The notes: generated from the sequence alone by a model not told the origin. 64,000 nt of DNA from Nannocystis bainbridge (GCF_028368995.1 NZ_JAQNDL010000001.1:1184001-1248000); one strand, 5' to 3'. Counted from the stretch's first letter, positions 1-64,000 are shown. A program made the numbers and translations.

Positions 1-2
1 TC

Positions 3-182
3 TGGACCTCGGGCTTCGGCGACTGGAATGACACCCTGACCGCCGGCGACGTCAACGGCGATGGCCGCGACGACCTCATCGCCTTCACCCAAGACCTGAA
101 CGCCGACGTCTGGGTCGCCCTCTCCAACGGCGTCAGCGGCTTCGGCGCCTCGTACATCGCCCACAACTTCTTCGCCCCGTGA
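3..182 (+). CDS. 3' end of FG-GAP/VCBS repeat protein (continues from before window)
   Basis: Frame from nt 3 reads [28 protein letters not shown]...HNFFAP*; [11 protein letters not shown] is an FG-GAP motif. Confidence 0.8.
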
Positions 183-194
183 GCCCGTGACCCC

Positions 195-221
195 AGGCCC
201 GCGTCCCCGACGCGGGCCTTT
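195..221 (+). terminator. Probable intrinsic terminator
   Basis: Perfect 11-bp stem AGGCCCGCGTC-ccc-GACGCGGGCCT just after the stop codon, with a short T run. Confidence 0.6.
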
Positions 222-578
222 GGGATTGCCCCGAAAACGTGGACACGTTGCTTATGCCGCTTGAGTCTGCGCCTGCTCTGCGTAGAAGCTCTCCTCGTAG
301 GCGATCGGGGTCGAGTAGCCGATCGACGAGTGGCGACGCTGGCGACTGTAGAACACTTCGATCCACTCCGAGATGACCGTCCTCGCGCTCTCACGGGTGA
401 GGAAGATCGTGCGGTGGACGAGCTCGGTCTTCAGCGTGCTGTTGAAGCTCTCGGCGACCGCGTTGTCCCAGCAGTTGCCCTTGCGGCTCATGCTGCTGGT
501 CATGCCTGCCTGGCGTAGGGCCTCGCGGTAATCGTCTGCTGCGTACTGGGAGCCGCGGTCGGAGTGGAAGACCAGGCC
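221..578 (-). mobile_element. IS3-family remnant (C-terminal part of OrfB transposase plus one terminal IR)
   Basis: GLVFHSDRGSQY...SMSRKGNCWDNAVAESFNSTLKTE...RRHSSIGY (252-578); end sequence TGGGATTGCCCCGAAAACGTGGACAC at 221-246; 5' part missing. Confidence 0.85.
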
Positions 579-887
579 CTCCAGGCGCATGCTGCTTTGC
601 AGGTTGCGGCGGCGGAGGCCGTCGGCTTCGCAGTTGGCGAGGACCGCGAGGGCAAGATCATCATCATGGGCGCCCTTCAACAGCCGAAGACCGACGCGAA
701 CGGCTGGGTCTTCGCGATCCCGGGTCCGATGGGCGCGCCTGTATGGGAGGTCGTTCGCAACGGGCCAGGCCAGGGGCCGGACGAGGCCGCGGGCCTCGCG
801 GTCGACGCGTGGGGCTACAGCGACATCGTCGGGAGCGAGTTTGACGCGTTGCAGCCGCGGGCGTTCGCGCTGCGCCTTTATCCGTAG
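579..887 (+). pseudogene. C-terminal fragment of a beta-propeller-like repeat protein
   Basis: Natural-looking GPDEAAGLAVDAWGYSDIVGSEF...LRLYP*; abuts the IS3 break with no convincing start. Confidence 0.4.
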
Positions 888-1074
888 CGCGTCGATGACG
901 AACGAGATCGGTGTGCGCGAGATCGAGGTCAGGAATCACGGGCGCACCGCTGGCGCGTCCTCCTGGTGACGGAGAAGGGGCCTGTCCTAACGGTCACAGT
1001 CGCGCCGCGCGAGTGCACCAGCGCGATCGTCGGCGTCGAGCGCGACCCAGCTACATGAGAAGATAGCCGCCGAG

Positions 1075-4000
1075 ATGAAGATACTGGCTGTGGACAACCA
1101 CAAGGGCGGCGGCGCCCGGGAACAGGGACGCTCCATGAAGCACGCACCGACCGACTGCAACCCGGCCTGGGAACACGCAGAGCGGCAAGCTCGCGACTGG
1201 GCCGCCCGCGTCGGCCTCGTCACCACCGACCGCGACCGCCGCCGGCTGGCGAAGATGGGTCAGGGACGCATGGCCGGCTGGCTCGCGCCGCACGCGGATC
1301 CAGGCGAGCTCGCCCTGCTCGCGCAGTGGGGTGCTTTCATCGCCCTCGTCGACGACACCTACGACCGCGACTCGCAAGCCGGGCCCGCGCAGGTCGACGA
1401 CTTGATGGATCGGCTCGTCGCCATCGTGACCCACTCCTCGGTCGACCACGACACCTCGATCCCGGCGGTCCGGGCCCTCACGGATCTATGGCCGCGCTCG
1501 GTGGCAGGGACCGCTCGCGGGTGGGCCCCGAGGTTCGCCGAACACTACCGGCGGTTCGCCGACGCGACCCGCGAGGAGGCGCGCCTGCGGGCCGGCGGTG
1601 TCCGCCTCGACCTGAAGCGGTACCTCGAGCTGCGCCGCCATACGATCACCGCGATGCCCGTGCTCGACCTGATCGAGCGCACCCTCCCGGCCGAGGCCGA
1701 CGTCCTCGACAAATTGCGGTGGATGGTCGTCGACGCGATCGCGTGGACCAACGACCTCGCCTCGGCCGAGCGCGAGCTGGCCGAGGGCACCGACAACCTC
1801 GTCAGCGTGGTCGCTCGCGAGCACCGCTGCGACCGCCACGAGGCCGCCGCGATCGTCCGCGCCATGCTCGACGAACGCATGGACGACTTCGACGACGCCG
1901 CCGCCGCTCTGACCGCCGCGGGCCCGTGGCAGGCCGGACTCGGCCCCCGCGTCGCGCTCCTCCGGGCCGCGCGCGACGGCTCACTCGCCTGGCAGGGCGA
2001 GACCCACCGCAACCGCACCGAGCCCAGCGACGCCCGCGGCCCTCGCTCCGTCCCGGGCGTCGACCCGCTGATCCGCCACCTGATGCCCGCCGTCGCCGCC
2101 GACGGGGCCGTCCGCGACCGCTGCGCCAGCCGCGTCCTCGAGACCGCGCTGCTGCTTTCCCTGCTCCGCGCCACCGATACCCACCCGGCCGAGCAAGAGC
2201 TCGCCGCCCGCTACCTGCGAGCCCGTCGCTCCGACGCCGACGCCCTCGACGCCCTCCTGATCGACGCCTGCCTCGACCCCAAGACCACCGCGCCGCGGGC
2301 CGTCGCCGCCGCCGCCGCGCTACCGCTGCCGCTGAGCCGCGGCACCGCCGGCCGCGGCCAGCTCAAGTTCGCAATGCTGCGGGTGGTGCTCCACTTGTTG
2401 TGCGGCGCGCCCGTGGGCGACCTCGAGATCCCCCCACTCTCCACGACCGACGAGATCACGACCTTCACCGAGGTTCACCGGCTCGTCCTCCGCATCGTCC
2501 AGGCGCCACACCTCCATGCGGTGTCCACCGGCGAGGTCGAGCGGCTGCTCGACCTGCTCGGCACCAGCCGCAATCGCGTGCTATGGGAGGCCAGCGCCAC
2601 GACCCACCTGCTCGGCCTCCACGCCGTGCGCAGGTTCCGTCCGACCCACCGCGTGATCGCCGACGGCCTTCTGCGCCTGACGCTCGCGCAGAACCCCGAC
2701 GGCGGCCTGCCCTTCCTCGACAGCCAGGACCTGTGGCTCGCGGCCGTCGCCGGGCTCGCCTTCCTCCACCACGCCCGCCTGCGCCCGCTCACCCGCCGCA
2801 TGGCGGCGTTCGTCGCCGCCTGGCAGGCGCGTGACGGCGGCTGGCCGTTCGCCTCCGGCATGATGCAGACCGACGTCGATACGGCGACCCGCTGCATGGA
2901 GTTCCTGCGGGCCGCCGATGTTCATCGCTACCGCGTCCAGCTCGACCGCGGCGCCGCCTACCTCGCGCGCATGGCCGGGCCGACCGGCGGGTTCCCGACG
3001 TGGGTCCGCGGCGAAGCCCCCGACCTCGACATGACCGCGGGTGCGATCCTCGCCCTCGCGCCCGATGGTCAGCGCCACCGCGACTTGCTCGTCGCCGCCA
3101 CCGACTTCGTCCTCGCCGCGCAGTTGCCCGACGGCACGTTCGAGCGCAGTTGGACGCTCAGCGAGGCCAGCGCGATCCTCCGCGTCGTCGACGCCCTCGA
3201 CGCAGTGCGCAGCAGTTCGTCCCCCGTGGTGGTCGACCGGATCGCCGCCGCGATCCAGCGGGCGGTGGCCCGGCTCGCCGCCACCCAGAACCACGACGGA
3301 GGCTGGGGCCGAACACCCGATGCGGACAGCGACGTCCTCTCGACCGCCCAGGCCCTCCCCGTCGTCGTCCGCCACGGCGACCCGGGCCACGCCGCGCGCG
3401 CGCTCGCCTATCTGCTCGCGCGCCAGGATTCCGACGGCGGGTTCACCTCGATCCCCGACCAGGTCGGGCCGCGCCCGCTGCCGTTCGACTTCCCGGTTCT
3501 GGCCGACATCCACGTCCTGACGGCCCTCCAGCGGTCCGCCGAGCTCACCAACACCGCGGCCCTCGCCGGCCGCGCGCCGCGGATCGGAGACCCTGACTGG
3601 TCCGCGCTCGCCTCGCGGATCCGCGGCGTCGTCGTGCGCCCGCGCGACCCCACGTACGAGCAGGGGCGTCTGCTCGTCAACCAGCGCTACGACGACGTCC
3701 GCCCGCAGGCCCTCGTCTACCCGGCCTGCGTCGAGGACGTCGTTGCGGTCGTGCGGTTCGCCCACGACCGCAGCGTCCGCCTCGCGCTGCGCTCCGGCGG
3801 GCACAGCTACGCCGGCTACTCGACGGGACCCGGCCTCGTGCTCGACGTCGGCTCGCTCAACACGACGAGCGTCGGCGGCGGCCGGGCCCTGTTCGGCGCC
3901 GGGGTCAAGGGCATGCAGGCCCACCTCGCCCTCGCGGCCGCTGGCGCCGGGCTGCCGCTCGGACGCTGCCCGTCGATCGGCCTGGCCGGCGTGACCCTCG

Positions 4001-4992
4001 GCGGCGGCCTGAGCGCGTTCACCCGCGCGTGGGGCCTGGCCTGCGATCACCTGCGCAGCGTCGAGATCGTCACCGCGGACGGCCGGATCCGCCGCGTCGG
4101 CCCATGCTCCGAGCCGCCCGACGACGACCTGTTCTGGGCCCTGTGCGGTGGCGGCGGCGGCAACTTCGGCGTCGTCACCTCCCTCGAGTTCGCCACCGAG
4201 GTCACCCGCGACCGCCACTTCGCCAGCTTCATCCTCACCTGGCCCGCCACCGACACGGCCGCCGTGATCCGCGGCTGGACGCTCTGGAACGCCGACCAGG
4301 GCACGCCCCGCACCCTCAGGAGCGCGTTCGAGCAGCTCAGCGACGCCGGCGCTCCTTCGCTGCCCACCGTGACCGGCACCTTCATCGGCACCCCCGACGC
4401 CCTGCAGCCTGCGCTGGACCGCCTGATCGCCGCCGTCGGCCGCTCCGAGGTCCAACGCCTGATCACCCCGTGCAGCTACATCCAGGCCGCCACCGAGGCG
4501 GAGCGGTGGGGCGGCGGGACCTGGGGCGCCCGCGTCGCCTTCGCCGCCAAGTCGCACATCGTCCGCCGGCCGATGTCCCCCGCCGCCGCCCACGACATGG
4601 CCGAATCGCTCATGCAGCTCCACAGCCTCACCGGCGTCGGAGGCGCCAGCGGCCTGCTGATCGACGGGCTCGGCGGGGCCGTCGGCGATCGCTCCGCCGA
4701 CGCGACCGCCTTCCCGCACCGCACCGCCGTCGGCGTCGTCCAATACCACTCCTACTGGACCGCGCTCACCGACCGCACACACGTCGAGCGGCGCATCCAG
4801 TGGTTGCGCGCCATCCACGCCGTCATGCAGACCCACCTCGGCGTCGGCGGCTACACCAACGGCATGGACCCCGAGCTGCGCGACTGGCCCGCCGCCTACC
4901 ACGGCGACAACTACTCGCGGCTGCAGCGGGTCAAGGCCACCGTCGACCCCGCGCAGTTCTTCGACTTCCCGCAGGCCGTCACACCGCGGTGA
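1075..4992 (+). CDS. Tri-domain fusion: class I terpene synthase + class II terpene cyclase (QW repeats) + BBE-like FAD oxidoreductase (start may be ATG 1135)
   Basis: DDTYD (1351), NDLASAERE (1750); DVDT (2872) and QW-type motifs AQNPDGG, WQARDGGW, TQNHDGGWG, RQDSDGGF; RSGGHSY (3790), GRCPSIG, LCGGGGGNFGVVT, YHGDNYSRLQRVKATVDP. Confidence 0.9.
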   Translation: MKILAVDNHKGGGAREQGRSMKHAPTDCNPAWEHAERQARDWAARVGLVTTDRDRRRLAKMGQGRMAGWLAPHADPGELALLAQWGAFIALVDDTYDRDSQAGPAQVDDLMDRLVAIVTHSSVDHDTSIPAVRALTDLWPRSVAGTARGWAPRFAEHYRRFADATREEARLRAGGVRLDLKRYLELRRHTITAMPVLDLIERTLPAEADVLDKLRWMVVDAIAWTNDLASAERELAEGTDNLVSVVAREHRCDRHEAAAIVRAMLDERMDDFDDAAAALTAAGPWQAGLGPRVALLRAARDGSLAWQGETHRNRTEPSDARGPRSVPGVDPLIRHLMPAVAADGAVRDRCASRVLETALLLSLLRATDTHPAEQELAARYLRARRSDADALDALLIDACLDPKTTAPRAVAAAAALPLPLSRGTAGRGQLKFAMLRVVLHLLCGAPVGDLEIPPLSTTDEITTFTEVHRLVLRIVQAPHLHAVSTGEVERLLDLLGTSRNRVLWEASATTHLLGLHAVRRFRPTHRVIADGLLRLTLAQNPDGGLPFLDSQDLWLAAVAGLAFLHHARLRPLTRRMAAFVAAWQARDGGWPFASGMMQTDVDTATRCMEFLRAADVHRYRVQLDRGAAYLARMAGPTGGFPTWVRGEAPDLDMTAGAILALAPDGQRHRDLLVAATDFVLAAQLPDGTFERSWTLSEASAILRVVDALDAVRSSSSPVVVDRIAAAIQRAVARLAATQNHDGGWGRTPDADSDVLSTAQALPVVVRHGDPGHAARALAYLLARQDSDGGFTSIPDQVGPRPLPFDFPVLADIHVLTALQRSAELTNTAALAGRAPRIGDPDWSALASRIRGVVVRPRDPTYEQGRLLVNQRYDDVRPQALVYPACVEDVVAVVRFAHDRSVRLALRSGGHSYAGYSTGPGLVLDVGSLNTTSVGGGRALFGAGVKGMQAHLALAAAGAGLPLGRCPSIGLAGVTLGGGLSAFTRAWGLACDHLRSVEIVTADGRIRRVGPCSEPPDDDLFWALCGGGGGNFGVVTSLEFATEVTRDRHFASFILTWPATDTAAVIRGWTLWNADQGTPRTLRSAFEQLSDAGAPSLPTVTGTFIGTPDALQPALDRLIAAVGRSEVQRLITPCSYIQAATEAERWGGGTWGARVAFAAKSHIVRRPMSPAAAHDMAESLMQLHSLTGVGGASGLLIDGLGGAVGDRSADATAFPHRTAVGVVQYHSYWTALTDRTHVERRIQWLRAIHAVMQTHLGVGGYTNGMDPELRDWPAAYHGDNYSRLQRVKATVDPAQFFDFPQAVTPR

Positions 4993-5029
4993 CGGGAGCC
5001 GCAATGCCCGGGCGGTCTGGAGCGAGTGG

Positions 5030-7576
5030 CTATCGCCACAGCACGACCAGGCCGGCGAAAGTCGCCGCGTGCTGGCGCTGGGCGTTCGCTCCCGCGGAGC
5101 TGGCGTCGCCGAGCACGTGCGCGCTGGCCGGTCGGCGATCGTACCACTCCGGCACCAACCCGTCCGGCCGAATTCCCGCTTCGAACTTCTTAAGCGCGAT
5201 CGTAAGCCACGATCCGCAACTCTTCGAGTGGCCTAGCCCGGATTTCTGACCACGGTGACGACGGAGAGCGCGGCGGTCGCGGTCATGACCTCGCGGACGG
5301 GGCCTCACGCCCGACGCTGAGGTCGTCGAGGGCCGAGCTCGGCCCAAAGCACCGACCGGACTCGTCGAGGCGGCGAGGAGCGACCGTCGCGCGCGACAAA
5401 GCGCGCGCGACGGCCGGGCCGCGTGATCAGCCCTGTGCGAGCTGAGCGACCGCTTCGTCTCGTTGGCGGCGAAGGCGGCGCTTCTCTTGCGGTGATACTC
5501 GTAGACGTGAGCGGGCAGCTCGGGGTCCTCGACGAAGTCGACGAGCTCGGGGACGCACAGCGCGACGACCTTCTCGAGGGCGGCCTTGCGTTCGGATGCC
5601 GACCGGGCGGTGCGCGCGTGCCCGGCCCACGCAAACACGTTGTCGGGTTGAACCTCGACCGCCAGCGAATAGCAGGCCGCCTCGAAGGCCGCGTCGGTCG
5701 GACCACGCTCGACGAGCGGGGGATCGCCGTAGTCGTTCCACGGCACTGCACGTACGGCTTCGGCGGACTCTTTGTCCCACATCGCGTCGAGCGCCGTTCG
5801 AAGCGAGGCGAGCGCCTCTGCGTCGCGGCCGAGCCGGTGCAGCGCGAGCACATGCCATTGGCAGCCGAGGTGATGGGTATGGTCCGAGCCCAGCGCCTCG
5901 AGCAGTCCTGCGCCGGCTTCGCGCGCGGCCTGCCAGTCGCCCTGGGCGATGGCGTACGCCACCGCGCGGTCCCAGAAGACCGCCTTGCTAGTCTCGGCCC
6001 AGCGGTCTGTCAGCGTGCTCGGAATTTCACCGATGGACCTCGCCAGGGCGATGAGGTCTTTCACCTTCGCCGCGCCTTCGAGCGTATCGACACGATCCGA
6101 TTCGAGCACCGCACGCGCCTTTCGTATGATGGTCTGGGCGCGGTGCTCGTTGAAACGAATGAGCTTCTCGTCGCTGCACAGCGCGATCAGGTGGTTGAGC
6201 GCGGACGCGCGCTCTTCGGGGGTCGGCGCCTCCGACCCGAGCTGCCACCAAAGCTCCAAGTTGTTGGGAAAGCTCTCGACGGCGTGCTTCAAGCAGCGAT
6301 GGCGAAACGCCGGCGAGACGTCGGTGGGGATCTTATTCGCGGGATAGTTCTTCATCTCGTTCCCCGAGAGCGCCGTGACCACCATCGCAAACGCCTGCTC
6401 GTCGCGACCGAGCTTGTGCAGCGCCGTGGCGAGGCGTGTCCCCACGCGCGGGCGATCTCTCGAGGGGGTCAGGCGCTCGGCAGTGGCTCCGGCTTCCGCC
6501 GCCAACGACCAGTCGTTCAGATCCTCGGCTGCGGACATGACCTCGCACCAGAGATCGGCCTCTGCGGGATGCTTCCGCGCGAGCGGCAGCGCCAGCGCGA
6601 GCTTCTCGTTTGCCCGCTTCAGCTCGCCGATGGCCTTGAGCGCCTTCTTGAGCTCCTTGGCCGGCATCTTGGGCAGCCCGACGTTCTTGGCGTTGGCATA
6701 GAGCTCGTCGTACTTCTCCTGGAGCTCCTCGTCTTCCTCGCGCGTCTCCTGATCGAGCAGGCCCTTCTTGGCGAGCGCCGTGAGCAGCTCGAGAAAGACG
6801 TCGAACGAGGTGAACTCCCGCCCGGCCCCCGTCTCGTGGTCGTAGAACAAGATCTGACCGGGCGTGCCGCCGTCGAGCGAGCCCGTGGGGTCGAAGCAGT
6901 ACAGCTGCCCGTCGCCGTCGGCCATGAACGGCACCCAGCTCTCGGTCCAGGCCCCCGCTTTTTGCCTCCACTCTGGCTTCTCGGCGAGGATGCCATTCAT
7001 CATCGACCGCGTCTTCTCGATCTCGGCGATCGGCAGCAGCCGATAACAATCGAAGAGCTCGGCCTCGGTGCCGTCGTGGGCCGTGTAGATGGCCAGGAGC
7101 GTCGCGGGCACCTCGTGCCCACGCAGGACCTTCAGCAGGTCCTCGGACGCCGCCGGACGCAGCTGCGCGGCGACCTGCTTGTGCTTCTTCCGGAGCGCCT
7201 CGAGGAACGCATCGACCGGGGGCGAGCCGGACGCGCCCCGTGGCGCCTGCGCGGCTGCTTTGGCGGCCGGCGCCTTGCTCGCGCCAGCCTTCGGCGCGTG
7301 GCTCGCGGGTGCGCTCGTTGCCCCCGCGACGCTCGGCGCGGCTGGCTCGCTCGGCCCTGTCGTCGTGGTCTCGACGTACCCCTTCTTGGTCTTCTCGGCG
7401 ATGAGCTTGGATGCTTGCCGCTGCGCCTCGTCAGCGTCGCCAAACGTCTTGTCCTTCGCGCTGCCGGCCGTGCCGACGCGCCCAAAGCACACGGTCATGC
7501 AGTCGCCCTCGACCGTAACCTCCCAGAATTTTTTCGAGGTGCCCTCGACGAACTCGAACCGACGCGTTGCTGCCAT
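5030..7576 (-). CDS. WGR domain + SMI1/KNR4 domain + TPR-like helical protein; C-terminus probably truncated near 5450
   Basis: FEFVEGTSKKFWEV...FGRVG (WGR); LRPAASED...YTAHDG...WVPFMADGDGQLYCFD...ILFYDHE (SMI1/KNR4); last ~140 aa look like read-through. Confidence 0.8.
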   Translation of the reverse strand: MAATRRFEFVEGTSKKFWEVTVEGDCMTVCFGRVGTAGSAKDKTFGDADEAQRQASKLIAEKTKKGYVETTTTGPSEPAAPSVAGATSAPASHAPKAGASKAPAAKAAAQAPRGASGSPPVDAFLEALRKKHKQVAAQLRPAASEDLLKVLRGHEVPATLLAIYTAHDGTEAELFDCYRLLPIAEIEKTRSMMNGILAEKPEWRQKAGAWTESWVPFMADGDGQLYCFDPTGSLDGGTPGQILFYDHETGAGREFTSFDVFLELLTALAKKGLLDQETREEDEELQEKYDELYANAKNVGLPKMPAKELKKALKAIGELKRANEKLALALPLARKHPAEADLWCEVMSAAEDLNDWSLAAEAGATAERLTPSRDRPRVGTRLATALHKLGRDEQAFAMVVTALSGNEMKNYPANKIPTDVSPAFRHRCLKHAVESFPNNLELWWQLGSEAPTPEERASALNHLIALCSDEKLIRFNEHRAQTIIRKARAVLESDRVDTLEGAAKVKDLIALARSIGEIPSTLTDRWAETSKAVFWDRAVAYAIAQGDWQAAREAGAGLLEALGSDHTHHLGCQWHVLALHRLGRDAEALASLRTALDAMWDKESAEAVRAVPWNDYGDPPLVERGPTDAAFEAACYSLAVEVQPDNVFAWAGHARTARSASERKAALEKVVALCVPELVDFVEDPELPAHVYEYHRKRSAAFAANETKRSLSSHRADHAARPSRALCRARRSLLAASTSPVGALGRARPSTTSASGVRPRPRGHDRDRRALRRHRGQKSGLGHSKSCGSWLTIALKKFEAGIRPDGLVPEWYDRRPASAHVLGDASSAGANAQRQHAATFAGLVVLWR

Positions 7577-7694
7577 GGCCTTCCTCTACTCCAAGACGAC
7601 CCGCCCGAGAATCATTTTTGAGGTCGAGCGGACCGCCCGTGATTTGGATCCACGATTGCTTGCTACCCAGGGGTACGGCCGGAACACGACAAGG

Positions 7695-7862
7695 TGTATC
7701 CGCGCCGAGTTCGAATTTCAACCTGCCGGACGGCGGTTCGACGCCGGACGGGTCAGCTCCGACGGCGGTTTGCTGCTGCTGCGCGAGCTGACCAAGAGTT
7801 CGGGTGTGTTTCGAAGGTTCGCGTCCTGCTTCCGAGACTACCGCGACCCGAGCCGCATCGAG
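7695..7862 (+). mobile_element. IS1380-family transposase N-terminal fragment
   Basis: FDAGRVSSDGGLLLLREL...FASCFRDYRDPSRIE. Confidence 0.75.
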
Positions 7863-7922
7863 CGGCGCGCGAGGATCCGCGGCTCCGACATCGGCCGCTG
7901 CGAGCGTTCGAGCCGGAGCGCC

Positions 7923-7952
7923 ATGACCCTTCGGACAGCTCCGAAGGGTCAT
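7923..7952. terminator. Perfect 13-bp hairpin (terminator or REP-like)
   Basis: ATGACCCTTCGGA-cagc-TCCGAAGGGTCAT downstream of the minus-strand Sel1 gene. Confidence 0.5.
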
Positions 7953-8006
7953 CGACAATTCATGCGCAGGCTCCTAGCCGGCGAAGCGGTGGTGAGCGGC
8001 CTCGCA

Positions 8007-8687
8007 TCAATTCGCGGCGCCGCTGCGCACCGCCTCGACCGTCGCCTCAGCGCCCGCGAGTTTGCCGACCAGGACGATCGCGCCGCAGCGGCCGTCGAGC
8101 GTCGCCACCGTGCGCGCGAGCGCCTTCTCGACGCAGGCGTTGGCCGCCGGCGAGCCGCCGCTGGCCGCCACGTCGCGCGTCTTGCCGCCGGCGAAGGTCC
8201 AGGTCGCCGCGAACGCTTGACCGGCTGGCGCGCACTTGTCGAGCGCGCGCCGCTGCTTCGCCAGCGACCCGGCGATGACGAGCGCGCCAAGCATCGGCAT
8301 ACCACCCATCACACCGCACATCAGGTCGCGCAGCTCGAGCCCGTCGGCGGCGATCGACCCGACCGTGAGATTGGCCTTGGCGATGAACGCGGGGCTCCTT
8401 GGCGCGCGCGCGGCCTTGGCCTGGCAGCCCTGCGCATCACCGAGCGCGCACGCCTTGTCGATGAACGCGGTCGTCGCTGCGGGATCGACGGCGACGCCGA
8501 GCCCCTTGTCGTGGACCACCGCGGCGATCAGACAGCCGACCGAGTTGCCGCGCTCGCACGCGCCGGTCGCCACGGCCAGCGCGCGCGTGGGATCCTGCGC
8601 CGCACCGCCGCTGCCGTTGAGCATGATCGTCGCCGCGCCCATGCAGGCCTCGGGATCACCCTGCTCGCACCGGGAGTCGCAGCCTAA
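8007..8687 (-). pseudogene. Sel1-like repeat protein, apparently 5'-truncated
   Basis: CEQGDPEAC...QDPTRALA...ACERGNSVGC...GLGVAVD...KACALGDAQGC. Confidence 0.7.
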
Positions 8688-8832
8688 CGAGGCCGCTGTG
8701 CGGACGTAGGGGATGGGGCGTGCGTCGAGCCGCCGAGAGTACACGTCGAGGAAGGCGCAGACCCTATATCGTCGTCGCGCACAAGCTCGGCAAGGGCTTG
8801 CGCGCGCGCGCGAGCTTTGGCAAGGTCCGCCG

Positions 8833-9780
8833 GTGCACCTTCGACGCCTCGGTCTGTTCGCAACGCTCGCACTGCTGATTACCGCCTGCGGTGAGGACAA
8901 GGATCCGCTGGCGACGGTCGGGGGCAGCGGGGCGTCGGCGTCGGGCGCGGGGCCGTCGTCGGACGGGAGCGGGGCGTCGAACTCGAACTCGGCGGGCAGC
9001 GACTCGGACGGCAGCGGGTCGGCGGGCGGGAGCACGGGCGACGATCCGACGTCGGGCGGCGATCCGACCGGCGGGGCGATGGGCGACCCGTACGAGACGT
9101 GCCAGGACTACATCGCCTGCATCGCGGTGACGACGCCGAACGCGCTGCCGGACGCGCAGTCGGGGTTCGGCGAGGGGGCGATGTGCTGGAGCGGGTCGCC
9201 GGTCGACGCGGAGCTGTGCGGGAAGGCGTGCGCGACGGGGCTGTCGCAGTACCACGAGATGTTCCCCGACGAGCCGGCGTGCGATCCGTGCGCGCTCGGG
9301 GGCGAGTGCCAGAGCGGGGCGGGGACGTTCCTGCTGGCGATCTCGACGCCGCTCGGGCGCGAGCTGCCGTTCCAGTTCATCGTCGAGGGCGCGGTGTCGG
9401 GCGATGGGCCGCTGGCGCTGAGCGTGCAGTCGCTGTCGCTCGACATGAGCCGCGTGACGGCGCCGCGGCTGCCGGTCGGCGAGGTGCACATGCTCAACAG
9501 CGACGCGTCGGACGGCAACTTCGTGCTCGCCACGGGTGCGATCATGATCCCGGGCGAGGCCAACCCGCTCTTCGGCGTCCCGGTGGTGGTCGACGCCATC
9601 CTGAGCGGGAAGCTCGTCGGGACCGACAAGTTCTGCGGGGAGGTCACGGGGGCGGTCGTGGAGCCGGTCAGCCAGCCGCTCGACGGCTCGACGTTCGCGG
9701 CGGTGCGGGTGCCGAGCGCGAGCGAGCTGCCGCTCGACGTGGAGATCGACTGCCCGGGGCAGAAGGTGACGGACCCGTGA
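8833..9780 (+). CDS. Cys-rich lipoprotein with Ser/Gly linker
   Basis: GTG start, signal ending LITAC, S/G/D-rich linker, CxxYxxC and further Cys motifs. Confidence 0.75.
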   Translation: MHLRRLGLFATLALLITACGEDKDPLATVGGSGASASGAGPSSDGSGASNSNSAGSDSDGSGSAGGSTGDDPTSGGDPTGGAMGDPYETCQDYIACIAVTTPNALPDAQSGFGEGAMCWSGSPVDAELCGKACATGLSQYHEMFPDEPACDPCALGGECQSGAGTFLLAISTPLGRELPFQFIVEGAVSGDGPLALSVQSLSLDMSRVTAPRLPVGEVHMLNSDASDGNFVLATGAIMIPGEANPLFGVPVVVDAILSGKLVGTDKFCGEVTGAVVEPVSQPLDGSTFAAVRVPSASELPLDVEIDCPGQKVTDP

Positions 9781-10419
9781 GGCGTCAGCCGGGCGGGACG
9801 CAGACCTTGTCGACGGAGGAGGAGTCGTTGTCCTCGATGCACTCGTTGAGGACGCCCTTGCCCATGCCGTCGTCGTCGGCGACGGCGTAGACGCTGACGG
9901 ACCTGAAGCGGCGCCGACGCCGAAAGATCGACCCTTCCCCGCGGTGGTGTTCTGGAAGGGCGTCGACGGCGGCAAGAGCAGGCAGGTGCTCCACATCGAC
10001 TGGAAGCCGCATTTTCTCCGCCGGGTAGGCACGCGCGCGAAGCCGGGCATGGAGTGGGCCGTTCGCCCAGAGCAGCGCAAGCGCATCAGGGGCACTGCGC
10101 CGTTATGTCTGGCTGGCGGCTTCGCGGCTACCACGACGCGAATGGGGTTGAACACGTCGAGATCAAGGTGCGCGCATTACCCAGTCCCGCACGTTTTTTC
10201 TCCAACTTGTGCCCGCCGGTGGCCTTCGCGCCAGCGGGACCGGGCCCCCCGTATCAAGCGTGTTCTTCGGTGAAGCCTCCGCCGTCGCCGGCCAGCGCCA
10301 AGGCTCACCGAATCCGGGGACGGGCCACTCGTCCCACCGGCGGACCACCTAGTCCTGCACGATGGGCCGCCTGCAGGCAGCGATCGGCCGGGAACCCGGA
10401 AAGGGCTGAAGCGCGGGGT

Positions 10420-10887
10420 TCAGTACCCGAGGAACTCGAGCTCCTCGTCGCTGAGCTTGTGCAGGGGCTGGCGGGACTTGACCTCGCCGGTCGTCAGGTC
10501 ATTGTAGAGCTCCATGTCGGGAATGTTGCGCAGGATGAGCTCCATCTTGCGGATCTGCCCGCGCTCCGAGTCGATCATCTCCCGCTCGCGGATGATGTTG
10601 GCGATGACTCCGGCGGGGACGACGACGTCGTGCTTGGAGTCGCCCTGGGCTTGGTATGAGACGAAGCCCGAGTCGTTGTTCTGGAACTGGATGACCAGGG
10701 TGGCGAGGCGCTCGGCGTCGATTTGGTATTCCTCGCGGATGCGCCGCATCCGGGCTTCGCGCTCCTCGATGTTGGAGGCGATTTCCTTGACCTTCTTCTG
10801 CATCGCTGCGCGGATTTCGGGGGTGGTCTTGATATTATAGCGGACGGAATCGAACATGTCCGCGGGTCTGTCGACGCGATGGCCCAT
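10420..10887 (-). CDS. Hypothetical coiled-coil protein (start 10887 or 10857)
   Basis: Normal composition and GC3 bias; ends LSDEELEFLGY. Confidence 0.75.
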   Translation of the reverse strand: MGHRVDRPADMFDSVRYNIKTTPEIRAAMQKKVKEIASNIEEREARMRRIREEYQIDAERLATLVIQFQNNDSGFVSYQAQGDSKHDVVVPAGVIANIIREREMIDSERGQIRKMELILRNIPDMELYNDLTTGEVKSRQPLHKLSDEELEFLGY

Positions 10888-11028
10888 GGTGTGCCTCCAG
10901 GAAAGCATACGAAGCTACCGCGGTTAAGAAGTTTCAGCCACGCATTTCTCCGCTTCTCCCGCGCCGGCGATCGCCTGACCGTGGCTCGCGCGTCGACATG
11001 CGGCAGTGAACGGCGCGACTCCGGCACG

Positions 11029-11319
11029 GCCGGTGAAATCGGTGGCATCACGCGGACCACCGTCAAGACCTGGCAGGACCTGGGCTTCCTGCCGGTGCCG
11101 CTCAAGCGGTCGCTCGGCATGGGCGGCGGCGTGTTCAACCGCTATCCGGCCTGGGCCGTGCCGCGAGCACGCTTCATCGCCGAGAAGCGCGCCGCCGGCT
11201 TCACCTACGACGAGCTCCGCGTGATGCTGGCGAAGGCGGACGCGGAGGCGAGCCGCAAGGCGAAGGCGCCGAAGCCCGAGGCCGCCAAGCCAGCGAAGAC
11301 CAAGGTGAGCAAGGCCGCA
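11029..11319 (+). pseudogene. MerR-like HTH fragment with Lys/Ala-rich tail
   Basis: GGITRTTVKTWQDLGFLP...RYPAWAVPRARFI...GFTYDELR; no clear start or stop. Confidence 0.55.
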
Positions 11320-11394
11320 CGCGTGGCTGGCCCAGGCGCTGCAGCTCACGGGTCGCGTCGACGACCAGGCCGAGCTCAAGAGCGACCTCCAGGA

Positions 11395-11532
11395 GAACAT
11401 GTCGACGGCCCGACGCGCGCGCGCGGTGGCCGAGCTGTGCGGCGAACATGTCCAGCGCCCGCGATCGATGGCCGAGCCGTGGGCCGGCGAACATGTCCGG
11501 CGGCCCGACGCCCGCGCGCGGTGGCCGGGCTG
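11395..11532. repeat. Three imperfect direct repeats starting GAACATGTC
   Basis: Copies begin at 11395, 11444, 11489; copies 1 and 3 nearly identical over ~43 bp. Confidence 0.6.
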
Positions 11533-11710
11533 CAGCGGCGCTCATCACATCGGAGTGGGAGCTGGCGGCGCTGGGGTGTTGGCCGGCGCGCGGGGTGGCG
11601 CGAAAGGAAAGGTCTTCGACACGCCGACGTGCAGCGGCTCCACGCTGCCGAGGCCGTGGCGCTCCTTCGCGGGTTCCCACGCGGTTGCCTTCAAGGTAGG
11701 TTGGCCCACG

Positions 11711-13060
11711 ATGAGCGCGCTGCCCGATCTGGCTGTGACCGGAGAACAATACCGCGAGGTACCATTGCACGGCGATCCCCTGGTGGCCGCCGCCGGGCTG
11801 ATGGCCGGGACATCCACGTGCAACCGGTTATTGTACGAGCAGGACGGCCAGTTTTGCATCGGCCTCGGCACCAGGGCCGAGCTGCTCGTCGACTCTGGCA
11901 CCGTGCGAGTGCGGCACGGTGCGCGCGCCGAGACCATGGCATGGCAGGACAATCCGCTGCCTTGGATGACCACGCTGCTCGAACAACTGGACATCCCGCG
12001 CTGGTCTGCGTTCGGCTGGGCCAGCTTCGAACTCGCCTACGCCATGGCGGGTCTGCCGGTGGCCGACGATACGCTGTTGCTCCGCCTCGTGGTGCCGGAT
12101 GTCGAGGTTCGGGTGCGACCCGGCTCGGCCGCCGTGCGCGCGGCGACTACCGAGCAATTGGAAGCGGTGGAGGCGCTGCTACGGCGACCCGTGGCCGACC
12201 GCACGCGGGAGCCGGCGCCCATCGCAGTGGATGCACCGGATCCGCAATACACCGCTGCAGTGGCCGACTGCGTGGCGGCGATCCAGGCAGAGCAGCTGGA
12301 GAAGGTGATCCTGTCCAGGGAGGTCACCGTGTCCAGTCCGGTCGACCTGCTCGGCAGTTATGTGCACGGTCGCAGGCACAATACGCCAGTGCGGTCATTC
12401 GTGATCGACACCCCGGAGCTGACCGCGATGGGCTTCAGTCCGGAGATGCTGGTGGAGGTCGGATCCGACGGCGTGGTGCGCACGCAGCCGCTGGCCGGCA
12501 CCCGGGCGTACACTGGCGATCCGATCAAGGACGATCGGCTGCGGCACGAGCTGACCACCGACGCGAAGGAGATCTACGAGCACGCCATCTCGGTGCGGCT
12601 CGCCTGCCAGGAGCTGGATCGCATCTGCTTTGCAGGCAGTGTCGCGGTGCGCGATTTCATGACGATCAAACAACGCGGCCGGGTGCAGCACCTCGGGTCC
12701 GAGGTCAGCGGAACGCTGCCGCCGGTCGGCCCTCACGACACCGCCATCGCCCGGTCCTGGCGCGCGTTCGGGGCGCTCTTCCCGTCGGTGACAGCTTCTG
12801 GCATCCCGAAGGCCGCCGCGTACCGAATGATCCGTGCGCACGAGCCTGCGCCACGCGGGCTGTATGCGGGCGCAGTGTTCACCACCGATCATTCGGGTGC
12901 GATCGACGCGGCGCTCGCGCTTCGCACCGCCTTCCGCTCCGGCGGCCGCACCTGGCTGCGTGCGGGCGCGGGAATTGTCGGACAGTCCCGCCCCGAGCGC
13001 GAGTTCACCGAGACCTGCGAGAAGCTCAGCAGTGTCGCGGCCTATCTCGTCCGGCCCTGA
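11711..13060 (+). CDS. Salicylate synthase (MbtI/Irp9-type MST enzyme)
   Basis: EKVILSR, GFSPE, TQPLAGTR, KEIYEHAISVRLA, VQHLGS, LFPSVTASGIPK, RGLYAGAV, LRAGAGIVGQSRPEREFTETCEKL. Confidence 0.88.
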   Translation: MSALPDLAVTGEQYREVPLHGDPLVAAAGLMAGTSTCNRLLYEQDGQFCIGLGTRAELLVDSGTVRVRHGARAETMAWQDNPLPWMTTLLEQLDIPRWSAFGWASFELAYAMAGLPVADDTLLLRLVVPDVEVRVRPGSAAVRAATTEQLEAVEALLRRPVADRTREPAPIAVDAPDPQYTAAVADCVAAIQAEQLEKVILSREVTVSSPVDLLGSYVHGRRHNTPVRSFVIDTPELTAMGFSPEMLVEVGSDGVVRTQPLAGTRAYTGDPIKDDRLRHELTTDAKEIYEHAISVRLACQELDRICFAGSVAVRDFMTIKQRGRVQHLGSEVSGTLPPVGPHDTAIARSWRAFGALFPSVTASGIPKAAAYRMIRAHEPAPRGLYAGAVFTTDHSGAIDAALALRTAFRSGGRTWLRAGAGIVGQSRPEREFTETCEKLSSVAAYLVRP

Positions 13061-13352
13061 CGTCGCCGATGAACAAGCCGGGCACATGCGCGATACGCGT
13101 GATGCTCGGCGGGTCGCCTGGACGATGCGCCGTCCTGGCCGGACCTGCGGCCGCGATCCGCTGGCGGTCCAACGACTTGGCCTGGGCCAAGCTTTTTGGA
13201 GACCTCCCCAGGATCCGCTTCGACGCCGTTTGAGCCCTGCCGCCAAGGTCGTGCGCGGGCGTCAAGGGTACGCCCACTGCGCTCCTCACGGATGGCTCTG
13301 CAGGGCCGATCCGGAGCACCCTGCCGAGCGCCGAATAGATCCGCGATCTGAT

Positions 13353-13404
13353 GGTGGCCTACTTCTGGCGAGCAGAGGTGGCCTACTTCTGGCCAGCGGC
13401 GAAG
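13353..13404. mobile_element. Isolated IS21-like end with tandem transposase-binding repeats
   Basis: 17-bp direct repeat GGTGGCCTACTTCTGGC at 13353 and 13377. Confidence 0.5.
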
Positions 13405-13525
13405 CGAGCTCCGCGACTCGTGCTTCAAGCTCGGCAATTCGGCGTTCCTTGGCCTCCAGTTCGCTCACAGAGGCAGGAGAGCATTTTCGCGCGCCCTGCA
13501 AGATTCTCGGCCCGTGAACGGTTAC
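13405..13525 (-). mobile_element. IS66-family (ISBst12-like) left-end remnant
   Basis: Minus strand starts GTAACCGTTCAC, followed by coiled-coil ELEAKERRIAELEARVAEL. Confidence 0.55.
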
Positions 13526-13567
13526 AGCCGTTGCCACCCTGTGCATCACCATGGTAAGGGCTGTGGC

Positions 13568-14131
13568 ATGAATGCAATGGACGATTTCCTCGAGCGCAAG
13601 CTGGCGAGACGCTTTCGTGCGCACGATCGCGATGGTAATGGATATCTACAACGACAGGACTTCGAGCTGTCCGCAGTGCACATGGCCGAGGAATTCGGCC
13701 ACGGGCCGGAGTCTCCTGCCCGAAAGAGGCTCGTCGAGATCAGCCTGGGCTTGTGGGATCACCTGCGGAAGGTCGCCGACTTCGACGCCGACGAGCGCAT
13801 CAGCCTGGACGAGTACAAGGCCGCATTCGCGGCAGGCATGCTCGAGACCCCCGAGACGTTCGATCAGAGCTATGTCCCTTACATCAACGCAGTGATGGAC
13901 ATCGCCGATCAGGATCACGACGGGAGGCTCACCGTCTCCGACGAAATCCGCTGGATGGGAACGCTGATGAACATGCCTGAGCAGGTCACTCGCGCCGCGT
14001 TCCAGCGCATCGACAAGGACGGCGACGGCTTCATCACCACCAGGGATCTGCTGGAGACCATTCGCGCCTACTACTTCGACGACTCGCCCGACGCGCCCGG
14101 TCACTGGTTGCTCGGCTCGCTCTATCCGTGA
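13568..14131 (+). CDS. Four-EF-hand calcium-binding protein (calerythrin-like)
   Basis: DRDGNGYLQRQDF, DFDADERISLDEY, DQDHDGRLTVSDE, DKDGDGFITTRDL. Confidence 0.88.
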   Translation: MNAMDDFLERKLARRFRAHDRDGNGYLQRQDFELSAVHMAEEFGHGPESPARKRLVEISLGLWDHLRKVADFDADERISLDEYKAAFAAGMLETPETFDQSYVPYINAVMDIADQDHDGRLTVSDEIRWMGTLMNMPEQVTRAAFQRIDKDGDGFITTRDLLETIRAYYFDDSPDAPGHWLLGSLYP

Positions 14132-14976
14132 TCGCGTCCGCTCGCGCGGTGCTCCGGTTTACGGCCCCAGACCTGAAAGTAGAGGTGCGAGACCACCAGC
14201 GTGTCGGGGTCATCGCAATGGCGTTTGAGGTCTCGCAAAAGCCCGCCGAGCTCGGCTTCTCCGACAAATCCGCCGCTGACCAGTGCAGCGCGGACATTTT
14301 GGACGAAGTCGAGAAAGATGTGTCGGCGGTTATGGCCGTGCGGGTAGATGTGGATCACCGGATTCACCCGGAGCTCCACGAGCCCGGCGTCACGCAGCAT
14401 CCGGTGGATCTTTCTTCCCACGAACAGGTCGACGCCCTTGGCGCGGGAATACGCCTGAAAGATCTCGAACAGGCGATCCCAGGCGGGTGAAGGCGGGTCG
14501 CACAGGTGCGGGAGATAGTCCGCCTCATGGCTCGCTAGCACGCCTCCTGGGCGCAGCAGGGAGACCATCGCCTCGACGACCTGTTCCGGCCGTGGGACAT
14601 TCACGAGCACCAATCGACAGAACACCACGTCGAACGATTCTCTCGGCAGGCCGGGCGCCCTCGCGTCGCCATGTACGACCTCGACATTGGTTCGCTGCTG
14701 CTTTGCGACATGCGCGCGGGCCGAAGCGACGAAGCTCTCGTTCCTGTCGAGACCGACCACGGTCCCGGTCGGTCCCACGCGTTCGGAGAGCAGCTCGAGC
14801 GCCCCCTGCGGACCGCAGCCGAGCTCGATCGCCCGTGCGCCCGGGCGAATCTCCAACTGGTCGAGCAACCACCGGGCCTCCCCCGCGAGATCCTGAATCT
14901 GCTTGCGGAGACGCTCTTCCTCCCGCTGGCTGTCCCCCAATAGATACGTTTCGGAGTCCCTCGATTCGCTTTCCAT
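14122..14976 (-). CDS. Class I SAM-dependent methyltransferase
   Basis: IELGCGPQG, VVGLD, GDA, ESFDVVFCRLVL, LLRPGG. Confidence 0.9.
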   Translation of the reverse strand: MESESRDSETYLLGDSQREEERLRKQIQDLAGEARWLLDQLEIRPGARAIELGCGPQGALELLSERVGPTGTVVGLDRNESFVASARAHVAKQQRTNVEVVHGDARAPGLPRESFDVVFCRLVLVNVPRPEQVVEAMVSLLRPGGVLASHEADYLPHLCDPPSPAWDRLFEIFQAYSRAKGVDLFVGRKIHRMLRDAGLVELRVNPVIHIYPHGHNRRHIFLDFVQNVRAALVSGGFVGEAELGGLLRDLKRHCDDPDTLVVSHLYFQVWGRKPEHRASGRDHG

Positions 14977-15139
14977 AGACCTTCACGTCATCGACGACGG
15001 TAGGAGTGGTTGACTCGCCATGGCGGTGGATGCTCGCACAGCCGCGGCGCGAACTCAACCCCTCGTTCTCCGCCCGGATTCGCGGGGCCGATGAGGACTT
15101 CTGGACTCCGAATACTGCGGTGCCGCAGCTCGCGGCACC

Positions 15140-15255
15140 CCTCGGGCAGGTGGGCCTCGTGCGTCCGACGCTTGCCCGGCGTCGTGCGCTCGTGCGGCAG
15201 ATGGTGATGTCAATCCCAAACACGCGGGCGAGAAGCTTGGCTCGACCGATGCGAC
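15140..15255 (-). mobile_element. IS91-like transposase C-terminal relic
   Basis: RIGRAKLLARVFGIDITIC, then ARGPP in a shifted frame. Confidence 0.5.
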
Positions 15256-15259
15256 GCGG

Positions 15260-15779
15260 CCGGGACGAAGTCTCCGGCACGTCGTCCGACTTCGCGCAAG
15301 GCACGGTCGAGCGACGCAGCATCGGCCAGCGGGCTGTACATATAAATCTCTTCATCCGGGCCTGCCGGTGCGAAGGCAGCCTCTACCAAGACCGAGGTGT
15401 CGGCGCGAAAGAGCAGGAATTTTCCCCGCCGCGCGAGGCGATTTGTGAACAACGCGGCCCCGGCGACCTGAGCCGTCGCGGGCAGCCCCCGCGCCATTGC
15501 CGCGAGCTCTTCGTCGACGGCTTTCGGAAATTTCTCGCGGTCCCGATGGAGCTGGTCAGCGATCTTCGACACGTTCTCCCGGTCGCTCGACGCGAGCCAA
15601 CTGATGATCGTATCCCAGCTCTCGGCCTCCTCGCCCGCGGGCGCCGTCTCGTTCGCATAGTAGACGAGGACCTGGGGCCGCAACGACTCCTCGTTGCCGC
15701 AGGACGCGAGGGCGTAGGCGAACATCGCCGCGGCCACCAGCACCGCTACGAGCGGCACGACGAGTCCGCATCCTCCCAT
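15260..15779 (-). pseudogene. Truncated putative lipoprotein
   Basis: Hydrophobic signal ending LASC; frame runs into the IS91-like relic. Confidence 0.4.
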
Positions 15780-16722
15780 GCGCCTCTTGTCTCCGATGCT
15801 CGACTACAAATGCTCGCCCGCAAAGCCCAAGCTCGCGGCGCTTTTGCCGAGCCCGTCCTTGTCGCCCGATTCGGGATCCTTGTCGAGCCCATCCTTAGTC
15901 GCCCAATTCGGGATCCTTTTCGAGGGCGTACATCATCTTGCGTCCGACGAGCGACCCGCGCACGTCGACATCAGGGGTCCCAAGACTGACCCTCACCAGG
16001 TGATCTTTGCCTAGAGCGCCAGCCACATGGATGAGCGTGCCATAGATGGCCAGGAAGATCGACCCGTATGCGACGACAGCTCTTGAGAATCGGCGCATCA
16101 CTGGGAGCTTGAGTGGTTGGTTTAGGGTCGTCATGTCTTCGCCTCTTCTTTTTCTTCTTCCAAACTTCTGTTTGTATTGGGTTGGCAGGCACGGCCTTGC
16201 CGCTTGGGATGTCCAGACCTGTAGTCTAATCGACGGTGCGACGGAACTACGTAAGTATGGCATCAACGTTCATCGAGGCCGCGCCGTGCTCGAACTTTGA
16301 CCGGTCTGCAAATACTTGGATGCGAGCTGGACCGCGCAAGTACTCCAACGGAGAAGGCCGGCTCGCTGACTTCAGCGGTAGCGACCGATCGCCCGCCACG
16401 ATGGAGCGATGATTCCGTCCTCGTCGGTGATGTCATCAAGCGGGCAGCGGCCTCATGCGGGCTATCAGGGGCGGCATCCCCCTTGGCCCCCCGACCTGGT
16501 CTAATCCACGCCGCGCGGACAAGCATGTGCCGGCAGCCTGGTCGACCGACCGGCCCGCCGAGAGCGCTGAGCTGGCGAGTTGGTCGAGTGGCGCCGTTGG
16601 GTCGAGTCGCGCCCGTGCCGGACGTGGTGACTGTCCGGCCGGACGGGGAGGCGGAGCCGCGCTGAACCCCAGCCTGCTTGCTTCCCGCCGCGTGCGGGCC
16701 ATCCTGAGCCCGGAGACACGTC

Positions 16723-18003
16723 ATGCCTCGATCGACGACTCAGCGTCCTCCCGTGAATAGAGCCTCGCCTGTGAACGGCGGGGCTCGGCCGGGGCCGGCA
16801 TTTGCGTATGGCGGGCTCATCGCCTTGTTGGCGAGTCCGCTGGCGCTCCTCGCCGGCGACGCTCGGGCGGGCGGCGGCGCGCCCGAGCACGGCCCCGGCG
16901 CCGCCATCGCGGAATGCTATGAGTTCACCGTCATCCCCCCGCTGGGGATCGCGGGCGAGAGCGGTCAGCGGCTGGTGGACCTCAACGAGAACGGCGTCGT
17001 CCTGCTCCACGCGCTGCCCCACCACACGCCGTGGTACCGCGGCGATGCCCAGCAAACCGCGTTCGTCTTCGCGGGGAAGGTCCGGCCCGTCGTCGTCGAC
17101 GGCCTGCTGCAGACTCGCGCGGTCGACATCAACGATCGCGACGAGGTGCTCGTGTTCGGCGCGAAGAACCCCGGCGTGCTCCCGGAGTGGAGCGAGGCGG
17201 TGATCTGGAGGCACGGCGAGCTCGTGGCCCGGATCGCTAGCCCGCCGGGCACCGCCTTCACCGACGGGGCCATCAACGAGCGCGGCCATCTGGTGCTGGA
17301 GACCCGGGCCCCGCGGGTCTATCGCTGGCGCGGCCAGGCGCTCGAAGATCTCGACATGCAGCATTTCACCGTCTTCAACGACGCCGACGAGGTCTTCGAC
17401 GACGCGGGCACGAAATGGGGCGACCACCGGTCCGAGCTGCCGACCACCTGCTCCGAGGTGCGGCACCTCGACCTGAGTATCAGCCGCCACGGCACCCTCG
17501 CCGGCATGCTGTACTGCGACGATCTGGACTGGCCGAACGCGGTCCTCGTGACATGGCCCGAGGGCCAGTTCACTCGGCTCGCGGACGAGACGGAATGGAC
17601 GGAGCTGTGGGGGGTCACCGACCGTGGCGACATCATCGGCGAGACATTCGACGACTTCGTGCTTCCGGTGGCATGGCGCCACGGCGAGACGGTGCGCTTG
17701 CCGCGGCCGCCGTCCACCTACGCCGGGTTCTACGCCGACATCAACGAGCACGGCCTCATGGTCGGCGCCTTCGATCGCCGCGAAGCGGTCGACTTCGAGG
17801 GCGACGACCCCGACTCGTACCTCTTCGCCGTCAGCGACGGCACCCGCGTGAAGCAACTGCCGCTGCCCGACCCCCTGGTCGGATACCTCGACCCGATCGC
17901 CGGCATCAACGACCGCGGCGACATCGTCGGGTGCGTCGACGACATGGGATACGATTACCGCACGATGATCTGGCTGCCGCGCCCCGCGGCGGCTTGCCCG
18001 TGA
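16723..18003 (+). CDS. Secreted HAF-like repeat (beta-propeller) protein 1
   Basis: Signal-like segment; repeats DLNENGVV, DINDRDEV, AINERGHL, DINEHGLMVG, GINDRGDIVG. Confidence 0.8.
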   Translation: MPRSTTQRPPVNRASPVNGGARPGPAFAYGGLIALLASPLALLAGDARAGGGAPEHGPGAAIAECYEFTVIPPLGIAGESGQRLVDLNENGVVLLHALPHHTPWYRGDAQQTAFVFAGKVRPVVVDGLLQTRAVDINDRDEVLVFGAKNPGVLPEWSEAVIWRHGELVARIASPPGTAFTDGAINERGHLVLETRAPRVYRWRGQALEDLDMQHFTVFNDADEVFDDAGTKWGDHRSELPTTCSEVRHLDLSISRHGTLAGMLYCDDLDWPNAVLVTWPEGQFTRLADETEWTELWGVTDRGDIIGETFDDFVLPVAWRHGETVRLPRPPSTYAGFYADINEHGLMVGAFDRREAVDFEGDDPDSYLFAVSDGTRVKQLPLPDPLVGYLDPIAGINDRGDIVGCVDDMGYDYRTMIWLPRPAAACP

Positions 18004-18017
18004 CATGGAGACATGAC

Positions 18018-19283
18018 ATGATCGACGTCGCTCATCCATGCATTCGTCGAGGTCAGGCGCGCCCGTCGCTCGCACGACGGCTGTCCGCAGGGTTGCTCGT
18101 GGCGGCCGCGCTCGGCCCGGGGCGCGCCGTCGAGGCCGGCGGCTCGACGCTGGCCACCTGCTACGAGGTCACCGTCGTCCCCGCGCTCGAGCTCGACATC
18201 GACGGCAGTCGCACGCTGATCGGCCTCAGCGAGTCCGGCCGGCTGCTCATCGACGTGGAGGAAGTGTCGCTCGACGACGTCAGCGTCCTGGCGACCGTCT
18301 GGACCGGCGCCGAGGCCCATCCGATCGTGGTCGACGGGCTCGTCGACACGTTCTCGCAGGGCATCAACGAGCGCGGCGAGGTCCTCGTATTCGGCGACCG
18401 TGGGGCGGACTCCAGCCAATCCCGGGCCGTGCTGTGGCAGGACGGCGCCGTACTGGCCGAGGTCAGCGTCCCCGAGCACTCGTTCCACCGCGGCTGGCTC
18501 AACGAACTCGGCCACGCCGCCCTGCAGACGATCGCCATCTACGCGAACGAGGGCGTGTTCTACCGCGCGTGGCGGTGGCGCGACGGCGAGCTCGCGGCGC
18601 TCGACGACAGCGACCTCGAGATCCTCGCGTTCGACGACTACGACGGGGTCTACGGCTTCGATCGCGACGCCCGCGAGTTCGTGCGCTGGGGCGGCGCGCG
18701 CACGGTCCTGCCGACCGGGTGTCGGCCCGAATCCGAGGACTATTCGCTGTATGTCAGCGACAGCGGCAGGCACGTGGTCGGGTCGTTCCGCTGCGGAGAC
18801 ACCTGGCACGCGGTGCACTGGACGGGCGGTCAGGTGAGAGAGCTCGAGCATCCTGCTGGCGAGATCCGCGTGCGGGGCGTCAACGACGACGACCACATCA
18901 TCGGCAGCCGGAGGGGCGGGCAAGGCGAGTGGATCCCGGTGCAGTGGAGCAGCGACCTCGAGCTCGCCGAGATCCCGAGCCTGGGGCACGACGGCGCCTA
19001 CTTCGACATCAACAACCACGGTCTGATGATCGGCCGCTACTACGATGAGTCGGGCGGCGAGATCCACGCCTATCAGATCAGTGACGGCCACTACGTCGTC
19101 GCGCTGCCCTACCCGCCGGGCGCGGACTTCGGGCACGACGCCTACGACGTGGGCCCGCCGCTGGTCAACGACCGCGGCGACCTCGTCGCCGACACCCAGG
19201 ACGCCGACTGGGCTCACCGCGCGCTGTCCTGGCGGCCCGCGCCAAGCTGCGGCGCTCACGATCGTACGGGCTCACGAGAGTGA
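18018..19283 (+). CDS. Secreted HAF-like repeat protein 2
   Basis: GGAG upstream of ATG; GINERGEV, LNELGHA, GVNDDDHIIG, DINNHGLMIG, VNDRGDLV. Confidence 0.8.
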   Translation: MIDVAHPCIRRGQARPSLARRLSAGLLVAAALGPGRAVEAGGSTLATCYEVTVVPALELDIDGSRTLIGLSESGRLLIDVEEVSLDDVSVLATVWTGAEAHPIVVDGLVDTFSQGINERGEVLVFGDRGADSSQSRAVLWQDGAVLAEVSVPEHSFHRGWLNELGHAALQTIAIYANEGVFYRAWRWRDGELAALDDSDLEILAFDDYDGVYGFDRDAREFVRWGGARTVLPTGCRPESEDYSLYVSDSGRHVVGSFRCGDTWHAVHWTGGQVRELEHPAGEIRVRGVNDDDHIIGSRRGGQGEWIPVQWSSDLELAEIPSLGHDGAYFDINNHGLMIGRYYDESGGEIHAYQISDGHYVVALPYPPGADFGHDAYDVGPPLVNDRGDLVADTQDADWAHRALSWRPAPSCGAHDRTGSRE

Positions 19284-19379
19284 GATCGCCGCGATCCGCC
19301 ATCCTCGAAATGACCCGCATCGAGGTCGTTGATCCCACTCTCGACGTCGCTTACCGTCACGCGCGCTCTGCTTCCACCC

Positions 19380-19503
19380 CCGAACCCCGCTTCAAACTGC
19401 TTAAGCGCGCTGTGCCGCGCGTCGAAGCTCCATGCGAGCGAATCAGCCGAGGCGACGAGCGAGGCCACGAGTCGCGCTTAAGCAGTTTGAAGCGGGGATT
19501 CGG
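19380..19503. repeat. MITE-like element with perfect 25-bp inverted repeats
   Basis: CCCCGCTTCAAACTGCTTAAGCGCG (19385-19409) and its exact reverse complement (19473-19497). Confidence 0.75.
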
Positions 19504-19849
19504 ACGCCACCGACCTCATGCACCGGCGCTCGCCCGGCTATGCGGCATCGTCATGTCCGCCGCGCCCCGCTATGACCTCCGGCCCGTCGATGGTCGAACC
19601 CCGCGCGCGGCCAGATGGCCGTGCGCGGGCTTGAGGTCGCGCGGGGTGACCTCGGCGCGTGCGCTCACATCGGGCCGTAGATCGTCAAGTGCTGCACGAG
19701 TTGATTTTGCCCTCCGTGGGCAGCGACCTCTCTCAGAGACCGGAACAGCGTGGACAGCAAGAGGGCTGCGAGAAAAGCCAGGGCCGTCATCCAGGGGACG
19801 GAAGCCTTACTGTCACAGGGAGCAGCACAGGCTCGACATGGAGCGCCAC

Positions 19850-20310
19850 GGCGTACAGCACCTCGTCCTGCCGCGGACAGATGCTCTGCACCACCCAGTC
19901 CCCCCAGTCGTCGCCGACGAAGAAGTAGGGGATGTCGTCGATGTTGAAGGTGCCGATGAATCGGGCCTGCTCGTTGATCTTCTCGATGTGTCCGCCCTCG
20001 ACTCCTTGCGGCAGCGGAATGACCGCGAGCTCGCCGCCCTGCCACAGCGCCGGCGCGCGGGTCTCGCCGATCAGGACCGAACCGACGATGTCGCCGCGGT
20101 CGTTCAGATCGCCGACCCACACCGCCTCGCCCGGCAGCTCCAGCGCCTCGTTCCACGCCCAGGTCATGCCGAGCCGGCGCGAGTCGCACTCGAACGACGC
20201 CGCGACCCGCCCGTCCCGATTGAGCTGCACCTCGTCGGGCGAGTGGGCCGGCGACTGGCAGTTCGTGGGCAGCACGCGCCGTTCGGCCATCACTTCGTCG
20301 TCGTGCGGAG
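19850..20310 (-). pseudogene. Inverted internal fragment of a HAF-like repeat paralogue
   Basis: VLPTNC...LNRDGRVAASFEC...DLNDRGDIVG...INEQARFIG. Confidence 0.65.
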
Positions 20311-20478
20311 CGATCGCTCGCCATCGTTGAAGCCGGCGAGCGCGCTCGCCTGAGCGTGCTTGCGAGCCTCGGCCCGTCGCCCATGTTTTCATCGAGGCAG
20401 CGGACCCGCCGACGGGAGCTCGCCGGGCCGCTTGCGATCCGAAGCCTCCCCCGTATGACCAGCGCTGGAGGACCGCGA

Positions 20479-21717
20479 ATGACGGATATCTTTGAAACTG
20501 CAAGGAGCCAGTCGGCCGAGCTCAAGTGTGGGCACGTCTTTGTCGCGCCGGTGCTGGTGATCTCGGCCGCGATCGACTGCGGCGGAGACCCCTCGCCCTC
20601 GATGCAGCCGGAGCTCAGAGAGGCGGGCCCTGCGACCTGCTACACCGTCGAGCGCGTGCCCAACCCGGCGGCGGAACACGCGCCAGTGCAGCAGTTCGTC
20701 GACCTCGACGAGCACGGTCGGGTGCTGTTCAACACGATGACGGCGGACTTCGAAACGGATCGGGCCTACTTGTGGTCAGGCGGCGAGCCGCAGCCGATCG
20801 ACGTCGGCTCGTCGAGCACCAGCGCTCTCGCCATGAACAATCGCGGTGCGGTCCTGGGAATCGCCTGGAGGGAGGATCTCGAGCAACACCAGGCCTTCGT
20901 CTGGAAGGACGGCGAGGTGCAGGCGTGGATCGCCCTTCCTCCGGAGAACAACTGGGCCGACCAGGGGTGGATCGACGATCGCGGGCGGGCAGTGTTGCGA
21001 CTCCTGGTCGGGGATGCTCCGTTTCGCGCGCAGACTCTCCTGTGGGATGGTGCCGAGGTTCACGATCTCGGTTTGTGGAGCGTCGACGCAGTCAACGAGA
21101 CGGGCGAACTGGCGGGATTCGACGCCGAGCGCGGCGAGTTGGTGAAGTGGCGATGGGAACAAAAGATCGCCACCAAGAAAGTGTGCCGCTCCGGCGAAGT
21201 GTGGGAAGCCGGGATGCGGATAAACCGCCACGGCCAGGTGGCCGCCTCGCTCCTGTGCGACGGCAAGGAGGAGGAGTTTTTCAAGCGCGACGTCCTGTGG
21301 AGCGGCGACGAGGTGAGCGACTTGCCGGACCTACGCGGCAGTCACACACGGTTCATGGATCTCAACGACCGCGGCGAAGTCCTCGGCGTCGTCGACGAAG
21401 ATGGGGGTCCGGTGTTGTGGCGCGACGACGAGCTCATCGAGCTCTCTCTCCCGCCGGGCATCCAGAGCGTGGTCGCCACGGACGTCAACAATCACGGCGT
21501 GATCACCGGCTTCAGCTACGCCCACGCGCTGCTGGTCGGCGACGCCGACGGGCTCTTCGAGCTCCCGCGGCCAAAACTGCCGTTCGAGGGTTACGAGGTG
21601 CCCGGTGCGATCAACGATCACGGCGTCATCGTCCACGCGTTCGCCGACGACATCTTCGCCACCCAGGACATGCGGGTGTTTCAGTGGCGACCGGGGTGCG
21701 ACCCGGATGACGCGTGA
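20479..21717 (+). CDS. HAF-like repeat protein 3
   Basis: GGAGG upstream; AMNNRGAV, VNETGELAG, INRHGQV, DLNDRGEVLG, DVNNHGVITG, INDHGVIV. Confidence 0.8.
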   Translation: MTDIFETARSQSAELKCGHVFVAPVLVISAAIDCGGDPSPSMQPELREAGPATCYTVERVPNPAAEHAPVQQFVDLDEHGRVLFNTMTADFETDRAYLWSGGEPQPIDVGSSSTSALAMNNRGAVLGIAWREDLEQHQAFVWKDGEVQAWIALPPENNWADQGWIDDRGRAVLRLLVGDAPFRAQTLLWDGAEVHDLGLWSVDAVNETGELAGFDAERGELVKWRWEQKIATKKVCRSGEVWEAGMRINRHGQVAASLLCDGKEEEFFKRDVLWSGDEVSDLPDLRGSHTRFMDLNDRGEVLGVVDEDGGPVLWRDDELIELSLPPGIQSVVATDVNNHGVITGFSYAHALLVGDADGLFELPRPKLPFEGYEVPGAINDHGVIVHAFADDIFATQDMRVFQWRPGCDPDDA

Positions 21718-21940
21718 AGCTCGGTAGCCCACCGCGGGCAGCCGGCAGCTCACCAAGTCGCCGAGATTGAAACGGAAGCGCCTGCGTGGCCTGACCTTCC
21801 CCGGTCAGCGGGCTGGCCACCCGGCCCGTGCGCTGGACGGCCCTGCGACCCGCATGGACGTGTCCCCGCCCATCCGCCCAGTGTGACGACGGCAGGGGAT
21901 CGCCAGCCGGGACGATTACCCGCGGACGTCCGGTTTTTGG

Positions 21941-21986
21941 GGCAGATTTGTGGCAACCAGAGGCACCCAGAGGCAACCCGGGGCAA
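21941..21986. repeat. Five GGCA-cored direct repeats at 10-11 bp spacing (possible integrase arm-type sites)
   Basis: GGCA at 21941, 21952, 21962, 21972, 21982. Confidence 0.5.
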
Positions 21987-21991
21987 GTCGT

Positions 21992-22063
21992 CCATCTCGC
22001 CAAAGCCCCTCCGCGTGGAGATCCGCGGCGTTTTGGCAGCGGAGGGGCTTTTGGCGAGGATGG
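21992..22063. terminator. Long hairpin beside the att candidate
   Basis: CCATCTCGCCAAAGCCCCTCCGC ... GCGGAGGGGCTTTTGGCGAGGATGG. Confidence 0.55.
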
Positions 22064-22097
22064 GTCAGAACTTGTTCCACAAGTACTGCGCCGTCTG

Positions 22098-22127
22098 TCA
22101 CAGTTGATTCATTCTAATCACCTGTGA
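22098..22127. promoter_or_regulatory. Candidate tyrosine-recombinase core (att) site
   Basis: TCACAGTTGATT-CATTCT-AATCACCTGTGA: 12-bp arms (11/12 complementary), 6-bp spacer, AT-rich, overlapping the integrase stop. Confidence 0.65.
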
Positions 22128-23380
22128 TCCCTTCGCTTTTTGGGCTTTCCCTTGCCTGCGTGAGGGCGCGTCCGAGGAGCCCGTGACGGATCCGTGACAA
22201 CTGGCTGCGCCGATGCCCGCGCGTTCTCGAGGGCCGTCACCGCGCGCCCCTGTGCGTCGCCGGTGTCGTGGAGGTAGGCGGCGACCGTGGTAGCGAGGTG
22301 CTGATGGCCGAGCAGCTTCTGGACCGATACGAGGTCGGCTCCGCCAGCCAACGCTGAGGTCGCCGCCGAGTGGCGCAGCACATGAGCGCCCTTGGTCTCG
22401 AGCCCGACCGTGCCCTGCACATGCCCGAGCCAACGACGGATCGTGGACCGACTGAGCCGGCCTCCGTCGCGCCCCTCGAACAGCGGTGCCACCTTCCCCC
22501 TCCCTGCGACCAACGACGCAAGGGCAGCGGCGAGTCGCTCGGTCATGGACAACGTGCGCGGCTCGCCGCTCTTCGGGGGCGTGACCTCGCCGGTCGGACT
22601 GACCGATCGCTCGACCCGGACGGTGCGGTGCTCGAGATCCACATCGCGGACCTCGAGCCCGATGATCTCCCCGACCCGCAGGGCCGTCTCGCCGCCCACG
22701 AGGAATAACGCGAGATGTTCCGGCCCCTCTTCCGCAGCCGCCGCGACGAGCGCCTCGAACGTCGCGTCGTCGTACGCCTTCGGGATCGATCCCTGGCGCT
22801 CCCTGAGCTTCTCCAGCTCCTCTGGCGGCGTAGTCCGGAGACGCAGCACGTGGCAGCGCTTCAGCATCATGGCGAAGACATTCATCGTCTGATTGATGGT
22901 CGTGGCCGCATACCCCTGCTTCCGCATGGCAGCGCGAACCCGGCTCGCCTCGGCCTCCCCCGACTCGACCACGGGCTCATCGCCGACGACGGCGATAACG
23001 TGATCGAGCTTGAGCTTCTTCGCCTCGATCGTCGACGCCGCGTTGCCACGGCCGGCGCAATCCGCGAGGTAGATCTCCACGGCCTCACGGATGTTCTTGG
23101 CCCGCTTTTCCTCCTGCTGCGGCTGCTGAGCCGCCGCGTCGGGCTCGCCCGTCTCCTGAGCGGCCTTCGCCTTGCTGTCCTTGCTCTGCGGGGGCAGCCT
23201 TCCGGCTTCGATCTCCCGGCGGACCTGCTCGCCCCATCGGAGGGCCGCCGACTTGCTTGTGATCGAGCGCGGCGCCGAATAGCGGTACCGCTTGGCCTTG
23301 ATCGCCCCCAGCGGCATGGCCTTGATGTCGACCTGCCAGGCGGGCTCCTTGGTGTCTGTTCGCTGTCGCACCTTGATCAT
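22118..23380 (-). CDS. Tyrosine recombinase / phage integrase
   Basis: TALRVGEIIGL (R), PPKSG (K), HVLRHS (HxxR), LLGHQHLATTVAAYLH (H, Y). Confidence 0.95.
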   Translation of the reverse strand: MIKVRQRTDTKEPAWQVDIKAMPLGAIKAKRYRYSAPRSITSKSAALRWGEQVRREIEAGRLPPQSKDSKAKAAQETGEPDAAAQQPQQEEKRAKNIREAVEIYLADCAGRGNAASTIEAKKLKLDHVIAVVGDEPVVESGEAEASRVRAAMRKQGYAATTINQTMNVFAMMLKRCHVLRLRTTPPEELEKLRERQGSIPKAYDDATFEALVAAAAEEGPEHLALFLVGGETALRVGEIIGLEVRDVDLEHRTVRVERSVSPTGEVTPPKSGEPRTLSMTERLAAALASLVAGRGKVAPLFEGRDGGRLSRSTIRRWLGHVQGTVGLETKGAHVLRHSAATSALAGGADLVSVQKLLGHQHLATTVAAYLHDTGDAQGRAVTALENARASAQPVVTDPSRAPRTRPHAGKGKPKKRRDHR

Positions 23381-23519
23381 CTGCGCGTCACTTTCCGCGC
23401 AGCCCTGCGTCCGAGTTACCTCGACCGAGGGCCGCGATCAAGCATGGAGTCGAGAAATTTCCAGGATCGATAGACCGGAGGTTCGGCGCCAGTTGCTACA
23501 CTGCCCTCAGGCCGTGGAC

Positions 23520-23783
23520 CTAATAGCGTGGCTCTCCGAGTAGGGCGAGCCATTTCTCCAGGTCGCTTCGAAGCCACCGTACACCCAGTCCAGGCACCTT
23601 GATGGGAGGGGGAAGCTGGGCCCGAGCCCGCATGTTCCTCACCTGTGCCTCGGTCGAGCCGATGAACTCGGCGACTTCGGCTGCCCTCAGCAAGGCAGAG
23701 GAGGGCTTGATTGACTGTGGGGCCTTGTCGACGTTCAACGGAGCCGAGAGGCCCATCGCAGGATTTTGTCCCGTCTTCACCAC
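23520..23783 (-). CDS. AlpA/excisionase-like HTH protein
   Basis: LLRAAEVAEFIG...QLPPPIKV...VRWLRSDLEKWL, directly upstream of the integrase. Confidence 0.8.
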   Translation of the reverse strand: MVKTGQNPAMGLSAPLNVDKAPQSIKPSSALLRAAEVAEFIGSTEAQVRNMRARAQLPPPIKVPGLGVRWLRSDLEKWLALLGEPRY

Positions 23784-23826
23784 GTTCCACCTCCCCTTCG
23801 CCTACATCCCGTTGCTCGCTCCGGAT

Positions 23827-24519
23827 TCAGCGCGCTCGCCACCCGCCGCGGCGCGCATCGACGTATTCCGACCAGCGCCCTTCGGCGGCGCGGACCGGCA
23901 GACCGAGGTCGATCAGCTCGGGCGCGTAGATAGGCCACTCGTGCGGGGCGTTGTGGCCCATGAACACGGCCATCGCCTTCTCGACGCCCGCGGCGCCCTG
24001 GGTGGCCTGAAGCCGCGCCCGCAAGGTGCTCTGAAGATGCCGGCGCATGGCGTCCTCGTACTCGCGGGCGGTCGCGTGGAGGCCGTCCTCGTCGCCGGCC
24101 TCGATGTGCTTCGCGCGCCGCCCGAACAACACCGGGTCGACTGCCGAGAGCGCCGCGCTCCGACCGATGGCGATCTCGCGGGCGCCGAGGGCGATCAGGG
24201 TGCCGCCTGAAAGCGCCATGTACGGGACCACGGCGGTCGAGCGCGGGAAGCGTCCGATCGCGTTGGCGATCATCACACAAGAGGTAGCGCAGCCGCCGGG
24301 TGTGTGGAGCACCACCGTAACCTCGTCGCCGTGGATCCGCGCGAGACGCGCGAGGACGTAGTCCACGACGCGCAGGTCGATCATGGGCGTGATGATCGGA
24401 ATAATCGATGGGTCCTCTCCGAGCGCGTTCGGGCCCCGGCCCGCGACGTAGTATGCGACGCCCGCGAGCGCCGTCGTGGCCGCGAGCGCGGCGAGGATGA
24501 TCGGTCCCTTGTTCTCCAT
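23827..24519 (-). CDS. SDH-family (ClpP-like) serine protease with N-terminal membrane anchor
   Basis: LHTPGG, VPYMALSGGTLIALGAREI, VDP, HEWPI...LGLPV. Confidence 0.85.
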   Translation of the reverse strand: MENKGPIILAALAATTALAGVAYYVAGRGPNALGEDPSIIPIITPMIDLRVVDYVLARLARIHGDEVTVVLHTPGGCATSCVMIANAIGRFPRSTAVVPYMALSGGTLIALGAREIAIGRSAALSAVDPVLFGRRAKHIEAGDEDGLHATAREYEDAMRRHLQSTLRARLQATQGAAGVEKAMAVFMGHNAPHEWPIYAPELIDLGLPVRAAEGRWSEYVDARRGGWRAR

Positions 24520-24530
24520 GATCGAGTTCC

Positions 24531-24740
24531 TCACTTCGTCTTGCGGGCCATTCGCCAGCCCATCGTCAACCCGACGAGCATGCCGAGCGCGCTGGCGATC
24601 GAGCCTGCGATCAGCGTTCGGTTCATGCCCTGCGCGCCGAGCCGATGGAGATCGGCACGAGCTAGCCGCAGCTGCTCCGCGAGCGCGGCGCACTCGATCT
24701 TCGCCGCCTGCAGCGCCTGATCGAGCTCTTGGGCGGGCAT
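24531..24740 (-). CDS. Small coiled-coil protein with C-terminal TM
   Basis: MPAQELDQAL...LIAGSIASALGMLVGLTMGWRMARKTK. Confidence 0.65.
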   Translation of the reverse strand: MPAQELDQALQAAKIECAALAEQLRLARADLHRLGAQGMNRTLIAGSIASALGMLVGLTMGWRMARKTK

Positions 24741-24745
24741 CGCTC

Positions 24746-25333
24746 TCACTTCCCCTTTGGCCAGAACGCGGTGGCCGCGAGCACGCCGAGGCCGAGGGTG
24801 GTCGCCAGCTTCTCCTCGAGGGTGACCGGTGTCATACGCACGGTGTGCCCGCCCTTGGCTTCGCTGGCGTCCCCCCTCCAGTGCGCGCCGGGGTACAGGC
24901 GGGCAGTGAGGGTCCAGGGCTGCACGGTGACGATAAAGACATTCTCGGGCTTGCCGGCAATCCGGGCGATCTCGGCGAGCGCCGCCTGGAGATCGGTGAC
25001 GTACTCGAGGACGCACGAGACGAACACGACCCCCGAGTCATCGGCGACGCCCGGGAGCGGGCCCTTGGTGATGTCGGCGACGATCGTGACGGGGCACTTG
25101 GGGCAGCCGTTCATGTCCACACACACGTCGCCGCACCCGTAGGCCCGCATCAGGCGCGTGTGCATGCCGCCGTCCGGATCGCCGATGACGACGAGCGGGC
25201 GGCCGAGAGCGCCGGCCCTGTCGACCGCGAGGCGGAACGCCGAGGAGCGCTCGCGGAAGCGGACCAGGGTGGCCATGCTCTCGACGGCAGCGACGTAGCC
25301 AAGGGCGACACGGGCGAGGGTGCGAATGGACAT
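24746..25333 (-). CDS. Methyltransferase-fold-like protein with C-terminal TM
   Basis: LVVIGDP, YGCGDVCVD, ADITKGPLP, SCVLEYV...ALAEIARI; tail LGLGVLAATAFWPKGK. Confidence 0.65.
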   Translation of the reverse strand: MSIRTLARVALGYVAAVESMATLVRFRERSSAFRLAVDRAGALGRPLVVIGDPDGGMHTRLMRAYGCGDVCVDMNGCPKCPVTIVADITKGPLPGVADDSGVVFVSCVLEYVTDLQAALAEIARIAGKPENVFIVTVQPWTLTARLYPGAHWRGDASEAKGGHTVRMTPVTLEEKLATTLGLGVLAATAFWPKGK

Positions 25334-25364
25334 GGACGGCTCCTTCGTGTGATTGTCGGGCGGC

Positions 25365-26987
25365 CTACGCCTCGCTTGGGCAGGTGTTCCCGACCACCGC
25401 GGCGGTCGGGCTGGTTTTGTCCGTCTCGAGCTTTTGGAACAGCTCACCGACTCTTTGGACTACGTCGCCCTTGAGTTCCGCGACGACGTGAAGGCCGGCC
25501 TCGATTCGAGCCTCCGCCGCCGCGATCCGTTCGTCGAGCGATCGCGGGCCTGCCGCAGCGAGCGGCACCAGCGAAGTTCCGCGTGAACCGACGACGTCGA
25601 CCGAGACCTCGTGCTGCATCGCGTCTGCGGACTGGAACTCGACCGGCTTGCTCTCTCTCGGCCCGGCCTCGTTGACCTGGGGCTCGTTCGCGCGGATCGG
25701 GTCGTGATCGCTCGTGTCGGAGGCATGACTCTCCTCGGTCCGGTCGGAAACCCCGGCGGAGCTGGTGGTCTCCTCGACCTGGCTCGCGTCACGTGGAGCC
25801 ACCTCCACAACCTCGGGCACGTCGATCGCGCGGGCATCCCTCTTGGCGCCCTCGATCGGGTCCTCGCTGTGCAGCTTCGTCCCCGCCGCCTCGGTTTCGC
25901 CGGTCTCTCGTGCCCTGTCCTGCACGGGCTCGGCTTGCGCCGCCAGGTCGCCCGACGTAGCGATGAAGACGGACAGGGTCTCCGCCGGTGACGAGTCGGG
26001 GCGCGTCAGTTTGAGTAGTTCGAACTCGACTCGCCGAAGTTGCGCGCGCAGCTCGTCGAGCTCGGCTTGCATGCGGGCCTGCCGGGCGCTCTGCGCCTCG
26101 ATGCGGCGCGCGAGTTCCTGGAACTGCGCGTTCATCCAATCCTTGAGCTCCAGCAGCTCCCGCGCGATGCGGGTCTCGAATGCATCGACACGACGTTCGA
26201 GCGCGGCGATCGGCGCCCCATCTTCGGAACGGAGCAGCTCCGGGATCGGATCGTTGCAGCCCGCGGTCCTGGCGTCGTCGCTCGTCCTCACTGCGCGATC
26301 CGCTGACGTGATGCGCACGGGCACGACGTCGTTCACTGCTGTGATTGCGGCAGCAGTCGGCGCGGGATTGCTCGGCATGTCGGGAGAATTCGTCTGCTCC
26401 TGGGACCGTCGTCGTGCTTCCGACGTGAACTCCGGGCGGAATCGTGGCTGTCTCGGCGCCCCGACCAGGGCCGCGGGAGAGGCTGTCGGTGGCGGCGCCG
26501 CGGCAGGCGGCGGCGTGCGCCGGGCGGCCGAGGTGAACTCCGGCCGAAAATGCGGCAGCTTCCCCGCAGTCGCGGTCCACGACGTTCCTGGCGGCGCTGC
26601 GGCGGGCGCCGCGCCCGAGGCCGGCGGCACAGGCGGATCGCCCGTCGGCGCGCAGCACCTGGCAAGGTGCTGCACGAAGGCCCCGAGGTCGTGCGGGTTT
26701 GCGGCGGCGTCCGCGGCCACGGTGATCAGGTCCTTGATCGCCTCCGCGGTTTTCCCCTCCTGCATCAGCCCCTTGATGAGCTTGTCGAGGTGCGGCACAT
26801 CGATGCCGTGTTCCTTGAGGTACACGTGCATGGCGTCGGCGCCGGTGAGAGGCGGCTTGATTCCCGCGAGGCGCTCGCGGCGCGAGCGATCGGCGTGGGC
26901 GAGCCCCTGCATGGCCCACGTCAGCAGGGTCAGGGTGTTGCGCATCGCCGGGTGCATGGGTTGTGTCTGTGGAAACGCTCCGTCCAT
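25365..26987 (-). CDS. Hypothetical Pro-rich / coiled-coil protein
   Basis: 540-aa ORF; duplicated PxFRPEFTSxARR motif; central coiled coil. Confidence 0.7.
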   Translation of the reverse strand: MDGAFPQTQPMHPAMRNTLTLLTWAMQGLAHADRSRRERLAGIKPPLTGADAMHVYLKEHGIDVPHLDKLIKGLMQEGKTAEAIKDLITVAADAAANPHDLGAFVQHLARCCAPTGDPPVPPASGAAPAAAPPGTSWTATAGKLPHFRPEFTSAARRTPPPAAAPPPTASPAALVGAPRQPRFRPEFTSEARRRSQEQTNSPDMPSNPAPTAAAITAVNDVVPVRITSADRAVRTSDDARTAGCNDPIPELLRSEDGAPIAALERRVDAFETRIARELLELKDWMNAQFQELARRIEAQSARQARMQAELDELRAQLRRVEFELLKLTRPDSSPAETLSVFIATSGDLAAQAEPVQDRARETGETEAAGTKLHSEDPIEGAKRDARAIDVPEVVEVAPRDASQVEETTSSAGVSDRTEESHASDTSDHDPIRANEPQVNEAGPRESKPVEFQSADAMQHEVSVDVVGSRGTSLVPLAAAGPRSLDERIAAAEARIEAGLHVVAELKGDVVQRVGELFQKLETDKTSPTAAVVGNTCPSEA

Positions 26988-27069
26988 CTCTCTGCCCTTT
27001 CTCGCCGATGCTCCGCGCGACGGTGGCCGCAGTCCTCCGCGCGATTCCGGCTGTGTGGTTTATCCGAGG

Positions 27070-27723
27070 TCACTTGCGCGCCGCCACGGCGATGACCGTG
27101 GCGACGCCGAGAACGGTCCCGCCCGCGAGGATGTAGGGGGCCCATTCGAGGAGTTTGCCGAGCCCAGCCCCGAATCCGCCGAGCGCCTTGCCGGCGCCGC
27201 CGATGGCCTCGCCAGCCCCCTGGATGGCGGTCCTGGCCGCCGCGCCGAATTCGTCGCCCCAATTCGTCACCCACGCCGACCATGAGGTTGCGTCGGCGGC
27301 GAGCTGCTTGCTCAGGGCGTCCATCTTCTTCGCCCAGGTCCGGTGTGGATAGGCCGAAGTGATGAGGTCGACGAGGGCGGCGTTCTGCGTCGTGTCGGTG
27401 ATGAGCCGCTCGCTCGCGTCCGACCAGTCGGGCGCCCGCTCGAGGAAGCGCACGATCGTCTCGATCGGCGCCCGGGTCAGTAAGTCGGTGCAGAGCGCTC
27501 GGATTTCGCCGCGCACGTGGACACCCGCAGCCGCCTGGACGTCGGCCTCGGTCGGGCCGGTGGCGCCCTTTTCCTTGGCGGCGTCGACGACCTTCATGCC
27601 GTCGACGATGTAGTCTTTGTAGGCCGCGATGATGGTCTCCCACAGCATGAGCCGGTTCTTGCGGTAGTTCGCCGTCTCGGGCGAATTCTCCATCTCGAGG
27701 ACGTCGGGGGTCGTTTCATTCAT
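27070..27723 (-). CDS. Hypothetical protein with C-terminal TM
   Basis: Ends WAPYILAGGTVLGVATVIAVAARK. Confidence 0.8.
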   Translation of the reverse strand: MNETTPDVLEMENSPETANYRKNRLMLWETIIAAYKDYIVDGMKVVDAAKEKGATGPTEADVQAAAGVHVRGEIRALCTDLLTRAPIETIVRFLERAPDWSDASERLITDTTQNAALVDLITSAYPHRTWAKKMDALSKQLAADATSWSAWVTNWGDEFGAAARTAIQGAGEAIGGAGKALGGFGAGLGKLLEWAPYILAGGTVLGVATVIAVAARK

Positions 27724-28018
27724 ACGCGTTTACCTTCGCGCGCCGGAGCACGCGGATGCCGACAACGTGATCGCGGGCGGTCACGCAGTAGGTCCCCGGG
27801 GTGGTCAAAAAGACAGGTTCGTAGCGGCGGGGCGTGATGTGGAGGCCCACCGGGGTGGCGGCGCGCGGCCTCGAGATCGTAGCGATGCCCCGGACGATGA
27901 CGACGATCGCCACGTGTCCCTCGGGCAGCACTTCCATGTGATTCTCGCCGCGTAGCATCGCCAAAAGGTCGAAGTCATGCCGGAGGCCGCGGAACAGGTT
28001 GAGGAGGTCGAAGTGCAT
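27716..28018 (-). CDS. Hypothetical protein
   Basis: Exactly fills the operon gap between its neighbours. Confidence 0.6.
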   Translation of the reverse strand: MHFDLLNLFRGLRHDFDLLAMLRGENHMEVLPEGHVAIVVIVRGIATISRPRAATPVGLHITPRRYEPVFLTTPGTYCVTARDHVVGIRVLRRAKVNAYE

Positions 28019-28021
28019 CCG

Positions 28022-28921
28022 CTACCCATCCTTCCGGAGCGCGATCGCCAGGCCAGCGCCCACGCTCAACAGAGTCACGCCGCCGATCACCCACCAGCCG
28101 GTCCTGCTGATGGCTGCGAGAACATCCGCGCTCCCGGCGCTTGGTGGTGCGACCTCGGCCGCGCCACCGGACGCCGCACATTCGTCGGTCACGCACCCCT
28201 GCTTGACCGCGAGGGCCTTGTGGATCGCGTCCTCCGTCTGCGGGCCCCACTTGCCATCAGCGTCGATGCCCAGGCTCGTCTGCGCGGCGCGCAGCGCCTC
28301 GATGGACGCCGGGCCCCATTCGGCGGCCACGTCGCCCTTGTACACGCCGAGGGCGGCGAGTGCCTCGTGACGCTGCCGGGTCTGGAGCAGCGACACCTTG
28401 TCGCCGACCATGCGCTCGACGTAGTTGGTGGGATTGAGCAAACCTGACGGCGGGCCCTCGGTCTTCCACCACACCGAGTTCGCCGAGCGCGTCTCTGCCT
28501 TGTAGGTTTCGAGGTGGATCATCCCGTAGGGGCCGTGGATCCGCCCGAGCTTGTCGCCCTTGCGGACTTCCTGGCCTTGCTGGATGCCGTACTCTTTGTG
28601 AGAGCCCTGCTTGAAGCCGCCGAGCACGAGGAACAGACCCGTCTTGGTGCGCAGGAAGGCGGCCTTGGCGTTGTCGTCCCACGGGCGATCGAGACCTACC
28701 ACCAGCGCTTCCTCGGGCGCGGTGATGAGGGCGCCGTCCGGCGCGCCGGTGAGATCAATGCCGGCGTGCCAGCGCTTGCAGGTCTCAAGCGTGCAGCCGA
28801 AGGGTCGACCGCCGCCGACGCTCCAGGTCGCAAATTTCGGCGTGACGGTCGGCAATGGCCACGCGGGGCTCGCGTCGCCGACGGCCATCTCGAGCTTCTC
28901 CCATTCCGGTGTGCGTGCCAT
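28022..28921 (-). CDS. M23-family peptidase + peptidoglycan-binding domain + C-terminal TM
   Basis: WHAGIDL, GQEVRKGDKLG, MIHLET; WGPASIEALRAAQTSLGIDADGKWGPQT; tail WWVIGGVTLLSVGAGLAIALRK. Confidence 0.85.
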   Translation of the reverse strand: MARTPEWEKLEMAVGDASPAWPLPTVTPKFATWSVGGGRPFGCTLETCKRWHAGIDLTGAPDGALITAPEEALVVGLDRPWDDNAKAAFLRTKTGLFLVLGGFKQGSHKEYGIQQGQEVRKGDKLGRIHGPYGMIHLETYKAETRSANSVWWKTEGPPSGLLNPTNYVERMVGDKVSLLQTRQRHEALAALGVYKGDVAAEWGPASIEALRAAQTSLGIDADGKWGPQTEDAIHKALAVKQGCVTDECAASGGAAEVAPPSAGSADVLAAISRTGWWVIGGVTLLSVGAGLAIALRKDG

Positions 28922-28923
28922 GG

Positions 28924-29130
28924 TCAACGTCTCCGCAGGGCGATGAACCCGCCCACAACGCCACCCAGCACGAGCCCGGCGGCGGTCGTCCAGGCGACCT
29001 CGTGGACGATCTTTCGGCGCAGCTCCCAGGCTGCATTTTCGTAGTTGCTGGAGAAAGCGCGCAATTGGCCTGTGAGGCTGAATAGAGCGTTGTCGAGCTC
29101 GATTTCCTCTTTGGTCTTCACGTCTGCCAC
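28924..29130 (-). CDS. Small protein with C-terminal TM
   Basis: Ends AAGLVLGGVVGGFIALRRR; GGAGG upstream. Confidence 0.7.
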   Translation of the reverse strand: MADVKTKEEIELDNALFSLTGQLRAFSSNYENAAWELRRKIVHEVAWTTAAGLVLGGVVGGFIALRRR

Positions 29131-29133
29131 AGT

Positions 29134-29322
29134 TCACCTCCGGCCTAACTGGTAGCCGACGCTGAGACCCACGCCGAGAGCGAGTGCGCCAGACAAGGCA
29201 GCGAGGGCGTGACGGAGCTCGGACAGTCGCCGCCAGTCGTCGGCCCACTTCTTCTGAAATTGCCGCTGCTCGTCAATCAACGCTGCCAGGCGCTGCCGCA
29301 AGAGTTCATTGTTGGTGGCCAT
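29134..29322 (-). CDS. Small coiled-coil protein with C-terminal TM
   Basis: MATNNELLRQRL...ALSGALALGVGLSVGYQLGRR. Confidence 0.7.
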   Translation of the reverse strand: MATNNELLRQRLAALIDEQRQFQKKWADDWRRLSELRHALAALSGALALGVGLSVGYQLGRR

Positions 29323-29364
29323 GCTCACGGGCTCCTTCAGTCATGTGTTGGGTGGCGGCGCGCG

Positions 29365-32300
29365 TCATGGCCTGTCCTCCACCAGGCCGCCCTCGATCGC
29401 GGCCTTGTCCTCGGGCCTCACGGGCAGGTGCGGCGGCGTGACGCCGATGTCGATCTGTCCCTCGCCGCAGCTCTTGGCGATTTCGGCGGCTGCGGCGGCG
29501 ATCCGCCGCAGCGCCTCGTGGATCCGGCGTACCGCGTCGACGGTCTGGCCTTCCATGAGCTTTCGCCGCGCGGTGTCGTAGTACGCCTTCGCCTGCTCGA
29601 ACGCGATGACGGCCCGCTGCTTGACCTCGCCCTGGCACGGCGGTGCGTCGAGCATCGCCGCTGTCCAGTACAGAAGGAGGCGCACATCGTGGAGCGCCTT
29701 GGGAGCCCGGACGAGGTTGTGGTGAAATGCGCGGACCTTCTGGTACAGCTCGGCGAGGACGCGCTCGCTGCGGCCCTTGTAGTGTATCAACGCGCCAGGT
29801 TTCAGCCGGTCGGTCGGGTCCGAGATGACATAGGTCCCCGAGCGGGCATCACGCGAGCCCCGCGTCACTCGGATGCTCCGGAGTGACGCCTCCTCGCCCA
29901 TCTCCACGCGCTCGAACACGTGGTCGTCCTTGTCGAGCGGCCAGAGCGCCTCGTCGGGCACCAGGAGATTGGTGGGCTCCCCGTCGACCTCCGTCACCGG
30001 ATACGCCTCGAGGATGCTGTCCCAGAGCTCCTGCATCAACCTCGGCACCGGGGTCGACTCGACCCGGGAGCGGGCGACGACCTCGCCGGCCTCCATGAGA
30101 TGGACTGATTCGAGCCACTTCTCGAGCTCCTCGGCGTCGATCCCGGACGGCCCGGCGAGGTCTTGCAGGGCCTCGGCGATCTGCCTGTACCCGTCGGCGC
30201 GCTCGAGATTCTGGCTGTCTGCCCGCGGGGCGCCGAGCGCCTTGCCGCGACGCTCCATCAGCCGGATCAGATCCTGGAGCGGTGACGGGATCTCGATCTT
30301 CTCCTCGTCCGCGTCCTCGTCGCTCTCGCCTGCCTCGCGCACCTCGATCGCGGCCCAGAGGGCACGATCGAGCCGCTCCACGATCGTGTCTTGATCCGCC
30401 GGGGAGAGTCGATCATCCAGCCATCGGACATCGTCCATGTCCTCGGCGATCACGTCGACCGCCGCGACCGCGGCATCCGTGTTGCGTCCCTCCGGGTACA
30501 CGACAAGCACGTGGCCGTTCGGGCGGGGATGAAGCTCGGCCAGGCGCCAGCGTGGCGCCGCGTTGAACGTGTCGAGGACGACGTCGAGTAGCCGAGGCCG
30601 TGACGCATTGTTGAACTTGCTCCGTGCGGCCACCTTCTGGCCGCCTCCGTCTTTGCCCGGTGCAGCCCCCTTGTGGCTTTCAGCCGCCTTCTGGGCTCGT
30701 TTCAAGACCGGCTGGTAGCTCTTACCGCCCGCAATGGCCTTCTCGGCCTGTGTGACGTAGTAGGCGTGTTTTTTTGTCGGGAGGCGCAGTGCCTTGATCG
30801 CGCTGCGGGCCTCCTCGTAGGGACGCGCGGGATCGGGCGTGGTCGGCGGCGGCGGCGTGGTGGGCTCCACGCCGTAATCACCCGTCGGGTCGAAAGCCTG
30901 TCCGGCCTGCAGTGCCTGCTTCTCGCGTTCGTACCGTTGTCGGGCCTCGTCGACAGAGATCCATCTGCCGTCATTGAGCTGGACGAGCTCGGCACCCGTG
31001 GGCGCGTTCGTCGGCGCAGGCGCCTGCGCGTCTTCCCGCCCGTTCTCGGCGCCCTCCTCCCGTGCGGCGGACAGGAGGGTCTGCGGGATCTTGCGGGCCC
31101 ACCAGAGCTCGCCGGCCTTCCGCAGCTCGGTGAACTTCTCCTCGCTCGCGGGGGCGAACGCGAGGAATTGCTGCCACCCGGCAAAGGTCGGCGGGACGAG
31201 GATGCCCTCGCGGATCCGCGGACCCGCGAGCAGGCGCAGCACACCATCGACGAGGACAGGCACGGTCTCCGGCTTGTCGGCGACGGCCAGGCCGTCGCGG
31301 ACCTTGCCCTCGGCACGCGGCCACCAGCGCTCGAGCCAGGCGTCGCTCGCGGAGGTCCAGCCGAGGTCGCGCCACTGCGGGCGCTTGAACCAGTTCTGGA
31401 GCGCGTCGTCCAGGGTCGCCGCCGTGCGCGTCTCGTCCTCGCTGTCCCAGGGGACAGGTCCGCCGGGCAGGTGCTCGGGGCGGATCGCCAGGCTGATGAC
31501 GGTACCGAGGTTCTGGCACACCCAGCGCGCCGAGCCGGCCTGCCGTACACCGATGCAAGGCGGGCCGTCGCTGGCGATGAGGCGCCCGAACTCGAGGTAC
31601 TCAATGGCGTCGGGGTTGAGCTTGCTCGGCCGGGCCACGCGCAGGCCCTCGTGGACCGGTGCATCACCATCGGACGGCACCAGGTACTCGACGTGCTCGA
31701 CTGCGTCGATCCAGCGGGCCCACGGCCAGACCTCGGACTCGTACTTGCGGAGCTGTCGCAGGCGCGCGTGGCCCTCGGCGCGGAGTTGGGCGCCACGCTC
31801 GGGGTCCGCGGAGGCGCGCGCGTCGCGGAAGCGGGCGTTCGCCTGGTTCATGAGCCGGGCAGCCTCGCGGGCAACCCGCAGGCGGTCCTCTTCACGCGCT
31901 TTCGCCTTCGCCGCCTCGACGCTCTTCGCCGTCTCCTCGGGGTTGCGCGAGATCATGACGAGCAGATCGTCGGAGGAGAGCTGCTGCTGGGCGGCGGGGT
32001 TGTTGGTGTCGCGTCGCCCGCTCTCGAGGATCGCACCGAGCCAGTTGGCCTTGCCGTCGATGAGGCCGAAGCGGTAGCCGTCCATCGATTGCTTGCTCAG
32101 GTAGTAGATGATCTCGAGCGTGTCGAGGCGGTTGCCCTGGCGATACGCACGACCGTTGCGCTGCTCGAGATCCGAGGGCGTCCACGGCAAGTCGAGGTGG
32201 TGAATGATGCAGGTACGGACCTGGAGGTCGACGCCCTCGTAGGCGACCGAGTTGGCGATGACGACGTCGTACTTCGGCGAGAGCTCGGCCGCGACGCCGC

Positions 32301-35300
32301 CACGGAGCACGCAGCCCTCGTCCGTCTGTGGCGGCTCAGGCGGCAGGCCGTTGAACTCACGGGCGATGCGCACGCGATCGGCCGGCTTGGCGGTCTCAGC
32401 GTTGAGCACCGCGATCCGCTCGCGCGGGACCCCCTGCTCGACCAGCACCTCGAGCATCCAGGCGTGGACGGCCGTCGGTTCGCAAAACACGATGTGTCCG
32501 CAACTTCGCTGGGCGGCGATCCGCTGGGCGCACGCGACGAGCTTGGGCGCGCGGAAGTCGGGCGCCGGCAGCGTGCGCGTGCGGGTCTTCTTGACCTCGT
32601 TGCCGTCCTCGTCCTCGGACGAGAGGATCTCGATCGACTCGCCGCCGGTCAGGGCGTTCTTCCACTTGTAGCCCTCGTCGAGCTGGCTGTGCAGCGCGAC
32701 CACGCTGAGGCGCGCGAGCAGGCCGAGGATCTGGCCGCCGGCGAACTCCTTGCGCTGCTTGAGCGCGGCCTCGATCTCGCTGACGAAGCGGTCGTACTTC
32801 GCGGCCTGGCGCGCATCCATGTCGACCTCGACGAGCTGAACCCGCGCGGTCGGTAGCTTAAGGCCGACGTCCTTCGCGGTGCGGAACTCGCCGTAGGTGA
32901 GGATGATGTTGCGCAGCTCGTCCAGGTTCTTGAAGCCCGTCACCGCCGAGCGCTTGGTTGTCTTGAGGTCGACGCCCAGGACGTCGCGCATCTCGATCTG
33001 CAGGTAGCGATCGATGAACTGCTCGGGGTCCGAAAGGCGCGACGAGAACGCCCTCGGGTCGATCATCTGGATCAGGTTGTAGAACTCGAGCGGCGAGTTC
33101 TTCGCGGGGGTCGCGGTCAGGAGCATGATGCCGGCCCCACCGGTATTGCGGCGGACGACGGCGGCGCGGAAGTCGAGCTGCCATGCGCGTCGGCTGCCCT
33201 CGCCGGAGCCGCCCATGAACTTCGGGACCCCCGCCTCGCGCTCCTCCGGCATGTACAGGTTCTTGAAAGCCGCGGCCTCGTCCACCATGAGCATGTCGAT
33301 CCCGAGGTCGTCCCACGCGACACCGGGGTCGAACTTGTGGCCCTCGGGGAGCTCGAGGTGCTCTTGCACGAAGGCGCGGACGCCGTGTTTGAGGATCGCC
33401 TGCTGGCGCTCGCTGATCGCCACGCCGCGCTCGAGCTTGTCGCGGGCGTTGCGCTGGCGAATGGCGATCTCGCGGCGGATGCCCTCGACCTGGCGAGCGT
33501 ACTCCACCACGGCGTCCTCGTTCATTTTCGTGCGGCTGAGCGCGTCGAAGCTGAGGATGACGACGTCAGCCTGGCCTGCCTGGAATGCCTGCCACTTCTG
33601 CGCCCGATCCTCGGGGCTGTCGGTCTCCGAGGTGAGGACGTCCTTGCGCTTGCCGCGGGTGCCGCGCCTGCGGATGCTCCCGACCACCAGGACCTTGTAG
33701 CCCGGTAGGCAGCAACGGAAATCGTCGTACCACTTCCACACGAGGGAGCTCGGCACGAGCACCACCGGCCGGCGGACCCAGCCCTCCTGACGCGCTCGCG
33801 CGAGGACGGCGATACCCGTATAGGTCTTGCCGACGCCGACGTCGAACGCGAGCATGCCCCGCCGCAGCGCGAGGAGACGCCGGGCTCCGGCTACCTGATG
33901 TGGCTTCAGGGTCGGGCCATTGTCGCCCAGCGGGCGATGGAGAGCGGATCGCCGCTGAACTGCGGGGTGATGATGCCCTTGAATTCGCGGTTGTACGCGT
34001 CGGCGATCCGCTGGCGTCGCTCCTCGTGGTCGCGCAGCCAGTTGTAGAACGATGAGGCGTACTCCTGAGCCTTCAGCGCGCGGAGCTCGGCCTTCTTGCG
34101 CCGCGCGTCCGCGTCGTCGTCGTCGCCGTCGTCGTCGGGGTCGAAGAGGAACTTGTCGTGGTTGATCCACCCGAGGATCCACACGGTCTCCGCGGTGAGG
34201 CCGGCCAGGTCGTCGGTGGTGTTGTAGGCATGGCCCTGCACGCGGACCAGGCCGGCGACCCGCTCGAGCGCGACCGGACCGAGTTCGCGGTTGTACGTGG
34301 CGCTGAGCCATGCGGAGACGAGGTCGAGCGGGACCCACCGCTGCGACGGCGTGATGTCGCTGATGTCCTCGAAGACAGCCGGACCGATCGCCTCGAGCAG
34401 TCGGCGAGCCTGAAGCGCGGCCTGGGGATCGTCGGTCTTCGCGCGAGCGCGGTCGTACTTCGGCCACAGCTCGCCGGTGACGTAGACGTCGAGCGGGACG
34501 ACCTCGTTGTCGTGGTCGAGGTTCCAGTCCGCGGCGAGCAGGCGCGCGAGGATGGCGTCGCGGTCCTGGGCGCCGCCGACCTGGCGGTGGAACTCTACGA
34601 GCGCGGGGAGGAGCAGATGACCGCGCTGGCGGAACAGGAACTCGGCCTGAGCGAGGACGTCGTCCGGCAAGCCGGTGTAGCGCCGCGTCACCTTCGGCGG
34701 CTCCGCGATCGCCGGGGCGAGCTCGCCGGTCGGCGTGAAGGCGTTGAGGAACTGCTGCGCGCCGGTGCTGCGCTCGGCGTGGCGCCGCAGCGGCAGGTAG
34801 CGCCACGGCCCGCCCGCTTGCTGGATCTCGGCGCGCTTCGTGAAGTCGACGAGCGCCGCGCGGAGCTCGACCCACATGCCCTCGGCCCTGTCGGCGTCGT
34901 TGGCCGCGACCGCGGCGAGGTAGCGATCGATGCGCAGGCCGAGGTCCACGGCCGCGCGTAGGGGCTCGGCCAGGTCGCTGGTCTGCTCCTCCGTCGCACG
35001 GATGCCTGACTCGTAGTGGATCGGCTCCTCCGCCGCGATCGCTCCCAAGGCACAGGAGGCGCACATGGGCCGCTCCTCGAACGCGGGGATGCTCTTGAAC
35101 TCGCCAACGACCTTGTATCGCCACGGTCGCTTGGAGCTGACCGCCTCGTCGCCGAGCTCGGGGCCCTCGAGCTCGCCGGCGGGCTTGCCGAGGAGGTGCG
35201 TCGGGAAGTGCTCGTAGTACTGGCCGTCGAGGATGAATCGATCGTCCTCGTCGATCTCGGTGAGCTGGCCGCCGCGGGCGCGGAAGAACAGCACGTCGAC

Positions 35301-36296
35301 GACGACGGATGCGCCGGGGAAGACCTCGCGATTGTTTGGCGTGTGGCTTGGCAGGCGGAACGCGGCGGCAAGGTGGTGGCGCGCGAGGAGCTTGGCGCGG
35401 AGGTCGCGGTTGCGCTCGCCGGTGAGAAAGCCGCCCGGGACGATGAAGACGCCCAGGCCGCCGGGCACGAGCATGTCGAGCGCGCGGCGCATAAAGTAGG
35501 CGTAGGCGACGCGCTCGCGGTAGAGCGGGCTGGGATCGTCGAGGGCGAACGCGCCGCGCTCACCATAGGGCGGGTTGCTCAGGATGACGTGGAACCGCCC
35601 GGCGTACTCGCTGCCGTGCTCGCGGACGAACCGCTCGAATGGCATGTGGTGGTGCCGGACGTCGGGGCGCAGCGCGGTGAGCAGGCGCGACGTGGTCTTC
35701 GACAGCTCGACCGTCACCCACTCGATGCCCCGCACAGGGCCAGCGGGGTCGATACAATTCGGCCGGCCCATGGCGCGGAGGAAGCGGCCGATGCCGGCCG
35801 AGGGCTCGAGGATCCGCACGACGCCGTCGTGACCGGCGAGCTCGGGCAGCAGCGGGCAGACGTGCTCCGCGATCGCGTCGGCGATGGCGAGCGGGGTGAA
35901 ATAGGCGTGGATCAGCTCGAAGTCGTCGGGCTCCAGGCCCGCGGGGAGCTGGTCCTTCACTTCCTCGAGCGAGAGGCCGCCCCAGGACGAGTACGCGAGG
36001 AGCTGGCGCCGCTCACCGGGCGTGAGGTCCTCGGGCTTCTTGCTGGCGATGATGCGGAGCGCGGCGAGGTTGGCCTTGGTGCGCTGGCTCTTCGTCCACA
36101 GCTCGGGCGGATCGTCGGCGTCTTGGGTCTGCTCGGCCGTGCGAGCGCGGCGAACGGCGAGCGCGGCGTCCAGCATCTCGATGAGACCGGCGCGCTCCTC
36201 GGCGAGGAATTGATCGAAGACCCGCTGAGGGATCCGCGAGGCCATGTTCGCGCGCCACGCTGGCTCGATGAGCGCGAAGAGTTGCGCGCCGTTCAT
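29365..36296 (-). pseudogene. DarB-like N6-adenine methyltransferase / SNF2 helicase fusion split by one frameshift at ~33926-33928
   Basis: ORF 33906-36296: ILEPSAGIGRF, SNPPYG; downstream frame: LKPHQ, FDVGVGKT, VDEAAAFKN, LTATP, EQRNGRAYRQGN. Confidence 0.88.
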
Positions 36297-36847
36297 GCCT
36301 CGACCTCGCGGCCCACGGTGAGCTCGAGCGCCTCATACTCGCCCGGCTCCAGGGTCGTCGAACCTGCCGTCTCGACGGATTTGGGTTTGCCTGAACCGCT
36401 GCAACCGCAGCCGCCGACCTTGACGCCGCACGTGCCCCCGCACGCTGTGGCCATGCTCGCTAGCGTCGCGTTGAGGCTGGCAACGACCTCGCCGAGTGTC
36501 CGGCGGCCGAACAGGCGGACGGCCTTGTCCTCGCCGCCTCGAGCGAGGAAAGGGCCGTGATTGAGTCGGTCGAGCGACAGCTCACCGATGGCGGTGATGT
36601 CCTGGCGCATCAGGTCGAGCCAGTGGAGCTGGGCGTCGTCGAAGTCGCGCCCGGCGAGCGCCTGGCGGTCGAGCCACCCGTGGAACGCCCTCGCTGCTCG
36701 GCGCTCACGGACGGTCCTGGAGGCGTGGTCGAACGCTTCGCGCAGCGCCGCGCCGTCCTCCGAGAGGAACTGCGCGACGGCCGTCCGCGGGACCTGCGGT
36801 GAGAGGCTGGCCTGCCATCGTGCGAGGGTGTCGTCGAAGTCGACCAT
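36293..36847 (-). CDS. Hypothetical protein with Cys/Gly cluster
   Basis: CGGTCGVKVGGCGC; ATGA overlap with the methylase-helicase gene. Confidence 0.7.
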   Translation of the reverse strand: MVDFDDTLARWQASLSPQVPRTAVAQFLSEDGAALREAFDHASRTVRERRAARAFHGWLDRQALAGRDFDDAQLHWLDLMRQDITAIGELSLDRLNHGPFLARGGEDKAVRLFGRRTLGEVVASLNATLASMATACGGTCGVKVGGCGCSGSGKPKSVETAGSTTLEPGEYEALELTVGREVEA

Positions 36848-36850
36848 GGT

Positions 36851-37678
36851 TCATTCCGCCTGCTTCATGGCCTCGACCATGGCGTCTTTGAACGAGTCGC
36901 GCAGCTCCGTGCGCAGCTCGGGGGTCAGCTCGGAGGGTCCTTCGGCCGGTTTCGTCTCGGCCGGTTTCGTTTCGGTCTCCCCTGCATCATTGGCCTGCTT
37001 CTTCGCCCTCGGCTTGGGGGGCGATCGGCGCGGAGGGTCCTTCTGCGCTGTCGTCTCGGTCGCTCCATTCTCCGTGTCGGCTCGCTTCGTCCTCGGCTTG
37101 CGGGGCGCCTGGGGCGGAGCCTCCTGCGCCGGAGCAGGACAGGCATTGTCGATCATCTCTTGCGTGAGCTTCAGTTCGGGGCGCGCAGGCAGTCCCTCAT
37201 CATGAAGGGCCTGGGCGGCTTTTTTCGCGTCGCCGAGCTTGGCGTGGCACGTGATGTGCTTCATCAAGCCGCGGCCCCAGTAAACGTAGATCGCCCAGCC
37301 GCCGCTGCTCGTCTTCAGCACGTGCAGCTCGGCGCCGCGCGACTTCGCGGCGAAGCCGTCATACCCCGCATCCACGATCGGCGCCCATTCGAGAGACGTG
37401 CCCTTCTTCGCCGGCTCCGGAGGGTGCGCGGGCGCAGGGGTTCCGGCTCTCCCCTTGCGCTCCTGGGCCGGCTTCTGGGCGGCGACCTTCGCTTTCGCGT
37501 TGGCCTCCTTCGCTTCGGTCGCCTGCTTGGGCTTGTCGTCCACCGTGTCCCCCTCGTCCTTGTCCCTCTGCTTGGAGGAGACGGAAAGGTCGCCGTTCGA
37601 CTTCTGGACGATGACACGCTCTTTGCGCTCGCCATTGTAGAGGGTCAATCGGATCGTTTCGACAGTCCACTCACTCAT
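36851..37678 (-). CDS. Hypothetical Lys/Pro/Ala-rich protein
   Basis: In-operon ORF overlapping its upstream neighbour. Confidence 0.7.
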   Translation of the reverse strand: MSEWTVETIRLTLYNGERKERVIVQKSNGDLSVSSKQRDKDEGDTVDDKPKQATEAKEANAKAKVAAQKPAQERKGRAGTPAPAHPPEPAKKGTSLEWAPIVDAGYDGFAAKSRGAELHVLKTSSGGWAIYVYWGRGLMKHITCHAKLGDAKKAAQALHDEGLPARPELKLTQEMIDNACPAPAQEAPPQAPRKPRTKRADTENGATETTAQKDPPRRSPPKPRAKKQANDAGETETKPAETKPAEGPSELTPELRTELRDSFKDAMVEAMKQAE

Positions 37679-39599
37679 ACGAACCTTCCCTTCGCGGGTC
37701 TCGAGATGATTTGCGACGGTGCCGTGCGACGCCGATCACCGCAGCGAGGGACGACAGCACCGCCGCGCCGCCGAGGACGGCGCCCCACTTGTTGGATTTC
37801 GTGTGCAACGTCGCCTCCACGACGTCGAACGGTAGGCCGCCCTGGGGCCGGAGCGGCGGCGGTAGTCGGGCCCCGCTCTCGTTTCCGTCGAGCGGCGGCT
37901 GGGCCTTGCCGGCGAGCTGGCGGCTGACCGCGGCCCGTTGCGCCTGCGTGGTCGGAACTCCGGCCTCCTTGAGCGCGGCGGCGTAGTCACGATCGATCTC
38001 GCGCGCGGTCTCGTAGTCGACGAGGAAGCGCGACGGATGCGTGAGCAGGCGCTTTCGCATCTCCATGCAATGCGTTTGGAGCGCGGTGTTTCGAAACGCA
38101 GCGTAAATCGGCTTGTCGCCGACCGCCTCTGGCCGGACGTAGGCGCAGTCGAGACTCCGAGACAAGCGGCGGCGCTGGAGCTCGGCGACCGCGCGCAGGG
38201 CTGGGATGACGATCGCCTCGTCGGCGCGCCGGTACTGCGCGAGCAAGAGCTCACCCGGAGGCCAAGGGATGCAGGTGTGGCCGCGGGCGCCGGCGTAGCG
38301 CGTCGGCGGGGGTGCGGTGTAGACCCCTGTCTTCGGGTCGCGCGAGAACTTGCGCGGGTAGTCGCCGCTCTGCTCGCTAGCCTTGCCCGCCTGAATGTCG
38401 GTGTACAGGCAGGTGGTCCACGAGCGCGGCGTCGCCAGCGTGCCCTTGGTGAAGGTCTCCTTGGTTACGAGGGGGACGGTGGTGCCGTCCGTGGCCTCGG
38501 CGCGGATGAACCCGCCCGCGTTGGTGCCGAGACGCCACTCACCGCCGACCTCGCGTGCGAGGAACGGGAGGAGCCAGTCACCGTGGCCTTGATCGAAAAC
38601 GGAGGTGTAGAGCTCAGAGAACCAGTCTCGCCAAAGGGTCTCGAGCATGACACAGTCGACTTTGTAGGCGTCGGGTCCGCCAGCAGCGATCTGCTGCCAG
38701 ACGGTCCCCGCGAGCTGTTGGAGCGATGGGAAGAAGTCGCCGGTCTGCGTGAAGTCGCCGTAGAGGTGAATCAGGGTCCCGTCGTTGTAGAACCGCAGGG
38801 CGGCGTGGGCGGGCTGTGGGCGCCCACGGTATTGCAAGATGCCTGCGACACGGAATGTACCAGGGAGGCAGCCGTAGGCGTCCATCCAAGCAACACCCTT
38901 ACCCGAAAAGGGCGCGAGGACCTGGCCGATGGAATTACCATCTTCGTCGACACCATCGGCCAAGGACCACGAACTGGTCTTTGTTGGAGGGCTGAAGAGG
39001 GCATTCCAGTCGGAGAGCCGATTGTCCACATTGAGAAACGTGCGGACAAACGCCTCATCCACTTTTTCATTATACTTGCGCCACGGCAGGATGGCACGCC
39101 TCTCGGACGGGACTGGGTCTCCCTTTAGGAGCCCCTCGAAGAGGGGAGCCAGCATTTTTCCAATCCCCACGACGATTCCGATGATCCAGCCCGCCACGGG
39201 TACAGCGGTCACGGCGTCGAGCGCAAGATCGACCGCCACGCTGGCCAAGGATGTCAAGAGCTCCACGGGATCCGTGGTCAGCGGGAAGGGTATCTCGGCG
39301 AGCACGCCCGAGATTGAGTCAGTCGTCTTGTCGAGCCAAGCTATCTTCGGCCAGACCTCGCTGAGGAGGTCACCAACCTCAGTCGCCTTGGCTTTCCAGT
39401 TGATCTGCATGGCGTGATTCCACGCCTGTGCTCCTGCCCGAGTCAGCAATGCTTGGCCGACTGTCTGAGCCCCGTCGCTCGTCGCCCGCTCAAGGAGCAT
39501 CAGAAAGGCATCATCTGCGTACGCGTCGGCAGCCGGAAACGGGCTGCTAAAGAGGTCTGGAACGCGATCAAAGAGACGATTGTTTGGGTTGATAAGCAC
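37671..39599 (-). CDS. Large protein with internal hydrophobic hairpin and C-terminal TM
   Basis: AVTAVPVAGWIIGIVVGIG; tail WGAVLGGAAVLSSLAAVIGVARHRRK. Confidence 0.8.
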   Translation of the reverse strand: MLINPNNRLFDRVPDLFSSPFPAADAYADDAFLMLLERATSDGAQTVGQALLTRAGAQAWNHAMQINWKAKATEVGDLLSEVWPKIAWLDKTTDSISGVLAEIPFPLTTDPVELLTSLASVAVDLALDAVTAVPVAGWIIGIVVGIGKMLAPLFEGLLKGDPVPSERRAILPWRKYNEKVDEAFVRTFLNVDNRLSDWNALFSPPTKTSSWSLADGVDEDGNSIGQVLAPFSGKGVAWMDAYGCLPGTFRVAGILQYRGRPQPAHAALRFYNDGTLIHLYGDFTQTGDFFPSLQQLAGTVWQQIAAGGPDAYKVDCVMLETLWRDWFSELYTSVFDQGHGDWLLPFLAREVGGEWRLGTNAGGFIRAEATDGTTVPLVTKETFTKGTLATPRSWTTCLYTDIQAGKASEQSGDYPRKFSRDPKTGVYTAPPPTRYAGARGHTCIPWPPGELLLAQYRRADEAIVIPALRAVAELQRRRLSRSLDCAYVRPEAVGDKPIYAAFRNTALQTHCMEMRKRLLTHPSRFLVDYETAREIDRDYAAALKEAGVPTTQAQRAAVSRQLAGKAQPPLDGNESGARLPPPLRPQGGLPFDVVEATLHTKSNKWGAVLGGAAVLSSLAAVIGVARHRRKSSRDPRREGSYE

Positions 39600-39601
39600 T
39601 T

Positions 39602-39955
39602 CTAATTGTACTCCTCTCCTTCACACAACATGTTGGTTGCACAAACCAACGGCGTGGCCAGGGTCTCGGGGCAGGGGTTCTCAGAGTCGCAGGCGATATG
39701 ACAAACACCGACCGCACATGTGTGCTCCCTGCTTTCGATGGGCTGGCAATCATCGGACGTCGCGCAAAGCTCTTCGCAGTAACCGAAGTAGCACGAGAGC
39801 CCCGAGGCGCAGCCGTCCGGCGTGTTGTCTGCTTCGCCGATGACGCAGGGTTCGCCGAATTCGCCGGGCTCGTTCGGGGCGGGGTCCTCCTTGCAGCCGG
39901 GGACGGCGAACAGGGCGAGGAACAGGGCCGAGGTGATGAGGGTCGTGTTGCGCAT
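39602..39955 (-). CDS. Small Cys-rich lipoprotein
   Basis: MRNTTLITSALFLALFAVPGC lipobox-like signal; many Cys in the mature part. Confidence 0.8.
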   Translation of the reverse strand: MRNTTLITSALFLALFAVPGCKEDPAPNEPGEFGEPCVIGEADNTPDGCASGLSCYFGYCEELCATSDDCQPIESREHTCAVGVCHIACDSENPCPETLATPLVCATNMLCEGEEYN

Positions 39956-40004
39956 GGCGGGAGCGTAGGCCAGCGCGGGTCCTCCCGTCGAGCGCGTGGC
40001 GCAC

Positions 40005-41012
40005 TCAGCCAGCACGGGCCACCTCCACCGCGTGGTTGCGCAGGCACGGGTCGGCCGAGATCACGGCGAGCTGCCGGAGCTCGGGAGACAGCGAGCCGAG
40101 GGCTCGCAGCGTCGCTCGCCGCACCGCGAAGAAGCACGCGAAGCGGCGGTTGATGTAGTTGTACGCCGAGGCCGCGAGCCGACCGCGTGTCCCGTCGAGG
40201 CCGGCGAGGGTCAGGCTGCCTTGATGCACGTGCAGGAACCCACCGCGGCGATAGAGCTGGCCAGGCGTCGCGCGGCCGGGCGGGAACGCGGGCAGACGCG
40301 CCACGAGGGGCGCGGTGTGTGTCGTGAAGTGCTCGAAGATCGCGGCGACCTGGCGCGCGTCCTGGCGGAGGTTGCCCTCGGGATCGAGCGCGCGGGCCAT
40401 GAGGCGCATGCCGTCGACCGCTGGGAAGGCCGCGCGCGAGGCCCAGCGCAGGCCGGGGCCAGTACCGTCGAGGCGGGAGTTGTAGACCCAGGGGAAGGTC
40501 CCGAGGTGCAGGACCAGCGGCGTCGTCCACCCGCAGGCGCTCTCGGCTCGCGGGGGAGGCCCCGACCAGCCGTCACCGAAGTAGCCCGGCGCGGTGTCGG
40601 GGTGGAAGGCGCGAAGCATCTGCTCGCCATCGTCGTAACAGGCTCCGGTGGGGAGCGTCGTCGGGTCGACCGAGACGCGCCAGAGGTCGCCGCGCGCGTG
40701 GACGCCGAGCTCGCGCAACACCGCCTCCTGCCCGCGCGCGTGGCTGTCCGAGAGGCCAGGGCGCGTGCGCGGCAGCCAGCGGGCGAAGGCGTCGAGGCCG
40801 GCCTGATTGGTCGCGGCCAGCCGGTCACGAACGGCTCGTAGCGGCGCGAGCGTGCCCTCGAGGTCCTGCGAGAACCCGAGTGTCTCGGCGATCGCCTGCC
40901 ACTCGAGGCGGTACCAGGCGTGAACGTCCATCGGCGAGCGGAGGTCGAAGTCGCCGACCAGGTCGGCGAGCGCCTTGATCCCGCGGCCGTAGCAGTTGAT
41001 GTCCGGTGTCAC
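40005..41012 (-). CDS. Hypothetical protein
   Basis: GTG start overlapping the upstream TGA, with GGAGG upstream. Confidence 0.7.
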   Translation of the reverse strand: MTPDINCYGRGIKALADLVGDFDLRSPMDVHAWYRLEWQAIAETLGFSQDLEGTLAPLRAVRDRLAATNQAGLDAFARWLPRTRPGLSDSHARGQEAVLRELGVHARGDLWRVSVDPTTLPTGACYDDGEQMLRAFHPDTAPGYFGDGWSGPPPRAESACGWTTPLVLHLGTFPWVYNSRLDGTGPGLRWASRAAFPAVDGMRLMARALDPEGNLRQDARQVAAIFEHFTTHTAPLVARLPAFPPGRATPGQLYRRGGFLHVHQGSLTLAGLDGTRGRLAASAYNYINRRFACFFAVRRATLRALGSLSPELRQLAVISADPCLRNHAVEVARAG

Positions 41013-41854
41013 GCGACCTCCTTCGGCAGCGTGCCGACGAGGCCGGCGAGCACCGCGGGCACGCCGGGCCAGGCGGAGGCGTCGAGCTTGGGCGGGATCG
41101 TCGTCGCGTCCGTCAGATCGACGTTCAGCGCGATCGCGTCGGTGAGGAAGCGGGCCCGGACGTCGTGGTAATCCGAGCTGCCTCGTTCGTCCTTGAGCAG
41201 AGACGGGCTCGCCCAGCCGACCTTGATGTCGGCGAGATCGTCGACTCTGTAGTTCGCCAGGATTCGCTGCATGTACACAGCCGCCCCGAAGGCCGCGGCG
41301 CGCGGCTGAAAGACCAGTTCGGGCGGCGAGTTCAGCAGCGGCGCCCTTTTGCCGACCTCCGGGACGCCCGTCCACAGGAAGTACGGAGCGAGCAGTCCGA
41401 AAAGGCCGCCGCTCCCAAACTCCGCCGCCTGATCGGCATAGCGCAGCGGCGGGTTGCGGTCCTTGTTGTTCTTGTACGCCCGGCGCGAGCTGTCGCGCTC
41501 GTCTGCTTCGCCCGTCGCGTTGCCGTTGTGGGCGGCAGTGACGAAACGCGATTCGCGGTAAGAGATCACCGCGAACACGCGTGCCGACCCGGGGATCCGC
41601 GCGACCTCCTCCATCAGCATGAACAAGGGGCGAAGGTCCGTCGGCGTCTCGCCCCAATTGGTCGAGAGGTCGCCCTTCACATCGGTGGCCCTCGGGAGCG
41701 GCGCCAGGTCGACCACCGGCGAATCGGATGCCGGTGGCGGCGTCGAGGTCGGCGGAGCTGCGGCGCTGGCTCTGCGGCTCCACAGGAGCGAGCCGCCGAT
41801 CACACCGCCGACGCCGGCCAGCGTGCCGATCATAGTCCAGAGGTTGCGGCTCAT
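41009..41854 (-). CDS. Lytic transglycosylase-like protein with N-terminal membrane anchor
   Basis: N-terminal TM and Pro-rich linker; AVISYRESRF (catalytic Glu-Ser), GSGGLFGL, LVFQPRAAAFGAAVY. Confidence 0.7.
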   Translation of the reverse strand: MSRNLWTMIGTLAGVGGVIGGSLLWSRRASAAAPPTSTPPPASDSPVVDLAPLPRATDVKGDLSTNWGETPTDLRPLFMLMEEVARIPGSARVFAVISYRESRFVTAAHNGNATGEADERDSSRRAYKNNKDRNPPLRYADQAAEFGSGGLFGLLAPYFLWTGVPEVGKRAPLLNSPPELVFQPRAAAFGAAVYMQRILANYRVDDLADIKVGWASPSLLKDERGSSDYHDVRARFLTDAIALNVDLTDATTIPPKLDASAWPGVPAVLAGLVGTLPKEVA

Positions 41855-42564
41855 CGCGCGGCCTCCTGCGCCCGCAGGCGCTCGCTCAGCCGGTCGAGCT
41901 CCCGGGCTCGGCTCAGGCTCACCGCCGAGTACACGGCGCTCCCGGTGATGACGAGGGTCGTGCCGGCGACCAGGGCGACTCGGCCGGTCGTCCACGAGCT
42001 CGGGCTCGGCGGCTCGGGCTGTGTCGACACGCCACCGCCGTTGGTCGGGGTGACGTCGCCGCTGGCCTGGGTCGAGCTGGTTGCGTGGGCCGTCGGCTGC
42101 GCGCCAGGTATGACCCAGCCGACCGGGTGCCACCATTTCTTGATGGTGGCGATGTCCCATAATTCGAGCGCCCGGTAGAGCGGCTCCCACGCCGCTCCCT
42201 CGGAGGAGTTGCGATCGGGCAGCCGATTCGCGGGATCGGCATCGGGAGAGAGAGCCTGTCCCAGGAGCAGGGTGAGCGCCGCGGGCGGCGTGATGGTCCC
42301 GAAGGTCGGCAAGCCGACAACCACGCCACCGCCGCCGCGGGGCGTGGTCGTCCGGACCGCCGACCACGGCCAGTCCGCGGCTGGCGCCAGCTTGACACGC
42401 GCCATGAAACCGGCGCGCGCCGGCTCGCTGGCCTCGTCGTAGGCAGCGCGGAGCAGCTGCGCGACGTCCTCCTCACGCAGGAGCCGCTCGGGACCCTTCA
42501 GCGTGCGCTCGGCCGCCGACAGCTCCATGAGGCGGGCGACGCGGTGTCGATCGATACTGGCCAT
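41851..42564 (-). CDS. Hypothetical protein with near-C-terminal TM
   Basis: S/T/P linker then VALVAGTTLVITGSAVYSAVSL. Confidence 0.75.
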   Translation of the reverse strand: MASIDRHRVARLMELSAAERTLKGPERLLREEDVAQLLRAAYDEASEPARAGFMARVKLAPAADWPWSAVRTTTPRGGGGVVVGLPTFGTITPPAALTLLLGQALSPDADPANRLPDRNSSEGAAWEPLYRALELWDIATIKKWWHPVGWVIPGAQPTAHATSSTQASGDVTPTNGGGVSTQPEPPSPSSWTTGRVALVAGTTLVITGSAVYSAVSLSRARELDRLSERLRAQEAAR

Positions 42565-42614
42565 GGTGGTGCTCCTTGACGAATGAGGAGAGTCGCGGCG
42601 CGAACCGACTGGAA

Positions 42615-43340
42615 TCAGTCGGCGACCCAGGTCCACTGCTCGCCGTTGTTCATGATGATCCCGCTGCGCTGAATGGCTTGCGCGATCGCACCGCCGGCGA
42701 ACAGGTCGCCCGCCGCGGCGTGGAGCGTGGGCATGCCCGGCCCCTTGCGCGTGACGGTGAGGACCGCATCGAGCGGCACGATCGAGCGCGTCGGGAGGGT
42801 GATGGTGCCGACGTTGACGCTGTCGTAGATGACGTGGAGCGTTCCGAGCCACCCCGGCAGCGCCGCGCTCGCGGTGAACCGCGCGACACGGACGCCGGTG
42901 TCGCGTGCCCTGAAGACGGCCTCGGACCACTCGCGGAGGCGCGAGCCGAGCTCGTTGACGCCGCCGATGCTCTCGATCAGCAGCTCGAGCTTGACGAGCG
43001 CCTGTGGCGGCGTGAACACGCGGAGTTCGTCGCTCGGACGGACGAGGGTGAGCCGCGTGTTATCAGCGCTGGGGGTGTACTGCGCACGGATCTGCGTCGG
43101 CGCGCCGGTCCGCACCTCGAGGAACGTCTGCGGGTCGAGTGGCTGCGTGGTCAGGATGCACGCGTGCAGCATGTAGGGGTCGCCCGCCGGGACCTGTCCC
43201 CAGAGACCGGCGGGCAGCACGCCGGCCGGCGCCGTCAGCTCAGCCTCGTTCCAGCCCTCCACGAGCTTGAACACGGGCTTCTCCGTGACCGGGGTCTGGC
43301 CGTCGAAGCCGCCGCGGGTGATGAGCTTGATCTTGTTCAT
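42615..43340 (-). CDS. Beta-rich candidate virion spike/vertex protein
   Basis: C-terminal TITLP...LTVTRKG...GDLFAGG...NNGEQW resembles a small domain common in phage structural proteins. Confidence 0.55.
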   Translation of the reverse strand: MNKIKLITRGGFDGQTPVTEKPVFKLVEGWNEAELTAPAGVLPAGLWGQVPAGDPYMLHACILTTQPLDPQTFLEVRTGAPTQIRAQYTPSADNTRLTLVRPSDELRVFTPPQALVKLELLIESIGGVNELGSRLREWSEAVFRARDTGVRVARFTASAALPGWLGTLHVIYDSVNVGTITLPTRSIVPLDAVLTVTRKGPGMPTLHAAAGDLFAGGAIAQAIQRSGIIMNNGEQWTWVAD

Positions 43341-43348
43341 CGTTGGCC

Positions 43349-44032
43349 CTACTTCTCGCTCCCGCCCTTGCACCCGCGCTGGCACGAGCGGCCCGCCGCG
43401 CAGGAGGAGCAGCACTTGACCGCGTTGGCGTGCTCGACGTGGAGGCGGATGTTCTCGATCTGGTTCGCGTTGCCCAGGTGGCTGATGCGTACGCGCAGCC
43501 GGTTGTTGCCGCCGATGCAGCAGTGTTCGCCCATCGCCAGCGGGATCGGCAGCTTGCCCTCGCCGATCACGGTGTTGTCGTTGTTGTAGATCTCGCTGCC
43601 GTACTGAATCGCGTCGAGCGGCTCGGTGTCCACGAACCACTCGATCCGGATGTCGTCGTGGTTGTTCGCGTTGTTGGCCAAGCGGTAACGAAGCACGTAG
43701 CAGGCCGTGGGCCATGGCGGGTAGGCGGCCTGGGACAGAACGACCGACGAGCCTGGCGCCAGCGGGATCTGGCCCTCCACTACCTGATCGATGTTGGTGC
43801 GGCCGCCGCGGTAGAACCGAGCCACCGTGATCGGCGCGTACAGCAAGTTCTCGCAGCCGATCTTCGGCACGCCCATGCCGCACGCGGGCAGGTCGCCCTC
43901 GGTTGTCGGCAACGCGCCAACGCCGCCCATGCGCGCGAGATTCTGCGCGATCTCGACGCTGCCCATGCGCACGAGGTTCTCGGCGATCTCGCGGCCGAGC
44001 AGCTTCACAGTCTCTTGTTTCTCGATATCCAT
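43349..44032 (-). CDS. Beta-rich protein with Cys-rich tail; candidate capsid protein
   Basis: Helical N-terminal arm, alternating strands (YVLRYRL, IRIEWFV, LRVRISH, IRLHVEH), tail CCSSCAAGRSCQRGC; own AGGAG RBS. Confidence 0.5.
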   Translation of the reverse strand: MDIEKQETVKLLGREIAENLVRMGSVEIAQNLARMGGVGALPTTEGDLPACGMGVPKIGCENLLYAPITVARFYRGGRTNIDQVVEGQIPLAPGSSVVLSQAAYPPWPTACYVLRYRLANNANNHDDIRIEWFVDTEPLDAIQYGSEIYNNDNTVIGEGKLPIPLAMGEHCCIGGNNRLRVRISHLGNANQIENIRLHVEHANAVKCCSSCAAGRSCQRGCKGGSEK

Positions 44033-44117
44033 CGTATCTCCTGATTGTGCGTAGAGTGATCCTGTCCCTCATCCGCACGGGACGAGGGATGATTGTGGTG
44101 ATCTTGTAATTGTCAGA

Positions 44118-44531
44118 TTACGCGCGACACGAGTCGCCGGTCATGCGAACGCCGAGGAGCTCCGCGAGACCGTCCGTGGTGGAGCGAGCGTCGGCCGCCG
44201 GGGCGCCAGTGGCGATGCTGGACGCCGCGGGTTGCTGGCGGCCCGTCAGCTCGAGGAACTGCTCATCCGCGGTCCGTGGCGTGGACAGGCTGGGCATCTG
44301 GGACGCACTGCGGACCTGGGTCGTTGTGGGGGCCTGCGCTTCAGCGACAAGCACGGGGATGGCGTGAGCCGACCACGTGAACACGAGGACGTGGCCCTCA
44401 GCCAAGTCGCGCGCGGCGTCGGTCGGGACCTCGAGCTTGATTTCGAGGCCGTCCGCGTCGACTGCATGCACGAGCACTCGTGCGGAGTGTCCGCGCATGA
44501 GCTCCCGGATCCGTGCGACCTGGGTTCTCAC
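44118..44531 (-). CDS. Hypothetical protein
   Basis: GTGA overlap with the upstream gene. Confidence 0.65.
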   Translation of the reverse strand: MRTQVARIRELMRGHSARVLVHAVDADGLEIKLEVPTDAARDLAEGHVLVFTWSAHAIPVLVAEAQAPTTTQVRSASQMPSLSTPRTADEQFLELTGRQQPAASSIATGAPAADARSTTDGLAELLGVRMTGDSCRA

Positions 44532-44968
44532 GCGCCGCCCCCCTGACCCGGCACCAGGCGGGTGTACGCGAACGTGCTCGCCGCATAGGCGGCGCCGCCG
44601 ACCGCGATCGTGGCGCGGGCGACGAGGCTGACGTCGGCCGCGGCCGCGGCGATCACGGCGATCACGCCCGCTGCTGCGAGCGGCGGGACCGGCCCGACGC
44701 GGACGTCGAGGGTCTTCTGCGCGATCATGCCGGTCGCCACGCCAGCCGCCCCGCTCGCCGCGAGCATCAGGACCTCCTGCCATCGGCCCCGGCGGAGCTG
44801 GCCGACCATCGCCGACGCCTCGGTGTCGGTGCTCGCGCGCCGGATAGCCTGGGCGGTGTCGAGGTCGTGCGCGGCGTAGTAGTGATCGATGATCATCTTC
44901 ATCGCCTTGCCCATGCCGCGCTCCTCCATGCGGAGGCTCTCGCCGGGCGTCTGTGGTGATTCTGCCAT
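44528..44968 (-). CDS. Small multi-TM membrane protein
   Basis: About three Ala/Gly-rich hydrophobic segments. Confidence 0.7.
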   Translation of the reverse strand: MAESPQTPGESLRMEERGMGKAMKMIIDHYYAAHDLDTAQAIRRASTDTEASAMVGQLRRGRWQEVLMLAASGAAGVATGMIAQKTLDVRVGPVPPLAAAGVIAVIAAAAADVSLVARATIAVGGAAYAASTFAYTRLVPGQGGGA

Positions 44969-44986
44969 TGTCTTGATCCCCTCCCT

Positions 44987-45592
44987 CTACGATGGTTGGC
45001 CGCCGATGTTGCTAAAGCCGGCGATGAGGTCGCTGGTGGTGATGCCCTCGGCCTCGGGCTTCTTCCGGCCGAACTGAGCGGCCCGGAAGGCCGCGTGCTC
45101 GGCCGCGGCGGCGATGTGCAGGCCGCGGTCGAAGGTGTCAATCTCCTTGAGCGCCTCCCGGTGCTGACGGCGCTGGTCGGAGCACTCCTTGGAGTATTCG
45201 CGGAGGTCCTTCATCTGCTCGTCGAAGAGTCGTCGCGTGTTGGCGGCGGCGGCTTCGAAGGTCTGGAGCTGGAGCTGCGTGAGCGCGGCCAGGCTGCCGT
45301 GCATGAGCTCCGTGAAGGTCTTGAAGTCACCGAGTTGGAGCGCCATCGAGGCAGGCGCAGCCGCGGGCGCCTCTGCGGGCATCGTCGCGGTCTGCGGCGC
45401 CGTTGCGTCTGCTGGCGCAAATCGCCGTGCGAGCGCCGCGGTGTCGATGAGCTCGCCCTCCATGTAGATGCTCGCGTCCGAGACCCCGAAATGCCACCCG
45501 AGGATGAACGACGGAGCGGCATTGAGCTCCACGTCGACGTCGGTCACGAGCTCGTCGCTCACCAGCACCACGATCCTCGCCTTCGCCACCAT
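44987..45592 (-). CDS. Hypothetical coiled-coil protein, first gene of the long operon
   Basis: GGAGGT upstream of ATG 45592; AT-richer divergent intergenic region upstream. Confidence 0.7.
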   Translation of the reverse strand: MVAKARIVVLVSDELVTDVDVELNAAPSFILGWHFGVSDASIYMEGELIDTAALARRFAPADATAPQTATMPAEAPAAAPASMALQLGDFKTFTELMHGSLAALTQLQLQTFEAAAANTRRLFDEQMKDLREYSKECSDQRRQHREALKEIDTFDRGLHIAAAAEHAAFRAAQFGRKKPEAEGITTSDLIAGFSNIGGQPS

Positions 45593-45925
45593 CGCTGACC
45601 TCCGGATTGAAGCTGAAACACCTCGTCCGTGTGAGTCAACCAGTATTTTTTGACAATCGACTGCTCGCATTCGTGCATCGGCAATTCGAGGGTGCGCGGA
45701 ATGCCATCGGGAATGTGCCGAGCTCGATTGATTTCGCTCATTATAATCGATGCATCGTCCGATCATCGACGCGACACCCAGGGTCTACCGGCCAGCGAAC
45801 CGGTGGCATAGCCACGTTATCCTGGGCGTGACGGCGATCCTAGAGCCGTGAAGCGTCAGGCGCCGGAACGTCGGCTACGCGGGTCCTGCACGACGATCCA
45901 GGATTTTTGACGTGACTGACGAGTC

Positions 45926-47704
45926 GTGTACCGTGCTCGCGTCGACTGGTCGCAGGTGTCCGAGAAGGCCAAACAACTGCTCGATGCATGGTGGCGTGAA
46001 TACGAAGCCTGCAAGCGGGGCTGCGATTCACTGGTGCTCGGCGAGCACGTGCGTGACGGGCGAGTGCATATCCATGGCGACGTCCGATCGGACTGCGCGA
46101 TGGTCTATGTCCACCCGTCCGGCTGCGTGACGCCGGTCGTCCTCGGCGACCACCGCGCGTGCATGGCCGCCTGCTGGCACGTGAGCGCAGCGGAGATCGA
46201 GATGTGGGACCGGGCGAAGCACCCGCCGCCCGCCGTGTGCATCGGCGGCGTCGATCGCCTCTTCACGCCGCTGCGGGGCCGTGTCGTGGTCGGCGCCGTC
46301 GAGGATGGGACGGCCGTCGTGTTGCTCGGCTTCCTCGGCACGCGCTGGGCAGTCGCGTACTGCGAGCCCGGGCGGCTGGAGTGGATCACTGCTGGCGACC
46401 GGCTCGGGACCCTCGACCTGGACGTGTGGCGGGTGATGCACCCGCGCCCGACGCCGGCATCGCCGCGGAAGTCGTCCGCGCCGCCGCCTCGGCCCGATCC
46501 GCAGCTCGACAGGATCCGCGAGCTCCACCGCCGTGTGCGCGGAGACTTCGGCGACGACGATCCGGTGACGGAGATCGGCGAGGTCGTCGTGAAGTGCCTC
46601 GAGGCCCAGGTCGAGCGCGTGCCTTGCGACCCGCTGCGTGAGCGCCTGGACTTCCTCGTCGATCTCATCGTCGAGGCGGGCCGCCGGGGCCTCCGCGCCG
46701 ATCCGGTCGGCACCAAGAGGGAGCTCGCGGAGATGTTCTCCAGGGTGCTGAGCCGGGTCATCACGCCAGCGGAGCTGGGGGAGGCGCTGCTGGCCGCGCG
46801 GGAGCTGGGCTGCTGCTTCGTGTCACTTCATGGGCGCACGTGGACGCTTCGGCTGTGCGAGCTCGTCGATCTGCGATCCGAGTTGCATCGGCGCCTGCTC
46901 GAGCAATCCGTGTCGGGTTTCGTGCTCGGGCGTGCGTCACGCGGCGTGCGAACGCCGCCACCCACTGCACAAGCCACGAAGATGCAGCCGGCGCCGACAG
47001 ACGCCGGGCCGGCCGACAGTTCGGCTCCGACCTCGGCCACCGCTCTGCCTGCGGATTGGCTCGGTCTGATCACGAGCCTGTTGTTGGTCGCGAACCTGTT
47101 CGCGGCGACGCTCGAGCAAAGGACTAACGAATGCACCGAGTTTCGTGGGCAGGCGCAGCTCGGGCACTTGTCGCTGAAGCAGGTCCACGACTGCCGTGAG
47201 GTCGAGCGCGAGAGCTGGGCTGCGGAGCGCGAAGCGCTCGGGGGGCAGGTCGACGCGCTCCGTGCGGAACTCGCCGGGTTGCGGGCCGCGCGGGAGGCCC
47301 AGGCGGGCCGGGAACGGGAATTCTCTGGGCAGGTCGACGCGCTCCTTGCCGAGCTCGCCGCGGTCCGGGACGAGTTGGACGCTGCGGACCTCGAGATCGA
47401 TGCGCTGCGAAGACGCCAGGCCGAGGCCAGCGCGGCTCACGAGAGGCTCGCCGGATGTGTCGAGCGCGCGAGAGACTCCCGGCTTGCGGCGGCAGGGACG
47501 GCCGCTCGGTCGGACGACAGCGCGACCCGACCGGCCATGGCGATGAACCTCGGCGCCGGCCCTGCGATCGCACACACCTCGCCTCGCGAACCGGAGGTTG
47601 CGACGAACATCGAGTACAACATGCACGAGTTGGGCGCGCACGGGCCTCGCGGTCCTCCTGCATCGCCAGGGTGCTCACCGAGCCGTAGCGACTCTCCGCG
47701 CTGA
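45926..47704 (+). CDS. Hypothetical protein with C-terminal coiled coil, divergent from the element operon
   Basis: 592-aa ORF; duplicated GQVDALxAELA segment. Confidence 0.6.
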   Translation: MYRARVDWSQVSEKAKQLLDAWWREYEACKRGCDSLVLGEHVRDGRVHIHGDVRSDCAMVYVHPSGCVTPVVLGDHRACMAACWHVSAAEIEMWDRAKHPPPAVCIGGVDRLFTPLRGRVVVGAVEDGTAVVLLGFLGTRWAVAYCEPGRLEWITAGDRLGTLDLDVWRVMHPRPTPASPRKSSAPPPRPDPQLDRIRELHRRVRGDFGDDDPVTEIGEVVVKCLEAQVERVPCDPLRERLDFLVDLIVEAGRRGLRADPVGTKRELAEMFSRVLSRVITPAELGEALLAARELGCCFVSLHGRTWTLRLCELVDLRSELHRRLLEQSVSGFVLGRASRGVRTPPPTAQATKMQPAPTDAGPADSSAPTSATALPADWLGLITSLLLVANLFAATLEQRTNECTEFRGQAQLGHLSLKQVHDCREVERESWAAEREALGGQVDALRAELAGLRAAREAQAGREREFSGQVDALLAELAAVRDELDAADLEIDALRRRQAEASAAHERLAGCVERARDSRLAAAGTAARSDDSATRPAMAMNLGAGPAIAHTSPREPEVATNIEYNMHELGAHGPRGPPASPGCSPSRSDSPR

Positions 47705-48188
47705 CCTGGCCTCACCGGGGACGTGCTGTGTTGCATGCGGAATATCTGGTGAATGCGTGAACAAAGCCGCTCACACGCCGCAGGATGACTCTGGCGTCCA
47801 GTCTGGGACACCCTCGATATCATCGGGATTCCTCCAGACAATCTAAAAGACTCGAGCAGTCGCTCGCCAAGTTCGCACCGCCTCCGGGCTCGACGCCGGG
47901 GGCGGGGCCGACGACGAAACCGAAGCTCGGGGACCGGGCGGCGTCGGTGGGAATCCCTGCGCCGCCGGATCTGCTGGTCAGCGAGGCACGCGCGCGTGTG
48001 GGGGCGCCATCTCGAGCCCGTGCCGCCACCACGGGTGGAACCATGGGTCCGCTCGAATGGTCGAGCTTGCTGGCTTTCACGATGGAGGTGCATGCTCGAC
48101 GGCTGACCGTCACAACCAAGATCGTCACGCAGCCGCCACCCGCCACGACGGTTGTCAAACCGCGGCGGCGCGGCGAGGATGCAGGCTG

Positions 48189-48863
48189 ATGCACGTGCTC
48201 ATCGTGGATGACGACGAGGAGACGCTCGAGCTGGTGGCGAGTACGCTGCGGCGCGAGGGGCACCGCTCGACGCCGGCGACCGGGCCGGAAGAGGCCTTGC
48301 GGGCGGTCGCCGCGGGCGAGTTCGACGTCATCGTCCTCGACGTCATGCTCGGCCAGGCCTCGGGTCTCGAGCTGTGTGCGGAGCTGCGCCGACGCGAGGT
48401 CCAGGCGCCGATCCTGTTCCTCAGCGCGCGGGGCACCGTCGGCGCTCGCGTCGACGGACTCGACGCCGGGGGCGACGACTACTTGCCCAAACCCTTCGCG
48501 GTGCGCGAGCTGTTGGCCCGGATCCGGGCCCTCGGGCGACGCGGGCCCAGCCTGCGGCCGTCCGTGCTCCGCGCCGGCGAGGTGCTGCTCGACTTCACCG
48601 CCCGCAAGGCCTTCGTGGCCGGCCGCGAGGTGCCGGTCACGGCGCGCGAATGGGACGTCCTGCGCGTGCTGGCGGATGCCCGCGGTCGCGTCGTCAGCTT
48701 CGACGACATCCTCGAGCGCTCGTGGGGCGAGGTCTCCGAGAAGACGCGGGCCAGCCTGGAGGTCATCATGTCGCGGCTGCGGCGCAAGCTCGACGCCGGC
48801 AGCGAGCGCGGGCTGGTCCGGACGGTTCGCGGCTTCGGCTACGCGCTGGAGCTCGAGCCATGA
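48189..48863 (+). CDS. OmpR-family response regulator
   Basis: VLIVDDD, IVLDVML, DDYLPKPF, VRTVRGFGY. Confidence 0.95.
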   Translation: MHVLIVDDDEETLELVASTLRREGHRSTPATGPEEALRAVAAGEFDVIVLDVMLGQASGLELCAELRRREVQAPILFLSARGTVGARVDGLDAGGDDYLPKPFAVRELLARIRALGRRGPSLRPSVLRAGEVLLDFTARKAFVAGREVPVTAREWDVLRVLADARGRVVSFDDILERSWGEVSEKTRASLEVIMSRLRRKLDAGSERGLVRTVRGFGYALELEP

Positions 48864-50209
48864 GGCGGCGCGTGTCCGTCGTCCAGACGGTCCTGAAGGC
48901 CTACCTGGTCAGCGTGATCGCGTTCGCCGTGGCCACCGTCGCCGTCGGCAGTGCGGCAATGCTGGTGATCATGGTCCGCCGCGACGACGCGCACGCGACC
49001 GCGCTGGCGCGCACCCTCGGCACCGAGCTCCGCGATCACGAGGCCGATCCGCGGCCCGAGAAGGACGCGCTGATCGCCCCCGAATTGCAGGCCGAGCAGT
49101 GGTTCGGCCGCCGCATCGAGGCCTGGCGCGGCACCGAACGAATCGGCGGGCCGAGCGCGCGCGGCGTCCTGGCCGGCTGGGTGGGCGAGCAAGGCTGCCG
49201 CCAGGTCGAGCTGCAGGGGACGTGGTCGCGGGTCTGCGCAATCGAGACGGACGCGGCGATCACGATCGTGGTCGCCTCGCCGCTGGCCGCGATCCTCGCC
49301 GACGTGGTGCCGCTGATCGGGGCGATGATCGTGACGGCCCTCGCGGTGACCGTGGCCCTGTCGATCCTCGGCCGCGGCTGGCTCCGTCGCCGCCTGTCGC
49401 CGCTCGCGGAGTTCGAGCGCCAGATCGGCGGCTTGCAGGTGCTCGATCGCAACCAGCGGATCGAGAGCGACTGGGGCGTGGCCGAGGTCGACACCCTGGC
49501 CTCGACCCTCAACTCGCTATTCGAGCGGATCCAGCGGTCGGTCGAGCGCGAGCAGCGGTTCGTCGCCGACGCCGCGCACGAGCTGCGCACGCCGCTGACG
49601 CGCCTGTGCGGCCAGCTCGAGCTGGCGAGCGAGGAGCTGCCCGTGGGCTCCGAGCTCCACGACCGGGTCACCGCGGCCGCGCGCACCAGCCAGGAGCTCG
49701 GCCGGACGATGGAGATCCTGCTAGCGCTGGCCCGCAACCAGGCCATCACCGGCGAGGCCGTCGACCTCGACGAGGTGGTCACTGCCTGCGTCGCCTCGCT
49801 TCCGCCCGCCGAGGCCGCCCGCGTCCACGTCCGCCGGGGCGAGCCGGCGATCGTCCGCGGAGACGAGCTCCTGCTGCGCCTGGCGTTGGGTAACCTGCTG
49901 GACAACGCGCTCAAGTACTCGCCAGGCGCCGTCGAGATCGGCACGTACGCCGGCGAGGACGAAGCCGTCGTGCAGGTCGACGACCATGGGCCGGGCCTGT
50001 CCGAGGCCGACCTGACCCGGATCCGCACGCCCTTCGTCCGCGGTAGCAACCATGCGCGCCGCGTCCGCGGCGCCGGCTTGGGCCTAGCCCTCGTCGAACA
50101 CGTGGCCGCGCTGCACCGCGGCGCCCTGGGGCTGGCCAACACCGGCGACGGCCTCCGCGCCACCCTCCGGTTCTCATCGTGGCGCTCTTCCGCGTTAGGC
50201 GACGGTTAA
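48860..50209 (+). CDS. Sensor histidine kinase
   Basis: Two TMs, DAAHELRTPL, NLLDNALKYS, DHGPG, GAGLGLA. Confidence 0.95.
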   Translation: MRRRVSVVQTVLKAYLVSVIAFAVATVAVGSAAMLVIMVRRDDAHATALARTLGTELRDHEADPRPEKDALIAPELQAEQWFGRRIEAWRGTERIGGPSARGVLAGWVGEQGCRQVELQGTWSRVCAIETDAAITIVVASPLAAILADVVPLIGAMIVTALAVTVALSILGRGWLRRRLSPLAEFERQIGGLQVLDRNQRIESDWGVAEVDTLASTLNSLFERIQRSVEREQRFVADAAHELRTPLTRLCGQLELASEELPVGSELHDRVTAAARTSQELGRTMEILLALARNQAITGEAVDLDEVVTACVASLPPAEAARVHVRRGEPAIVRGDELLLRLALGNLLDNALKYSPGAVEIGTYAGEDEAVVQVDDHGPGLSEADLTRIRTPFVRGSNHARRVRGAGLGLALVEHVAALHRGALGLANTGDGLRATLRFSSWRSSALGDG

Positions 50210-50341
50210 GCCTATACGTGTAGCCTCCGTCGCGGTGACCCGGGCGACGACCTCCACGCGCGCATATCACGAGCGGCGTTCGCCTGGGCGCAGCGAGTTT
50301 CAGCAGCGACGCGTTCGCCGGGTCGCAGCGAGGTTCCGGCA

Positions 50342-51787
50342 ATGACACGTTCGTCGGGCCGCGAGCTGCCCGCGGCGACACGGTCGTGGAGCCGCAGCGA
50401 AGTCCTTACCGCGACGCGACGGCTCGGGTGGGCGGCCGCGGTGCTGCTGGTGATCGGATGCGCTCAATCCCGCTTCGACCGTGAGTGGGTCACGGGCGAG
50501 CTGGCGGACCGCGTGCCGGGCGTCGTCGTCGGCGCGCCGGAGGCGGGACAGGAGCCGACGCTGCCGGTTGGTGTCTCGCTGGCTGACGGCCTCGACGAAG
50601 GCGAGGCCGTCAGCGTCGCGCTGTGGAACAGCCCCTCGTTCCAGGCCGACCTCGCTCAGCTGGCGGTCGCCCGCGCCGACCTGGCCGACGCCGGGGCCCT
50701 GCCGAACCCGATGTTGACCATGCTGTTCCCGCTCGGGCCGCATCAACTGAGTGGGTACCTGCTGGTCCCGCTCGCAGCGCTGGCACAGCGCCCGGCCCGC
50801 GTCCGGGCTGCCCAGCGCGACGTGGAGCGCGTCGCCGACTCTCTAGTCCAGACCGGCCTCGATTTGATCCGGGACGTCCGGCTCGCCCACGCCGACGCCG
50901 CCGCCGCCGCCGAACGGGGCCGGGCCCGGGTGGAGCTGGTGGGCCTGTGGACGGAGAGCGAGAAGCTGGCCCAGGCGCGCGTCGACGCCGGGGACACCAG
51001 TCGGCTCGAGCGCGACGCGATCCGGGCCGAGGCCCTCCTGGCCGCCGACCTGGCCGCGCGCGCCGAGCACGACGCGGCGCTCGCCCGCCTGCGCTTGCGG
51101 CAGCTCCTCGGGGTGACGAGCGCGACGTTGCCCGACGACACCCCCGTGATCGCCGACGCTGGAGCGCTGCCGAAAGACCCAGACGGGCTCATGCGCGAGG
51201 CGCTGGCGGCCCGCCCCGACCTCCGCGCCGCCGAGCTGGCGGTCGAGGCGGCCGGCAAGCGCCTCGGGCTCGAGCGGGCGCGGATCTTCCAGGGCCTCCT
51301 GCGCGTCGACGGCCAGCTCGACGCGCAGGGCTTCCACCCGTCGCTCGGCTTTCACCAGATCGAGCTGCCGATCTTCAACTGGAACCAGGGCGGCCGCGCG
51401 CGGGCGAAGGCGGAGCTGCAGCGAGCGCTGTGGCGCTACGCCCAACTGCGGCAGCAGATCGTCGCCGAGGTCGCGACCGCGGAGCTCCAGGCCCGCCTGG
51501 CCCACGAGTCGCTGACGCGCTGGGACGAGCAAGTGCAGACGCTGACGCGTACGGTCGCCGCCGCGACCAGCAGTTTCCGCGCCGGGTCCGACTCCTACGT
51601 CGTCGTCCTCGACGCCAACCGCCGCCTGCAGGACGCGCGGATACGCGAGATCGACCTCCGCGCCGATCTGCGCCGCGCCCTCGCCCAGCTCGACCGCAGC
51701 GTCGGCCGCCGTCTGACCCCGCCCTCGACCTCCTCCTCCGCTCCCCAGGGAGCCCAAGGGACCGGCGATGCCGCGACCCGCCCATGA
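50342..51787 (+). CDS. TolC/CzcC-family outer-membrane efflux lipoprotein
   Basis: VIGC lipobox, ALAARPDLRAA, ELPIFNWNQG. Confidence 0.9.
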   Translation: MTRSSGRELPAATRSWSRSEVLTATRRLGWAAAVLLVIGCAQSRFDREWVTGELADRVPGVVVGAPEAGQEPTLPVGVSLADGLDEGEAVSVALWNSPSFQADLAQLAVARADLADAGALPNPMLTMLFPLGPHQLSGYLLVPLAALAQRPARVRAAQRDVERVADSLVQTGLDLIRDVRLAHADAAAAAERGRARVELVGLWTESEKLAQARVDAGDTSRLERDAIRAEALLAADLAARAEHDAALARLRLRQLLGVTSATLPDDTPVIADAGALPKDPDGLMREALAARPDLRAAELAVEAAGKRLGLERARIFQGLLRVDGQLDAQGFHPSLGFHQIELPIFNWNQGGRARAKAELQRALWRYAQLRQQIVAEVATAELQARLAHESLTRWDEQVQTLTRTVAAATSSFRAGSDSYVVVLDANRRLQDARIREIDLRADLRRALAQLDRSVGRRLTPPSTSSSAPQGAQGTGDAATRP

Positions 51788-52937
51788 ATCGATCGCAGCG
51801 CTCGCGGTCGCCTGCTGCGCCTGCGGGGCGCCGCAAGCCGCCCCGCCGGCCTGCCCGCTGCCCGTGCAGACCCGCGCCCACGGCGACGAGCAGTCGCTGG
51901 CCGCGGTGACGCTGACGCCCGAGGCCGAGGCCCGCCTCGGGATCACGCTCGCCGCGGCCGAGCTGCGCCCGATGCCGCCGGTCCGACGCCTGCCCGGCGA
52001 GGTCGTCGCCCGACCTGGCGGGACCGTGATGCTGACCGCGCCCGTCCCGGGCCTCCTGCTCGCACCCGGCGACTTGCCGCGGCCGGGCGAGATGGTCGCG
52101 CACGGCCAGGCGCTCGCGCGGCTGGTGCCGCTGGCGGCCGTCGACCGCGACCTGCGGGCTCAGGCGCAGAGCCGGGTGGCCGCGGCCGAGGCCCGACTGC
52201 TGGCGGGAAACAGCCGGGTCCAGCGCGCCGAGCGTTTGATCGAGAGCGGGGCGGGTAGCGAGCGCGCGGCCGAGGACGCGCGGGTCGAGCGGGACATCGC
52301 CGCCGCCGAGCTCACGGCGGCGAAAGCTCGCGTGCGGATGATCGACCGCACGCCGCTCTCCTCCGACGTCGCCACCACCCTGCGCGCGCCCATGGCGGCC
52401 GTGGTGCGCCAGGTCCTGGTCGCCGAGGAGCAGGCGGTCGCCGGCGGCGCGCCGCTGCTCGAGCTCGTCAGCAGCGAGCCGCCGTGGGTCCGCGTGCCGA
52501 CTGTCGCCGCCGAGCTCGGGGCCTTCGACGAGACGACTGCCGAGGTCACGCCGCTCGGCCGCCCCGCGACGCCCGTCGCGGCCCCGCGGGTCGTCGGCCC
52601 GCCGACCGCCGATCCGCTGGCCGGCACCGTCGATCTGTATTTCGCTCTCCCCGCCGCCGGCGAGTTCCGCCTCGGCGAGCGCGTCGGCGTCGACCTGGCG
52701 CTGCGGCGCGAGGCCGAGGCCCTGGTCGTCCCGCGCGCGGCGATCGTCCACGACCTGCACGGCGGCGCGTGGGTCTACGTGCCGGCCGGCGCGCACCGCT
52801 ACGATCGCCGGCGCGTCGAGCTGTCCCGAGTGACAGGTGACCTCGCGCTCGTGGCCCGCGGCCTCGCGGTCGGCGACGCGGTCGTGGTCACCGGGGCGGT
52901 CGAGCTGTACGGCAGCGAGTTCGGGGCGGGTCACTGA
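51768..52937 (+). CDS. RND periplasmic adaptor subunit
   Basis: LTAPVPG, helical hairpin, LVVPRAAIV...[12 protein letters not shown]. Confidence 0.9.
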
Positions 52938-52944
52938 GGTTGCG

Positions 52945-55900
52945 ATGCACTGGCTGATCCACGCCTGCCTGCGCCTGCGCCACGTCGTCGTCCTCGCCGC
53001 GGCCCTGCTGATCGTGCTCGGGATCCGCCTCGCCGGCGACACCCCGGTCGACGTGTTCCCCGAGTTCGCACCGCCGATGGTCGAGATCCAGACCGAGGCG
53101 CCGGGACTGTCGAGTCCCGAGGTCGAGCAGCTGGTGTCCGTCCCGCTCGAGACGGTGCTGAGCGGCACCCCGTGGCTGCGGACCATGCGCTCCAAGTCGG
53201 TGCTCGGTCTGTCCTCTGTGCTGCTGATCTTCGAGCGCAATACTGACCTGATGGCCGCGCGCCAGCTGGTGCAGGAGCGGCTGGCCCGCGCCGCGCCGCA
53301 GCTGCCGGTGGTCGCCCGCCCGCCGGTGTTGATGCCGCCGCTGTCCTCGACCAGCCGGCTGCTCAAGATCGGCGTGTCCTCGCCGACGCGGTCGCAGATG
53401 GAGCTGACCGACATCGTCCGCTGGACCCTGCGCCCGCGGCTGATGGCCGTGCCCGGCGTCGCCAACGTGGCCGTGTGGGGCCAGCGCGACCGCCAGCTGC
53501 AGGTCCAGGTCGACCCCGAACGCCTTCGGCTGCACGGCGTCCGCCTCGACGAGGTCGTGCGCGCCGCCGGCGAGGCCACCCAGCTCAGCGCCGGCGGATT
53601 CGTCGACACGCCCAATCAGCGCTTGCCCGTCGCCCACGCCCCCGGGGCCGCCGACGCCAGGGCGCTCGGCGAGGTCGTCGTTGCCGTCCGCGGCGGGACC
53701 GTCCTGCGCCTGGCCGACGTCGCCGACGTCGTCGAGGACCACCCGCCGCCGATCGGCGACGCCGTCGTCGACGGCGGCCCCGGCCTGCTGCTCATCGTCG
53801 AGAAGCAGCCGTGGGGCAACACCCTCGCGGTCACCCGCGAGGTCGAGGCGGCCCTCGCCGCCATCGCCCCGGCCCTGCCCGCCGTCGTCCTCGACCCGAC
53901 CATCTTCCGCCCCGCCACCTTCATCGAGCTGGCGATCGACAACCTCGGCCACGCCCTCGTGCTCGGCTGCGGCCTGGTCGTGCTGATCCTCGGCTGCTTC
54001 CTCTTCAATCTACGCACCGCCGCGATCAGCATCCTCGCCATCCCGACCTCGCTGCTGGCCGCCGTCGCCGTCCTCCACGCCTGGGGCGCGATGATCGACA
54101 CCATGATCCTGGCCGGCCTCGTGATCGCCCTCGGCGAGGTCGTCGACGACGCCATCATCGACGTCGAGAACATCCTCCGCCGCCTGGCCGAGAACCGCCG
54201 GCGAGCCACGCCGCTCTCGAGCTTCCAGGTGGTCCTCGCGGCCTCGCTCGAGGTCCGCAGCGCGGTCGTCTACGCGACCGCGATCGTGATCCTCGTGTTC
54301 CTTCCGATCGTCTTCCTCGACGGCGTCGCCGGGGCGTTCTTCCGTCCGCTCGCCCTCGCGTACGTGCTGGCCGTGTTCGCGTCGATGCTCGTGGCAGTCA
54401 CGTTGACCCCGGCGCTGTGCCTGTTGCTGCTCCCGCGCAGCCACGGCCGCGAGAGCCCGATCGCCCGCGGCCTGCGGCACGCCTACCAGCCATTGCTCAC
54501 CCCGCTGCTGGGCCGTCCGCGCCTCGCCGTGGCCGTCGCCGTGACCCTGTTCGCCGGCACCGCAGCGTCCGTGCCGTTGCTCGGCGAAGGCTTCTTGCCC
54601 GAGTTCAAGGAGCACGATTTCCTGATGCACTGGGTCGCCAAGCCCGGAACCTCACTGGAGGCGGTGGCGCGCACTGCGGTGCGCGCGAGCGACGAGCTGC
54701 GGGCGATCCCCGGCGTGCGCAACTTCGGCGCCCACATCGGCCGCGCCGAAGCGGCCGACGAGGTCGTCGGCCCCAACTTCGCCGAGCTGTGGATCAGCCT
54801 CGATCCCGCCGCCGACTACGGCTCCGCGCTCTCGCGGATCAAGGCTGTCATCGACGGCTACCCCGGCATCTACCGCGACGTCCAGACCTACCTGCGCGAG
54901 AAGATGAAGGAGGTCCTGAGCGGCTCGGGCGGCGCCATCGTCGTGCGCCTGTTTGGCCCCGAGCTGGGCGAGCTGCGCAGCCAGGCCGCCGAGGTCGCGC
55001 GCGCCCTCGCCGACGTCGACGGGATCACCAACCTCAAGGTCGAGCCCCAGGTCGAGGTCCCGCAGATCGAGGTCCGATTCAAGCCGGAGGCCGCGCGCCC
55101 GTTCGGCCTCAACCCCGGGGAGGTCCGCCGCACAGCGACCACCCTGATCCGCGGCACCAAGGTCGGCGAGGTCTATCGTGGCGGGCAGACCATCGACGTC
55201 GTCGTCGTCGGCGCGGCCCGCCTGCGCGACGACCTCGCCGCCGTGCAGTCGCTGCGGATCGCCGCGCCCCTGGGTGGCGAGGTCGCGCTCGCCGAAGTCG
55301 CCGACGTGTCGATCGTCCCGACCCCCAATGTCGTGCTGCGCGAGAGCGGCGCGCGCAAGCTCGACATCACCTGCGACGTCACCGGCCGTGACCTCGGCCA
55401 GGTCGCTCGCGAGGTCGAGTCGAGGGTGCTCGCCCTCGCGCGCCCCGCCGGTTACCACCCCGAGTTCATCGGCGAGTACGCCGCCCGCCAGGCTGCCCGC
55501 GACCGCCTGCTCGCGCTGTCGCTGCTCGCCGTGCTCGGCATCGGCGTGGTCCTGTTCGTCGACTTCCGCGCCCTGCGACCGACCCTGCTGGTGTTCACCA
55601 CCCTGCCGTTCGCGCTCGTCGGCGGCGTCGCCGGCGTGTGGTGGATTGGCGGCGTGCTGTCGCTCGGCTCTCTGGTCGGCCTCGTCACTGTCCTAGGGAT
55701 CGCCGCACGCAACGGCATCATGCTCATCAGTCACTTCCGTCACCTCGAGCTCGAGGAAGGCGAGCCGTTCGGCCCGACGCTGGTCCTGCGCGGCGCCGCC
55801 GAGCGCGTCACGCCGATCGTGATGACCGCGCTCGCCACCGGCCTGGCCCTCGTCCCGCTGGCCCTCGGCGGCGACCGCCCGGGTCAGGAGATCGAGCACC

Positions 55901-56007
55901 CGATGGCAGTGGTGATTCTCGGCGGTCTGGTGACCTCGACGGCCCTCAACCTGTTCGTCGTGCCGGTCCTGTATCTGCGCTTCGGCGCGACTCGACGGCT
56001 TCGGTGA
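52945..56007 (+). CDS. CzcA/CusA-type heavy-metal efflux RND permease
   Basis: [58 protein letters not shown]. Confidence 0.93.
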
Positions 56008-57124
56008 TCGCGGCCCCATCCGGCCATCCGCGTGACCCGGTCCGGGGGAGGCGGACGACGAACGCCGCCCCGCCGCGAGCGGCGCGCTCGACATGGATCT
56101 CGCCACCATGGCCCTCGATGACCCGCCGGACGATCGCCAGCCCCAGCCCGAGCCCTGCGCGGGCGTCGACACGGTCGGCGACGGGCGACGCTCCGCGCAC
56201 GAACGGCTGGAAGATTCGCTCGCGCTCGTGGGCCGGCACCCCGGGCCCCTCATCGCTGACGACGATGTCGATCGCGGCGGTCGTGACCCGGCTTTCGAGG
56301 CAGACCGTGCTGCCGCGCGGAGTATGTGCAATCGCGTTGGCGACGATGTTCCCCAGGGCGCCTTCCATCAATCCGCGCTCGACCGTCAATTCGTCGAGCC
56401 CCACACGACAGACCTGGATCGCCACTCCCGCAGCCCTCGCCGCAGGCAGCCAGCGCTCGGCGACCGCATGAGCGAGGCTGGCAACGCTCGCAGGCTCGCG
56501 GCGGATGATGATGCCGGCGCGCGCCAGTATCAGCAACGATTCGACCAGCCTGGACATATGGCGGACCTCTCGCAGCGCGCGATTCGCCGCCACTTCCCAC
56601 TCCTCGCGCGTGCGAGGCCTGCGCAGGGCGACCTCGAGCGTGCTCGACAGCACGGCGAGTGGCGAACGCAGCTCGTGCGAAGCGTCGGCCGCGAATTGGC
56701 GCTGCAGGGCGGTGCCCCGCTCGAGCCGGGTGAACAGGCCGTTGAGCGCCTCGCTAAGGGCGTCGAGCTCGTCTCCGGTCGACGACACGGGCAGTCGCTC
56801 GCCGAGGTGCTCCGCCGACATACGGGCCGCCGCGCGGACGACCGTGTCCACGCGCTTAACGGCCCGGCGCGCGTGCCAGTGGGCGCCGAAGACGGCGAGC
56901 AGGAGCCCGAGCGGGGCCGCCGCGGCCAGCGCCAGCCCGACCTGCTCGAACGCCTCGGCCAGCGAGTCCTCCTCGACGAATCCCCCCGCCTGCCCCTCCT
57001 CCTCTTCGTCGAGATAGACGATGAGGCCGGCCGTCCCCGCGAAGACCACCAGACTGAGCGCGGTCGAGGCGCCGATCCACATGGCTAGCGCCGCGCCGAA
57101 CGACCGCGTGCCGCGCTGCCTCAA
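55946..57124 (-). CDS. Sensor histidine kinase (heavy-metal sensor-like)
   Basis: TTG start overlapping the regulator stop; [35 protein letters not shown]. Confidence 0.9.
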
Positions 57125-57789
57125 TTGGCACCTACCTTGCAGCGCAACCCGGCGCCGCGCACCGTCTCGATTCGGACCGCCTTGCCGACGAGCTTGCGCC
57201 GCAGGTGCGTGAGGTGGACATCGATCGTATTCGTGCCCGGGTCGACGGCGCAGCCGAACACGTCGCGGAGGATGTCGCTGCGCGGTACGACCTCGCCGCG
57301 GCGGCGCAGCAGATACGACAGGAGGGCGTACTCTCGCGGCGAGAGCGCGACGTCCTGGCCCGCGCAGCGGACCACGTGGCCGTCGTCGAGGACCACCTCC
57401 TCGTCGCTCTGCGGCCACCAGCGCGGCTGACTCGCCCGCCGGCTCAGGGCGCGGATCCTGGCGACCAACTCGCCGAACGCAAACGGCTTGACGAGGTAAT
57501 CATCAGCGCCCAGCTCGAATGCCCGCACCCGCGCCTCGAGGGCGTCACGCGCGGTCAAGACCAGCACCGGCACGGGTCGATGCAGTCGTCGCAATTCCTG
57601 CAAAACATCGAGTCCGTCGCCGTCGGGCAAGCCGAGGTCGAGGACGATGACGTCCAGATCGGCGCCGCGGGCGCGACATAACGCGACGGCCGCCTCCGCC
57701 ACGTGGACCACGTCCATCCCTTCCTCTTGGAGACCCTGCTGAATGACCTCGAACAATGTTGCATTGTCCTCGACGAGCAGAATTCTCAT
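57121..57789 (-). CDS. OmpR-family response regulator
   Basis: ILLVEDN, LDLGLPDGDG, GADDYLVKPF, IETVRGAG. Confidence 0.95.
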   Translation of the reverse strand: MRILLVEDNATLFEVIQQGLQEEGMDVVHVAEAAVALCRARGADLDVIVLDLGLPDGDGLDVLQELRRLHRPVPVLVLTARDALEARVRAFELGADDYLVKPFAFGELVARIRALSRRASQPRWWPQSDEEVVLDDGHVVRCAGQDVALSPREYALLSYLLRRRGEVVPRSDILRDVFGCAVDPGTNTIDVHLTHLRRKLVGKAVRIETVRGAGLRCKVGAN

Positions 57790-58023
57790 GGGCACTCCTT
57801 GCAATCTCTGCACAGCGCGCAGCGCTCGCGCCGCCCCGCATGGGCTGCCGGGCGGAGCGGACGGGCGCAGGATGCGTCACGCGCTCGCTTATGCCAGTTT
57901 TCCCGGCCCGGGACCATCGGCCCGAACATTAAGATCTCCTGAATCGTTAAATCTTCGTGTAGCAAGCGAATCGTCGATTGAACCGAGGGTGAATGCGATA
58001 AAGTGAGAGTAGGAGTGAATCAC

Positions 58024-58503
58024 ATGACGAAGATTTGGAACTACCATTCCCTGTCCCTCCTTGTCGTCGCCGTCGGCCTCTCGGCCTGCGATCCCGCCGA
58101 AGCCACGAATGCGGCGTCCGTCCGCACCGATTCTTGTGCCACGAATGACGAGGCCGGGCCGGACGGCGAGACGGCCGACGACCTTTGCAGCCTCTCGCAA
58201 GCGGCCGGCCCCGCCGCCCAGGACGACGAGGCCGAAGGCCAGGAGGAGGAGGACGAGGGCGGCGAGAACGAGAGCGAAGAGGACGAGGACGGCGAGGACG
58301 AAGACGAGGGCGAAGAGGGGGAGGAGGACGAGGGCGAAGAGGAGGACGAGGGCGAAGAGGAGGACGAGGGCGAAGAGGAGGACGAGGGCGAAGAGGAGGA
58401 CGAGGGCGAAGAGGAGGACGAGGGCGAAGAGGAGGACGAGGGCGAAGAGGAGGACGAGGGCGAAGAGGAGGACGAGGACGAGGACGAGCCCCGACCGGCC
58501 TGA
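58024..58503 (+). CDS. Poly-acidic lipoprotein
   Basis: AGGAG RBS, LSAC lipobox, C-terminal half almost entirely E/D/G. Confidence 0.75.
   Translation: MTKIWNYHSLSLLVVAVGLSACDPAEATNAASVRTDSCATNDEAGPDGETADDLCSLSQAAGPAAQDDEAEGQEEEDEGGENESEEDEDGEDEDEGEEGEEDEGEEEDEGEEEDEGEEEDEGEEEDEGEEEDEGEEEDEGEEEDEGEEEDEDEDEPRPA
58321..58476 (+). repeat. 18-bp tandem repeat, 8 perfect copies plus a partial (EEDEGE)
   Basis: GAGGAGGACGAGGGCGAA x8 from 58321 to 58464. Confidence 0.95.
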
Positions 58504-58856
58504 GCAGTTTCGCTGTCCGCATGTACCCGCGCTGCACCGTCGCGCGTGGACCAACAGTAGACGGCCGTCCGGCGAAAGCCGGCTGGCCGTCTATTTCGGG
58601 CTCTCCTAATACACTCATGGGTGGTGCATCGGCCCTCAACTGACCCAGGGCGCCATGAAAAGTCTGTGAAGCGGGATACATCTCAGCGAAGTTCTTGCGC
58701 ACGTCCCCGCGGTGCCCGAATCTGTGGTGTTACGCGGCGATTGGATGTAGTACGAGCGCATGCGCGTATCCGCTCTTCTTCGCAGGACGTCGCGGACGGC
58801 CTCCGCACGGTGCCGGGCTCGCCGGTGTAGAAGCCGGCGACGACGCCGGCGGGCAG

Positions 58857-59205
58857 TGTTGACGCCGGTCACGATCCGCGTGAATTCGCCGACGAAATTC
58901 GCCGGGGAGATGCGCGAGCGCGTAGGCGGCCTCCAGCGTGCCGAAGTGCTCGGAGGGTCAAGGGTGCGCTCCCTTCGGTCGCCGGCCTACGGCCGCCCTT
59001 GACCCCTCCTGCGCGCTTCGGCAAGTGGCCCCCATGGCCTATCCTCGCATCCAGGTGTCCGTACACTGAACACCTGTAACCATGATGCGTCACTCAACGG
59101 TAGCAATCGGGTCTTCTTGCCTCGAATTCGGCCTTCGACGGCCGTTTCGGTCAGTCGACGCCTCCTTCGTCGGCGAATTCACGCTGATTCTGGCCGGCGC
59201 TAACA
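58857..59205. mobile_element. IS21-family-derived MITE (349 bp) with 5-bp target duplication
   Basis: TG...CA ends; ~40-bp imperfect terminal IRs with perfect core GCGTGAATTCGCCGACGAA; flanked by GGCAG at 58852-58856 and 59206-59210. Confidence 0.85.
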
Positions 59206-59363
59206 GGCAGGGCGGCTTCGGCGATGTTGCGGACGGGGCGACCAGGAAGTAGTCGATCCGCGCCGCCACAGCACTGAGTCGCCGGGAACTCCGCCAGCGA
59301 GACAGAGCGCGAGGTCTCGGACAGCTCCGTCGAACCCGCACACTGCGGCCAACGCGTTTCGGG

Positions 59364-61313
59364 TCACAGCGCGATCTGTGCCCCGAGCTCGACCACCCGG
59401 TTCGGCGGGATGCAGAACATGTCCGTGGCGGGAGGGACGTTGCGTGACAGCACCTCGAACAGGACCTTGCGCCACCTCGCCATGGGCCCTGAACCGGTCG
59501 GCAGGACGCGCTCGCGCCCGACGAAGTAGCTGACGTCGTCGGGGTCGAGGGCGACCCGCCCGGCGGCATGGAGTTCGGCCAGGACCGCCGGTACGTCGGG
59601 GGTCTGCTTGTAGCCGAAACGCAGCGTCACGTGCCAGAATCCGAACCCGAGCGACGTAATGGTGGCAGCGTCGACCGCTTCGACCCGCGGGACATGCTCG
59701 AGTTCGACCGCGAGCGCGATCACCGTCTTCGGGAGAACCTTGCTGTGCTTGAAATGGTGGAGCAGCGAGAGCGGCGTCGTGTGCGGCTCGGGTGTCATGA
59801 ACACACCTGTGCCAGGCACGCGCGTGACGGTGTGATCGGCGGCCGACGCGGCGATCGCCTCGAGGTTGGTGAGGCTGCGACGCAGCGCGATCATCAGCAG
59901 GTCGCGGCCCTGCTTCCAGGTGATCATCACGACGAACAGGACGGCGCCGACCGCCAGCGGGATCCAGCCGCCATCGTCCAGCTTGGTCAGCGAGGCGATG
60001 AAGAAGTGGAGCTCGACCACGAAGAACGCCCCGATCACGAGTCCAGCCGTGGCCCGGGGCCAGTTGCGGATCCTGGTGGCGACCACATAGAAGGCCATCG
60101 ATGTGCTGAGCATGGTGCCGGTCACTGCGACGCCATAGGCCGAGGCCAGCCGGCTCGACTCGCGCATGCCGATGACGAGCACAATGCAGGCGATCGCTAG
60201 CGTCCAGTTCACCCCCGACATATAGATCTGCCCCTCTCGTGACTCCGATGTGTGGACCACTCGAGTGCGCGGAAAGAAGCCCAGCTGCATGGCTTGGCGC
60301 GTCATCGAGAAGCAGCCCGTGATCATCGCCTGCGACGCGATCACGGTCGCCGCCATTGCCAGGAGCACCAGGGCGATGGTCGCAGGACCTGCCGGCACCA
60401 TGTCCCAGAAAGTGTGCGTGACGCCGCCGGGGCGCGAGAGCACGACCGCGGCTTGCCCGAAGTAGTTCAGAAGCAAGGCGGGCATCACCAAACCATACCA
60501 GGCTCGCTGAATCGGCGGGCGACCGAAGTGGCCCAGGTCCGCGTAGAGCGCCTCGGCGCCGGTGAAGCACAGGACCACGGCGCCGAGCACCGGCAGCACG
60601 TGGGTGCCACCGTGTATCAGAAACGCGATCGCGTGGTGCGGCGACACGGCGCGCAACACCGCCGGATGTGCCGCGAGGTGGACGAGTCCGAGCGCGGCGA
60701 TCACTGTGAACCACACCAGCATGACAGGGCCGAACGCCCGGCCGATGCGGGCGGTGCCATGGCGCTGGAACGCGAACAGCAGCAGCAGGACGGCACAGGT
60801 CGCCGGGACGATCGCCTGGTGTGCATAGCGCTGATAGTCGGGATCGGCGGACACCATCCGCAGGCCCTCGATCGCGCTCAACACCGAAATGGCAGGAGTG
60901 ATGATGCCGTCGCCGTACAACAGGCCGGTGCCGAAGATCACCAGGAGCGTGCTGGCGCTCAACCGAACCCGCCGGCCGGGCGCGCCTCCGGTCAAGAGCG
61001 CCAGCAGGGCGAGGATGCCGCCCTCGCCGCGGTTGTCGGCCCGGCTGACCACCCCTACGTACTTGATCGCTACGATGATCGTCAGCGACCAGACGAACAG
61101 GGACAATACGCCGAGCACTGCCTCGTGCCTCCCGCCGTCGGCGTGCCGGATCGACTCCTGGAAGGCGTAGATCGGGCTGGTGCCGATGTCGCCGTAGACC
61201 ACCCCGAGCGCTGCGAGCAGCAGCCCCCGAGCAGGTGCGCCCTCGGTCGCGCCGTGATCGAAGAGTTCGCCCTCGCTGATGCCGGGGTCAACAGAAGTCG
61301 TGGCGGCGCTCAC
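59364..61313 (-). CDS. kup: KUP/HAK/KT potassium transporter
   Basis: LGVVYGDIGTSPIY, ADNRGEGG, TPAISVLSAIEG, TGAEALYADLGHF, GQIY, RVVELG. Confidence 0.97.
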   Translation of the reverse strand: MSAATTSVDPGISEGELFDHGATEGAPARGLLLAALGVVYGDIGTSPIYAFQESIRHADGGRHEAVLGVLSLFVWSLTIIVAIKYVGVVSRADNRGEGGILALLALLTGGAPGRRVRLSASTLLVIFGTGLLYGDGIITPAISVLSAIEGLRMVSADPDYQRYAHQAIVPATCAVLLLLFAFQRHGTARIGRAFGPVMLVWFTVIAALGLVHLAAHPAVLRAVSPHHAIAFLIHGGTHVLPVLGAVVLCFTGAEALYADLGHFGRPPIQRAWYGLVMPALLLNYFGQAAVVLSRPGGVTHTFWDMVPAGPATIALVLLAMAATVIASQAMITGCFSMTRQAMQLGFFPRTRVVHTSESREGQIYMSGVNWTLAIACIVLVIGMRESSRLASAYGVAVTGTMLSTSMAFYVVATRIRNWPRATAGLVIGAFFVVELHFFIASLTKLDDGGWIPLAVGAVLFVVMITWKQGRDLLMIALRRSLTNLEAIAASAADHTVTRVPGTGVFMTPEPHTTPLSLLHHFKHSKVLPKTVIALAVELEHVPRVEAVDAATITSLGFGFWHVTLRFGYKQTPDVPAVLAELHAAGRVALDPDDVSYFVGRERVLPTGSGPMARWRKVLFEVLSRNVPPATDMFCIPPNRVVELGAQIAL

Positions 61314-62040
61314 CTCTGACGGGTGCTAACCGCCCCGGCGCGCGCTGACAAGGGATCGCGCGCGGGGGCACTTCGCGGACACGAGCGGGGCGCCGACGCG
61401 CCCGGCGCCTCGCTCGGCGAGCGTACCGCCGCGCGTCCTTCCGGCTCGCACGCGGCGGAGCTCGAGCCACGACGAATCGACGAACCGGACGGACGCGGCC
61501 TGGCCTCCTGCGGTCCGTAGCGGTCGCGCCCGCCGCTGGCCGACGGAGCAGGGCCTCGACAGCATGGGCAGTATCGCCCCCCACTTCGGGGCCACGGAGG
61601 CGGTCGTCGGCGGCTGGTTCACCGTGGCCGCCTGAATCAATGAGGTCACATGCCTAAGGGCGGTGCGAGCGCAGGAGTCCATCGTATGACAAGACATTCC
61701 AGGCATTCGTCAACCGCATCCGTGCAGGCGATCCTCAACGAGCTCGAGAACCTGCTCGCCCAACTGGAGACCCGCGTCGTCGCCCCCCTGATCCAGCGCC
61801 ACCGGAGCGCCGCACCGACGATCGGCGGGGCAAGCTCGCGGAGCTCGCGGCGCGGGTCGCCGAAGTCGGTGGCGATGCCCAAGCGGAGGAGTTCCTCCTC
61901 GTCGGCGACGATGCGCGCAGGGTGTTGTGCGAGCACGGACCGGGGCGCCCGGCCGCGGGGCACCGCGAGCAGGCCACGGCCGACGCGGCGCTGCAGACCT
62001 TCGACGGCGTCACGCAAGGCTCCTCGCCGGCGTGGCAGCG

Positions 62041-62778
62041 TCACATCGTCGGGTCGTTCGGGTCGACGAGGCGGAGGTCGAGCTCCAATGTCCCGCCCAA
62101 AATTTCGGCGTATCGCCGGCACAGCTCGACGGCCTCTTCCATCCCCGAGAGCTCCAGCACCGCGAAGCCACCGATCAGCTCCTTCGACTCTGCGAATGGC
62201 CCGTCAAGCGTCCGCAAGTGGTTGTCGGTGAACACCATGCGCCTGGCCTCGGCGCTCGGGTGTAGCCGGAGAGATCGGACGAGCACGCCGGCCTTGATCA
62301 TCTCGGTCTTGAGGCGGGTGAGGCCGGCCTTCTGCTTCGAGCTGCGCCCGCCGGCCTCGGTCGCCTGGTCGGCCTTCTCGATCAGCAGCATCTGCAACGG
62401 CGGGTCCTCCGGCGCAGGCATCAGGCCGATGTCCCACGGCTCGTTGAGCTTCCCGAGCTCCAGTTCGCCGTCGCCGAGGATCTTGCCGTAGCGCTCGGCC
62501 CAGCCGATGGCCTCCTCGCGCGTGCGCACCTTGAGCAGGAGCATCGCCGCCGGGAGCTCGTTCTCACCGCGGTAGGGCCCGTGCTTCACCGTGCAACGCC
62601 CGTCGCAGAAAACGAGTCGGGTGCGCGTCTTGCTGGCACCCAGGCCGGCGCCGTCAACGAGGCGCCCCGCCTTTGCGTGCTCACCGACGAACTCGCCCAT
62701 CCTGGTGACGAGATCCATCGGCGGCGGGTGGCCCGCCTCGGTCTGCGGATCGTTCTTGTGCATGATCATGAAGCGCAT
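62041..62778 (-). CDS. YciI/DGPF-domain protein (tandem domains)
   Basis: MRFMIM...GAGL...HGPY; LHPSAEA...DGPFAESKELIGGF. Confidence 0.9.
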   Translation of the reverse strand: MRFMIMHKNDPQTEAGHPPPMDLVTRMGEFVGEHAKAGRLVDGAGLGASKTRTRLVFCDGRCTVKHGPYRGENELPAAMLLLKVRTREEAIGWAERYGKILGDGELELGKLNEPWDIGLMPAPEDPPLQMLLIEKADQATEAGGRSSKQKAGLTRLKTEMIKAGVLVRSLRLHPSAEARRMVFTDNHLRTLDGPFAESKELIGGFAVLELSGMEEAVELCRRYAEILGGTLELDLRLVDPNDPTM

Positions 62779-62853
62779 GGTGAACTCCTACGTGGGCTGC
62801 AAGCGGTGTTCGTGGTCCGTCCGGGCCGGCACCTGCCTGCCCTTCACCCACAC

Positions 62854-62880
62854 GACGAACGACGCTCGCGCCGAACGACA
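62854..62880 (-). promoter_or_regulatory. ECF42-type promoter candidate
   Basis: TGTCGT-N17-CGTC upstream of the DGPF gene. Confidence 0.5.
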
Positions 62881-63159
62881 CGACCCGTCGATCTTTTTGC
62901 AACCACGCGGAACTGCTTCAAAAATAGAATCTGGACGGCGGCGGTCCGATGCCGCGTGGCGGGTAGTCGTCGCCGGTTTGCCGCGTCGCATGCCGTGAAT
63001 TTCTCGGAAAATCCAGGCGAATGCCGGATGTGAACGACCTCGCTCTTTGTTGCCCGCAGCGCCCTCAGCGGTCGCTAGTACAGCCGGCCCGAAGTTCTCC
63101 AGGGGTTCATGCGAGCTGTTCCGTCCTGGATCCACCCGGATCCATCGCCAGGACGATTC

Positions 63160-63540
63160 AGGCGACGGAATAGGCCCCGGCGAACATCCCGTCGAGGTGG
63201 CGCGGCGCCTGCGAGCCGAACCCGGACCACTTCGCCCGCGCTGCGCGGCGAACAGCTCGCCGCACTGCGGCGAGAAGAATTGGTCGACGCGGGTCCAGTT
63301 CTGGATCGCGTCGCAGGTGATCAGGATCCCGCCGTCGCGGGCGAGCAGGACCGCGGCCTCGGGGAAGCGGGCCGAGCGGAACTCGAAGACGCCGTCCGCG
63401 AGCGGGAACGGGCCGCCGGGCGCGAGGGTCCGTGCCGTCGCGGCCGTAGGCGTGCGTCGCCGCCGGCAGCGCTCACAGCCGTAGCGGTCGCAGTAGAACG
63501 GGTCGTCGCGGCCGTGGAAGGCGGACAGGAGAATGACAGA
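63160..63540 (-). pseudogene. Relic of a metallo-beta-lactamase-like hypothetical protein
   Basis: SAFHGRDDPFYCDRYG...PEAAVLLARDGGILITCDAIQNW; no start seen. Confidence 0.45.
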
Positions 63541-64000
63541 CTGCCGTTCATAGTGAACGTCACGTCCTCACACGGCGCCGGAGCTCGACGCCGATGCTGC
63601 CGTCGATCGTGATGTCGCCGCCCGTCGCCGCGTGCGTTCCTTGAGGGCGCGTTGCGGTAGGTCCGCTCGCGGGAGGCTCGCTCGACCAGGACGGCGCGGG
63701 CGTCGACGTTCAGGACCGAGGGGGTCGTGCCAGTGGCAGTCGCCGTGGCCGTCGATGGCGTCGCAAAGCCTCGGCTTTGAACCGCGTCGTGACGAGTTCG
63801 GCCTCGAGGCGCTACCAGGCATCTCGGAGGCTCGAGGATGGACGACGACGAGAAACTGGACGATCGCTACGCCGCGGAGAGGGGTCCGCGCGATCAGAAG
63901 CAGTCGAGGTCCTCGGGGGGGCATTCCAGGGTGTTGTTCTGGAAGATCGCGTCGACGGGTACGGCGCAGTACTCGTCCTCGAGGCAGAGATCGAGGGAGG

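Follow-up and report, generated by a model that had tools for sequence, protein, structure and literature searches.

We find that the window, the 64,000-nucleotide stretch of Nannocystis bainbridge DNA analysed here, carries a gene in which a class I terpene synthase (alpha), a class II terpene cyclase (gamma-beta) and a BBE-like flavoenzyme are joined on one polypeptide. The gene and its parts are as follows, SsDMS being the drimenyl diphosphate synthase of Streptomyces showdoensis.

1075..4992, + strand: maximal open reading frame of the alpha / gamma-beta / BBE-like fusion protein (P0001), 1305 amino acids plus stop codon
1135..4992, + strand: publicly annotated coding sequence, 1285 amino acids, starting at M21 (exact look-up)
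1156..2034, + strand: class I terpene synthase (alpha) domain, residues ~28-320 (Pfam PF19086)
1351..1365, + strand: DDTYD, the DDxxD metal-binding motif, residues 93-97 (translation)
1750..1776, + strand: NDLASAERE, the NSE triad, residues 226-234 (translation)
1990..2013, + strand: WQGETHRN, family variant of the WxxxxxRY motif, residues 306-313 (translation)
2065..3534, + strand: class II terpene cyclase, SsDMS-like gamma-beta didomain, residues 331-820 (PDB phmmer, Foldseek)
2872..2883, + strand: DVDT, class II general-acid motif, residues 600-603 (translation, SsDMS alignment)
3535..3609, + strand: linker from cyclase to oxidoreductase, residues 821-845 (pLDDT <50 at residues ~824-838)
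3610..4989, + strand: BBE-like FAD-linked oxidoreductase domain, residues 846-1305 (Pfam PF01565 and PF08031)
3790..3804, + strand: RSGGH, residues 906-910, H910 being the predicted 8-alpha-N1-histidyl-FAD site (Clz9 alignment)
3961..3981, + strand: GRCPSIG, residues 963-969, C965 being the predicted 6-S-cysteinyl-FAD site (Clz9 alignment)
4852..4860, + strand: Y1260-T-N1262, the C-terminal Y/FxN motif of BBE-like enzymes (translation, alignment)

The reading frame begins with ATG, is free of internal stops throughout its translation, and has GC3 0.93 and GC2 0.54, matching the real genes of this GC-rich window. Long open reading frames do arise by chance in the window, so the frame alone proves little and the domain matches decide. 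An antisense frame of 807 amino acids at 2581-5004 is an example of these long chance frames. Translation and Pfam matches agree on the uninterrupted 1305-residue frame reported by the first-pass annotation, all six motifs it quoted (DDTYD, NDLASAERE, WQGETHRN, DVDT, RSGGH and GRCPSIG) are present, and the fusion of three different enzyme domains in one intact frame is confirmed. Translation more likely starts at nt 1135 (M21) than at nt 1075; the N. radixulma orthologue also starts at the M21-equivalent position, residues 1-25 of the 1305-residue form have pLDDT <50 in the AF2 model, and residues 1-27 show a dN/dS of 0.74 between the window and N. punicea. Of 29 independent genome loci, 17 show the identical in-frame architecture within one tblastn segment (13 of them tri-domain, 4 of them longer), and an assembly artefact at the domain junctions is therefore unlikely.

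The unusual architecture is thus real, but it is not a singleton, as 33 other 90%-identity clusters have the identical alpha / gamma-beta / BBE arrangement. Five longer forms carry extra domains (four have a second BBE, two of those four also an SDR), and 21 clusters comprise just the alpha and gamma-beta cyclases. Named family members are almost all actinomycetes. The fusion belongs to a family of dozens, mainly actinomycete, for which no characterised member was found in the literature; likewise, and as the first-pass annotation had held of fusions with an added oxidase, the searchable literature yielded no paper on and no characterised example of a terpene synthase/BBE fusion, apart from a remark on domain order discussed below (PMC12164552).

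The alpha domain matches Pfam Terpene_syn_C_2 (PF19086) at residues 84-271 (E 3e-35; 122.1 bits, cut-off 23.7), covering the profile end to end (1-199 of 199). Its top NCBIfam match is isoafricanol synthase, at 132 bits under that model's 500-bit cut-off, and by sequence it matches pentalenene synthase in the PDB (E 8e-23). The AF2 model, with pLDDT mostly 80-94 across residues 30-310, resembles pentalenene synthase in fold (TM 0.83-0.84, Foldseek), and its fold neighbours include pentalenene, T-muurolol and avermitilol synthases (TM 0.77-0.84), together with the type I diterpene synthase 9m25 (28% identity, TM 0.81). By sequence match and predicted fold, the alpha domain is closest to C15 (sesquiterpene) synthases. 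D93, D94 and D97 are kept in 34 of 34 family rows, as are N226 and D227, whereas S230 is kept in 33 and E234 in 32. The RY pair that closes WxxxxxRY is an auxiliary class I motif, frequent but not defining. That WQGETHRN deviates from it, as first remarked, is correct, but the deviation is not a local defect; W306, Q307, E309 and R312 occur in all 34 aligned tri-domain proteins and N313 in 33 of them. Of 60 family rows, 16 retain the RY pair, 14 of these lacking BBE, and a mostly oxidase-less sister clade retains RY where the tri-domain proteins read RN.

The gamma-beta part has Pfam matches to SQHop_cyclase_C and SQHop_cyclase_N within residues 649-796 (39.6 and 28.5 bits, cut-offs 26.1 and 26.2). 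Its best PDB sequence matches are the SsDMS entries 7xq4 and 7xr7 (phmmer, E 1e-61; 7XR7 is described in PMC12232559), and the top nine Foldseek matches of the modelled fold are all SsDMS entries. The two proteins share the gamma-beta class II fold, the general-acid aspartate in a D-V-D-x motif and two diphosphate-binding arginines; SsDMS, however, is a stand-alone protein of 500 residues reading DVDD, whereas the fusion reads DVDT and has this part flanked by an alpha domain on one side and a flavoenzyme on the other. D602 aligns with the general acid D303 of SsDMS, and R427 and R800 align with its diphosphate ligands R132 and R501; D600-V-D-T603 and each of the two arginines are found in 34 of 34 family rows. 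The position of SsDMS K133 is taken by Gly428, and the Mg ligand E169 lies opposite His468 in a poorly aligned, low-confidence stretch, with Asp/Glu466 two residues off. Diphosphate and Mg binding in the predicted site are only partly verified by this alignment. SsDMS Y505, which is mutated in entry 8ZG5 and on whose role no open-access paper was found, aligns with Phe804, and because of this the cyclisation may yield something other than drimenyl diphosphate. Stand-alone Streptomyces relatives of the gamma-beta part are only 40-45% identical, and homology at 33-45% identity is too distant to fix substrate or product.

Could the substrate be geranylgeranyl diphosphate (GGPP)? The protein would then be a labdane-type cyclase/synthase like the bacterial DCSs, with an oxidoreductase added. 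The known bacterial fusions of class I and class II cyclases are indeed diterpene enzymes, 9m25 is among the alpha-fold neighbours, and other proteins of alpha-gamma-beta order are grouped with putative DCSs in passages of PMC12164552. Nevertheless, we consider a diterpene route unlikely, since the gamma-beta model is far nearer the C15 enzyme SsDMS (TM 0.87-0.88, 33-36% identity) than the diterpene ent-CPP synthase 5bp8 (TM 0.63, 19%), most alpha-domain neighbours are sesquiterpene synthases, and neither the flanks of the gene at 22 loci nor the window showed a GGPP synthase. These sequence and model comparisons narrow the probable chemistry to a C15, drimenyl-type one, where GPP, FPP or GGPP had initially been considered.

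Such C15 chemistry is compatible with the neighbourhood of the gene. Polyprenyl synthase, P450 and Nudix proteins were found neither among the 132 flanking proteins of 22 loci nor among the 39 GC3-called window ORFs scanned, in agreement with the earlier statement that no prenyl diphosphate synthase is adjacent, and no neighbour family common to 26 loci was found. The lack of a shared neighbour and of these enzymes fits an FPP substrate and a pathway encoded by one gene.

The C-terminal domain matches FAD_binding_4 (PF01565; residues 877-1008, 85.9 bits, cut-off 26.4) and BBE (PF08031; residues 1260-1302, 49.7 bits, cut-off 20.6). Its best PDB sequence matches are the bacterial BBE-like enzymes Clz9/Tcz9 (9P1P, 9P1O; E 1e-51), followed by EncM (E 1e-41), to which its modelled fold has TM 0.82-0.85. 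Clz9 and Tcz9 are stand-alone enzymes of other pathways, yet their bicovalent His and Cys positions, Ile gatekeeper and YxN motif all align with the fusion. In the crystal structure of Clz9, His99 and Cys157 hold FAD bicovalently; H910 lies opposite His99, with RSGGHS in 34 of 34 family rows, and C965 opposite Cys157, with G963, R964 and C965 in 34 of 34. The positions proposed at the outset for bicovalent attachment therefore align, but Val973, at Cys+8, replaces the His usual in bicovalent enzymes (His165 in Clz9). In BBE-like oxidases the oxygen gatekeepers are Gly at Cys-2 and Val at Cys+3, whereas Leu marks a dehydrogenase (PMC4898691). Gly963 is as in oxidases; at Cys+3 the protein has Ile968, where an oxidase would have Val and a dehydrogenase Leu, and across 34 family rows this position is Ile in 29 and Val in 5. 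These alignments make the labels 'oxidase' and 'bicovalent' plausible without securing either.

Taken together, we favour, with somewhat better than even confidence, a self-contained three-step sesquiterpenoid pathway in which class II cyclisation, class I ionisation and flavin oxidation would follow one another on a single polypeptide, FPP being converted to a bicyclic drimenyl-type diphosphate and onwards. By homology, the gamma-beta domain would bind farnesyl diphosphate and Asp602 of DVDT would protonate its terminal double bond, giving a bicyclic drimenyl-type diphosphate as with SsDMS. The alpha domain would then bind this product through the Mg-binding DDTYD and NDLASAERE motifs and ionise the diphosphate, releasing an olefin or alcohol of drimane origin that may have been cyclised further or rearranged. 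The BBE-like domain, with FAD presumably held covalently by His910 and probably also by Cys965, would take a hydride from that product in an alcohol oxidation, a dehydrogenation or an oxidative cyclisation, with O2 or a different acceptor receiving the electrons. Primary metabolism would supply the FPP, so that no further gene would be needed. The models (pTM 0.83 for alpha with gamma-beta, only 0.49 for gamma-beta with BBE) predict that the alpha domain packs rigidly on gamma-beta and that the BBE-like domain is flexibly tethered. The one-gene, cyclise-and-oxidise pathway of the first-pass annotation is in keeping with the absence of conserved neighbours, though its 'oxidase' is not secure given the Ile968 gatekeeper; overall, that interpretation is partly supported.

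The order of the domains bears on the order of the steps. Five bacterial class II/class I fusions, characterised or candidate, are all gamma-beta-alpha according to the passages of Chen et al. (PMC11469919) consulted, in line with the early remark that class II usually comes first. Bacterial DCSs (CseDCS, ChjDCS, StrDCS and the S. albulus syn-abietadiene synthase) share with the fusion both active sites and motif sets on one polypeptide, but they are gamma-beta-alpha, use GGPP and lack an oxidoreductase, whereas the fusion has the order alpha-gamma-beta-BBE and C15 enzymes as its nearest relatives. Passages of PMC12164552 call the alpha-gamma-beta order novel, relying solely on sequences and predicted structures. 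The proteins described there, A0A4U0NJT4 and A0A944KY65, have by that description the order of the fusion; A0A4U0NJT4 differs in having two alpha domains and other motifs (DDHFD, NDIVSYNRE), and those passages mention a flavoenzyme for neither. With alpha in front, unlike in the characterised gamma-beta-alpha enzymes, the cyclases may not act as class II then class I: alpha could act on FPP first and gamma-beta re-protonate the neutral olefin, or the two could make independent products, both oxidised by the flavoenzyme. The complete class I metal motifs of the alpha domain, its resemblance to ordinary FPP-cyclising sesquiterpene synthases, and the unclear conservation of SsDMS K133 and E169 in the diphosphate/Mg site would suit such schemes. 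Even so, the invariance of R427 and R800 points to a diphosphate substrate for the class II site, and the characterised fusions in the passages of PMC11469919 run class II then class I; taken jointly, both variants seem rather unlikely to us.

For the sequential class II, class I and flavin pathway, partial parallels exist. Terpene cyclases fused to a downstream-processing enzyme are 'only a handful', in the words of a passage in PMC13684600. The Aquimarina spongiae drimenol synthase AsDMS, as described in part there, likewise joins a cyclase to a downstream enzyme; it works through drimenyl diphosphate and carries a DxDT motif. Its partner is a HAD phosphatase and its cyclase a beta domain only, whereas the partners in the fusion are a class I synthase and a flavoenzyme. 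A Pfam scan found no HAD domain in P0001, which thus falls outside the HAD-fused drimenol synthases. Fusions of HAD with gamma-beta do exist in other proteins (P0218, P0226, P0230 and P0272). The cav cluster of Streptomyces clavuligerus, in the portion of PMC11035983 that describes it, encodes together the class II DMS CavC, the Nudix protein CavB, the class I cyclase CavF and three P450s for drimane sesquiterpenoids. There, in contrast to the fusion, the genes are separate, P450s carry out the oxidation and a Nudix hydrolase the dephosphorylation, and the role of CavF is given as unknown. CavC with CavF makes this cluster an unfused parallel to the proposed pathway.

A question remains, is the gene a functional part of its diderm host? 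The closest copies of the fusion protein, at 94%, are in Nannocystis, and the surroundings of the gene contain the following features.

981..5124, no strand assigned: the only segment in common with the chromosome of N. punicea (4145 aligned columns, 95.1%)
252..680, - strand: upstream integrase-core (rve) fragment, mobile-element debris adjoining the gene
7089..8687, + strand: downstream ORF containing a short piece of a DDE transposase (31.1 bits, under the Pfam cut-off of 34.7)

The shared 4.1-kb segment consists of the gene together with ~91 nt before and ~132 nt after it, its flanks are unrelated to N. punicea, the positions are not syntenic, and a search of its ends for inverted or direct repeats gave nothing above background. 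The best tree nests Nannocystis within actinomycete diversity, while an AU test does not reject a tree in which the actinomycete fusions form a clade without Nannocystis (p-AU 0.285) and so does not fix the direction. The fusion gene seems to have entered Nannocystis by horizontal transfer and now forms a stand-alone 4.1-kb segment there. Nannocystis sp. RBIL2 has only a frameshifted 3' remnant, N. pusilla has fragments of 372 and 131 amino acids, and N. radixulma has, besides its full-length copy, a second one of 863 amino acids; as several copies are truncated or fragmented, the gene appears dispensable. These decayed copies, the integrase and transposase fragments in the flanks, the limitation of the N. 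punicea match to this segment and the lack of a promoter-like site could suggest a passenger, a silent or decaying transferred gene without current function in its host. We regard this as very unlikely. The sigma-70 consensus scan is uninformative in such GC-rich DNA (0 sites found, 0.0 expected), and full-length copies are kept by three Nannocystis genomes (the window, N. punicea and N. radixulma, P0201). The frame is intact and retains every catalytic residue, none being hit by the 75 amino-acid differences between the window and N. punicea, and dN/dS between these two is 0.26 for alpha, 0.235 for gamma-beta and 0.356 for BBE. All three domains are thus under purifying selection (dN/dS 0.24-0.36).

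The open reading frame at 1075..4992 (+) is a real gene. It translates without a stop into 1305 residues, its codon-position GC (GC3 0.93, GC2 0.54) matches that of true genes in this 65-77% GC window, and four Pfam families are found in it above their curated cut-offs; the uninterrupted frame described by the first-pass annotation thus holds, and each motif quoted there is found in the translation where it had been placed. Because long chance reading frames exist in the window, for example an antisense one of 807 aa, it is the domain evidence and not ORF size that carries the case. In the public record the annotated start is M21 (nt 1135; 1285 aa). Given that the first 25 residues are modelled by AlphaFold2 as disorder and that residues 1-27 evolve almost neutrally (dN/dS 0.74), nt 1135 is the likelier start; residue numbers below refer to the 1305-aa frame. 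Promoter and terminator scans were uninformative, the first giving no promoter-like site and the second one terminator-like site, on the wrong strand and inside the gene, against 0.6 expected.

Fusion gene, its Pfam domains (all above curated cut-offs) and flanking fragments
252-680: rve integrase fragment, flanking
1075-4992 (+): fusion gene
aa 84-271: Terpene_syn_C_2 (E 3e-35)
aa 649-796: squalene-hopene-cyclase repeats
aa 877-1008: FAD_binding_4
aa 1260-1302: BBE
within 7089-8687: DDE transposase fragment, flanking

Among the sequences of solved structures, aa 332-820 match drimenyl diphosphate synthase of Streptomyces showdoensis (SsDMS, a stand-alone gamma-beta class II cyclase; 7XQ4/7XR7 and the 8ZG* variants, E about 1e-61), 7XR7 being identified as SsDMS in the available text of PMC12232559, with which the PDB titles agree. 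aa 846-1302 match the bacterial BBE-like flavoenzymes Clz9/Tcz9 (E 1e-51) and also EncM, and aa 29-297, the class I or alpha part, match pentalenene synthase (E 8e-23); the best NCBIfam model for this part, isoafricanol synthase, scores 132 bits, far under its 500-bit equivalog cut-off. For residues 1-830 AlphaFold2 gives a confident model (mean pLDDT 83.1, pTM 0.83). In a Foldseek search the nearest structures to its gamma-beta half were nine SsDMS entries (TM 0.87-0.88, 33-36% identity), as against TM 0.63 and 19% for the diterpene ent-CPP synthase 5bp8; its alpha half came nearest to the pentalenene, T-muurolol and avermitilol synthases (TM 0.77-0.84). A GGPP-based diterpene pathway, with which the presence of one type I diterpene synthase (9m25) among the fold neighbours of the alpha half would agree, appears quite unlikely. 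The model of residues 331-1305 reaches a pTM of 0.49; its linker, at about aa 824-838, is disordered, and its BBE half resembles EncM (TM 0.82-0.85). Taken together, the predicted confidence suggests a rigid alpha/gamma-beta unit to which the flavoenzyme is tethered.

D602 of the DVDT motif aligns with the general acid D303 of SsDMS, and R427 and R800 align with R132 and R501, which are named as diphosphate ligands in the portion of PMC12232559 at hand. K133 of SsDMS corresponds to Gly428. Around its Mg ligand E169 the alignment is weak: the residue paired with it is His468, and Asp/Glu466 is close by. F248 and Y505 of SsDMS align with Phe547 and Phe804; no open paper on the role of these two SsDMS residues was found. 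The best-supported reading, which we hold with modest confidence, is a three-step route in which FPP would be bicyclised by the class II domain to a drimenyl-type diphosphate, the class I domain would ionise this intermediate, and a flavin-dependent oxidation would follow. An unfused, discrete-gene parallel is the cav cluster of S. clavuligerus, which according to the accessible part of PMC11035983 comprises a DMS, a Nudix hydrolase, a class I cyclase of unknown role and three P450s.

The BBE-like domain had been called an oxidase with bicovalently attached FAD, and on the aligned residues both terms are probable. H910 and C965 align with His99 and Cys157 of Clz9, which hold FAD bicovalently in the crystal structure (bioRxiv 10.1101/2025.10.07.680811, available text), and the C-terminal Y-T-N motif is present; however, Val973 stands at Cys+8, where bicovalent enzymes usually have His (His165 in Clz9). 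According to the gatekeeper rules, as given in the part of PMC4898691 available, Gly at Cys-2 permits oxygen access, while at Cys+3 Val marks an oxidase and Leu a dehydrogenase. Gly963 thus speaks for an oxidase, but Ile968 at Cys+3, where Clz9 has Ile too, is neither.

The first-pass annotation knew of no characterised fusion of this kind. As an architecture it is not unique, since 33 clusters of the family search carry all four Pfam families. The 74 matches were sorted by Pfam architecture and size.

Architectures among the 74 matches of the family search
Tri-domain (alpha/gamma-beta/BBE), all four Pfam families: 33 clusters, 1233-1354 aa
Longer forms: 5 clusters, 1510-2141 aa
Partial forms: 3 clusters
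Two cyclase domains only: 21 clusters, 753-863 aa
Unrelated FAD-domain fusions: 12 of the 74

Three of the four largest forms were mapped with Pfam (P0004, P0005, P0007); each has two FAD_binding_4 and two BBE stretches, and in P0005 and P0007 a short-chain dehydrogenase follows at the C-terminus, so that a single chain of 2140 aa carries as many as five catalytic modules. By tblastn the second BBE copy is tandem and in-frame in four loci (L004, L005, L008 and L025, about 10001-15500 in each); the proteins with this alpha / gamma-beta / BBE / BBE order are P0004-P0007. Named members belong to Streptomyces, Streptantibioticus, Kitasatospora, Nonomuraea, Amycolatopsis, Saccharopolyspora, Saccharothrix, Actinosynnema and Allokutzneria, and to Nannocystis. 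When residues 21-830 were used as query against 50%-clustered representatives, the family shrank to a few. SsDMS-like gamma-beta units occur elsewhere in gamma-beta-alpha, alpha-alpha-gamma-beta, HAD-gamma-beta and gamma-beta-HAD fusions (P0206-P0208, P0211, P0218, P0226, P0230, P0267, P0272, P0273, P0322), and none of the 14 proteins scanned has a flavoenzyme domain; one protein of that scan, of 1617 aa, has four class I domains in tandem. A word-based search for stand-alone alpha-domain relatives gave just 7 matches, each a fragment of the same family.

The following residues are kept in 34 of 34 aligned tri-domain proteins, in the class I part (D93, D94, D97, N226, D227, W306, Q307, E309, R312), in the class II part (R427, D600-V-D-T603, R800) and in the flavoenzyme (RSGGHS, G963-R-C965). 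That the two cyclases would act in a different order or independently seems unlikely to us, and the three-step route from FPP is preferred. The departure from the class I motif WxxxxxRY is present as first quoted, WQGETHRN, yet it is a feature of the clade, N313 being kept in 33 of the 34. Over 60 family rows, RN occurs with BBE in 37 and without it in 7, RY without BBE in 14 and with it in 2 (a script gave 38 and 6 for RN; the BBE of the 820-aa P0045 is a spurious tail alignment), and RY rows mostly carry NDxxD rather than NDxxS. As both pairs of motifs follow phylogeny, these counts do not demonstrate independent co-evolution. The outgroup-rooted tree has as its earliest branch, a long one, P0042 of Streptomyces fumigatiscleroticus (1510 aa), a tri-domain protein in which RY is retained and GXWXG and DUF4334 domains form the C-terminus.

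Several relatives are incomplete. P0196 (386 aa, alpha-only, 55% identity) and P0077 (514 aa, gamma-beta-only, 60%), for both of which the longest contig is 16458 nt, may be a natural split form of both cyclases or a frameshift. In Streptomyces diacarni (L024 10001-11407) a stand-alone BBE-like gene, 73% identical to the C-terminal domain of the fusion, comes straight after an IS4/5 transposase fragment and is probably what an insertion has left of a tri-domain gene. A copy at the end of an 8.1-kb MAG contig labelled Candidatus Melainabacteria (L027 2-2092, 60-67% identity), split over three frames and without residues ~292-430, may reflect pseudogenisation, misassembly or the mis-binning of an actinomycete contig.

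Gene calling and all-against-all ORF clustering over 29 loci and the window revealed no family common to the neighbourhoods; the central gene was grouped in 26 sources and the sole other group spanned 3 loci. Neither a polyprenyl synthase, a P450 or a Nudix hydrolase nor any recurring biosynthetic partner turned up in Pfam scans of 132 flanking proteins (three per side at 22 loci), and none of the 39 window ORFs scanned is a prenyl synthase, confirming that no prenyl diphosphate synthase is adjacent. The six two-domain loci have no adjacent BBE gene. The fusion gene thus moves without partners, in keeping with a substrate, FPP, that comes from primary metabolism, and since no helper gene is conserved, one expression construct should suffice to find the product. 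Transposase-type genes adjoin 5 of the 22 loci.

Are the Nannocystis copies maintained, and where did they come from? The closest proteins are those of Nannocystis punicea and N. radixulma (94% each; phylum Myxococcota). The window and the N. punicea chromosome have only 981-5124 in common (95.1% over 4145 columns), with unrelated flanks; the borders of homology are abrupt, lying 91 nt ahead of the first ATG and about 132 nt past the stop, and no terminal inverted or direct repeats rise above the GC-rich background around the segment. Damaged copies are found in Nannocystis sp. RBIL2 (L026 10001-11663; residues 752-1305 only, frameshifted) and N. pusilla (372-aa and 131-aa pieces, P0076 and P0176), while N. 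radixulma has, besides its full copy, a second one of 863 aa (P0202) ending at about residue 871. Incomplete copies also occur in a Polyangiaceae MAG (a 420-aa protein at 89-90% identity, on a contig of 3989 nt) and in Pendulispora rubella (a fragment of 177 aa at 62%). A silent passenger gene could decay in this manner, but comparison of the window with N. punicea gives an overall dN/dS of 0.31 (alpha 0.26, gamma-beta 0.235, BBE 0.356), with 75 differences in 1302 aligned codons and none in catalytic residues, so that selection maintains the intact copies; we regard a silent passenger as very unlikely.

Phylogenetic trees unite the window, N. punicea and one metagenome protein in a clade (100). 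Its sister is a clade of 35 rows in which every named member is an actinomycete, and it is nested in a larger group of which the same is true. Both the midpoint-rooted tree (60 rows) and the tree rooted on 12 stand-alone gamma-beta cyclases (72 rows) show this placement. For so patchy a distribution the sensible explanation is transfer between phyla. The direction from actinomycete to myxobacterium is favoured by the breadth of distribution and the best tree and is statistically not established, as holding the 57 other fusions as a clade, a group named after the tree was seen, costs 11.06 lnL units and is not rejected by the AU test (p-AU 0.285). The scattered, non-syntenic, partly decayed Nannocystis copies illustrate the spread and loss of a one-gene pathway.

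The family is uncharacterised and visible in public databases under generic names. No terpene synthase/BBE fusion was found among open-access papers and preprints. Chen et al. (PMC11469919, available text) describe five bacterial class I/II fusions, all gamma-beta-alpha; these are diterpene enzymes, and their domain order is opposite to the present one. Osika et al. (PMC13684600, available text) count 'only a handful' of terpene cyclases fused to a downstream-processing enzyme. Tentatively, and with somewhat more doubt than confidence, we entertain as one joint proposal that this would be the first case of a class II sesquiterpene cyclase followed by a class I one with a flavoenzyme tethered covalently to the pair, a single protein that would cyclise, re-cyclise and oxidise and yield a new oxidised drimane-derived scaffold, that the RN ending would have adapted the class I site to receiving a bicyclic diphosphate within the rigid alpha/gamma-beta unit, and that, needing no helper genes, the 4-kb unit could hop between actinomycetes and myxobacteria. 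The family is a good genome-mining target, not a categorical surprise. With class I, class II, one or two flavoenzymes and in some members a short-chain dehydrogenase, it would be a compact, portable source of oxidised sesquiterpenoids and would lend itself naturally to testing how substrate is handed over from one terpene active site to another.

Convergent with the terpene gene lies a gene for an 848-aa WGR and SUKH-1 (SMI1/KNR4) protein (5030-7576, (-)), whose last ~31 codons (5030-5124) are inside the segment common to N. punicea; its 3' end may have been remodelled by insertion. A few kb downstream are genes for a chorismate-binding enzyme (11399-13060), an EF-hand protein (13514-14131) and a SAM methyltransferase (14122-14976, (-)), with no evidence of a link between these genes at 11399-14976 and the terpene gene. 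A mobile/defence island occupies 22118-36847, with a tyrosine integrase (22118-23380), a 1919-aa SNF2/ResIII helicase ORF (29365-35124) that overlaps an Eco57I-type N6-methylase ORF (33906-36296), both of coding-like GC3, and an EcoEI_R_C protein (36293-36847). Further on, 48374-57813 holds a histidine kinase, an OEP/HlyD/AcrB tripartite RND efflux operon (50342-56007) and a response regulator, the tripartite efflux system indicating a diderm host.
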